Assembly (NCBI GenBank): GCA_964016885.1
Contig: OZ024742.1
Span: forward strand, 137,516,001 to 137,580,000
Source of the DNA: Eledone cirrhosa
Taxonomy: Eukaryota
Direction: 5' to 3'
Length of the DNA stretch: 64,000 nucleotides
The notes under the pieces are model-generated. The model worked only from the letters and a program-made list of their open reading frames with translations, was not told the DNA's origin and did not search any database. This document shows, piece by piece, positions 1 through 64,000 of this stretch (its first letter is position 1; every line of letters begins with the position of its first letter). Made by a program: the position numbers and the translations under genes.

Positions 1-1340
1 GATTCCTGCAACCGCCAATCTCGGCCGTCTCCCTTCCCTGCACGCCGTCGACCCACTGCATCGTTATGCCTCACCATGCCGCATTACTGCCCTGTTGGCC
101 ACCACCCCCTCCTCAGCCCTTACTTTTGCCTGCCGCCGTGCTCCTTCAAGACTGCCATGCCCAACCAAGCCGCATCCCTGCCACCGTCAACCCCTGCCCT
201 CTCCCTTGCCCGTACGCCTTGGTCCCTCACGACTGCCATGGCTCACCATGCGGCATTCCTGCCCTGTCACCAACTTGCTCAAATGTCATCAGCATGGTTT
301 ATTCCTGCGCCGCACATAACCTCCCATTATCTCAGACCAAAGACAGCACCGAACATGAAGACGATCCTGTGTAAGTATTTTTACATTCATTTTGACCATA
401 TTTAACAAAATTAAACAAAAATTCATCCCTTTCTCCTCCAAAGACTACCGATCATGTATGGCTCATACACATCCTGTCTTGCACCCGGTTTTCTCGAACA
501 ATCATCGTGCTCCCCAGTGCTCTCAATTGGCATGCCGCATCCACGCCCTGTCAGCCGCCATCCACTCCCCGACCCTTTCCACTGCCTAGGCATGGCAGTC
601 TTGAGCGACCAAGTCGCATCCCTGCCACCGTCAACCCCTGCCTTCTCCGTTCCTGCACGCCGTCGTCCCACTGCATCGTCATGCATCACCATGCTGCATC
701 AATGCTCTGTCAGCCGCCATCCCCCCCTTGGCCCTTTCTTTTGCCTGCCCGGAGTGCTTCTTAAAGACTGCCATGGTTCACCATGCGGCATCCTTGCCAC
801 CGTCCACCCTGCTCTCTTCCTTGCCTGCTAGCCGTCGTCCCACTGCATCGTCATGCCTCAGGATGCCGCATCCATGCACTGTCAGCCACCATCCTCTCCA
901 CGGCCCTTTCTTTTTCCTGACCGCCGTGCTCCTTCAAGACTCCCATGGCTATTTATGCCGCATCAATTCCTTGCCACCCGCTTAAACGTCATCAGCATGG
1001 CTTATTGTTGCCCCATTTGACCACCGATTTTCGCAGGCTAAACACAACACCAACGTGCACGATAGTCCATGATAAATCTGTTTAATTACATGTCCATCAT
1101 GCTAAGCAAAGAATGAATAGCAACTCTTTCATTTCTCCTGACATGCCTTTCTGTCAATTATGGCCGAGAAGCATCCTGTGTAGCATCGCGTCTTCTCAAG
1201 CGATCAGCGTGCCTTCCACTGTCCTCACAATTGACTCACAACGCCGCATCTATTCCCTGCGACGTCCCCAAACATCATCAGCATGGCTTATTTTTCTGCC
1301 GCGTTTAACCGGCCCTCATTCGAGGCCATAAACAACAAAA
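1..1340. repeat. Degenerate GC-rich tandem array, unit about 175 bp
   Basis: The block gccgtcg(a/t)cccactgcatcgt(t/c)atgc...aagact(g/c)ccatg recurs at about 44, 658 and 831. The motif gcatcc(c/t)tgccaccgtc recurs at about 172, 616 and 788. Confidence 0.75.
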
Positions 1341-2789
1341 CCGCACGATGATTCTGCGTAAGTCTATTTAAATTAATGGTCAATATGTTCAGCAAAACAA
1401 TTGTACCAATTCTTCCTCTTCACCTCCAAGGCCTATCCATTACATCTTAGAGGTCGGGATTCGCAATTTCTACGATTTCAATATTGACACAACTGTCCGT
1501 CATGTTTTTCGCCACATGTTGTTCCGATAGGAATATCAACGTGATTTTCACTTAATTCGTAAGTGTTCAGTCTTCCGTATGCTTTTATTTTTTATTGATA
1601 CAACACAGACTACAATAATCTAACTTTGTAGGCTAGACGCGAATCACAAGGAAAACAATTCTCTGATATACAACCCCACCAAATTCTTTGGTCTACCTAG
1701 ATTTCAATGGCTATATCCTTTGCTTTTGTACGGTTGTACATTTGATAATGTCACAAAACATTATTCCACTTGATTCTTACCTTTCAGCTATGAATTGGGC
1801 AGTGCCTTAAAATCCCGGTTTATTTGCGTGCAATTTTTTGGTATCTTAAGAATCGAGATTCGAAAACCCTTTTTCTCATAACCTGATACATGCGTTACAC
1901 ATGTTCCATGGATGTTTGTGGACTATTTTTTCAAAATACCAATATCACATATTGGAGCAAAAATAAAAAACGTTTGTTCTTCATTTATTTCGGTTAAAGC
2001 ATCCTGCTGGAATTTAGCGCAGACCCATTTAAATACAGCGCTTTATAACCCTGAGTGTAACCGGGCACACCAGCTAGAAAGACAAATGGAAACATTGTTT
2101 CCTCGGTCCGATTTGACGAAAGTCGATTTAGTTCCACAACAAATTAACAAACCATACTTGAAGACACGTTGAGGCTGTTGCAAAGGGCAATAAGCCTAGA
2201 CACAATTTTGATTAACTTTTTTTCACCTATAGCAAATTTACCGGGAAAGGTTTTTAGCTACACAAATCTACTTCAGAGGTCAAGCATTCATGTAAAAATA
2301 TCAATAAAAGTGAAGCGGGGGTTCGACTTTACGCAAAAAAACAAGGCAAAGTTGCACATGGGAAAACTTTTTACAGGAACGTCTGATTTTCTTCAAAACT
2401 GTCGCAAAAGACTCGCCATTATGCCGCGGTTCAGATAAAGTCCCTTTTATTTCTTTTTCTGTACATGTGAGCGCGAAAATTGTAAAAAAAACAAAAAAAC
2501 TGTGAAAAACTCGACTTTTTCACCCTGCTTTAAAAATCAACTTAAAATTCAATTTCAAGTGAATTTGACTTCTGTCAGTCGTGCAAAGATCAATTTCAAC
2601 GATACACTGCGAAGCTACAATTGATCCAATAGTTATGCTCAATTACACACCTGCGTCTATTAACCTCTGTTTTTTTCCTTGAGGTACGAAGGTTTTTGCA
2701 CCTGTGATACGCGGGAAGTAACTTTCACACATTTTAACAACAGAGCAAAAGTCGACTTATACCCGGGCAACGCCGGGTACTTCTGCTAG
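1..2789 (+). mobile_element. Helitron-like non-autonomous element; 3' end at 2789, 5' end not seen
   Basis: Hairpin tacccgg-gcaacg-ccgggta (2760-2779) followed by CTAG (2786-2789) and T, the canonical Helitron 3' terminus. The leftward extent is inferred. Confidence 0.5.
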
Positions 2790-3100
2790 TGTATATATAT
2801 ATATATATATTATTTCGTTATCGATCTATGTAAGATTAGTTACAAAATATCAAAACATTTTTTTTTATATTTTGTAACTAACGTACGATGCATTATTATC
2901 ACCTAGAAACGATCGTAAAGCAGTGAAGTGTATTCCTAATGACTTGAATTTTTATTTCATTGTTTTAACTTATATCATGACTGTTTTCCTTTTGATGTTT
3001 TATTGTTTTCCAGGATTTATTTTAACCTACAATATTTTCAACATATGGATTACATTGAGTTCTTCATGCAGACTAGATCCCACAAATAACCGTGGATATT

Positions 3101-3405
<305 letters not shown>

Positions 3406-3929
3406 TACCTTGGCTCATCGAACTCCAGCACCCTCGGTTGGTTTTCTGCTTGCATGTGTAGTGTGTATATTGATATTACACAAGTATATATACATGTAGA
3501 TATGGTACATCAAATAAAATCGTAATTGACAATATAAACAGAAATTGAACGAAGACGTTGTTACACGACTTATCTAATCAGTAACGTAATCCATGATACA
3601 TTTAAAAACAACAACATATTATATATAAACTGCATTAGGAGAAAATTAGTATGTTTATTTAAGTGATCACCACAGGAAGTGATGACATCACACACTCTCT
3701 CTTTCTCTATATATGGTAGTTGAAGTTGTGTTGGTGGCAACGATATACGGAAGTGCAATTTCGAAATCAAGTCAATTTTAAATTATTTATTTTTACGAAA
3801 TTATTTTTGTTTACGAAATTTAGTAGATAAATTATTTAATATTCATTCATTATTTATTCAAAGTAATCCAACTGATTTTACTAACGGGATTAAAAAAAAC
3901 CGTACGCAGTCACACAGACCTTCCTTTAT

Positions 3930-4075
<146 letters not shown>

Positions 4076-4427
4076 AGAGGGGTGAAGTGGATAGGAGAAT
4101 TAGATAAATAGATATAAGTTATAGTTGTAATTGCCCAAAGATAGATTCACAAACGCAACAGAGAGCTGTGTATCTCGAGGTTGAATATATCTTGAAAACA
4201 GTGTGAAACGGTGTGTGTGTGCGCGCGCGCGCGTGAGAGAGAGAGAGAGAGAGAGTAAGAGAGAGATATAGAAATAGAGATAGGGAGTGATATATCAAAC
4301 GACATAAATGCTCAAATTTCAACTGTCCAGATAAATCTACAAAGATGTTTATATTGCTTGGTCATGTATAGCATAATATAATATTATATGATCTTAGCCA
4401 CGCGGTATAATTTTTCAAATTAATATA

Positions 4428-4525
<98 letters not shown>

Positions 4526-4577
4526 TATATAAGTTTAGGAATAACCAAAGAGTGCTTAGAAATACATTGTTTTATTT

Positions 4578-4622
4578 GCTAACAGTGTTTCATCCATTCC
4601 CTATGGCAGGAATCATCAGAGC
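4578..4622 (-). ncRNA. Minimal type I hammerhead ribozyme motif
   Basis: Minus strand reads gct-CTGATGA-ttcctgccatagggaatggat-GAAA-cactg-TT-agc. Confidence 0.5.
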
Positions 4623-5524
4623 CTATAAACAAAAGTATATCAAAGGTTGCAGGCTCCATAGATCCTAGTCACCAGAACAAGGAAGAAGGACAAGTAGGGG
4701 GCACACATATAATGTCACAAAAAATGACATCATAAATAATTAGATCATAAAAATTACGTCAAACATTTGTCACATAAATGGTGCAATAGATCATAAGGAG
4801 GTTGAGAGAGGAGAGCAAGAAATTAATGAGTGTGTTACTAAGCATGATAAAAAAACAAACCAAGCATAGATACATCAATTCACAAGCAGTGCAAACACAT
4901 GATTTACAGACGGAGTATGAAAGCGTGTAAGCAGGAGTCAGTAAACAGAAAAGTTGGTTAGCTGTGGTGCAGCTTTACAGGCAGGATTGTTTATAGGAAA
5001 AATGGTGCCCTCCAGTAGTATCGCCTTGTAATAGGTTGATTTCTCCATATCCGGCCACGACCATCTATCCATTGGTTATAGTTCCAAGTATTAGGCGACA
5101 TAGTACTAGGTTTCCAAATACACGCATACAGGATTTTTCCGCAGAGGCAGTCTGCAACGAACACCTTAAATCCAAAACAGAATACAATGAAATGAGGCAA
5201 AGCGGAGTACATGCACTGCTGGCACTCCAATAAAGGAAGTGAAAATAGACATCAGATATTGCGGACCCGTTTTATTTCCACTTCCTTTATTGGAGTGCCA
5301 GCAGTGCATGTACTCCGCTTTACCTCACTTCATTGTATTCTGTTTGGGATTTAAGGTGTTTGTTGCAGACTGCCCCTGTGGAAAAATTCTGTATGCGTGT
5401 ATTTGGAAACCTAGTATTATGTCGCATAATACTTGTAATGTGTGCCCCTCTACTTGTCCTTCTTACTTGTTCTGGTGACTAGGCTCGATGGAACCTGCAA
5501 ACTTTGATATACTTTTGTTTATAG

Positions 5525-5569
5525 GCTCTGATGATTCCTGCCCTAGGGAATGGATGAAACACTGTTAGC
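5525..5569 (+). ncRNA. Minimal type I hammerhead ribozyme motif
   Basis: gct-CTGATGA-ttcctgccctagggaatggat-GAAA-cactg-TT-agc. Stem I is only 3 bp. Confidence 0.5.
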
Positions 5570-5724
5570 AAATAAAACAATGTATTTCTAAGCACTCTTT
5601 GGTTATTCCTAAACTTATAACGGCTCTGTAGTATACTAGTTATCCTGCATTGAGCTAAAACCACACTGTCATACCAAGGACAACATATTTGTGTGTCTGT
5701 GCACATTAGTATAATTGTCAACCA

Positions 5725-5789
<65 letters not shown>

Positions 5790-5790
<1 letters not shown>

Positions 5791-6488
5791 GAGGTGTATC
5801 AGAAAAATAACACTTCTTAGATTGCTCTGTGGGCTATGATTGGGATAGGGATTTGTGGGTTGCGTCACCGTATGACGTAATATTCAAGGAGTATATAACT
5901 AAGATCTCATGTCTCTACAGTCATTGTATATATACTTTTCTTAACAGCTCTTCAATTTTGGGCCGTTGAGCGATGGGCACACAGCAACGAACCAAACTGA
6001 GGTTTCTGGTCAAGTCGGGGAAAGCTCCGTCGGAAGCACTCGGAATGCTCCCGCTCGTATAAGGAGATGAGACAATGTCAAGCTCATGGGTTTTCGAGTG
6101 GCAGAAAAAATTCAAAGATGACCAAAGGAGTGGATGTCCTTCAACGAGCAGGACTGAGGTCAGCGTTAAACGTGTTTGGCAGCTAGTGTATGGTGACCGT
6201 TGAATGATTGTTTGACTAATCGCAAATGAGATGGGCATGAACTGCTACAGCGTTTAGAAGATTATCACCGAATATTTGGGCATGTGCAAGACCTGCGTGA
6301 AGAGCGTGGCGAAGCTACTGAACGATGACCGGAAGTAGATGCGCATACATGTGTATCGCGGCATCGCCAGGGGGCTTGAGACGGAAACAGACTTGCTGGG
6401 CAGAGTCCATACCGGTGATGAGTTTGGATCTTTGCGTCAAACTCCAGTGGCATAATTTCGAACGGGAAAGCTTTTCTGACATACCTTA
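5790..6488 (+). mobile_element. Tc1/mariner relic, internally deleted
   Basis: TIR-like ends cgaggtgtatcagaaaa and ttttctgacatacctta inside TA tracts. Disrupted transposase from about 5972 reads MGTQQRTKLRFLVKSGKAPSEALGML..GDETMSSSWVFEWQKKFK..RSGCPST. Confidence 0.85.
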
Positions 6489-7049
6489 TATATATAAACA
6501 CACAGACACACACACACACACACATACACACATACACACACACACGCGCACACCCACACACACACACACATATATATATATATAATACAATATGTAGAAA
6601 AAATAACGCACTACAGAGATATATAGTGCATCATCAGTCAAACAGGGGAAAACCACCAGTGTATGGAATCTATAGCCCATGGAAGGCAGAGTAGACACAC
6701 AATAATTAAAAGTATAAATTAAAGTGTAAATATATACCTCGATAACTATCTAACACACTCGTACAAATCCAAAAAGATCTGTTTCGCCAAATAAGTTGTT
6801 GACAGAAATGATTAGCCCATGATTCATCGCCGTGTGTAAGGCTATACATTTCAGACAACTCTAAGAGAATCTAAAGCGACCGTCCAGCCACACGTGGGAG
6901 AGAGAATTCACAGCGTGCCGAGGGCAGTAACCAGTGGTCTCTGAGTTTCAGCAAAGAATTGCTGCTTTCACCTTAACGGGATTTTCTGAAACTTTAATCT
7001 GTTATTTTTATAAATGTTTGCTCTATGGTTTTATATATTTTAATATATA

Positions 7050-7892
7050 CTAGCAGTATGGTCCGGCGTTGCTCGGGATTCTAAACATAGATTTCCATGT
7101 TTATCCCTTCTTTCTGAAACAGTACAGAGAAATACGGAATACCTCGGCCTGGGGATGGTGTCTACATTTTGTGTTTATAAAAGAATTCGTCGTAGATTAC
7201 CAGGGGTTTAACTTAATTGGGTGCCTGAGAGTAAAATGTTCAACCCACGAAAGCCAAGACGATAGGATTATGTAAAAAGGCATTCGACAAACCGAACATG
7301 TATTTGTTGTGCTATCGTACAATTTAAGAAATAGTTACAGAGCAGTAAGCATATGGGACTGCAGTGGTGGAGAGCATGAAGGAATTGAGTCGGATACTTT
7401 TAAGGTTACAGGCCCAAACGCAACCAAAATGCTAAACAATGCGGTCCCCGGGAAAAAATTTGAAATATTTTCCAGTCAAGAGAATTTGTGAAACATAAGT
7501 AATGCATATGCAACATTTCAAAAAAAATTGATTGGGTACTTCTCGAGTTCCAGGCCCTAACGCAAACAAAATGCCTCAAAAAAATCGGTTTTTCGCCTTA
7601 ATGCGGTCCCTGGGGCAAAACAAATGAGAAAATCTTTTTTGCTCAAAACACTTTGAACGACATAAGTAATGCAAATTTTGAAGAAATCGCCTGGATTATT
7701 GTTCCGTTATGCCTCAAAAAAGCCTTTAAATCCTAAAACATGCGGTGCCTAGGGCATGGAAAATTTGAAATATTGTTTGCCCAAAACACTCACACGACCA
7801 CAAGTATTACATGAGTAAAGGTTTAAAAAAATCGGTTGGGTGGTTCTTGAGTTTTAGGGGAACAGACAGACATTCTCTGTTTTAGATATAGA
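7050..7892 (-). mobile_element. Complete non-autonomous Helitron-like element
   Basis: Minus strand starts A|TCTATATCTAAAACAGAGAATGTCTGTCTG and ends ccgagcaacgccgg-accatactg-CTAG|T. No TSD. An empty-site paralogue lies at about 19690-19795. Confidence 0.85.
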
Positions 7893-7957
7893 TATTATCC
7901 TTATCGAGCAATCTTCCCATTTTAGTCTTCACATTTATTATTATTACTATATATATA

Positions 7958-8153
7958 TATAACGAAGGAGTTGTGGTAAGGAACCAGATGGACCATAACG
8001 CACCAGAGTACTCAATACTTTGGGTAGTAGAGTGGGTAATAGGAAAATGTATGACCCCCGACGGCAGAGTTCAAGCCGTTTCGACGGCTATTTCAGTCCA
8101 GAAATAGCCGTCGAAACGGCTTGAACTTTGACGTAGGGGTCATACATTTTCTT
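7958..8153. mobile_element. Short asymmetric fold-back repeat (gacggctatttc/gaaatagccgtc family)
   Basis: Palindrome at about 8041-8152 plus a one-sided tail. Same family at 45.8, 46.2 and 51.6 kb, all next to (TA)n. Confidence 0.75.
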
Positions 8154-8370
8154 ATATATATACATATATATTTATATTTATATTTATATTTATATATATA
8201 TAGTGGTCATAACTTGGTATACATATTCAAAGTATAGAGCAACCTAAGCCAGTAGCGCGAATGTTGATATAATTATTATGGCCAGTTACTACAATGTAAC
8301 CATACCACCTCCAGGTCAATGTAACGTACGTGCCTGCTATGGCTCCATTGCAGCAACTGGCCTTAATAAT

Positions 8371-8410
<40 letters not shown>

Positions 8411-8686
8411 CCTGTATGTGTGGGTGTGTGTGTGTGTGTGTGCCTGTGTGTGCCTGTGTGTGTGAGTGTCTGTGTGTGTGAGTGTGTGTGTGTGCCTATG
8501 TGTGTAGTGCAGTCTCCTTTGCAATTCTTTCTTCTTTCACTCTGTATACACCTCAATTGATATTAACCTTCTTCGCCCGTTTGTTTGTTCTTTTCTTTCT
8601 TTTCGTATTAGTTATAATCTCCATTCTCTCCATCTCCTCGCACCCTTTCTCTTCCTCTCTATTTCACTCTTTCATAGTCTCCCTAT

Positions 8687-8720
<34 letters not shown>

Positions 8721-9046
8721 GCTATTTATCTATCTATTAATATATCTATCTATCTACCTATCTTTCTCTTGTTGCTACCTTTCCATATATAATTGGTTTT
8801 CTCTTTTTCTATTCATCCTCTCTGCATTTATAATATATTTTGTCCTTAAATCTGAGGCCAAAATGTTGATACTTTCTCCTTCGCTCACGTTGATTGTTGT
8901 CTAGACCAGTTATTGTGAGTTCTTGCCTCCCAACATACAAAATCCATGTCTCTACTCCGTCAAAATCTATTCAAATCTGAAATCTTTTCCTTTATACAGT
9001 TTAAGCCATTCTATCACACTGTCAAACAGTCGCCAAAAACGCATAG

Positions 9047-9094
<48 letters not shown>

Positions 9095-9592
9095 GCGCAC
9101 GCACACGCGCGCACACAAACACAAACACACACACAAACACACACACGCACACACACACACACCACACACACACACACACACACATAAATATATGGACGTA
9201 AATCCCTTCCCTGCATCCACCCATATACGAATAAAAGAAGTATGCTCAAGCATACACATATCTGTGAGCACACACACACACGTGGATGCACACGTATGTT
9301 CACACATACACATGTGCGCGCGCGCGCGCATGTATGTGTGTGCGTGTGTATGTGTGTGTGGGTGTGTATGTTTGCGTACCTGATGGAACTATCTGCTATT
9401 ATTATTAGACAAATGAGTTTCTCTGAATGATACTCTCATTTTACACGCTATATAAAAACACACACACATATATAAATATATATATGTACATATTTATGTG
9501 CGTGTGTATATATACATATATATATATATATACACATATATACATATAGGCATATATACATATAGGCATATATACATATAGGCATATATATA

Positions 9593-9669
<77 letters not shown>

Positions 9670-10052
9670 TAAAGAGACATAGAGAGAGAGAGAGTGAGAG
9701 AGAGTAAGAGAGAAAGAGAGAGAGAGAGAGAGTTGTGGTGTGTTTGTGTTTATATATATATTTTGTGTTTATATATATATATTGTGTTTATATATATAGT
9801 TCTTGTCCTTCAGACACTACCGCCTTTACACTTTCTGTCATTCTATTTCCCCCCAAAACTAAGGCAACATATTTCATTCACTTTTTCTCAAGCAGTACCC
9901 CCCCCCCCCCCACACACACACACACCTCAGTCACTCACATCCACCCTTGATCTATTAGGAGTTGACGGTCAAAGTAGCTAACAACGCTAAAACCTATACA
10001 TACAAACATACACACTAAGCTCATTATTGTATATCGAGAGCTAAATTCATAA

Positions 10053-10092
<40 letters not shown>

Positions 10093-10212
10093 AGAGAGAG
10101 AGAGCGACGGGGGAGGGGGGGGGGAGAAACACACACATATTTGCGCACAAATATATATATATATATGTATTTAGCTGTTATATTTGTATGTGGGTATACA
10201 CGTCTGTACGTG

Positions 10213-10308
10213 GAAGAAGAAGAAGAAGAAGAAGAAGAAGAAGAAGAAGAAGAAGAAGAAGAAGAAGAAGAAGAAGAAGAAGAAGAAGAAGAAGAAGAAG
10301 AAGAAGAA

Positions 10309-10343
<35 letters not shown>

Positions 10344-10375
10344 AGAAGAAGAAGAAGAAGAAGAAGAAGAAGAAA
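10213..10375. repeat. (GAA)n(GAC)n(GAA)n compound microsatellite
   Basis: Seen directly. Confidence 0.95.
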
Positions 10376-10629
10376 TAATAGAAGGATAAAAGCAGGGTAA
10401 ATAAGTCATTTGACAAAGTCACGTTCTGGAAGGCAAATAGAAAAATCAATATCGGTATTGAAAAGATTTAAACACAAGGTATCTTCAGTAGAGATTATCG
10501 ATCCTAGGACGATAAAACTAAAGCGATCCGACGCAACAGAACGAACTGCTATTGTACGTTTAGGATGGTGGTGGTGGCGTTGGTCGTGTCGTTGGTGCTG
10601 GTTGTTCAAATGGTGGTGGTGGTGGTGGT

Positions 10630-11720
10630 GGTCGCGTGGTTGGGGTAGTTTGTGTAGGTGGTGGTGATGGTGGTAATGGTGGTGCTGGTGGTGCTGGTTG
10701 TACTGGTGATGATGATGGTCGCGTGGTTGGGGTAGTTTGTGTAGGCGGTGGTGATGGTGGTAATGGTGGTGCTGGTGGTGCTGGTTGTACTGGTGATGAT
10801 GATGGTCGCGTGGTTGGGGTAGTTTGTGTAGGCGGTGGTGATGGTGGTAATGGTGGTGCTGGTGGTGCTGGTTGTACTGGTGATGATGATGGTCGCGTGG
10901 TTGGGGTAGTTTGTGTAGGCGGTGGTGATGGTGGTAATGGTGGTGCTGGTGGTGCTGGTTGTACTGGTGATGATGATGGTCGCGTGGTTGGGGTAGTTTG
11001 TGTAGGCGGTGGTGATGGTGGTAATGGTGGTGCTGGTGGTGCTGGTTGTACTGGTGATGATGATGGTTGTGTGGTTGGGGTAGTTTGTGTAGGCGGTGGT
11101 GATGGTGGTAATGGTGGTGCTGGTGGTGCTGGTTGTACTGGTGATGATGGTGGTCGCATGGTTGGGTTGGTGTAGTTTGTGTAGGTGGTGATGGCGGTAT
11201 CGATGGTTGTGGTGGTAATGGTGGTAATGGCGGTAATGGTGGTAATGGTGGTGGTTGTACTGGTGGTAGTAGTGGTGGGAGTTGTACTGGTGATGATGGT
11301 GGTCGCGTGGTTGGGGTAGTTTGTGTAGGTGGTGAAGGTGGTATCGGTGGTCGTGGTGGTCGTGGTGGTAATGGTGGTAATGGTGGTAATGGTGGTGGTT
11401 ATACTGGTGGTGGTAGTGGTGGGAGTTGTACTGGTGATGATGGTGGTCGCATGGTTGGTTTGGGGTAGTTTGTGTAGGTGGTGATGGTGGTATCGGTGGT
11501 CGTGGTGGTAATGGTGGTAATGGTGGTAATGGTGGTGGTTGTACTGGTGGTGGTAGTGGTGATGGTGATTGTACTGGTGATGATGGTGGTCGCGTGGTTG
11601 GGGTAGTTTGCGTAGGTGGTTCAAATGGTGGTGAAAGGAGTAATGGTGGTGGTGGTGGTGGTGGTGGTGGTGGTGGTGATGATAATGGTCGCATGGTCGG
11701 GGTAGTTTTGTCAGTTGGTT
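10630..11720. repeat. 60-bp GGT-rich minisatellite (about 9 near-identical units) followed by longer degenerate units
   Basis: Unit ggtcgcgtggttggggtagtttgtgtaggcggtggtgatggtggtaatggtggtgctggtggtgctggttgtactggtgatgatgat repeats from 10630 to 11160. The quoted unit is longer than 60 nt, so the true period is about 87 bp (29 codons). Confidence 0.85.
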
Positions 11721-12014
11721 CAAATGGTGGTGAAGGGGATAATGGTGGTCGTGTTGTTGGTGTAGTTGGTGATGGTGGTACGGTGATTGGTATTAGTTGT
11801 GGTGATGGTGGTACGGTGTATTTGTTGTGCTGTTGGACGTGATGTTGTCGCTATTACTGGTATGGATGGTAGTCATCTTGATCGTGTTAGCGTGGCTGGT
11901 TGTTCAGTAGAGTGGTGAATGTGGTAATGTTCGTTGTGTTAATGGTTCGGATAGTGGTGTGATGGTGATGATGTTCTTAGTCCTGCCATTCGAGGTGTTA
12001 GAAGTTTTGGATGT

Positions 12015-12660
12015 TATGGTGGCGGCGGCGGTGGTGGTGGTGGTGGTGGTGGTGGTGGTGGTGGTGGTAGTGGTGGCATTGGCAGTGGTAGCTGTGGTTG
12101 GTGTTGGTGTTGGCGTTGTTGGTGTTGGTGTTGTTGTTGGTGGTGGTGGTGGTGGTTACGGTGATGGTTGTGGCGGTAGTGGTGGCATTGGCAGTGGAAG
12201 TTGTGGTTGGTGTTGCTGTTGGCGTTGTTGGTGTTGGTTACCATGATGGTGGTGACGGTAGTGGTGGCATTGGCAGTGGTAGCTGTGGTTGTGTTGGTGT
12301 TGGCGTTGTTGTTGGTGGTGGTGGTGTTGGTGGTGGTGATGTTGGTGGTGGTGGTAAGGGTGACGGTGTTAATGATGGCAGTGGTAGTTGTGGTTGTGTT
12401 GGTGTTGGTGTTGGTGTTGTTGGTGTTGGTGTTGTTGTTGGTGGTGTTGGTGGTGGTGATGTTGGTGGTGGTGATGTTGGTGGTGGTAATGGTGACGGTG
12501 TTAATGATGGCAGTGGTAGCTGTGGTTGTGTTTGTGTTGGCGTTGTTGGTGTTGGTGTTTTGTTGGTGGTGGTGGTGGTGGTGATGTTGGTGGTTGTAAT
12601 GGTGACGGTGTTAATGATGGCAGTGGTATTGTGGTTGTGTTGTTGTTGTTGGTGGTTACG
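12015..12660. repeat. GGT/GTT low-complexity degenerate repeat
   Basis: Seen directly. Confidence 0.85.
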
Positions 12661-14679
12661 ATTGTAACACCACCATCATAAATACCGGTGGTATTTATGA
12701 AGGTGGTGTTAAATACAGTTAGTATTTCTTGGATTAGTGGTGTCGGTGGCGGTGGTGTTGATGCAGCTTGATTGTTGAGCCTATAACTGCTGAGATGGTT
12801 GGCTGACTAAAGATATGACTGGCTGGCTACATAATCAGGTTGGCTGGTTATTGAGCATGATTGTACAGATGAGTATGGCGTCTTGTGGATGGTTTGATGG
12901 TGGTTCTTGGGAGTGATGATGGTAGTTGCTGGTGGCACTGGTTGGTGGTTTAGAAGTATTGATAATGGTGGCAGTGTGGCTGTGTGAAGTTATTAGCTGT
13001 GGTATTATCATGATTGAAGCAGTGCCTATGTTGTTGTTGCTGATGATGAAGCTTGTTGCAAGCTGATGCTGATAGTATTAGTTCTTAACAATTTTGTCAT
13101 ATGTTATTAGATGTACCCACAGTGTATGAAAGGTTTTGTGGTTGGTGTGTTTAGATGTGTGGCTACTGTGGTTATGGTTGTGGTTGGCAGAGTTGCTGTT
13201 GCTGTGGTTGTAGTTGTTGTTGAGTTGTGCTGGTTATAATTATGGTTGCGGCTGGTGGTATTTTGCCAGGAGCTTCGGCAAGCAAATAGCCCAAGCACTC
13301 GAAAGACCAATGAAAATATTATTCCATTGGTTTTAATCTGACAATAGAGCTCTTGGCTTTCATTTGTTGTAGTTGTGGTTGGGTTGTAGTGTTTTTGTTT
13401 GTTGTTGTTACTCATGTGGATGATGTGCTGCTGGTGATGCTGGTGGTTATCGGTAGCGCTGATTATTATGCTTGTGTTTGTGGTTATGGATTTTGTAGGT
13501 GTTATTCTTGCCGTTGTTGCTGTTAGTATCGTTGTGAAGGAGGATGCTGTAACATATCCATCGTGGTTGTGCTTGTTTTGGGTAGTGCTACTAATGTTTC
13601 TGGTTGTTATTGTTTTTGTGGTTATGGCTGATGTGGTTATTGTGAGTTTGGCTGTGGTATTCATAAGATGTTGCGGTTATGATTGTTGCGGCTGTGGTAG
13701 TCACGGAAGATGTTTTGCTTTCGTAACTGTAGTGCATGTATTGTTGTTTGTATTGGTATTATCAGCAAGACGTTTGCTAGTACTGGTAGTATTGTTAATC
13801 ACATTTCTAATAAATTCAGTCTTTCCTTATTCTGCTGTAGACAATTGTTGCTATGATTGTTGATTTGTTGTTGGTGGTGGTTGTAGTGGTTGTGGATTGT
13901 TATATTGTAGGTGGTAGTGTCGTTCAGCATTAGGATATATCTCGTCAATAAGATCTATGATGAGAGACATTCCAGACAGGACCATCCCATTTTCTTTCGG
14001 AAATTCTATAATCCAGAAGTCATTATCAAGTGCATCTGATCTTCAGAGGGTAGGTTTTGATTTGAATTGATTTGGTTGACATTTCTCCGAGTTTTAGCGA
14101 TCACGTTGTACTTCTCTTGTCTTGGGTGGTTGCACTTGGTAGCTAATCTCATTGCTGTATTGTAATATTAGTATGTTGTTTTAATATACATTGTTGTGTG
14201 TTTTCTCTAGTATGTTATAAATATTAATAAGTTGTTGGTTAGCCCAAGGTCAAACATATATGATATGAACTATCATAAAAGTTATTCCAATAATGCACAA
14301 ACACTTGATCTTTTACATGTGGGTTGAGAAACAAGAGACAATATATCCAATGTATGTATCCACTTGCGATTCGAGCGGTAATTGACTATCATTTCTAACT
14401 GGAGAGCGACGTCTCCTTAATTTCCTCATTTGGTTGCTGTTATATATATTTTTCTTTTTTTGTATTGCTCCGGGTCGTGGCTCTTGTCTTTGGTATTTTG
14501 TTGTTATTGATGTTGTTGTTTTGTAGTAGTGTTAAATGGCACAGGTTTACGTGTTATTTTTTCAGTCTATATTGCTGTTGTGTCTGTTGTAAGACGCGGT
14601 ATTGATTTGTTTTTTTTGTTGAAATCTAGTAATATTGTGTGTTATTGTTGTAATCTGATATTGATCTGTAAAGGTTAAT

Positions 14680-15460
14680 GGTTGTGTAGTGATATGTGTT
14701 ATTGTGTCGGTTGTGAAGTGGTATGTGTTATTGCTGTCGGTTGTGAAGTGGTATGTGTTATTGCTGTCGGTTGTGTAGTGGTATGTGTTATTGTGTCGGT
14801 TGTGTAGTGGTATGTGTTATTGCTGTCGGCTGTGTAGTTGTATGTGTTATTGCTGTCGGTTATGTAGTTGTATGTGTTATTGCTGTCGGCTGTGTAGTTG
14901 TATGTGTTATTGCTGTCGGTTATGTAGTTGTATGTGTTATTGCTGTCGGCTGTGTAGTTGTATGTGTTATTGTGTCGGTTGTGTAGTGGTATGTGTTATT
15001 GCTGTCGGCTGTGTAGTTGTATGTGTTATTGCTGTCGGTTATGTAGTTGTATGTGTTATTGCTGTCGGCTGTGTAGTTGTATGTGTTATTGCTGTCGGTT
15101 ATGTAGTTGTATGTGTTATTGCTGTCGGTTGTGTAGTGGTATGTGTTATTGCTGTCGGTTATGTAGTTGTATGTGTTATTGCTGTCGGCTGTGTAGTTGT
15201 ATGTGTTATTGCTGTCGGCTGTGTAGTTGTATGTGTTATTGCTGTCGGTTATGTAGTTGTATGTGTTATTGCTGTCGGCTGTGTAGTTGTATGTGTTATT
15301 GCTGTCGGTTATGTAGTTGTATGTGTTATTGCTGTCGGCTGTGTAGTTGTATGTGTTATTGCTGTCGGTTATGTAGTTGTATGTGTTATTGCTGTCGGTT
15401 GTGTAGCGGTATGTGTTATTGCTGTCGGTTGTGTAGTGGTATGTGTTATTGCTGTCGGTT
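14680..15460. repeat. 30-bp minisatellite, about 25 units
   Basis: Unit gtatgtgttattgctgtcgg(c/t)t(g/a)tgtagt(t/g), with alternating variants. Confidence 0.95.
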
Positions 15461-15669
15461 GTTGCAGTAATCTGTATTATTACGGCATTGTTGTTGATGT
15501 TAATGTTGTGGTTGACGCATGTGTTATTGTTATATTTCATTGTAGTATGTGACATTGTTGTACGCGTGGTCGGTGCAATAGTAGTGTGTAATACTGTGGA
15601 ATTTGTTTTGTTGCACTCCGTGGGATTTTTGTGCTGTAGTTATAATTATCTTTTTTTTTTTCAGGTTTT

Positions 15670-15830
15670 GGTACGAATTGGCTTAGGCATTAAGACATCG
15701 GATAAAATACTCACGGTATTCGTCACACCTTGCGCGCTCTGAGTTCAAATCCCGCTGAGATCAACTTTCCTTTTCTTCCTTTCGAGGTCGATAAGAAAAG
15801 TATCAGTTCAGTACTGGGGTCGATTCTTCC
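15670..15830 (+). mobile_element. Diverged tRNA-type SINE
   Basis: B-box-like gagttcaaatccc and core aactttccttttcttcctttcgaggtcgataa, related to the copy at 33.1 kb. Confidence 0.65.
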
Positions 15831-16857
15831 TCTATAGAAAAAAATCGGCTGTTCAGACCTGAAGAGGGTTGGCCTCCCCCGGTTTAAAATGTGCCCTAGG
15901 CACGCCATACAATGATGCATATACGACTCCACAAGAAGGTATGGGATCTTTATCCTTATCCTTGGTATGTCTGTGCCTTGTTGTAGTTGTTTTCGAAGTA
16001 GGGAATATGGTTGTGTGCTGTGGTTGTTTTCCTATGTTCATTGTTCTGTGTCTTGCAGACTTCGATGCCTCATCGGTGTTCTTATGCACAACGTTAACAA
16101 TAAACGTACAGATAATACTAGAGGTAATGAATGTTCTAATGGAGGGAGTGTATGGCTTGTTATCTAACGTTTGGTGATATCACTGATGCTAGGTTAGGTG
16201 TGCACATGCATGATGGACCTACTGTTCTTTGACAAGAGGCTGTCGGTGGTTTATGATAATGGCTCTCATATTTGTAGTTTAGTATGTATGACGATGATGA
16301 TGATGACGACCACGAGCGCGACAAGGAGAAGAATAAGTAGACGTAGATTTAGAGGAGGAAGAAGAAGGGAAGGAGTAGGATGAAGGGGAGAAAGAGGTGG
16401 AGGAGGCTGACGAAGAGGTTCAGGGTGAGTAGGAGTCTAAGGATGAGAAGGAAGAGGGAGGGGAAGTATGTGATAACGAAAGTATTGTTGTTGCTGATTA
16501 CACCATTGATGCTACCGATGATGATGATGTTTTAAATTAGGTAAAATCATACGAAGATCTTCACAAATAATAAACAACAGCTATATAACGTAAATAATAG
16601 GCTTATTGCTCAACAGAGACACACGACTTTCACATATTCGTGTAGCAATATGTATCTATATCTATAAATAAATGTGTATGTATCATTGTGTGTACGTGTG
16701 AACACGCTCGTGTGTACACTCATAATCGAATATTGTTATAGATAGCTTTCTGTCTTTCGTTCTCTCTCTGTCGTCGTCATATAGTTACTTAAGTATCTCC
16801 CTCACAAACACGGGTACATATTATATTTCATTATTCGTGTTGCTCATTATCGATTTT

Positions 16858-16924
<67 letters not shown>

Positions 16925-16925
16925 A

Positions 16926-17004
<79 letters not shown>

Positions 17005-17052
17005 ATTTATTTATATTTAGTTATGTAATAAACAACATAAGATAATTATTTA

Positions 17053-17104
17053 ATTTACCAGTGGTTTCTTGAAAGCAAACAAATTTACGTTCAGTCATCA
17101 GAAT
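17053..17104 (-). ncRNA. Minimal type I hammerhead ribozyme motif
   Basis: Minus strand reads att-CTGATGA-ctgaacgtaaatttgtttgctttcaa-GAAA-ccactgg-TA-aat. Stem II has mismatches. Confidence 0.65.
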
Positions 17105-17126
17105 GTTCTCATTCAGAGCAGGATTT

Positions 17127-17186
17127 TTTCATTCTGACGACTGAAAGCAAATCTGTTTGCTTTCAAGAAATCACTGGTAAATGAAA
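17127..17186 (+). ncRNA. Type I hammerhead ribozyme motif
   Basis: tttcatt-CTGACGA-c[tgaaagcaaa tctg tttgctttca]a-GAAA-tcactgg-TA-aatgaaa. Stem I is 7 bp, stem II is 10 bp, and the GUA site ends at 17179. Confidence 0.8.
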
Positions 17187-17529
17187 TAATTATCTTATGT
17201 TGTTTATTACATAACTAATAAGCTCTGTAACCTACATAGAGCACTCTTTTTTCCTGGACCTTTCCGACGGAATTACATCATTTATATTATATATATATAT
17301 ATATCGTTTCTGAATTTGTTTAGTATATATATGTATGGAATTATATATAGTAAAAAGGAAAAGAAAATGCTGACAAATTTTACCCAGTGAAAAATAGTTT
17401 AATTAGGAATAAGTATAAATTAGTAATAAGTATTAGTTAGTATTCAGTTTTAATTTTAAGTTGTTACCGGTTGCGCATTTCTTATGCTTTTCAAAAATAA
17501 TTTTGAGATAGAGATCTCGTGATTTTTGC

Positions 17530-18093
<564 letters not shown>

Positions 18094-18898
18094 TAATGAA
18101 TTGTATAATAAACAATGACATGGCGTGGACATGGAAGTTTTAAAATATATTATTGTGACAGCCACACCAATTAGAGTAATGACTATCGGCCAATGATCAC
18201 GAGAGAAAAGTAATAACTTAGTGGATAATGAAGCCTGAGAAAAAATTATGTTTGAAAAAATGGATTGGTCACGGCTATTACTTTTGTACTCAAAAGTCAG
18301 TTTAATAGACACAGACCTGGGGCAAAACAGCAAAAACATCGATAGCGCTATTGCTTTTAGTATCAACAAATGACGTTAAACATGTAAAGAGCAATAGCAT
18401 AAAAGTAACATACCGTCATAACTACACCACCCAAGGTCATAATCAACAGTACCACCGTCACATCCACCACCAAACAAATAAAACAGTTATAACAATAACA
18501 CCAATGAAAGTAAGAAAGAAAAATAAGATGAAAATTTGCAACAATGAAACAAGTTCATAGTTATCGCCGTCGTTGAGGTTGGCGTTAACCTCGTCATCAT
18601 CATGCTCATTGTCATAATGAACAGCAATAACAGCAGTCACAGGAACAACAACAACAAATATAAACAGCACCTTACAAACAACACTCAAATAACAATTTTT
18701 AAAAAGAAGGGAAGCCACAAATAGTGGAATTACAAGTTTAGGCGGTGCATTTAAATCAAAAGGTGAATTTAAAGAGGATTTCTTTAAATTTAAGCCTCTT
18801 AGAGGACAGAAAGCGGTTAGGAGAGGAAGTAAACATAACGTTGAATGACAATAGAGCGTGTGGGATGCTACGACACTCAAACAAATATATAGATATAG

Positions 18899-18946
<48 letters not shown>

Positions 18947-19068
18947 GTATATATGTAGTTGTATGTATATTTGTATGTTTAAATCTTTCTCTCTCTCTAT
19001 ATATATATACGATTTGAACACATATGTATATTACTCTGTTTATCTCTCTTTTATATTCAAATTATATG

Positions 19069-19100
<32 letters not shown>

Positions 19101-19489
19101 AGCGTGTGTATGCATATGTATATATATTCGGAAATATACACATATATATATATATACATATATAAATATATATATATATATGTATAAATATATATATATA
19201 TGTGTGATGATTGTGCGGTCGTTTGTGTGTGTGCGAGGTGCGTGTATGTGCCTGTGTGTACGTTTATGTCTGTATCTGTGTTTGTTTATTAGTATGCCTA
19301 TACGCGATTCTTTCTAAACACTGGTTATGAAAGAGAAGGAAAAGAAAGCTTAAACTGTAAGCTGCCGAGAGCTAGAGAGAATGGAATCAGAAAAGAGTGA
19401 ACACAAAGAAAAAAAAATAGTTAATATCATATACACATAGGTGAATATGTGTGTCTGTGAGTGTGCCTACATATACAATGAACAGCATG

Positions 19490-19560
<71 letters not shown>

Positions 19561-19564
<4 letters not shown>

Positions 19565-19791
19565 TAAAATAACAGATTAAAGTGTAAGCAAAGAATCGCA
19601 GCTTTCACCCTTAACGGGATCTTCTGAAACTATGTTAGTTTCAGAAGATCCCGTTAAGGGTGAAAGCAGCGATTCTTTGCTTAAACTTTAATCTGTTATT
19701 TTAATAAATATTTGCTCTACGGTTCTTATATATTTGATAAATATTTATCCTTATCGAGCCCTCTTTGGATTTTAGTCTTCAAATTTATTAT

Positions 19792-19795
<4 letters not shown>
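19561..19795. mobile_element. (TA)n-flanked fold-back repeat with hammerhead-like variant core
   Basis: Near-perfect palindrome 19561-19706 around a 7-nt spacer. Related pieces at 6950-7049/7893-7950, 24800-24870 and 51440-51505. Confidence 0.7.
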
Positions 19796-19877
<82 letters not shown>

Positions 19878-19879
19878 GT

Positions 19880-22680
19880 GAGGTTTTTTTTACAAAATGA
19901 AAAATAACCGTGGTGTCCTACACGAGTGAAAGTATAAAGAAAAAAAAGATGAAATCGAAAATACAACTGGAGTCTTATTTTTTTTTAAATATATATATTT
20001 ATTCGGTTCCTTTACCGGTTTCGCAGTTCTTCTGCTTTTCAAAAGTAGAGTTGAGATGGAGGGTCTGTTGTTTTTCTCACATCTGGTTGGTCTCTGAATG
20101 TTACTTGTTTTATATGGAAAAAGTGGCTCGAAATGCCAGATTTTTCGAGAAGTAATTTGATTGGTTATATTAAATTTCGTGCCAGTTCGCGTTACAAAGT
20201 TCTTCACAGGTTGTTTTTTCATATATGAGTGTTTGAATTTCATTTTACTTAAAGAAAGGGGGCTAACGAAGGCTTTTTTTTAATAAACGTAATTTGATTG
20301 ATTATAAATGAAATTATTGCTGTCACGTGAACAAGTTTTTATTAAATTTTCGCGCCCTTATTATGAAATCCATTCTGTAGCCTTTTTAGAGAATTTTATG
20401 ATAAGTAAAAGATAATGGTCAAGAGAAATGGGATGGGAGAATTTTTCTGGTTCAGTGAATATGGTTAGTTCGCTGGGGTGTCAGAATTCAGATTTGCTAT
20501 TGAATAAAGAATGTAAAGATACGTATGTTTATTTGTGTGCTTGTGTGTGTGTGTGTGTGTGTGTGTATTGGAAGATGATTCTATTAGTAGAAATGGTGGA
20601 GGGAGTTGTGTGTGTGTGTGTATATGGGTGTTATGTGTGTGTGTGTGGGAGTATGTTAAGATGGAGATAATATATATTTTGTGTGTGTGTATATATGTGT
20701 GTAGGAAAGTGATTCTATTAGTAGAAATGGGGGAGGGGAGTTGTGTGTGCGGGTGGGTGGGGTTGTTATGTGTGTGTATGTGTCTGTTTGGATGGTTAGC
20801 ATGTTATGGTGTTGACATAATGTATATTAAACCATATTTAATGCTGGTCTATATTTTTGAATAAACATATTTTCCTTATTTATTCGTATTTGTTCTGTTG
20901 TATTGTTAGCGCAAAGGTAAAGTGAGAAGACTTGGAATTTGGGTGTCTTATTACTTGCGCATATGTCTAGATGTGCGTTTAGTGCTATCTGTTTCGTGGT
21001 TGGATCTCGTAATTGTTGGCGATGAACTGTCATTCTGTTTCTGAGTGTGAGTTTAGTTTGTCCCATATAATCTTCATTGTATCCTTTCCATTTAATGGCA
21101 TAAAGTAGATTTTTTGATGAGCAAGTGAAGTGATTTTTTACAGTAACATTTTGTCCTGATTTAAATATACATTATGTCCTGGTTTAATATACATTCTGTC
21201 AACACCATAACATGCTAACCATCCAAACAAACACATACACACACACATAACACCTTCTACTTTAGAAAATAAAAACCCGAACTAAATAAACCTTAACATA
21301 CGTTTGCACTGACAATACAACAGAACAAATACGAATAAGTAAGGAAAATATGTTCATTCAAAAATATTCCTACTAAAGGAATCATTTTCCTACACACACA
21401 CACAATATATATATATATATATTCTCTTCATCTTAACATGCTAACCATACTCCCACACACATAACACCCATACACACACATAACAACCCCCACCCACCCA
21501 CACACACAACTCCCCTCCTCCATTTCTACTAATAGAATCACTTTCCTACACACATATATACACACACACAAAATATATATTCTCTCCATCTTAACATACT
21601 CCGACACACACATAACACCCATATACACACACACACACAACTCCCTCCCCCATTTCTACTAATAGAATCATCTACCAATACACACACACACACACTCACA
21701 CACACAAGCACACAAATAAACATACATATCTTTACATTCTTTATTCAATAGAAATCTGAATTCTGACACCCCAGCGAACTAACCATATTCACTGAACCAG
21801 AACAATTCTCCCATCCAATTTTTCTTGACCATTATCTTTTCTTTGTCATAAAATCTTCTATATAGGCTACAGAATAGATTTCAAAATAAGGGCGCGAAAA
21901 TTTAATGAAAAATTGTTCACGTGACAGCTATAAAATCATTTATAACCAATCAAATTACGTTTATTTAAAAAAAGCCTTCGTGAGCCCCTTTTTTAAGTAA
22001 AAAGAAATTCCAACACACACACACAACACACACACACACCCACACACACGCCCACACACACAAGCACACAAATAAACATACATATCTTTACCTTCTTTAT
22101 TCATTAGAAAATCTAAATTCTGACACCCCAGCGAACTAACCATATTCACTGAACCAGAACAATTCTCCTTATCTTTTGCTCGTCATAAAATTTTCTAAAA
22201 AGGCTACAGAATGGATTTCCAAATAAGGGCGCGAAAATTTTATGAAAACTTGTTCACGTGACAGCAATAATTTCATTTATAACCATAATCAAATTACGTT
22301 TATTAAAAAAAAACCTTCGTGAGCCCCCTTTTTTTAAGTAAAAAGAAATTGAAACACTCATATATGAAAAAACAACCTGTGACACCCCCCTCCCTGGTTT
22401 GAAGAACTTTGTAACGCGAACTGGCGCGAAATTTATTATAATTATTGACCAACCAATCAAATTACTTCTCGAAAAACCTGGCAATTCGAGCCACTTTTTC
22501 CATATAAAACAAGTAACATTCAGAGACCAACCAGATGTTAGAAAAACCACAGACCCTCCATCTCAGCTCTACTTTTGAAAAGCAGAAGAACTGCGAAACC
22601 GGTAAAGGAACCGCATAAGTATATATATTTTTAAAAAAATAAGACTCGAGTTGCATTTTCGATTTCATCTTTCTTTCTAT
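19880..22680 (-). mobile_element. Penelope-like retroelement, 5'-truncated, with inverted terminal duplication
   Basis: GIY-YIG coding fragment plus 3' region 19880-20830, which is repeated in inverted orientation at about 21180-22680 with internal duplications. Confidence 0.8.
20827..21165 (-). pseudogene. GIY-YIG endonuclease domain of a Penelope-like element
   Basis: Frame reads FKSGQNVTVKNHFTCSSKNLLYAIKWKGYNEDYMGQTKLTLRNRMTVHRQQ...H...KENMFIQKYRPALN, matching the NxxY..YxGxT..R..H..E..N layout. Confidence 0.85.
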
Positions 22681-22856
22681 ATATATATATGTATATACAT
22701 AATTAAATACATGCATGCATATATACATATATACGTATAGATAGATATAGATATACTTTACTAATGATTTCTTACAAATGAAACAGTTCTAATCCTGTAG
22801 AAGACCTTTCTACTGTATAATAAAATGAATATACCTCTACACTACTAACCACCCCT

Positions 22857-22913
<57 letters not shown>

Positions 22914-23256
22914 TATGGGAGGAGGTGGGTGGGTTAGGGAGCCGAAATAAGGGGAAAACAGAGGCACCAGTTTTATATGAAAAGTAATTTAAGGAATATA
23001 GGTATGAATAGACTTAGATGAGTTGAAAATTATGAAGCATAATGTGGGTTACGATATACTTTCTGTCGGTTTTCATTCAAAGACGTTGAATGTGGAAGAG
23101 AAGAAATTGATAGCAAGATCTTTAAAAAAGAGAACTTATCTACCGTAAATTAGATAATGTGTGTTATTTTAATATATATAAAATAACAAACACACTACAT
23201 GGCCACATGCACACACATGCATGCACACGCATGCACAGGCATGCGCACTCACACAA

Positions 23257-23310
<54 letters not shown>

Positions 23311-23356
23311 GAAATGACAGGAGGCTGGATTTGTGTAAATCCTTGAAAGGTTTATT

Positions 23357-23414
23357 ATTCTATGATCATTTCAATGACCGGGTTCCGTATGAATCCGGTG
23401 ATATCATCAGGTAT
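23357..23414 (-). ncRNA. Minimal type I hammerhead motif with imperfect stem I
   Basis: Minus strand reads atac-CTGATGA-tatc[accggattc atacg gaacccggt]catt-GAAA-tgatca-TA-gaat. Stem III segment is palindromic. Confidence 0.55.
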
Positions 23415-23792
23415 TCGAAATATAATACGTGAATGTAATAGGTAAAATCCATGGGGCTGAAAATCGAGACCCGAGGGCGACCGCTATTCTGTTCCTTCAA
23501 CCTCAGCCGGTCGCCCTGGAGTGACGTGGCTAAATTTTATAGTATGCTACTACCGGTCAGATGAACGAAAACAGAAGGGGATGGGAGCATAGGTTAACGT
23601 CGATCCTATGACACAAGGTAAAAGAAAGAAAGAAAGGAAGGAGAGAGAAGAAGGGGGTAGAAAGAAGAGGAGAAGCCAGGGTTAATGTCAGCTAAAAGAG
23701 GAAGGCAACTACTACTGGTCAGATATAGGCAAGCAAGAGGGGGAAGGAAGATGAGTCTGCGGGAGGAAGGAGGGGAGGAGAGAGGGAAGGGA

Positions 23793-24440
23793 AGAGAGAA
23801 GTAGAAAAGTAAGGGTTGATGGCTACAAGAAGGAAGATAGAGAGAAAGAGGAGGAAAGGTCGATATTAATGTCAGACCACAGTCAAGCCAGGAGTGGCGC
23901 GAGAAAATGTTCACAGGGACCCGCATCTTAGCGGAGATGAATATATTGGGAGTCAGTGTTTTACAGTGTTTAGACTTCTAGGATGAAGTTAAAAAAATTA
24001 ATAATCAATATTCAATATTAAAGAGGTTAGAAAATTTAAAGTTCAACAGTTTAACATTTAATTATATAATAGTTCCGATTTGTTCTGTAATTTAAAGGCA
24101 CTATTTGGCGGTTAAAACAACGGCCGCGCCCCGGGCCCCATGGCGAACTAAGCCACGCCGAGTATTTTCATTTACTGAAAGAAGGGGAAATTTATTTTTC
24201 CAAGCACTCCAGGTGAGCTCGTTCGCCAGGGAGCTGGTCGCGCCGCCATTAAAACCCACCCAACAGTCCGACAGAAAGTTGGAACTTTAAAATTTTGCTT
24301 AGAGAAGTAAAAGAGTAATGGTTGATAGCTACAAGAAGGAAGATAGAAAGAGAGAGGAAGGAAGGTCGATATTAATGTCACACCACAGTCGGGCCAGGAG
24401 TGGCGCGACAAAATTTTCACAGGGACTCGCATCTTAGCAG
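23793..24440. repeat. Direct repeat of about 140 bp (23793-23932 and 24301-24438)
   Basis: agagaagta..ggttgat.gctacaagaaggaagatag..ggtcgatattaatgtca..ccaggagtggcgcga..cgcatcttagc occurs twice. Confidence 0.8.
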
Positions 24441-24868
24441 AATTTTAGAATTTTAGTCTACGACATCTGCTATACCATTTACGTGGTTTTGGCTTTGCGT
24501 GCAATTGGTCTCCACGCTCCACATATGACGTATTATCTTCGTTTTTCCCGTTCATTGCCAGAGAACGTCTCTATGAACCACCTAAGAGAATATTAGTCTA
24601 CGACTTCTTTTATACCATAAACGTGGTTCTATCTTTGCGCGTAATTGTTTTTCACCGCTCCTATTAATGACGTATTATATTCGTTTTTTCCCGTTCTTTG
24701 CCAGGGAACGTTTCCACGAACCAAAGTATCGTCTTCATGTCTTCCTACGGTTGCAACGGTTTTTGAAATATCCACTTCTGCGTTTACAGATTGACTTTGT
24801 TAGTTTCCGAAGATCCCGTTAAGGGTGAAAGCAGCGATTCTTTGCTTAAACTTTAAACTTTTATTTTA

Positions 24869-24951
<83 letters not shown>

Positions 24952-24990
24952 TTTTAATAAATATTTATATATATATTTTAACATATATAT

Positions 24991-25848
24991 ACAGGACTGA
25001 TGTCACAAAAGATTTATTTCAAACCCAGACTTCACACTAAGAGTTTTCTCCTTCAAATTAATCCCCCTGGAGTCTAATGCACTTTTCTGCCATCCTTTTC
25101 TGCGACGCTTGCATGCACTCCTGGAAGGATTCTTCCGGGATCCTCCGCAGTTCCGTCGTCACGGCCTTTTTGATGTCGTCCACGTCTTCAAAACGGTTCC
25201 CCTCCGGGTCGTACTCGAAATCCATGACTCATCACCGGTGATGATTGTCCCTAGCAAGTCTGGTTCGGCTTCAAGACGCTCGAGGATGTCCTGGCACACT
25301 TGCATGCGTTGACCCTTCTGGTCATCGTTCAGCAGTTTTGGCACCATCTTCGCAGACTTTTCGCATGTCCAAATCTTCAGTGAAAATCTTCCAGACGCTG
25401 TCCCGATTCATGCCCAGCTCATTTGCCATCAGTCGAACAGTCAGCCGTCGATTGCTACGCACCATCTGCCTGACGCGCTCCACGTTGACATCAGATCTGG
25501 TTGTTGAGGGCCTTCCACGTCCTCGCGTCCTTTTTTAAACCTATTGCACCACTCAAACTCACCTGAGCGTAACATCGTCTCATCTCCATACACTTTCTGC
25601 AGCAATGCCAGTGCGTCTGACGGAGTTTTCAAGTATGTTCTATGCTCTGTGCTCATTGCTTAACGACCTAAAACAGAGGACATATATATAATATTATGAA
25701 GAAAAAAGTTTGATCGCTGAAGAAAGCTAAGATTACAGTTACATACTCCAAGGGGATTACTTTGAAGGAGAAAACTGTTATTGTGATGTTTGTGTTTGAA
25801 ATAAATATTTTGTGACATCGGTCCTGGAACTTTTGTGTCCCACCTCGT
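24991..25848 (-). mobile_element. Tc1/mariner relic, internally deleted
   Basis: Transposase fragments VYGDETMLRSGEFEWCNRFKKGREDVE and MVPKLLNDDQK..IITGDESWI. TIR caggac(c/t)gatgtcacaaaa at both ends, with TA flanks. Confidence 0.9.
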
Positions 25849-25874
25849 GTATATATATATATATATATATATAT

Positions 25875-26165
25875 AGTTCAATTCTCAGACCGGGTGATGT
25901 GTTGTTTCCTTGAGCAAAACACTTTATTTCACATTGCTCCAGTTTACTCAGCTGTAGAAATGAGATGATAGGGACTGGGGTCCATATCATTCCACTGCAA
26001 AAGTGGTCGTGGAGGTGCCACGGCAAAAAAGCACCCACCACTCACTGTAAATGTGGTTGGTGTTAGGAAGTGCATTCAGCTGTAGAAATCAAGCCAGAAT
26101 CAGTTCCCGTCCCACCCTTGCAAGCAGGGAAAAAGCGGACGTAAAATGAAATGATGAAAATGATG
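25875..26165 (+). mobile_element. SINE-like element, second family
   Basis: gttcaattc..tccttgagcaaaacactttatttcacattgctcc is shared with 49.7 kb. It ends cggacgtaaaatga(aatga)n. Confidence 0.6.
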
Positions 26166-26202
<37 letters not shown>

Positions 26203-26504
26203 ATGATGGAGATCGGCTGCTCCATATAAAACTCGACCACTTTATGTCAGTTCCTTCCTTGCATGAGATCTAGAGTGGCTTTTGAGTCCTGAAAGCATGT
26301 GAAACACCCGACCTCAAACAATACAATGCTGTTTCATTTCCTTCTTGTTACCACTTTCGGTTTGTTTACTGTGTATGTTCAGATATCGCTTCAATCCATC
26401 AGCTGATTAGCAAATTATATATTTATATGTGTATATTTCCGAATATATATACATATGCATACAGACGCGCGCGCACATACGTCATACACACACACACACA
26501 CACA

Positions 26505-26592
<88 letters not shown>

Positions 26593-26757
26593 TACACGTA
26601 CACGCATAGCACTGGAATTGATTCTCTCCAACAAAGTTGGACTTTACCTTCATGTGCTCGTTGGTATGACACCAGGCCAGCTTCCGAAAAGAACAACATA
26701 GGGCACAGAGTGCGTTTGAAAACTAAGGCTTGATAAGATTCATCATTATTACTGTTG

Positions 26758-26940
26758 GTGGATTGGCAGTACCGGTAGAGAGTCTGGCGTCATGCTTTGT
26801 AGCAAAGTGTTACGGCCCTTTATGGTCTGAGTTCAAATTCCGCCGAGGTTAACTTTGCCTTTCTTCCTTACGGGGTTGATAAAATAAAGCACCAGTAATA
26901 CACTGATATAATTGCTGGCCTCGTGCCCAAAATGGAAACA
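26758..26940 (+). mobile_element. tRNA-type SINE (ATT-target family)
   Basis: gagttcaaattccgccgaggttaactttgcctttc..gaaaca, with TSD att(a/g)ttactgttg. Confidence 0.85.
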
Positions 26941-27089
26941 ATTGTTACTGTTGGTCTTATTCTTCCGCAATTTTCTTTTCAGTTCTGCATGTTTAACCCT
27001 CTCCATTTCAAATACTTTAACTTCATTCCAACTGACATTTTTCCATGCTACTCTCTCCACTGCACGTTGTTCAAGATTTTTGTAGAATA

Positions 27090-28960
27090 TATTAAGGTGT
27101 TTTAAATTGGCTTTTAGAAAGTCTCAATATCACCCCTTTGGCTTACTATCAAACCTTTCGACCAGCTTAAGTTCACCATAAATATTTTTGGGGGAATGCG
27201 TCAGTCACCCATACGAATCATGTGACCTGTTCATCTTAACTGATTCCTAATAAGCATAGTTTGAGTAGATGTACATTTTACCCTAGCAAGAATCTCAAGG
27301 TCTTGAACGAACGTGTTCCAGCTTATCTTGAGTATATCCCGGAGGTATTTTTGCCGAAACAGCTGCTACATGTTAACATGAATTGTGTACAACGTCCACG
27401 TATCGGATGAATACAATAGTCTCCAATGTAATGTGACGTTGTGACCATACTTTAATTTCTAGTACACCAAATGCTTTTGCTGTTTTTTTGTATACAAGAT
27501 GTGATTTCAGTATCCAATTTGCCATCAGTTTGTATCATACTGCCAAGGTATTCGAATAAGGTCACCGTCCTTAGCATTATGCCCTTAAAGAGGGTTTGAG
27601 GTGGAGTTGTCTGCTCCCCAGGTGCTGGTTGATGTATTACAACAGTCTTTTTCAAATTACTTATAAGACTAACCACATCACAAGCAGCGTAGAAACCACT
27701 GATCAGGCTTTGCAAACCCTCCTCAGTGCAACTTATTAGGTCTCAGTCATCTGCATATAGAAGGTCACGGATCAAAGAGGTGAAGAGTTTAGAGTTGAAT
27801 TTCGTTCTAATTGAAAACATTACCTGAAGAGCAATATCGGATAAAGACTCCGTCTGTCGATGATCCAAAGGCATTTCACAGCATCACCGGAAAATAGATT
27901 ATTCCATTTTCCAATGCGAACGGTTCTGAAAGAGTACCAACAAAATCAATACGGGCTTCATATCCATATTAACAAACTTTTCAGAGCAGCCAAATATTTT
28001 CAATATCAACCACAATGGAGTCCTGGTAATAGTGTTGAACGCGTTGTTAGGTCTACAAAGTAGTGATATAACCCCATGTTTTACTCCATGCATTATTTTT
28101 GTAGCTGGTGGATAGTGAAAATCATGTCAACTCTCCCACGAGAGGGGCGAAAACCACACTGTGATTCTGACACAGCTTATGCAACGATGGATTTGTCAAT
28201 TCATTATGAAGAAATACACGACAGTACCTTTCCAACAACTGAAATAGAAATATGCCCCGAAGGCTACTACAGAAATCTTTAGGAACAGACTTAAAAAGTG
28301 ATATTAAATTAGCATCGACCCAGTCCTGTGGCTCTTACTCCGCTCTCCAACAATGCAAAATAATGAGTGATGCATTTCGTTCAGCCTTTGTCTGCCAAAT
28401 TTCAATATTTCTGAAGAGGCAACATCTAGATACGGGAGTATTATTGTTATTTAATTTCTTTACAGTTGTGGTGATGTCATCTACTGAAGGCTCAGAAGAC
28501 ATTTCTTTGATGACTGGAAGGTTGTTCTTTCTCTCAATTATGTCAGTAGTCACACTTGATTGACTGATAATCAGATCAGTGTAGTGCTGCACACTACATT
28601 TTTGTATGGATATGATATCTGTAAAGAGATATTATCCATTAACGGATCTCACAGAGGATATTGCTGTTGCTCTAGGACCAAATACCTCTCTTATGAAAAG
28701 AACGCTTTAAATTATTTGCGGTCTGCAGCTGCTTGTGTTTCATTGGCTTTCTGTTGCCACCAATTTACCTTCATTTGCGAAGAATGATCTGAATTTTGGA
28801 TTTCATAGCCTTAAACATTCTGCTTTTGTTGAAATTTCCGGACTTTACTAGAATGTGTTTACACATCTCTTGTTTTTCATGCAGATGACTGGACACCTCT
28901 ATGTCATTATCAGCAAACAATCATCCACCTTCTTGGAGTTGTAACCCAAATGCTTGATGC
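27090..28960 (-). mobile_element. Degraded RTE-clade LINE (RT region)
   Basis: Minus-strand peptides SQCGFRPSRGRVDMIFTIHQLQK, IRDLLYADD and NLKKTVVIHQPAPG..FEYLGS..LDTEI, with many stops and frameshifts. Confidence 0.8.
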
Positions 28961-29079
28961 AACTTCATCGAGAGTATTGCTCATAAGTCCACCGAGAAAA
29001 CTTTTCAACAACATAGGGGAGTTGAAGCTTGTAGTGTTTATTCTCTTCAGTACTTTAGATCCCGCCTTTCTGATTTTTT

Positions 29080-29440
29080 ACCTCATTGACAAATTTCATT
29101 TTCCCCTAACAAGCCTATGGTACGACATTTTCATTTGTGACGTGTCTTGTGTAGGTGATTCCTAGGATTCTTCTATAACATTTCATCTCCATTGTTTGTA
29201 TCTTCTTTTGCAGTTCTGTGATTAAGGTCCATGACTGACTCACATGTGTTTAGAAAGATGAATGGGACTAACCCACGCATGATTTTTGCATTGCATCTGA
29301 GAGTGGTGTTTCTGTCTTTCCAGAGTGGACTCAATTTGGAAAGTGCCGTGGCTGTTAGAGCACGTCTTGCAAGAAAATCTCAAATCGAAGAAAGCCTTCA
29401 TATTATCCAATGTTTCTGGGAATGTTTTGGAAGAATCTAG
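29080..29440 (-). mobile_element. RTE-like RT C-terminal fragment
   Basis: Minus strand reads SWTLITELQKKIQTMEMKCYRRILGITYTRHVTNENV. Confidence 0.65.
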
Positions 29441-32009
29441 TCGTGTATAATTGAAGGGATAAGATTGTTAAATATCTCACCAAAGCCAATGTGACGATGG
29501 AAGCAGCAGAACATTTCTTAAATGGATCTGAACCTTTTATGGGGTGACTAGTAATATGTTAATTGAAAGTGCGTTGGATTTGTTCGAATCAGGAATACAA
29601 AAACGGAAATTAAAATTCATTCTCCTCTTCGTGGGATATTAAAAATTCTGAGTCATATACTCGTTTGTACATTATTGTACTCCATTCAACGCTTGGTTGA
29701 GTTAAGAAATAATTTTAATGATGCACAACATTGGTTTCTATAAAATGGTAAGATATTCTTATATTCAGAAAATATTAACAATGCATTTTGAGTTTAGCTC
29801 ACTTTTTCATACATTGTCGTATTACGTGGAAATGAATCATGGGATATTAGACTAAAGGGCAATTTTTGAACAGTTCCTACACGATTTATCTTTTTTGTGA
29901 GGAACCAAATTTCTATTCACATATCATTTAGATATTTACCAGTCTTATCTAAATGGATAATATTTGTTCATGAATTTTGTTATGCTAAACCTAAGAGAAA
30001 ACTATTTGAGGATCTAATTCCAGTCTATTGCATATATCAATCATATGTGAACTAGTACCTTATACCTACTTAGGTTTTACTCAAAGTAGAGGCAGTACAA
30101 CCGGTGTTATTGCTGCTCTCTTTGTAGTCAAGTACTTAATCAACTCTGACAAAGATCTACGAACAAAAGCCATCTTGGCAAGACCTTATCATTTTACCAT
30201 TGGGCAACGTGTAGCTAAGAATAAAACAACAATTGTGTTTCTCCCCTTTCAAGAACGTAGATTATTATTGAGGTAGATTTGGCTGCAATTTATAGATCAT
30301 AGTCATTCTTTATAGCTCATAAAACTCTAACTTCATGTCTATCGTTTTCTAGATGATCATGTTACCCATTATAGTAGTTCGCGGCGGAAACGTTATGCAT
30401 GCAATTGGATATCGACTTAGCCAGATGAACGTTTGTCACTCAATTGCTTAAAGCTACAGAAGCGAAATAAATGCAGAGGATATATCGATTAATATATACT
30501 ACAGGATAAATCAATATCTAACTAGGTTTAGGTCGGTTATGTAGATAATGCAATAGTGTCGTGTATCCTCTGATTTCTTATTCCAAATTATGGGATAAGC
30601 CATATTGTCCAGCTATATAGATCAAATAAGTAGTAAATACATACAACGGCGCAACTATATTTCTTGCCTCGAATGTGTAACCATTTGTCAATGTTACAAA
30701 CAATATTTTTGATACTTTGTAAAATTTACCAAACGAATTAAATAAATATATTTCATATAATATTCACAACAATGGAAGATTAAACTTTACAACAATACAC
30801 AAGGAGAGCATTGTGAAATTTGAAAGTGTTTTCGTAGGTTGTGGCAATTATTTTTACCCATTACCGTGGTAATGTTAACAGAGAAATTAGATTCTAGTTT
30901 GACGTTTACCTCAATCTTCTTTTGATAAATGCAAACTATTTACTCCTGCAATTAACATAACAATATATTGCAGTCCCCAACATAGAGAAGGTCCGGAAGG
31001 AAGGAAACCTTGATTAAGGGTAACTGGAAAGTTGCAACCCTTACAGATGATAGGGCATCTGCCAGATCAATTGAAGACGGTTGCTTGAGGACTCTGGCAA
31101 ATAAAACGACTAGCCGCATCCTTTTTGTGTTGCTCGTTGCCTGATTAACACGTTTCTGTTGGATGTTCTTTGGGACTATGCCTTCGCCATTTTGTCCAGA
31201 CACAACTGAAATGTACCTCCTAGTTTTGTGTAAATATTCTGCCGCTCCCCCAATTTTCCTAACTTTAGCTATTTAATTTTTTTTTCATTGCACGTGTTAT
31301 ATGTTGCAATAGAATTTGTTGAATGAATGTCGGTCTTTGGATACCCCTTTTAATCTAATTTTGTTTAATTATTTTCTATTAATTTTAATTCTTTTCGAAT
31401 CACTTCTATTTATATTTTCTATATTTTTTTAGTGTGAATTTTTACTGATTAGACTTTCCTCCTGCTATTTTATACTAATTAACTATATTTTTTATATCTG
31501 TTCTCTTAAATAATTAATTTTTAATTTTTATAAAACTTTTCCCCATTTCTTTCCATGTTACTACTTACCTCGATAATTTTAAATTAACCATAATAAATAC
31601 AATTTTACCTTTTTATCTCCCCTTGTTATGAATCATACCCCTGTTATTCACTCTTCTGACTACATTCGAATTAATCCATCTTTTTTTTTTCTTGTTTCAT
31701 AACATTATACTGCTCGCAGCCTTAATTGACCATTTAAAAAAAAACATATCACAAGAATCCGGGCACATTTAATCCAAGTATTGGGTTTATTGTAGCCTTT
31801 TTTTTTTCAGTGACATGGATTGTTATCTTTTAATATTTTCTTTTTGGCTCCTAAGAAAGAATTTTATCGAAGAGTTATGTTTACTGTACAAACATCGATA
31901 GTAAAATTGATTATGTGCACGTTAATAATTTAGTTCCCGAAGCAATTTGTCAGCCAGTAAATGTAATTTTTCAAAATTCTGATGTTGTTCTCTCTGATAT
32001 TTGATATTT

Positions 32010-32064
<55 letters not shown>

Positions 32065-32404
32065 AATATGTATCATTTATATTAGGCTATTTACCAATGG
32101 GAAGAAGCAGTGGCACCAACACTTCATTATAATCTTTCCCCTCACCTATCACACATACCAAAACATTCCTTCTAGCGAAACCACCAATCAAAACAAATTT
32201 GAATGACCACCATAAATGAATGTGAATTGTTATATTCTTTTTCTACGCCCTAAGAGGTCCATTCTGTCATTATCACAACAGAAGTCCGACGAACTTTTAA
32301 TTCCAGAGTCAGGCTAGATCGATATAGATAGAACCTTCACCTGATCAATAGAAAATCGCCCGTCACTATTCTATAAATGTAATGAAGACATAACAAATCG
32401 TCAT

Positions 32405-33082
32405 TTTTTGTTATTGTTCTTTGAGTCTCCGTCATTGATGTTATTTAATTGGAAAGTTTGTTGAAATGAATATCAAACCAGTACCTGCAGCCTCAGATAT
32501 TCAGGACGTATCTGAGGGTTTTTGCTGTTCCCAGCAAGCATGCCTTTTGAAGTGTTCCAAAAAAGCGGGTCTGGACTAATCTTCTTTAACCATCCTTGGA
32601 AACTCTTTGAGATAGCACCTAGTGCGCCTATGACAATCGGAACGATCTTGATTTCATGGCAGTTCCAAATCCTTTTTAACTCCCACTTTAAATCTGGGCA
32701 TTGGTTAATTTTCTCCCTCTCCTTTACTTGCACTCTCGTGTCAAATGGGCAGGCTACATCTACAATCAGGCACGATCTTTTTTCCTTGTCCAAAACCATC
32801 AGGTCAGGCCTATTGTGTTTTAATGTCTTGTCCGTCTGCATCCTAAAATCCTCAGGCAAAGACAAACAACAAAGGGGATAAACTATCTCATTGGAAGATA
32901 CCTCTATTGATCTTCACGCCTCCCAAGGATTATCCACCTGATGTTAACTCTATTTCCTAGGACTTCATACTTTTGCTTAATAGCTGTCTGATGTTATCTG
33001 CCCCCTTGAAGATATCTAGGCTTTTGGTTATCCAAGAATGAGGTACCATGTCGAATGACTTTTTGTAATCTATCCATCCCAT
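32405..33082 (-). mobile_element. R4/Dong-type RLE retrotransposon, family A, internally deleted
   Basis: RT piece MGWIDYKKSFDMVPHSWI..RGIFQ*DSLSPLLF is joined at about 32850 to RLE piece QTDKTLKHNRPDLMVLDK..IVDVACPFD..EK..IVIGALG. Confidence 0.85.
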
Positions 33083-33101
33083 TATTATTATTATTAGGAT
33101 G

Positions 33102-33285
33102 TGCGGTGGATTGGCAGTATCAGTAGAGGGTCGGACGCCATGCTTTCCAGCATAGTTACGTCCCTTTACGATCTGAGTTCAAATCCCGCCAAGGTTGACT
33201 TTGCCTTTCATCCTTACGGGGTCGATAAAATAAAGTACCAGTAATGCACTGGGTAATTGCTGATCTTGTGCCTAAAGTAGAAACA
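33102..33285 (+). mobile_element. tRNA-type SINE (ATT-target family)
   Basis: Full body flanked by TSD attattattattaggatg (33084-33101 and 33286-33303). Confidence 0.9.
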
Positions 33286-33324
33286 ATTATTATTATTAGG
33301 ATGATTATTATTATTATTATTATT

Positions 33325-36300
33325 GTTACATTTATCTTGCTTTATGTTCATACGAGTTATCACCAAGTTACAACCAGTGACCTCAAGAGACAACAAGGTC
33401 CGCCATATTCAAGAAAGAACATACATACACACACATGCATATTTAGTTGTTTAGACTTGTGATGTACTTATATTGACACAATCTTCCTTAGTATATAGGC
33501 AGTTCCCATTAGTACTATCTTTTGTATTTCTCCTATACGCGGGTTTCCTGGGATTTGCGATAAGTAATCATTAGACCCCTTAGGTATCATTCCTAGAGCG
33601 CCTACAACCACTGGTATTGTTTTAGTTCTCAATTTCCACATTTTTCCAATTTCTCTCTCCAGGTCCTTATACTTGCTCAATTTTTCAAATGTTTTTGTAA
33701 ATACATTCTTGTCTATTGGACAGACATATCAATTAGCAGGCATACCCTCTTTTGAAAGTCCTTCAGTATTATATCAGGGCTATTTGCATCTGTTTTTCGG
33801 TCTGTTTGGATGCTAAAGTTCCACAAGATTGAGATGTGATCTTTTTCAAGTATGGGAGGTGGTTGATGTTCCCACCTATTCTTTTGATGGGACAGGTCAA
33901 AATGCTTACACATTATCCAATGTATGTATTGTGCAGCTCTGTAATGCCTGTTTAGGTATTCGGTTGGAGCTATAGGAGTGCACATTGAAATCATATGATC
34001 AATGGTCACTGGTTGTTTTTTTACATACACGGCATAATGGGTTGCATCCATTTTTTATTATGTTGGCTTGGTAATTTTTTGTTGGCAGACACTGATCTTG
34101 TGCCGATATGATCAGTCCTTCCGTCTCCGATTTCAGTCCAGAGGATGCCAACCACTGATGGGTTAAACTTTTGTCAACATCAGGATTGTTAGCTCGTTCT
34201 GGGTATTTTCCATACAGAGGCTTTTCTTGCCATTTCTTAGCCAGTTTCTGTAGCAGTTCTTTCTTTGCAGTTACTTTTACCGGCTTTGCTTTTTCTGTGT
34301 TTTCCATTTCAGCAGCAAATGGGACTTCTGAAATTTGTAATCCATTACTGTATCTTTGCGCATCTTTTGTAATGGAATATGATCTTTTGATGCTTTCGTG
34401 TTTCAAAACGAGTTTGATCATCCAATCATGTGATTCCCTTAGATATGTAGATAATCCAATTGTTGCAGTTTTCAACGCAATGTCTAACTGGTTTAACCCA
34501 TGTCCTCCTCCTTTCCTAGGGAGATATATTCTATCTGTATCTGCCTTAGGGTGATGCATTCTGTGCATGGTTAAGAATTTTCGAATTTTTGTATCGAGCC
34601 TACGGATCTCTGTGCTTGACCAGTTGATGGCATTGTAACTGTAGGTTACTACTGGTATGGCAAGCGTGTTTATGGCATCGATCCTATTCCTTGCATTCAA
34701 TTCCGTTCTTAAGATTGCTCTTACTCTGCGGTAACATTCCTTCCTTATCCTTTACCACATTGTCGAGTGCTTGATTCCGTCTCCTTCACAAACACCTAGA
34801 TATTTGTAAGTTTCCTCTTGATCAAGTTCTCTTATCACATTTCCCCGATCAAGATTAATGTCTGAACTCTTCAGCAGCTTTCCTCTGGTGAACGTTGCTT
34901 TGGCGCATTTATCTAGTCCAAGCTCCATTTTAATGTCATCACTCCATTTTAATGGCTCCACAGTGGATAATAGCCCTTGCAATTCTTCATCATTTTTTGC
35001 AAATAGTTTCAGGTCATCTATGTAGAACAATTAATTAATGGTTTTGTCATAGACTATATCCATGCTTTGCTTCATTGAGCATTTTACTTAATGGTATAAG
35101 TGCGATGCAGAATAAAAGCGGTGATAAAGAGTCACCCTGAAAAATTCCACAATTAATATTAACTTCTCCAGCTTCCAGTGATTTTGTTTCACTATTCAAA
35201 AGGAGTGTCGTTGTCCATGTCTTCATACTGAATGACAAAAACCTCCTGAGAACGGGAGATATTTTGAAAATCTCTAAACATTTTTCAATCTAACTGTGTC
35301 GCAAACTATCGAATGCTTTTTTATAATCTATTCAAGCAATTGATAGATTTTTGTGTCTATTATGACAATCTTCCAGTATCATTTTGTTAACCAAAAGCTG
35401 ATCCTTACAGCCATATCAGCCTCGTTTACACCCTTTCTGCTCAATGGGAAATAGGTCATTTGTTATCAGGTGGTCATATGTGTATTCAGTTAGGACTGAT
35501 GTTAAAATTTTATACATTGTGGTCAAGCAAGTTATCCGTCTGTAATTTTGGGGATTGTTTGTCTCATCATTCTTCGGAAGCAGGAATGTAATGCCGTTAA
35601 CTAGCCATGATGGTATATTTTTCTGGCTCCTTAACTATTTCATTGTAAAGTTGGGCTAACAGCTCGAGACTCTGTGAAGGCATTTATCCAAAAAATGTGT
35701 ATTTTGTCTTTTCCTGGGGATTTCCATTTGCTGGTTTTTCTTAGACCCAAACGCAAATGTTCAACTGTTATATTTTCCCATATCTGTTCCTCGGGGTGAG
35801 CTGTATCTTTTATTTGTCTGTCTATCCATGGGGCATGTATATTATGAATTTTTTCTTCGGCCCAGATCTTTTCCCAGAATTCTTGCACTTCCTCCTTGGG
35901 TGGTATTGATTTAGCAGTTATTGTTGATTTACCAATTTTTCTGTAGAAGTTTCTTTGGTTGTTTTTTAACATATTATTGTCCTTATAGAATCTAGATCGT
36001 TTTTCAAAGCGCCTTATACGAGCAGCTTTGGCCGACACTTTTTGCTTGTTTATTTCTATCAGCATGTCTATGTCACTTGTTGATTTTATACTGTACTTTC
36101 TTTTCAATTTTCTAAGTTTAATTTGTTTAACATGTTCACCTACTTTATAGTTTGTTAACATTTCTATGTCAGATCGGAGAAGGTTTATTTGGCGATTGAT
36201 GTTCTCTTGCCAAGTAGATTTTTTGAGGGAATTCTTTTTGTTTTTTCATCTTCACTCCACATAAGTGAGTGGTGACTTTAGCCGATGCATAATAGAGATG

Positions 36301-37290
36301 ATTTAAATCAGTAATGTTTAGTTTGTTTGTGATGATAATGTTTTTGAGAATTATGTTAGTCTTGTGTATTATCTTTTGGTTCTGTTTGGAGTTCTGGATC
36401 TTAGGGAGGGTGTCTCGTTCCCCTATGTCAGATTCTTTCATTTTCATCCATTCGATCATAATTTCATCCTTCAAGTTGGCAAGTTCATTCTCATTCATTT
36501 CTTTATCATTTACGATCTCATTGTTTTCATTTGGAGTTTCATCTTGAGCATGCACTTCCTCCACTTTTTCGATCCTTTCTTTAATTTGTTCTGTTGTCAG
36601 TGATTCCGCCTCAACCCTGGGATTCGAGGTGTTACAATTTACCTCGTTTTCACTGACACATGTTTCATTTTCCCTTCGCTGACTTTGTGCTAATAGCTTG
36701 ATCTGATCAATTTCTATATCAGTTAGTAACTTTTTTTTTACAATATTTCTTCGTATATTGGCTAGTTTGTTACTGTCAATATAGCCTCTGTTTTCGGGAT
36801 GTTTCTTTTTCCAGTTGATATATATCTGTTCTGTATTCGATGTATTTGATGGGTAGTTCATTGCAGTGTAGAAAGCCTCAAGGACTTCTTTATTATCTTC
36901 CCTTGACCATTTTTCTCTCTTTTTCTTTGGATTTCTTGGTGGTGAGCATGGAGGGCCAACAGTAGGAGTATTCCGGTTATGGGAGGTCTCCAGCTCCGAT
37001 ATGATGAGAAGGTTTGAACCATTAGCTGATTTTTCGACCCAGTCTGGTTCCTCTCTGAGGGACGCGGCCCTTTTTGAACCGGGTGACGGCCGATCCGGTA
37101 TGAGATTTTATCATTAGACATTTACTTTATTTTGTCGCGTTTTATCCTTATCCGCCAAGGGGTAATCATTTCGTGTTACCACTTCTAGAACGAGTGTCAA
37201 CCAAGACTAGAGGGGTCGTCCTCCCCTAGAGACACGGCTATTCCCCGCCGGCCGCCATCCCGGTATTTCTTAGTCACGGGGTTTTCTTTT
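33325..37290 (-). mobile_element. R4/Dong-type RLE retrotransposon, family B, near full length, frameshifted
   Basis: A single ORF broken into pieces from 37121 to 33468: RT motifs GIFQGDSLSPLLF and FYIDDLKL, a CRVC..H..C knuckle, an RLE (PD..D..K) domain, and a (TAA)n 3' flank. The 5' boundary is uncertain. Confidence 0.92.
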
Positions 37291-38257
37291 TTGTTGTTTT
37301 TTTAAATTGTTATTATCATGAGTGGTTCCTTAATGTGAGCATTGCGTGGCTTAAGAATGAAGTTAATAATAATATAATATACTTTTTCCTGAAGTTGCCT
37401 CTTATTGTTGTTGGCTATGTCGGTGGTGGTGCTGGGGCTTTTTCTATTGTTGGTGGGGAAGGGGGGGAGCCAGCAGTGCCATAGTCGTTGACGTTTGGCA
37501 GGTGGCCGGGTCACTAAGTCAATCTATTTATATCTTTTGCTAGCCTCTCCCTTGTCTAGTGATACCTCCACCTTCCCCTTTCTTAAGTTAAAAGAAGGTA
37601 ATGGGGGAATAGTGGTGGTAACAATGAAGGAGTGGTGGCGGCGGTGATGGGATAGTGGTGGCAATGATGGATGGAGTGGTGGCGGCGGTGACTATAGTGA
37701 TGGCGTTGGCGTTACTGAGTGTTGTTGAATAGACTGTAGTTTTGATTGATGTGTATCTATGCGTTTGCCGTGTATGTTTAATATATGTGTTGACATATTT
37801 TCTTAATATTAGAATTAAACATCTTGTTAAAACTTGAGACAATAATAATAGTAATTATTATTATTATGCTGAGATTGGTGGTGGTGGTGGTGAATTGCCG
37901 TTATCTGGCTGTTGTATTTAGTGTACACAGAGGGGTGATGGGATAGGTGGTGTATCTAGTTTCTGGTGTTGGTGAAATTGCTGTTATTTGGCTGTTCTAT
38001 ATAGTGTAGACAGAGGGGGTTTTCTTCCATTTATAACCATTTTCTTTTTTGAATATGAAATGTATAATACAAAATTGAATATTTGAGCGATATAACAATA
38101 TATTATGGATCCGAATTTTTCTGAGACTTGAGTCGGATCCTTTATGTATCATTTGTACTAAGAATTGTTATTTCGCAATTGATTTAAATATGTTAAAAAT
38201 CAAAAACTTACGGGAGCGATTTCATGACCTTCTAACCACCACGTGCGTCTTCTTCCC

Positions 38258-40974
<2,717 letters not shown>

Positions 40975-43952
40975 TGCATTTATCTTGCTTTATGTTTATA
41001 CGAGTTATCACCAAGTCACAACCAGTGACCTCAAGAGACAACAAGGTCCGCCATGTTCAAGAAAGAACATACATATCCACACATGCATCCTTAGTGTTTA
41101 GACTTGTGATGTACTTATATTGACAGGATCTTCCTTAGTATATGGGCAGTTCCCATTAGTACTATCTTTTGTATTTCTCCTATACGCGGGTTTCCTGGGA
41201 TTTGCGATATGTAATCATGAGACCCCTTAGGTATCATTCCCAGAGCGCCTACAACCACTGGTATTGTTTTAGTTCTCAATTTCCACATTTTTCCAATTTC
41301 TATCTCCAGGTCCTTATACTTGCTCAATTTTTCAAATGTTTTTATAGATACATTCTTGTCTATTGGAACAGACATATCAATTAGCAGGCATACCCTCCTT
41401 TGAAAGTCCTTCAATATTATATCAGGTCTATTTGCATCTATTTTTCGGTTTGTTTGGATGCTAAAGTTCCACAAGATTGAGATGTGATCTTTTTCAAGTA
41501 TGGGAGGTGGTTGATGCTCCCACCTATTCTTTTGATGGGGCAGGCCAAAATGCTTACACATTATCCAATGTATGTATTGTGCAGCTCTGTCATGCCTGTT
41601 TAGGTATTCGGTTGGAGCTATAGGACTGCACATTGAAATTATATGGTCAATGGTCTCTGGTTGTTTTTTGCATACACGGCATAATGGGCTGCACCCATTT
41701 TTTATTATGTTGGCTTGGTAATGTTTTGTTGGCAGACACTGATCTTGTGCGGATATAATCAGTCCTTCAGTCTCCGATTTCAGTCCAAAGGATGCCAACC
41801 ACTGATGGGTTAAAGTTTTGTCAACATCAGGATTGTTAGCTCGCTCTGGGTATTTTCCATACAGAGGCTTTTCTTGCCATTTCTTAGCCAGTTTCTGTAG
41901 CAGTTCTTTCTTCGCAGTTACTTTTACCTGCTTTGCTTTTTCTGTGTTTTCCATTTCAGCAGTAAATGGGACTTCTGAAATTTGTAGTCCATTACTGTAT
42001 CTTTGTGCATCTTTTGTAATGGAATATGATCTTTTGGTGCTTTCGTGTTTCAAAACGAGTTTGATCATCCAATCATGTGATTCCCTTAGATATGTGGATA
42101 ATCCAATTGTTGCAGTTTTCAACGCAATGTCTAACTGGATTAACCCACGTCCTCCTTCTTTCCTAGGGAGATATATTCTATCTATGTCTGCCTTAGGGTG
42201 ATGCATTCTGTGCATGGTTAAGAATTTTCGGATTTTTGTATCGAGCCTACGGATCTCTGTGCTTGACCAGTTGATGACATTGTAACTGTAGGTTACTACT
42301 GGTATGGCAAGCGTGTTTATGGCATCGATCCTATTCCTTGCATTCAATTCCGTTCTTCAGATTGCTCTGACTCTGCGGTAACATTCCTTCCTTATCCTTT
42401 CCCTCATTGTCGAGTGCTTGATTCCGTCTCCTTCACAAACACCTAGATATTTGTAAGTTTTTCCTTGATCAAGCTCTCTTATCACGTTCCCCGATCAAGA
42501 TTAATGTCTGAACTCTTCAGCAGCTTTCCTCTGGTGAACGTTGCTTTGGCGCATTTATCCAGTCCAAACTCCATTTTAATGTCATCACTCAACTGATTCA
42601 CAGTGGATAATAGCCCTTGCAATTGTTCATCATTTTTTGCAAATAGTTTCAGGTCATCCATGTAGAACAGGTTATTAATGGTTTTGTCATAGACTCTATA
42701 TCCATGTTTTGTTTCATTGAGCATTTTACTTAATGGTATAAGTGCGATGCAGAATAAAAGCGTTGATAAAGAGTCACCCTGAAAAATTCCACAATTAATA
42801 TTAACTTCTCCAGCTTCCAGTGATTTTGTTTCACTATTCAAAAGGAGTGTCGTTCTCCATGTCCTCATACTGAATGACAAAAACCTCCTGACAACGGGGG
42901 ATATTTTGAAAATCTCTAAACATTTTTCAATCCAACTGTGTGGCAAACTATCAAATGCTTTTTTATAATCTATCCAAGCAATCGATAGATTTTTGTGTCT
43001 ATTATGACAATCTTCCAGTATCATTTGGTTAACCAGAAGCTGATCCTTACAGCCATATGAGCCTCGTTTTCACCCTTTCTGCTCAATGGGAAATAGGTCA
43101 TTTGTTATCAGGTGGTCATATGTGTATTCAGTTAGGACTGATGTTGAAATGTTATACATTGTGGTCAAGCAGGTTATCGGTCTGTAATTGTTGGGATTGT
43201 TTGTCTCATCATTCTTCGGTAGCAAGAATGTAATGCCGTTAACTAGCCATGATGGTATCTTTTCTGGCTCCTTAACTATTTCATTGTAAAGTTGGGCTAA
43301 CAGCTCATGAGACTCTGTGAAGGCATTTATCCAAAAGTTTTGTATTTTGTCTTTTCCTGGGGATTTCCATTTGCTGGTTTTTCTTAGACCCAAACGCAAA
43401 TGTTCAACTGTTATATTTTCCCATGTTTGTTCTTCAAGGTGAGCTGTTTCTTTCATTTGTCTGTCTATCCATGGGGCATGTATGTTATGAACTTTTTCTT
43501 CGGCCCAGATCTTTTCCCAGAATTCTTGCACTTCCTCCTTGGGTGGTATTGATTTAGCAGTTATTGTTGACTTACCAATTTTTCTGTAGAAGTTTCTTTG
43601 GTTGTTTTTGAACATATTATTGTCCTTATAGAATCTAGATCGTTTTTCAAAGCGCCTTATACGAGCAGCTTTGGCCGACACTTTTTGCTTGATTGTTTTT
43701 ATCAGCATGTCTATGTCACATGTTGATCTTATACTGTACTTTTTTTTCAATTTTCTAAGTTTAGTTTGTTTAACATGTTCACCTACTTTATAGTTTGTTA
43801 AAATTTCTATGTCAGATCGGAGAAGGTTTATTTGGCGATTGATGTTATCTTGCCAAGTAGATTTCTTGTGGGAATTCCTTTGTTTTTTCATCTTCACTCC
43901 ACATAAGTGAGTGGTGACTTTAGCCGATGCATAATAGAGATGATTTAAGTCA
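40975..43952 (-). mobile_element. R4/Dong-type family B, 5'-truncated
   Basis: ORFs 43070-43897, 42482-43024 and 41115-42347 give YRPITCL, WIDYKKAFDS, FYMDDLKL, CRVC..HIISMC and RPDIIL..LIDMSVP. (TAA)n flanks. Confidence 0.93.
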
Positions 43953-44093
43953 TTATTATTATTATTATTATTATTGCATACATATATACATGATGTTCGA
44001 ACAAATGTATGCTTATTTTGATAAGAATGTTTTTGAAGTGTGTATACATTGGGAGGGTGGAGGGGAGCACAACTTGTTATATTTATATATATA

Positions 44094-44622
44094 GTAGCAT
44101 TAAAGCCCGGCGTTGCTCGGGGTCAGTAAGTTACCAAAGTTAGGTTGCAGCACTTTTTTGTCTGCCAGGCACTGGGAGAATGAATTGCAGACCTGGACTG
44201 CCGAAGCAGGAGCTGCGCCAGCAGTGACAATTGTAGATTCGCCTATGGATATTATCTCTGTGCAAAGAAGTGTTGAAATTTATTGTTTCACAGTACTTGC
44301 GCAACACACGCGTAGACGATGCCAGCCGAACAACAGAGCTGCGATGGTGTTGTTCTACATGGTTGTTTAATGTGTGTTTTCTAAATTTAAGACAGTAGGG
44401 AGAGGTGAGATATGGGGGAGAGTTAGCTGCTGTTCCTAGCAGGTTTAGTGACCTCATAGAGGATATTATTGTGTATTAATAAACTGATACTTTTTTCTTC
44501 CACGTTCGTTGAGTGATTTTTTTAAAAAGATTTATCGCTATTGTTGTTGTTGTTGAATAAATGTATCTGTTGCTTTTGAATAATTGTTGTTTCGACTCAA
44601 AAACAAACGTTCTCTCACTCTC

Positions 44623-44708
<86 letters not shown>

Positions 44709-45039
44709 TCACTTCTGTCTTCGACGTTCCTAAAGGTAGTTTGTAAGTGTAAGCGTATATAAGAGAAAGTTGCAGCATGCATGTAGTTTTAACGAATTCT
44801 AATGGGAGTAGAGAGAGAAAATTAGATTGTATTATAGGGGGAAAGCGTCATGCATTTAGTTTTATCGATTATTTCCGTAATTGTGGGTGTGTTTGAAAGG
44901 ACTAAATAGTCGCTGATCTAAGATGGAGCATTTACAACATTCTTACAGACGTTGAGTCGAATCGGTTTGAAATTGTGCAAATGTATAAACATGGAACATG
45001 CTCACACACACACAACAACAATAATCTGCCTTTTATAGA
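44094..45039 (-). mobile_element. Non-autonomous Helitron-like element
   Basis: Minus strand starts A|TCTATAAAAGGCAG and ends cccgagcaacgccggg-ctttaatg-CTAC|T, one mismatch from CTAG. Internal (CT)n tract. Confidence 0.75.
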
Positions 45040-45043
45040 TAAT

Positions 45044-45145
45044 TGTTTCTACGTTAGGCACAATGCCAGCAATTACCCAGTGTATTACTGGTACTTTATT
45101 TTATCGACCCCGTAAGGATGAAAGGCAAAGTTAACCTCGGGGGGA
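45044..45145 (-). mobile_element. 5'-truncated SINE (ATT-target family)
   Basis: Flanked by duplicated ttttatagataat (45031-45043 and 45146-45158). Confidence 0.85.
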
Positions 45146-45157
45146 TTTTATAGATAA

Positions 45158-45205
<48 letters not shown>

Positions 45206-45257
45206 TTTCTGAATTTGTTTAGCAAGGTTCTTTATCGGAAAACGTGTGTTGAAACCG

Positions 45258-45682
45258 ATATTGTTATACTTTGGGAGAGTCATGTTGCCCATAAGAATCA
45301 CACGCACCAGATGATTTCACTCCAATTTATTATAAATTAAATTATAAATTCAAAAAAATATTTATAAATTTCCGGTTGGTTGCTTCCACAACCGAACGGT
45401 TGTTCATATATTGTCAAAGTTCTTTCGTCACACATACTGTGACATCTTCAGTGACTGGGGATTATTTTCTTTATTTTGTGCCTCTCCTTTGTTCTGTCGA
45501 AAAGAACTTTGAGTGACGAAAGAACTTTGACAATATATGAACAATCGTCCGGTTGTGGAACCAACCAACCAACAGGAAATTTATAAAAAACATTTTAAAT
45601 TTATAAACTAATTTATAATAAATTGGAGAGAAAGCAGCTGGTGCGTGTGATTCTTATTGGCAACATGACCCTCCCAAAGTAT

Positions 45683-45690
<8 letters not shown>
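45258..45690. mobile_element. Fold-back element with hammerhead motif
   Basis: Inverted arms at about 45258-45431 and 45513-45690. The terminus tattgttatactt(t/g)ggga is shared with 52497. Confidence 0.75.
45413..45455 (-). ncRNA. Minimal type I hammerhead ribozyme motif
   Basis: Minus strand reads gtca-CTGAAGA-t[gtcac agtatgt gtgac]-GAAA-gaac-TT-tgac. Confidence 0.65.
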
Positions 45691-45756
<66 letters not shown>

Positions 45757-45759
<3 letters not shown>

Positions 45760-45945
45760 AAAATGTGTATCCCCGACGGCAGAGCTCAAGCCGTTTCGAC
45801 GGCTATTTCTGGAAATAGCCGTCGAAACAGCTTGAGCTCTGTCGTCGGGGTTAAACATTTTCCTATTACCAACTCTACTAACCTAAGTAGTAAGTACTCT
45901 GGTGCATTATGGTCCATCTGGTTCCTTATCACACCTCCTTCGTCA
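45757..45945. mobile_element. Asymmetric fold-back repeat (gacggctatttc family)
   Basis: Same family as 7958-8153 in opposite orientation, (TA)n flanked. Confidence 0.75.
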
Positions 45946-46174
45946 TATATATATATATATATGTATTGAAGTTTCCGTTGAAAACAGAAAAAGTCATAGG
46001 AGTGAAGAGTGCTCTATGTAAGTACGAGAGCAAAATTTAATGTATAAAAAAACAACAATACAATATAATTACCTCATTACCAGAGGTTTCCCGAATAAGG
46101 CGAATACGAAAGAAACGTCTTCATTCTTTCGTCGGACGAGGCATACATTATATATATATATATATATATATATA

Positions 46175-46368
46175 TAGGAAAAAGTATGACCCCGACGGCA
46201 GAGCTCAAGCCGTTTCGACGGCTATTTCTGGACTGAAATAGCCGTCGATACGGCTTGAGCTCTGACGTCAGGGTCATACTTTTTCCTATTCTCACTCTTC
46301 TACCCTAAGTATTGAGTACTCTGGTGCGTTATGGTCCATCTGGTGCCTTACCACAATTCCTTTGTTAT
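46175..46368. mobile_element. Asymmetric fold-back repeat (gacggctatttc family)
   Basis: Same family as 7958-8153 and 45757-45945. Confidence 0.75.
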
Positions 46369-46798
46369 ATATATATATACATAACGAAGGAGGGGTGATA
46401 AGGAACCAGATGGACCATATATATATTTATATATATATATATACGTGTGTATAATGGTAGCTATGGTGCTTCCATAGGCGGTATGCCAAAATTAGCACTC
46501 AATATTCATACAGAGCAGAGTGTGGATAGTGTAAAAAAACGAAAAATCAGTGATGCTTCTGGACTCAGTTTATTGCGTGTTACAATTGTTTAGCCGGGAG
46601 GTAGTTCGAGACATGATCACTGTATGGATCTGGCTGATTCTACGGCTGCAGGTTCCTTCGGACACGGGCAGTTCGTTCGGAGCAAATTTTCTCACTGGGG
46701 TGTTATCGTCAAAAAACACCTTAAAAAAACATCTTCCACACTTGTCATGCCATCTATATATATATCTTCCACTCATTATATATATATATCTTCCACTC

Positions 46799-46875
<77 letters not shown>

Positions 46876-47829
46876 CTAAGTTTTTTAAATTATATTATTT
46901 TTCACGCATAAACACATTATGTTAAGGACTAGTCTTGTTAATAGACCTGTGTTTAGGCTGCTGGAAAACTCTTCATTTCGAAAAATCATAATGATCTGCA
47001 ATTTTTTCAAATATAGCGGCTGAAAGATAAATTCGTCATGATGTTAATAAATTTTCTCGCAGGTAACATACCCCGAAAGAAATATCAAATGTCAATTTAA
47101 AGTATCCTAAACTTCTAGACAATGAAACGACTGTAGTGGACGTGAAATTAATGAGCCATGAATTTGTAATATGATAACGTAACGATTCGGCTATTTCGTT
47201 TCTCTCCCTTTGATGTCATCGGTGATCCTGAATGAGATGGAATCAGAAATTTAGAAATGTCTAAGATCACTCAGGTGTTTTGATAGTAATTCCATTCAAG
47301 GCCTATTTGCTCATCCAACTGTTTATTTTTAAAAGTGGAAATATTCGTGCATGGAAAGTAATCATAATCATATAGTATTCAGAGAGAGTGGAATGTTTAT
47401 TTTCTCTCCGCGTGGTTTCTAATGTTGCTTAGCCGTGAAAGAGCTGCCGAGATAAATTGAGTTTGATAATGATTGTATAAAGAGACTCTGCTGAACTACT
47501 ACACACCAAATAGAAGAAGATAAAGAGTAGCAGAATAGGCAAAAGTGAAGAAGTAGTTGCACTAACACATTCTCTTTTTCTTCTTCTTCTCTTCCTCTTT
47601 CTTCTTGTTCTTCTTCTTACCCCCATCCCCTGCCTCCTCCTCCTCCTCCTCCTCCTCCTTCTCCTCCTCCTCCTCCTCCTCCTCCTCCTACTACTACTAC
47701 TACTACTACTCATTTTCCCCCTCTCATCCTCTAGCTCCACGTCTAACCCCCCCCCACACCGCCATCGCCATTAAATCGACATCATTTTAGTCCTTTATCG
47801 TGTTCATGTGGATGAAGAAAATGTCTGCG

Positions 47830-49100
47830 TCAACATCACCACAGCCACCACCACATCCACATCCACCACCACCACCACAACCACAGCCACCACCACAGCC
47901 ACAGCTACCACCACCACCACCACCATCACCATAACCACAACCACCACCATCAGCACAACCACAACCACCACCATCACCACAACCACAGCCACCACGACCA
48001 ACACCATCACCGCATACACAACCACCACCATCACAACAACCACAGCCACCACCACCACTATCACCACAACCACAGACACCACCATCACCACAACCACAGC
48101 CACCACCACAACCACAGCCACCACCACCACCATCACCACAATCACCACCACCACCACCACCACCACCACTACAACCACCACCACCTCCACCACAACCACA
48201 GCCACCACCAAAATCACAGCCACCACCACGACGACAACCACAGCCACGACGACCACCAACAAGACAGCCACCACCGCCACCACCACAACCACCACCTCAA
48301 CCACAGCCACCACCACAACCACAGCCACCACGACCACCATAACCACTGCCACCACCACAACCACAGCCACCACCATCACCACAACCACAGCCACCACCAC
48401 CACAGCCACCACCACCATCACCACAACCACCACCATCGCCATCACCACGACCACAGCCGCCACCACCACCACAACCACAGCCACCACCATCACCACAACC
48501 ACCACCACCACCAACACAACCACAGCCACAACCATCACCACAACCACAGCCACCACCATCACCACAGACACCACCACCATCACCACCACCACCACCATCA
48601 CCACGACAACAGCCACCACCACCACCACAACCACAGCCACCACCACCACCACTACCACAGTCACCACCACCACTACAACCATAGCCATCAGCACCACCAC
48701 CACCACATCCACCACCAAGACCACAACCACAGCCACCACCAAAACCACATCCACCACAACCACCACAACCATAGCCACCACCACAACCACAACCACAGCC
48801 ACCACCACCACAACCACAGCCACCACCATCACCACAACCACAGTCACCACCACCACCACCACAGCCGCCACAACCACCGCCAACACAGCCACCACCATCA
48901 CTACAACCACAGGCACCACCACCATCACCACCACCACCACTACAACCACAGGCACCGCCACCATCACCACCACCACCACAACCACAGTCACCACCACCAC
49001 CACCAACAACACAGCCACCACTATCACCTCAACCACAGGCACCGCCACCACCACAACCACAACCACAGCCACAACCACAGCCACCACCACCACCACCATC
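47830..49100. repeat. Degenerate (ACC)n/accacagcc array
   Basis: Seen directly. It produces poly-Thr and poly-Val ORFs. Confidence 0.9.
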
Positions 49101-49124
49101 ATCATTCTCAGCATCATTATCATC

Positions 49125-49297
49125 GGCAGTATCGGTAGAGAGTCTGACGCCATGCTTTCCAGTATAGTTACGTCCCTTTACGGTCTGAGTTCAAATCCCG
49201 CGGAGGTTTACTTTGCCTTTCATCCTCATGGGGTCGATAAAATAAAGTACCAGTAATGCACTGGGATAATTGCTGGCCTTGTGCCAAAGTAGAAACA
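49125..49297 (+). mobile_element. tRNA-type SINE (ATT-target family)
   Basis: Flanked by TSD attatcatc (49116-49124 and 49298-49306). Confidence 0.9.
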
Positions 49298-49649
49298 ATT
49301 ATCATCCTTTTAATCACTATCTTTATTAACCCCCATTTCATCCCCATTTCACCATCACCACCATCATCATCGTTATCACCATCAACATCATTATCCTCAT
49401 ATTCAACATCATCGTTGTCGTCATCACGGTCATGATCAATATCCGCATTGTCATTGTCACCCTCTCATCGATATTATGGACATCGTCATAAGCTGTACAA
49501 TATGCACAACTGGCTATCTAGCTTTCGGAAATATCATCATGTGATGAGAATGATAAGGCGAATTAATCCTAATAAGAACCAACAAGTATGCTTTTTCCTT
49601 ATCTTGAAGTACTTGACAATTTATTCACATTAATATTATTGGCAACATT

Positions 49650-49900
49650 GTGGAGACATGGGCCTAGTGTTAAGATTGTTGAACTTACGATCATAATGTC
49701 GTGGGTTCGATACTTAGACTTGGTTGTGTGTTGCGTTCTTGAGCCAAACACTTCATTTCACGTTGCTCCTGTGCACTCAACTGATAATGAGTACCGGTAT
49801 TAATAGATGGGGATTTAAAGCTGCGATGGACAGGAGTCCTGTCTAGGAAGGAGTCTTGTACTCTCAGTCCCTTAAGGTCCAGGAAAAGGGATAATGAGCT
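49650..49900 (+). mobile_element. tRNA-derived SINE, second family
   Basis: A-box-like tgggcctagtgtt, B-box-like gggttcgatac, and a body shared with 25875-25965. Confidence 0.6.
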
Positions 49901-50446
49901 TCTGGGCTCGAGTCTGACTTTAGATGTTTAGAAAATGTAACTCAGTACAACTTGTTACTGGTTAGATAGTCAGTGACTAAACCCTGAACCCAGCACGTCT
50001 CCAAGATGGCGAGGGTGAGTTTGGACATCCTGTGGGATGAAAAACATAGGAACTCAGCTGAGTCAACCACTATTAAATAGTGTGCAAAAACACAATGTGT
50101 AGTCAGAGCTCATTTACCATTGTTGGCAGACTATCTAGGAGAAAGATCACTCTGATTTCAAATCCGGGGAAGGTTTGAGTCCTTTGTCATATCAGTGACA
50201 ACCTTTCAATTGGCGAACGGTTTATCCTCGTGGGAAGAGCTGCGGCCTTGTAGCTAGATTCTGAGTAATGGTGGGATGAGGAATCGGGACCCACCTAGTT
50301 TAAATTTTCCTGATAACCCTGTAACCTTTATATCTTCGTATTATAGCTTGAATTTCAAACACCTCAAAAGTAGTATCCGTATAGTAATCAACCCCATAAA
50401 TTTAACCCAACAAATGATCTAAACATCTACTTTTACTCCAGTATAA

Positions 50447-50536
<90 letters not shown>

Positions 50537-50601
50537 GAGAGAGAGAAACAAAAAAGGAAAATAATATTTTTTCTTCCTCATAATCGTCTCTTTCTCCATG
50601 T

Positions 50602-50639
<38 letters not shown>

Positions 50640-51302
50640 ACATGGAGACAGAGACTATTATGAGGAAGAAAATATATTTTTTTCCTTTTTTGTTTCTCTC
50701 TCTCTTTTCTGGGTTAGAAAATGATTAAAACGAAATGTTTCAGTTTGTGTGAAGTGTTAAGGTATTAGTTGATTTATTTATTATTTAACAATGGCATTTA
50801 TTTATCTATTTATGTATTTAATTATTGTCTATTACCGGTTTCAGCATTTATATGCATTATCAAATGATAGTGAAATGTATTAGTGTGGTGTCGCACATGT
50901 TAAACAGAAGATGCAGAAAGAAGAATGTTATATACAAACAAGGTTTAAGAAGTGAAAAGAAAAAAGAAAAAGGAAAAAAAAAAACGTGCATAATATGGAA
51001 CGTAAAAAGTCAATGTGGAAGAAAAAATAATGTTATTTACAAGCACAGTCATTGAAGTTAAGCAGTTTAAAATGTGTTAATATCGCAAGAGTGCTTAGTT
51101 GAAACATGGTTCCGTGAAGAAGGCAAATGGTAGACTGTGGTTTGATATGATTTCCCTTTTTAGAGAGTTAATATACAGGGTGAAGCAATTCTTGCTGAGT
51201 GATATTTAATTTATTTAAGAAAAAGGTTTAGGTAGGGTGTGAGGGAGGTAACTCTTGTAAATGTTTGATGGTTTGTTGCAGTTTTAGATTGGTCCGATTT
51301 TT

Positions 51303-51432
51303 AGGGCATTGAGTAGTGGTTGAAATTTATTAATGAAATGTGTTTCCTTATTGGTACGTTGGATAAAAGAAGCGTTGTCTATGAATTTGTAAATGGGGAA
51401 ATTTTAAAGTTTGGATGTTGGTTGAGAGCACA
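51303..51432 (-). pseudogene. C-terminal remnant of a Penelope-type GIY-YIG domain
   Basis: Minus strand reads CALNQHPNFKI/..IQRTNKETHFINKFQPLLN, paralleling CASNKTPKFQV..IRINKENMFIQKYRPALN at 20.9 kb. One frameshift. Confidence 0.6.
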
Positions 51433-51529
51433 ATTTGATAGATATATATTTATCCTTATAATCGAGCCCTCTTTGGATTTTAGTCGTCAAATTTATTATT
51501 ATTACTATATATATATATATATATTTATA

Positions 51530-51692
51530 TAACGAAGGAGGTGTGGTAAGGAACCAGAGTACTCAATACTTAGGGTAGTAGAGTAGGAAATAGGAGAAAG
51601 TTTAACCCCGACGGCAGAGCTCAGGCCATTTAGACTGTTAGAAATACCCGTCGAAACGGCTTGAGCTATGCCGTCGGGGTTTAACTTTTTCT

Positions 51693-51696
<4 letters not shown>
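51530..51696. mobile_element. Asymmetric fold-back repeat (gacggctatttc family), diverged
   Basis: aacgaaggag..gtaaggaaccag tail plus ccccgacggcagagctc/gagctatgccgtcgggg arms. Confidence 0.7.
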
Positions 51697-51729
<33 letters not shown>

Positions 51730-51938
51730 GCGGGTTCCTGATGTATATCGACAGATGACCGCAGATTAAAATATTCTCAATACGCGAGTAGATTTTAAGC
51801 ATATCTGTATTTACTATAGAAATGGATCCTACACGATTGGAACTGTTTCATTCGTAAGAAATCATTAGGAAAGTCCTGATGATTTCTTACTAATGAAATA
51901 GTTCTAGTCGTAGAGAATTCATTCCTATTGTAAAATAA

Positions 51939-51993
<55 letters not shown>

Positions 51994-52034
51994 CGAAACA
52001 TAAGTCTATTTCATGAACTCATAATCCTTTATTT

Positions 52035-52090
52035 ACTGCTATATATATTTCGATGATAGCCATTGAATGGCTATGTCCTCATCAGGCAGT
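52035..52090 (-). ncRNA. Minimal type I hammerhead ribozyme
   Basis: Minus strand reads actgc-CTGATGA-ggac[atagcca ttcaa tggctat]catc-GAAA-tatata-TA-gcagt. Confidence 0.8.
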
Positions 52091-52222
52091 TAGTCAGTTC
52101 TTAGATATGCCAGCTCTGTGTTTATAGTGTTGATGGTATCAGAGCCTTGGGACATATGAGCTTGTTAGGAATAATTTAATGTTGTCAGTAGGAATAGAGC
52201 TGGCATATCTAAGAACTGACTA

Positions 52223-52278
52223 ACTGCCTGATGAGGTCATAGCCATTCAATGGCTATCATCGAAATATATATAGCAGT
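52223..52278 (+). ncRNA. Minimal type I hammerhead ribozyme
   Basis: actgc-CTGATGA-ggtc[atagcca ttcaa tggctat]catc-GAAA-tatata-TA-gcagt. Predicted cleavage after 52273. Confidence 0.8.
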
Positions 52279-52417
52279 AAATAAAAGATTATGAGTTCAT
52301 GCAATTGACTTATGTTTCGTCACTATTATAACTCCGGAACTTATAACTTCGTTGAGTGCTCCCTATCCGCATACTGAAGTACTGGATTTTACCAACACTT
52401 ACTTTCTTGCTTTCTTG

Positions 52418-52496
<79 letters not shown>

Positions 52497-52502
<6 letters not shown>

Positions 52503-52930
52503 ATACTTGGGGAATGTCATATTGTTATAATATTGCCAGAAGTAATAACAGAACACACTCACTGTTTAGTTTGGGTAGGTTTTCGCTTCTGTGTCTTTAC
52601 ATCTCCATAGTTAATTTATTTGGCAATCAATGTTTATCATTGATTGACCAACGGTTAAAAATACAGATATAAATATATATATATGTAGTCTATCAAAGTT
52701 CATTCGTCACACATCTGCAACATCACTAGTGGCACTATTATCTTTCCTCCCGCTGTGTTGCAAAGTCTACGCCATTTTAAAATTGGCGTAGACTTTACAA
52801 CACAGTATCTGTATTTTTAACCGTTGGAGAAGTTATAAAAGATACAGAAGCGAAAACCAACGCCAAACAAACAGTGAATGTGTTCTGTTATTATTTCTGG
52901 CAATATTATAACAATATGACCCTCCCCAAT
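52497..52930. mobile_element. Fold-back element related to 45258-45690
   Basis: Inverted arms at about 52510-52670 and 52806-52929. A decayed copy of the 45.4 kb hammerhead lies at about 52692-52733. Confidence 0.65.
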
Positions 52931-53826
52931 GTTGTAGGTTAAAATAAATCCCGGAAAACAATAAAACATTAAAAGGAAAGCAGAGTCATTATATAAGTTG
53001 AAACAATGAAATAAAAAATCAAGTCATTAGAAATATACTTCACTACTTTAAGATCGTTTCTAGGCGATTATAATACATCGTAACTATACTTCGATATCGA
53101 TCTATGTAAGGTTATTTACAAAATATCATAAAGATAAAGAGAATATTTACTTACATGCATATCACCAGCTGTTGTCAAAATATATATATGAAAAGATTAA
53201 GGACTCCGACGGTTGAGCTCCGGCCGTTTCGACAACTATGGAAACCGCCTGTACTCTACTACCCCAATTATCGAGTACTCTGGTGGTTTATGAACCATCT
53301 GTTTTTTACGACACCCTATCTGATATATATATATGTATATATACATATACATGTATATATATATATATATACATACATACATATATATATATAAACGGAA
53401 AAAATGAAACGAAATTTCATTTTCCACTCTTAGTACGGCTGTTACTTAAATATAAGTATGTACACGTACATACATATATGTATACAGACGTACAGTAGTA
53501 TGTATATATATATACATACATGCACATATATATATATGTACGTATGGATTCACCGAACATTTATTATAATGCTCGGTGTGTTTGTAAACAAACATCTCGT
53601 ATTAAGCCGTAGTGTCTAGCAACCATCGTGGCTCGTTTGTTCAACACTGACAAAGGAACGCTGTACTAGTTTCAAACTTATTAGCTATCATCAGCAACTT
53701 ATACCTTCCTGCCAGATTGTTTAACGTATATACTTACCTGATGCATATTAACGGCTGAGTAGCCCAATTTGCATATATAGTTAATACTTAAATTAATAAC
53801 ATGTATATAACACAATATAATAATAA

Positions 53827-54001
53827 TTGTTTCTACTTTAGGCACAAGGCCAGCAATCACACAGTACATTACTGGTACATTATTTTATCGACCCCATAAG
53901 GATAAAAGGCAAAGTTAACCTCGGCGGGATTTGAACTTAGACTGTAAAGGGACGTAACTATTCTAGAAAGCATGGCATCCAACCCTCTACCGATACTGCC
54001 A
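53827..54001 (-). mobile_element. tRNA-type SINE (ATT-target family)
   Basis: Reverse complement of the 33.1 and 49.1 kb SINE. Its 3' end abuts attatta. Confidence 0.9.
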
Positions 54002-55550
54002 AATAATAAAGTATATTTACATTTATAATTAAATATATAAAGTAATAGCATTGTATATAAGGGATTAATTTTTAAACAATAATCTTTAAACAATATTGTA
54101 TATTATTACACAAATGACATATAAACTGCTATACAATTTTCCATAACATATATCTTGTCCAGGAATGAATAGATAACAATCTAAAGGGACTTTTAATGTA
54201 TTATAATAAAATACACTGTATTCAAAATCAAGTATAAATGTATAGCATTATGTAATAGAGATTCAATTGTACCAAATTATAATGTGTTCTAGAGCAAATA
54301 TTTTGAATAACTTACTTTAATTAGCTAGTTATCTCCCCTTACGCATTAGCTCCCCTGACTCACTACCGGAAATTAACCGTTGGAAACCTACCTGTTGAAC
54401 AACTATAGTCCATGAATAAGAATACAATAAGAGTAATTTACAATCCATTGCTTTAACTAACTTAAAACATTCAATATAAACATTAACTAAAATATAATTC
54501 AACATATGTAATGGAAGAGACTGCATATACTTTGTTCTTCTCAATACACACAAATTCAAACACCATCAACATACTACGTCCACCATAGATTTTAATACAT
54601 TACATGTTTGCTTAAAATACAGTATTTATTTAACTCTATATGCATAATAAGTTTGCTTATTTCCTTCTCATATATATGACTAACGCATGTGCACTTTCTA
54701 CACGACTGCATATGTATTGCTAATGTACTCTTTCATTCTCAAAGCTCCTTTCTCAATGCCTCTTTAATTATTAGACTATTCTCTTGTATTATCTGTTGCA
54801 TGTATTCCACTCTGTGCTTTTAATTTGAATTTGAATTTGTGTACAATTCTCGTAAAATATATGTCACATCCATTCCACCCTGTAAATACGAAACTGTTGC
54901 TCACAACATCAATATATATGTATCTATATTATTGTTCAGTTGAATAGAAGGTTAATAACATGTACCAACATTGATAATGCTCCGATGACTTCAAATTAGA
55001 GTTTGGAAGAAACGATTGTCAGCTGTTAAATGATTTGAACACAACTTTGATAATTGTCTAATTTATTTAATTTATTTATATATATATATATATATATATT
55101 CGTGCGTATATGTGTTTATACACAACACACACATATCATATACAAAGTAGTGAAGTGCACAACATCTGCATAAATCAGTGTTTATACCCCCAAACAGAAC
55201 ACATAATTTGTAATATATTCAAACACCCAATTAACCAATGTTTGCTTTGTAGCGATTAACCAGTTAATTCTGAACGTCAATATATCCGCATCTTTTATTC
55301 CAATCCAAACACCGAAGGAAAAAATTGCTACTTAGTCAATCATCCAATCTAACAATTATTTCTATGTGAAGAATGAAACATAATCAGACATGAAATCGTT
55401 TTAGAAATCTATTTATTTCACATAGGTTATGTGAAATAAACTAAGGAATAGCTATCAGTTTTAAGGAGATAGTATAAACATTGAGCACACAGATAGAAAG
55501 GTGGCGAGACAGTGAGAAAAAAGAAAAAACAGAAAAAGGAAATACATAGA

Positions 55551-55589
<39 letters not shown>

Positions 55590-55880
55590 GAAAGTACTGA
55601 AAATATACAGAGAAAGGGGAAATGCATGTAAAGAAACGTTGTTAATGGTGTAGCTAGTAAAGATAGTGAACGTATATTCGTGGTGGGGAAGCAATATTTT
55701 AGAAAGCCATGTTATTTATATATATTGATTAAATGGTGTAATTCCTATCTATTACATAGACATTGATACAGCCACATTAATTAAATGATCTCCCTCAGGT
55801 GATCTCGATTGATACGCAGTGTCAGCAGTGTTGTTAGCATTCTCATGTTCACGATGACTAAAATTAATCATCAGCATCAC

Positions 55881-55916
<36 letters not shown>

Positions 55917-55918
<2 letters not shown>

Positions 55919-58283
55919 TTTCTTTATTAACCACAAGGGTTTACATAAAGTAGACATTAAGGACAGTGCAGGACAATGCAGGACGGTACAAATGGGCATT
56001 TCTGCTGGTAAAAAACAAAAACAGAGGATGTAACAAAAAATAACAATGAAAAATTCCCCAATAGGGGGGAGACTTCGGAGGGACATTTGTGGAGAAAGCC
56101 CAGTAAAAACCAACAATGACCCTGACCACCAAGGCAAGTGCCCTCTCCCAGTTTTCCACCTTTAATTTACAGATATATATACAGATATATATTCACTCGG
56201 GCCATTCTTGCTTCTCTCACCCATATTTCAACAAAATGCTGGGAAGAGAGCACTTCCCTCTCTACTCTGATTTTCCTTTTCAAATGAAATTTGAAAAAGT
56301 CAATCAGAGCATCACCGAAGAGGTAAGTGCTCGTCTTCAGCCCTTTCAAACGTGTCCACCATACTATCTCTTTCGCCATGGCCACCAGACAGATAAAAAC
56401 TGCCTGCCCTTCCCGGCTAAATGAGGAGGGCGGGGCAATCCTCACGATGGACTCAGATGATAGCCGGATCCGTCCTAAACGCGACAGCAGGTGATCGACA
56501 TAAACCCACAAGTCAGCAATTTTCGGACACTGGACCAGTGCGTGCAGGACGGTTTCGTCGCCCTGCGCGCATCTCGGACATGCCCGGCTGACGGCACCTC
56601 CATGCCTGTAGAGTTTATTCCGAACTGGCAAGGCTCCTCGGTAGCACTGCCAGGCCAGAGATTTCTGGAAGTTGTCCATAGGCCCCGGCCCGAAAGTTCT
56701 TCCGAAGAGATTGGCTAGTTGATTTTCGTCGACGCCTAGAGTTTCCCCAAGTACGTCGTCGCTCTTCCCCTCCACTAATCCTCTATAGAACGCCAAGGTG
56801 GAGTTTCCACCGATCACATTGCCCGATTGGTCGAGGGCTGTGAGCGCCTGAAGACATTCCAGTCTCCAGGCGCTCCCTACGGTCTTCGCTTGACCCAGGA
56901 CTGCAGCTCCGTCAAGGAAACGAGCTGGGGAAATACGTGTCTAGCAAACGGCGACCACACCTGATCACCGTCGAAGAAGAGGTGGAGATGTCGTAACCTG
57001 AACGCGTGCCTGCGCATCATCAGCCACGGCATGCCCAGCCCTCCACGTAGCGGGTGTTGACAACAGATGGACCACCTGACCATCGGAGCACGTCCCTTCC
57101 ACAAAAAGCGAAAGAGCAAACGCTCCAGCCCAGTCAGGCAAGGCTTAGGACAAGGTACGACGGTCAGGCGGTAGCAGATGACAGACGCGATGTACGCGTT
57201 AGCCACCTCCGCTCGACCTTTCAGGGATAGCTTCCTCTCCGCCCATTTCTGGGTGAGAGAAGCCACCCTGCTCGTCACCTCGTCCCAGTTTTTGTCCGTC
57301 TGGAGGTCCGGACCGAACCAGACCCCTAGCAGTTTAACCGGTCCGTCCGTCCAGCGTCCGACGACGCTGTTGTACGGCATGGACCTGCCTCTCCAGGTGC
57401 CGAGCTGCAGGCCCACTGACTTTTCCTGGTTGATCATTGCTCCTGTCACCGCTTCGTTTTCTCTTACTGTAGTGCCGATCGCCTCGATGTGTTTGGCGTT
57501 CGACACCACTACGGTGACATCGTCCGCATATGCTGACACGGATCTTCCGCATCCTAGTTCGCGCGGGACTCCCCTCAACGTGTCCAGTTTGGGCAGTAAT
57601 GGCTCGAGAGTCAATACGTACAAGAGGGACGAGAGGGGACATCCTTGGCGGACCGAGCGCATGATGTTGAACGGTTCCGACAGGTGACCGTTCACTCTCA
57701 CCACAGAGCAGATGTCGCTGTGCATGGCAGCGATCCAGCCTCTGAAGACGGGCCCAAAGCCAGCCGCCCTCAGGACTGCCGCTAGGTAACGATGGTCGAC
57801 CCTATCGAAAGCTTTCGACTGATCTAAATTGATCAAGGACCCACCCGTGCAAGGTTCCTTAGCTACCCTCTCTATGATGTATCGCATGAGGTGGAGGTTG
57901 TCGTGGATGGATCTGTCGGGAATGGCGCATGTCTGCGCCTCTCCCACCAGACCACCAACGACAAGCGCCAACCTCTTTGCTAGCACCTTGGCCAAAATCG
58001 AACTCTGTGTTTAGCAGAGTTATGGGCCGGAAATTATCTATGTTATCCCCCTTGTTCGGATCCTTTCTCAGCAGTGCCACCGCTCCTCGGCTCACAGAAC
58101 TGGGAATTCTCCCGTTCTGTTGCCAGTTGCAGTAGACGTCCGCCAAGAGGCCTCCGAACAAGTCTGGCATCTGTACGTAAAGTTCATAGGGCAGACCATC
58201 CAAACCAGGCGATTTACCCCTTGTGCAGCCAGTCATTGCCTCCCTTACTTCAGCGGCTGTTATCGGCTTTTCGCAACACTTCC
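55917..58283 (-). mobile_element. Tx1/L1-type retrotransposon, 5'-truncated
   Basis: KSPGLDGLPYE, FRPITLLN, LDQSKAFDRV, VRQGCPLS, AYADD and CPRC..ETVLHALVQC. Flanked by (AAT)n on both sides. Confidence 0.92.
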
Positions 58284-58316
58284 GTATAATAATAATAATA
58301 ATGACTGAGATTCAAG

Positions 58317-58346
<30 letters not shown>

Positions 58347-58347
<1 letters not shown>

Positions 58348-58532
58348 TGTTTCTACTTAGGCACAAGGCCAGCAATTATCCAGTGCATTACTGGTACTTT
58401 ATTTTATCGACCCCGTAAGGATGAAAGGCAGAGTTAACCTCGGCGGGATTTAAAATCAGAAAGGCAAGGGCAGTAACTCTATACGTCAAAGCATGGCGTC
58501 CCATCCTCTACCGATACTGCCAATCCACCGCC
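58347..58532 (-). mobile_element. tRNA-type SINE (ATT-target family)
   Basis: Full-length reverse copy inside (AAT)n. Confidence 0.9.
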
Positions 58533-58536
58533 CTCT

Positions 58537-58569
<33 letters not shown>

Positions 58570-59084
58570 CGCTTTTGGAACACTTCAAAAGGCATGCTTG
58601 CTGGGAACAGCAAGAACCCTCCGATACGTCCTGAATATCTGAGGCTGCAGGTAGGGACTTGATATTCATTTCAACAAACATTCCAGTTAAATAACATCAA
58701 TCACTGAGACTCAAAGAACAAGGAAAAAAGATCGTGCCTGATTGTGTATGTGGCCTGCCCATTCGACACGAGATTGCAAGAGAAGGAGAGGGAGAAAATT
58801 TACCGATACCAGGACTTAAAGTGGGAGGTAAAAAGGATTTGGAACTGCCATGAAGTCATAGTGGTTCCGATTGTCATAGGCGCACTAAGTACTATCTCAA
58901 AAAGTTTATAGGGATGGTTAAAGAAAATTGGCCCCTTCACGCTTTTTGGAACGCTTCAAAAGGCCTGCTTACTGGGAACAGCAAGAACCCTCCGATACGT
59001 CCTGAATATCTGAGGCTGCAGGTAGTGGCTTGATATTCATTTCAACAAACTTTCCAGTTAACTAACATCAATCACTGAGACTCA

Positions 59085-59134
<50 letters not shown>

Positions 59135-59440
59135 GAGAGGAGAAAATTAACCGATACCAGGACCTAAAGTGGGAGGTGAAAAGGATCTGGAACTGCCATG
59201 AAGTCAAAGTGATCCCGATTGTCATAGGCGCACTGGGGACTATCTCCAAAAGTTTCCAGGGATGGTTAAAGAAAATCGGCCACTTCACGCTTTTTGGAAC
59301 GCTTCAAAAGGCATGCTTGCTTGGAACAGCAAGAACCCTCCGATACGTCCTGAATATCTGAGGCTGCAGGTAGTGGCTTGATATTCAATCCAACGGACTT
59401 TCCAGTTGACGAACACCAATGACTGAGATTCAAGGAATAA
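58570..59440 (+). mobile_element. Three short 3'-end fragments of R4/Dong family A
   Basis: About 58570-58720, 58721-59084 and 59134-59440, each with KACLLGTARTLRYVLNI* and the 3' UTR. (AAT)n lies before the first, between the last two and after the third. Confidence 0.88.
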
Positions 59441-59714
59441 CAACGATAATAATAATAATAATAATAATAATGTTTTCTTTATTAACCACAAGGGTTCACA
59501 TAAAGTAGACATTAAGGACAGTACAGGACAATACAGGACGGTACAAATGGGCATTTCTGCGTGTAAAAAAACAGAGGTTGAAATAAAATAACAAAGAAAA
59601 ATTCCCCAATAGGAGGGAGACTTCCGAGGGACATTTGTGGAGAAAGCCCATTAAAAGACCACAGTGGCCCTGACCACCAGGGCAAGTGCCCTCTCCCAGT
59701 TTTCCACCCTTAAT

Positions 59715-62700
59715 TTACAGACACATACTCAGAGAAGGCCCATTCATTCGGGCCATACTTGCTTCTCTCACCCATCTTTCAACAAAATGCTGGGAAGAGA
59801 GCACTTCCCTCTCTACCCTGATTTTTCTTTTCAAATGAAATTTGAAAAAGTTAATCAGGGCATCACCGAAGAGGTAAGTGCTCGTCTTCAGCCCTTTCAA
59901 ACGTGTCCACCATACTATCTCTTTCGCCTAGGCCACCAGACAGATAAAAACTACCTGCCCTTCCAGGCTAAAGGAAGGGGGCGGGGCAATCCTCACGATG
60001 GACTCAGCTGATAGCCGGATAGGTCCTACACGTGACAGCAGGTGTTCGACATAAACCCACAAGTCAGCAATGCTCGGACACTGGACGAGTGCGTGCAGGA
60101 GGGTTTCGTCGCCCTGCACGCATCTCGGACATGCCCGGCTGACGGCACCTCCATGCCTGTAGAGTTTATCCCGAACTGGCAAAGCTCCTCGGTAGCACTG
60201 CCAGGCCAGGGATTTCTGGAAGTTGTCCATAGGCCCCGGCCCGAAAGTCCTTCCGAAGAGATTGGCCAGTTGATTTTCGTCGACGCCTAGAGTTTCTCCA
60301 AGTACGTCGTCGCTCTTCCCCTCCACTAATCCCCTATAGAACGCCAAGGTGGAGTTTCCACCGATCACATTGCCCGATTGGTCGAGGGCTGTGAGCGCCT
60401 GAAGACATTCCAGTCTCCAAGCGCTCCCTCTCGGTCTTCGCTTGACCCAGGACTGCAGCTCCGTCAAGGAGACGAGCTGGGGAAAAACGTGTCTAGCAAA
60501 CGGCGACCACACCTGATCACCGTCGAGGAAGAGGTGGAGTGTCGTAGCCTGAGCGCGTGTCAGCGCATCATCAGCCACGGCATGCCCAGCCCTCCACGTA
60601 GCGGGTGTTGACAGCAGATGGACCGCCTGACCATCGGAGCGCGTCCCTTCCACAAGAAGCGAAAGAGCAAACGCTCCAGCGCAGTCAGGCGGGGCTTAGG
60701 ACAAGGTACGACGGTCAGGCGGTAGTAGATGACGGATGCGATGTACGCATTCGCCACCTCCGCTCGACCTTTCAAGGATAGCTTCCTCTCGGCCCATTTC
60801 TGGGTGAGAGAAGCCACCCTGCTCGTCACCTCGTCCCAGTTTTTGTCCGTCTGGAGGTCTGGACCGAACCAGACCCTAGCAATTTAACCGGTCCGTCCGT
60901 CCAGCGCCCGACGACGCTGTTGGACGGCATGGACCTGCCTCTCCAGGTGCCGAGCTGCAGGCCCACTGACTTTTCCTGGTTGATCATTGCTCCTGTCACC
61001 GCTTCGTATTCTCTTAGTGTAGTGCCGATCGCCTCGATGTGTTTGGCGTTCGACACCACTACGGTGACATCGTCGGCATATGCTGACACGGATCTTCCGC
61101 ATCCTAGTTCGCGCGGGATCCCCCTCAACGTCTCCAGTTTGTGCAGTAATGGCTCGAGAGTCAATACGTACAATAGGGACGAGAGGGGACATCCTTGGCG
61201 GACCGAGCGCATGATGTTGAACGGTTCCGAAAGGTGACCGTTCACTCTCACTACAGAGCAGATGTCGCTGTGCATGGCAGCGATCCAGCCTGTGAAGACG
61301 GGCCCAAAGCCAGCCGCCCTCAGGACTGCCGTTAGGTAACGATGGTCGACCCTATCGAAGGCTTTCGACTGATCTAAATTGATCAAAGACCCACCCGTGC
61401 CAGGTTCCCTAGCTACCCTCTCTACGATGTATCGCATGAGGTGGAGGTTGTCGTGGATGGATCTGTCGGGAATGGCGCATGTCTGTGCCTCTACCACCAG
61501 ACCACAAACGACAAGCGCCAACCTCTTTGCTAGCACCTTGGCCAAAATCTTGAACTCTGTGTTTAGCAGAGTTATGGGCCTAAAATTATCTATGTTATCC
61601 CCCTTGTTCGGATCCTTTCTCAGCAGCGCCACCGCTCCTCGGCTCACAGAGCTGGGAATTCTCCCGTTCCGTTGCCAGTTGCAGTAGACGTCCGCCAAGA
61701 GGCCTCCGAACAAGTTTGGCATTTGTACGTAAAGTTCATAGGGCAGACCATCCAAACCAGGCGATTTACCCCTTGTGCAACTAGTCATTGCATCCCGTAC
61801 TTCAGCGGTTGTTATCGGCTTTTCGCAACACTCCGCCTCAGTGGCCGAAAGCCGCGGCAGTCCGTCGAGGTAGACACTAAAGTCCATCCCTCGATCCGGC
61901 CCGCCACTGCCCCCGAACAGTTGAGCGAAGTGTCGCTGAAAAGCTTCACACATTTGCCCGGGATCGAGTAGCATGCGCCCGTCGTGGTCCACAAAAGACC
62001 GGATCGTGGCTTTGTTGCCACGACGCGCCTCCGCCACTCGGGCCCATTGAACGGCTTTCGTCCCCTCGTGTCTGAGAGCACGCACCCTAGCTCTGACAAC
62101 GCAGCCTTCGTGCTTTGCATTGAAGAATTGGTCAAGGGCCAATTTCGCCGCAAGTACGTCGGTCGCGATGCCTTTGCTAAGCGCCTCATCTAATTTTCTA
62201 CCTAATTCTCCCTCTGCTCTATTTTTCTCTATTGCTAAAGTCTTACTAAACCTAATGGACTCTATTCTAATTGCTCTTTTCAGAGCAAACCACCACTTGT
62301 TCTTGACGATGGCCCCCGTCAACGCCCGCTTAACTAGTTCGCTAATCCGGTCTCTGTAGGCCTTGCGCGCTGGTAAGGACGCGTTTAACTTCCAGTAGCC
62401 GGGTCCTCGTCTATGAAGCCTATCTAAGTCAAGCACACAGATCACGAATTTGTGGTCCGTGTAGCTGACTATCTTGAATTGTGGACAGCCTATGCTAGAC
62501 CTATCTATTTCCCTACAAAATACTCTATCTAGATATGATCTGGATGACCCTATGCGATTTGTCCAAGTCCACATTGGTACATTCGGGAAATCCATTCGGT
62601 ACCTCTCAGACAGTTCAAAACGTCTGAGCAGGTTGGTGAGACTCTTGCACCCTCCTTCCCTATCCACTAATCCCACACAATCCCAGCGTGCATCTAAGAT

Positions 62701-63132
62701 CCCGTTCCAGTCGCCCACTAACACTAAAGAGCGGGACGTTCCAAGAAAGGTCTCCAGACGCCGGAAGAAATCAGGCCGCCCTGCTCCTGTCGGGGCATAG
62801 ACGGCCACTAACCTGAAAGCTTGCCCGTCTCCGCTGGTCACGTCCAGCACCACCAACTTACCTTCTGGGTCCAGGAAGATGGCCCGTATGGCAAGATCCA
62901 AACCTCTCCGAAAAAGCACAGCAACTCCTCCCCCCGATCCCGGACGGCTGGGAGATGCGTACACATCGTAGCCGCCGAAGATCGGTGCGAAAGCCTGTGC
63001 TTCGGAGATTCTGGTCTCGCTGATGGCCACTACATCTATGTTTAGTGACCTGAGGTCGTTGAGCAGGTGGCCCTGCTTCCATGACGACCCCAAGCCACGC
63101 GCATTTATGCTGCCTATTCTGAGTGAGGTCAT
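59715..63132 (-). pseudogene. ORF2: APE endonuclease, reverse transcriptase and zinc knuckle; two frameshifts and one stop
   Basis: SINARGL, ISET, VYAP, GDWN, SYLDR and TDH (APE), then RT motifs. Versus the 56-58 kb copy: 1-bp losses near 60873 and 60540, and ATG->TAG at 59928. Confidence 0.92.
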
Positions 63133-63166
63133 GTTGAAAAGGAGTGGAAAAGATGGGAAAGACCAC

Positions 63167-63991
63167 TTACCTTACTTCTCGTAGGGGAAGGACGGCTTTT
63201 CCATCCTTTTCACTGCTTGTGGCCTCCTCAGGAAGGATGTCCTTATAAATCCTCCTGGAGAGTGCTTGTCGGAAGTCTCCGATGTCTTTGGGGAATTTTT
63301 GTTTTAGTGTCATGTACGTTTTCTGTGTGATGCGAGTGATTTGTATGTGTGGAGGTGGTGTGAATTTTGGGGTTGTTGTGTAGTCTTTTTCTGTGATGCT
63401 GGTGTTGTGTTGGATGTAGTGTAATAATTGCTTGTTGTTCAAATTTAATGCTGTGTAGTGTGTATCGTTTTGGTTGTTTTGTTTTGTTTGCGTTTGTTGT
63501 GGGTTTGTTTCTGTTTCGCATTTTGGTGACTTTTGTGGTGTAGGTGATTGTGGTGCTGGGGATAATGATGGTGATGGTGTTGGTGTTTGGGTTGATGGGG
63601 TTGGTGATGCTGGTGTGGATGGTGGCATATCTGTCCTAACTTTTTTGTTTCTTAGTTTATTTGTTTCCCTCTGTATTTTGTTTTTGGAGGGGGAAGGAAG
63701 AGAATTTTTTCTTTTTTGGTTTCTTTTTTTTTTTCCGGATATCGTTTCCCACTCCTCGTCGTCACAATCTGTCTCCAGTTGTGATAGGCCGGGGAGTGGA
63801 AAATCCTCCACAGCCGTTAGTTTTGGTTGTGGTGTGGTGGATGGTGTAGGCGCTGGTGCTAGTTCTGGCACGTTGGGTGGTGGTGGTGTTGGTTTTGCTG
63901 GTGGTGGTAGTGGTGTTGGTTTTGCTACTGTTGCTGGGGTTGTTGTTGTTATAGTTGCTTCTGTTGTTGCTGCTACAGTTGTTGCTGGCAT
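63167..63991 (-). CDS. C-terminal part of Tx1 ORF1 (Pro/Thr-rich, basic patch)
   Basis: Open frame ending 34 bp upstream of the ORF2 ATG, with EEWETISGKKKRNQKRK. The N-terminus is outside the window. Confidence 0.7.
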   Translation of the reverse strand: MPATTVAATTEATITTTTPATVAKPTPLPPPAKPTPPPPNVPELAPAPTPSTTPQPKLTAVEDFPLPGLSQLETDCDDEEWETISGKKKRNQKRKNSLPSPSKNKIQRETNKLRNKKVRTDMPPSTPASPTPSTQTPTPSPSLSPAPQSPTPQKSPKCETETNPQQTQTKQNNQNDTHYTALNLNNKQLLHYIQHNTSITEKDYTTTPKFTPPPHIQITRITQKTYMTLKQKFPKDIGDFRQALSRRIYKDILPEEATSSEKDGKAVLPLREVR

Positions 63992-64000
63992 CTCTGCTAC

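What the first reader, a model, noticed from the sequence alone, without database searches (positions are those of the whole stretch)
51988..52326. Best-preserved inverted hammerhead pair, with a (UA)n palindrome as stem III
Seen: arms of about 130 bp around a 78-nt spacer, both cores intact, with a 5-bp stem I and G-C closing stem II. Stem III is AUAUAUAU, self-complementary as in dimer-cleaving minimal hammerheads and identical to the flanking microsatellite motif. Speculation: stem III could be completed by a second copy or by (UA)n RNA.
Basis: partly seen in the sequence, partly recalled or inferred. Interest (0 to 1): 0.7.

Follow-up and report, generated by a model that had tools for sequence, protein, structure and literature searches.

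The report
Head-to-head Hydra Penelope retroelement ends
The two hammerhead-ribozyme motifs are real, but they are the ordinary tail ends of a known kind of jumping gene (a Hydra-type Penelope retroelement with thousands of copies here) that landed as two short pieces back to back in a TA repeat, and the pair is likely an inactive by-product of insertion.

Summary
The inverted repeat and both type I hammerheads are there as described. They are two 5'-truncated 3' ends of one Hydra-clade Penelope-like retroelement, joined head-to-head in (TA)n. A near-full-length parent (L031) has an RT fold, a GIY-YIG-type nuclease and the Hydra motifs. The ribozyme's 3' half has 2,794 exact matches in the genome. 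The two motifs lie on opposite strands, so one transcript holds only one, predicted to be buried in a 131-bp hairpin. Only 5 of 16 inverted loci keep both. A palindromic stem III completed by a second same-sense copy is the published dimer mechanism. Completion by (UA)n RNA is not supported: it cannot form stem I, and a sister (TA)n-inserting family with 23,143 matches uses AUGCGCAU. Opposite-strand pairs are in print. The one feature not found in print is a bulged hairpin 7-8 nt past each of the element's two 3' ends; this scan noted it before on other DNA. Ordinary; low interest.

The parts
51935..51989 (.). (TA)n target microsatellite, left flank
51990..52197 (-). Left arm: 208-nt 5'-truncated 3' end (pLTR) of the Hydra-clade element, ending at 3' end A directly on (TA)n
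   Evidence: 97.6% to unit positions 3758-3966 of L031; same end in 26 of 30 loci, 25 on a clean TA run
52035..52090 (-). Left type I hammerhead; core intact, stem II weakened by the change at 52076; predicted cut at 52040
52118..52195 (-). The 78-nt 'spacer': unpartnered 5' part of the left arm, element 3' UTR, not a loop
52196..52197 (.). Head-to-head junction, 2-nt microhomology shared by both arms
   Evidence: window against L031 4600-5700; 2-nt overlap
52196..52323 (+). Right arm: 128-nt 5'-truncated pLTR up to the position of end A
   Evidence: 100% to the 3' pLTR of L031
52223..52278 (+). Right type I hammerhead: stem I 52223-52227/52274-52278, core 52228-52234, stem II 52235-52261, GAA 52262-52264, palindrome 52265-52272, predicted cut after 52273
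52324..52411 (+). 88-nt tail between 3' ends A and B; in full-length copies it is the 5' leader in front of the ORF
   Evidence: 96.6% to unit positions 1-89 of L031; 4 of 30 tail loci run on into the ORF
52331..52357 (+). Predicted bulged hairpin (ACUC/GAGU stem, 2-nt 3' bulge, inner stem), 7 nt past end A; shared by other (TA)n-inserting families
52412..52419 (+). 8-nt tandem duplication of the tail's last bases, private to this copy
   Evidence: L037 against the other tail loci
52420..52498 (.). (TA)39 target microsatellite, right flank

Best explanation
This is an insertion of two 5'-truncated 3' ends of a Hydra-clade Penelope-like retroelement, joined head-to-head in a (TA)n repeat, likely made when both nicked target strands primed reverse transcription; its two hammerheads lie on opposite strands and are predicted not to act on each other. 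Shown: family membership, the parent ORF, the two fixed 3' ends A and B 88 nt apart, the one-A-one-B rule of inverted loci, the microhomology junction. Inferred: the element's GIY-YIG nuclease cuts both strands of (TA)n; one strand primes at end A and the other at end B, both internal to the RNA; the two short cDNAs are joined at their 5' ends. Inferred from folding and from published relatives: the hammerhead cleaves, slowly, only as a same-sense dimer through the palindromic stem III, in the tandem source transcript or between two RNAs. The constraint on stem III is self-complementarity, not identity with the microsatellite. Both arms have since drifted neutrally.
For: Parent L031: partial tandem 3208-4922, tail, broken ORF, 3' UTR, same hammerhead and end. 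RT fold: model pLDDT 82.8, top matches are reverse transcriptases including telomerase. GIY-YIG weak hit E 0.0027, below Pfam's cut-off. Hydra motifs read in L031 against PMC8557442 section 11. Ends: 3,091 at A, 115 at B, 9 of 17 long-TA matches at the cut site. Of 30 tail loci, 16 are inverted and all 16 have the partner ending at A; both hammerheads are whole in 5, one in 10, none in 1. Folding. Stem III palindromes differ between families: AUAUAUAU, AUGCGCAU, ACUAGU. Both-strand extension and two internal start sites shown in vitro for a Poseidon-clade element (PMC11167929).
Against: No cleavage or RNA data for this family. The predicted lowest-energy dimer (-37.2) has the core mispaired, so even the dimer may cut poorly. 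The two-strand priming route is taken from another clade. The loci examined are the best-scoring 30 of 40 listed matches per search, not a random sample. Pfam gave no RT hit for L031 or six homologues. No tree against published Hydra proteins was built. The AUAUAUAU palindrome recurs in at least two other family groups, so a bias towards UA is not excluded.
Confidence: 0.88

Rival explanations
1. The inverted pair is a functional unit: the two hammerheads, or sense and antisense transcripts of the locus, complete each other's stem III.
For: Both cores are intact. Transcripts from the two strands would each carry one sense motif, and the palindrome allows a dimer between them.
Against: Each transcript also carries the antisense arm and folds into a 131-bp hairpin (stem I probability about 1e-53). 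11 of 16 inverted loci lack a whole motif on at least one arm. The left motif's active dimer (-27.0) is less stable than two monomers (-29.4). The arms differ by 3%, as neutral drift of 1.6% each predicts.
Confidence: 0.04
2. (UA)n RNA from transcribed microsatellites completes stem III or is cut in trans, linking the ribozyme to its target repeat.
For: Stem III equals the target motif; 86 of the first 100 listed matches keep the exact run (counted by eye); (UA)4 and (UA)10 bind it in cofolds.
Against: Binding takes both A15.1 and U16.1 into one duplex and displaces stem I. (UA)n cannot pair with ACUGC. The sister family with AUGCGCAU has 23,143 matches and the loci seen end on (TA)n. The Hydra hammerheads listed in PMC8557442 file S2 insert in (TA)n with other stem III sequences.
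Confidence: 0.03
3. Cleavage leaves an RNA 3' end of UA repeats that anneals to the nicked (TA)n target, and this is a minor route of insertion.
For: 9 of 17 matches with a long TA run after the core stop there and lack the downstream stem I strand.
Against: 9 against 3,091 at end A. The same ends would come from internal priming on the longest UA run or from deletion between TA tracts; internal ATAT also attracts 15 of 30 5' ends. Hammerhead cleavage was not needed for insertion in vitro in a Poseidon element (PMC11167929).
Confidence: 0.12
4. The inverted repeat arose after insertion by a DNA fold-back duplication of one copy, or is an assembly artefact.
For: Palindromes and (TA)n tracts are unstable and hard to assemble (established knowledge).
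Against: Each arm holds element sequence that the other lacks (80 nt on the left, 88 nt on the right), the arms differ at 4 sites, and 16 loci share the A/B asymmetry with different junctions.
Confidence: 0.04

Closest known systems
Hydra clade of C-terminal-endonuclease Penelope-like elements (PMC8557442: passages, section 11, supplement part 2 read), e.g. Penelope-13_HM and Hydra-1_Obim
   Same: Protein motifs, (TA)n target, type I hammerhead near the 3' end, partial tandems, one-sided tail. Penelope-13_HM is listed with a 5'-truncated inverted copy and a hammerhead on each strand.
   Different: Unit about 4.0 kb with a microsatellite-rich 3' UTR against under about 3 kb; RWR in place of RWK; tail 88 nt against the 30-40 nt given for PLEs; stem III a perfect 8-nt UA palindrome; hammerhead sequence unlike that listed for Hydra-1_Obim.
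Minimal dimer-type hammerheads of metazoan Penelope-like elements (PMC4209133: parts 1-2 of 4 read; review passages PMC6765202)
   Same: Type I, 4-5 bp stem I, long stem II closed by G-C, short palindromic stem III, proposed to cleave as dimers; dual motifs 100-700 bp apart on opposite strands are reported there.
   Different: Longer palindrome (8 nt) than the minimal form; activity of this motif untested.
Poseidon element PAc of the green anole (PMC11167929: passages and part 1 of 2 of the main text read)
   Same: Two internal start sites that bound the tail; both target strands cut and extended in vitro.
   Different: Other clade; its hammerhead overlaps the ORF start, here it lies about 200 nt upstream of the ORF; no strict (TA)n target reported in what I read.
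Animal non-LTR retrozymes (PMC7229834, search listing only; bioRxiv 10.64898/2026.07.22.740005, part 1 of 5 read)
   Same: Type I dimer hammerheads, link to PLEs.
   Different: Retrozymes are non-coding head-to-tail arrays; here the copies are truncated ends of a coding element and are single or inverted.

Membership tests
Type I minimal hammerhead ribozyme | Core CUGANGA / GAAA / UH with stems I and II | tested here: met
Type I minimal hammerhead ribozyme | Short palindromic stem III that lengthens in a dimer | tested here: met
   2 bp as monomer, 8 bp as dimer
Type I minimal hammerhead ribozyme | Covariation in the stems | tested here: inconclusive
   one compensatory and one one-sided change between two families, 4 sequences, not above shuffles
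Type I minimal hammerhead ribozyme | Self-cleavage | not testable with these tools
   needs an assay
EN+ Penelope-like element | Single ORF with RT and C-terminal GIY-YIG nuclease in the parent | tested here: met
   RT fold; GIY-YIG hit below cut-off; order in L031, ORF broken by stops and frameshifts
EN+ Penelope-like element | Partial tandems (pLTRs), inverted 5'-truncated copies, one-sided tail | tested here: met
EN+ Penelope-like element | Hammerhead in the pLTR | tested here: met
   both repeats of L031
Hydra clade | RWK motif near the N-terminus | tested here: met
   RMRWR in L031 and L059, a conservative variant; RMRWK in homologue P0005
Hydra clade | DKG motif changed to DKT | tested here: met
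   HADKTNN in L031 and L032
Hydra clade | CxCx5C linker; CxxC and CxH in the nuclease; no CCHH inside the GIY-YIG core | tested here: met
   read by eye in L031 7100-7800
Hydra clade | Insertion into (TA)n | tested here: met
   3,091 ends at A and 115 at B run into TA
Hydra clade | Length under about 3 kb | tested here: not met
   unit about 3,970 nt in L031, with a long microsatellite-rich 3' UTR; the paper says 'generally', so this is a tendency, not a defining rule
Hydra clade | Placement in the Hydra clade of an RT tree | not tested
Non-LTR retrozyme | Non-coding head-to-tail array of hammerhead units | tested here: not met
   copies are single, inverted or joined to an RT ORF

The most novel reading that the evidence does not exclude
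The element's reverse transcriptase is positioned by two copies of a small bulged RNA hairpin (4-bp outer stem, 2-nt 3' bulge, variable inner stem), one 7 nt past end A and one 8 nt past end B. Each nicked (TA)n strand starts copying just in front of one hairpin. This fixes the tail length and makes one-A-one-B inverted insertions such as this one, with the hammerhead pair as a passenger.
Probability: 0.5. Interest if true: 0.5.

Novelty: new member of a known kind. Interest (0 to 1): 0.2.

Why it matters
The hammerhead pair itself matters little: it is one of a class of insertion products already in print. Two side results are of use. Sister families in one genome show that stem III is held to self-complementarity (AUAUAUAU against AUGCGCAU), which supports the dimer model from sequence alone. 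The bulged hairpins beside both 3' ends give a testable handle on how Penelope-type enzymes choose internal start sites and why their insertions have a one-sided tail, which is still open.

Tried and rejected
Rfam at gathering score: no match in the window. Sequencing runs: no RNA holder listed, so expression and cleavage in vivo were not examined; three runs of unrecorded kind, one sample, were laid as contigs and only repeat ends A, B and the 5' truncation hot spot. Pfam found no RT family in L031 or in 6 of the 24 homologues scanned; sequence and profile searches of solved structures gave nothing meaningful; the Atlas gave no answer; the RT was shown by fold instead. The paper on dimer cleavage of PLE hammerheads (PMC5785218) is not held, so only its title was seen. 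The idea that the A at 52286 marks a subfamily and shows the two arms came from different RNAs was dropped: the query selected for it and G is the common base (35 of 39). Neptune and Naiad were considered for the parent and rejected on domain order, linker and DKT motifs. Target-site duplication cannot be read in (TA)n. The host context of the insertion (intron or intergenic) was not determined.

Full report
Observation. The inverted repeat is there: arms 51987-52117 and 52196-52326, 131 nt, 97% complementary, 78 nt apart, with four differences. Each arm holds a type I hammerhead pointing outward, 52223-52278 on + and 52090-52035 on -, with stem I ACUGC/GCAGU, core CUGAUGA...GAA, a G-C-closed stem II, AUAUAUAU between A15.1 and U16.1 (standard numbering, as in PMC4209133) and a predicted cut after 52273. 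Rfam has no match at gathering score in the window. Both flanks are (TA)n.

The family. The right arm has many near-identical matches in G000, a 3.0-Gb genome (40 of 125 candidates scored, 30 fetched). The 27-nt 3' half of the ribozyme has 2,794 exact matches against 0 for the reversed control, and 3,022 with a free gap across stem III. In loci chosen by the tail, not by the ribozyme, 27 of 30 whole motifs have an intact core and divergence is about 1.6% per site. Good preservation is therefore the rule. In the window, the right motif is of the common type; the left has one change that opens stem II.

The parent. Following copies upstream gave L031: a truncated copy (3208-4922), then a tail, a broken ORF, a microsatellite-rich 3' UTR, the same hammerhead and the same end on (TA)n; the unit is about 3,970 nt. 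An open 278-residue stretch, folded with 16 homologues, gives a model of pLDDT 82.8 whose best matches are reverse transcriptases, telomerase among them. The C-terminal part has a weak GIY-YIG hit, E 0.0027, below Pfam's cut-off. Pfam found no RT family. The motifs given for the Hydra clade in PMC8557442 section 11 are read in L031: RWR for RWK, DKT, a CxCx5C linker, CxxC and CxH, no CCHH core. No tree was built, and the unit is longer than the under 3 kb usual for the clade.

Anatomy of this insertion. The window maps on the L031 unit in three pieces: 52197->51990 on - (97.6%), 52196-52326 on + (100%) and 52324-52412 on + (96.6%, the first 89 nt of the unit). So the 'spacer' is the unpartnered 5' part of a 208-nt left arm, and the right arm carries an 88-nt tail. 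The arms meet on a 2-nt microhomology at 52196-52197. The family has two fixed 3' ends on (TA)n: end A, 3,091 matches, and end B, 115 matches. Of 30 loci fetched with the tail (best 30 of 40 listed), 16 are inverted, 10 are single and 4 run on into the ORF. In all 16 inverted loci the partner arm ends at A. Both hammerheads are whole in 5 of the 16, one in 10, none in 1. The pair of ribozymes is thus what remains when both arms happen to exceed about 100 nt.

How it likely arose. For a Poseidon-clade element, purified protein cuts and extends both target strands and starts at two internal RNA sites that bound the tail; hammerhead cleavage was not needed (PMC11167929, passages and part 1 of 2 of the main text). 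Applied here by inference: both (TA)n strands prime, one at A and one at B, and the two short cDNAs join at their 5' ends. Pairing with the target also shapes 5' ends: 15 of 30 copies stop at an internal ATAT 167-170 nt from end A.

Can the pair work? The motifs are on opposite strands, so a transcript has one sense and one antisense copy. Both read-through transcripts fold into a hairpin of -238.5 and -231.7 kcal/mol, in which stem I has a probability near 1e-53. The isolated right motif has an active-monomer probability of 7.5e-5. Its active dimer (-32.8) beats two folded monomers (-29.4), although a dimer with mispaired cores is lower still (-37.2). The left motif's active dimer (-27.0) does not beat two monomers. 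Dimer cleavage through a palindromic stem III, with low activity in vitro, is the published model, and the same paper reports dual motifs 100-700 bp apart on opposite strands (PMC4209133, parts 1-2 of 4). The supplement of PMC8557442 lists a Hydra element with an inverted 5'-truncated copy and a hammerhead on each strand. The natural partner is the same-sense copy in a tandem such as L031, or a second RNA.

The (UA)n idea. A (UA)n RNA binds the palindrome but takes both A15.1 and U16.1 into one duplex and displaces stem I; it cannot act as substrate strand because it does not pair with ACUGC. A scan of the window and 83 loci found other hammerhead families with palindromic stem III: AUAUAUAU in at least two groups, but also AUGCGCAU with the same stem I as one of them, and ACUAGU. 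The AUGCGCAU family has the same layout and its copies seen here end on (TA)n; it has 23,143 matches, and about 64 of the first 100 listed lie in outward inverted pairs within 5 kb (counted by eye; 2 of the first 100 for this family). Self-complementarity is what is kept. One loose end: 9 of 17 matches with a long TA run after the core stop at the cut site. They could come from cleaved RNA, but internal priming or deletion between TA tracts explains them as well.

The tail hairpin. Tails of unrelated families share ACUC...YY-GAGURCY. Among 19 sequence clusters with the motif 30-80 nt before (TA)n, 14 have ACUC upstream; with a 2-nt bulge 39 of 42 inner positions pair and 11 of 14 pair fully, against 0-1 of 14 for bulges of 0, 1, 3 or 4 nt. 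In 52 control clusters 11 have ACUC and 4 pair fully; the control likely includes real tails. Clusters are related, so they are not independent. Here the hairpin is at 52331-52357, 7 nt past end A; in three other families ACUC lies 5-7 nt past the last shared base, and 13-14 nt in the AUGCGCAU family, where a TA-rich run blurs the end. Earlier notes of this scan on other DNA describe this hairpin and a second one past end B. I checked that here: a second hairpin starts 8 nt past end B, intact with pairing probability 0.99 in 3 of 5 copies that hold the region and mutated in 2; L032 gave no usable segment. The first hairpin's probability is 0.05-0.72. I did not find these hairpins in print in searches or in the supplement search (line-wrapped sequences can hide a match; subscription papers and one supplement file of PMC4209133 were not searchable). 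Their role is inferred from position only.

Verdict. Real, young, ordinary: a new family of a known clade in an arrangement already described. No RNA run was listed, so nothing is shown about activity. Interest 0.2.

Noticed in passing
window 51547-51691, 51810-51934, 52507-52929, 53180-53314, 45262-45686, 45757-46320, 8043-8151, 17017-17218, 19561-19707, 4531-5616: Further short inverted remnants in or beside (TA)n; several carry the same tail motif (46320, 46494, 51558, 53279, 8007) and look like ends of other (TA)n-inserting families.
   Followed up: partly
L043 355/476, L015, L067; G000: Family with an AUGCGCAU stem III, 23,143 exact matches, often in outward inverted pairs about 240 nt apart. 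Whether it has a coding parent was not checked.
   Followed up: partly
L011 1885-1948, L019 2175-2234: Sister family with the same stem I and stem III, changed stem II and unrelated flanks.
   Followed up: partly
L029 891-1419: At least 14 head-to-tail 38-nt repeats of the element's 5'-truncation hot spot in front of a copy, suggesting repeated template jumps between two short TA-containing sites.
   Followed up: no
L082: Two copies tail-to-tail on one (TA)11 tract, one of them ending at the hammerhead cut site.
   Followed up: no
L034 about 1980-4910 (opposite strand): A different Penelope-like ORF of a canonical type lies near a copy of this family (clade judged by eye).
   Followed up: no
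window 56170-63171 (-), 58786-59471, 34002-34751, 41118-42356: Fragments of non-LTR retrotransposon ORFs (AP-endonuclease/RT type and restriction-like-endonuclease type, by recalled motifs).
   Followed up: no
window 10409-12594 (-), 47775-49253 (+), 63170-64000 (-): Long Thr/Pro-rich low-complexity open frames on different strands; mucin-like exons or simple repeats.
   Followed up: no
G000 C1:131451876 and C1:131455826: Two same-sense hammerhead matches 3,950 nt apart, the spacing of a full tandem unit.
   Followed up: no
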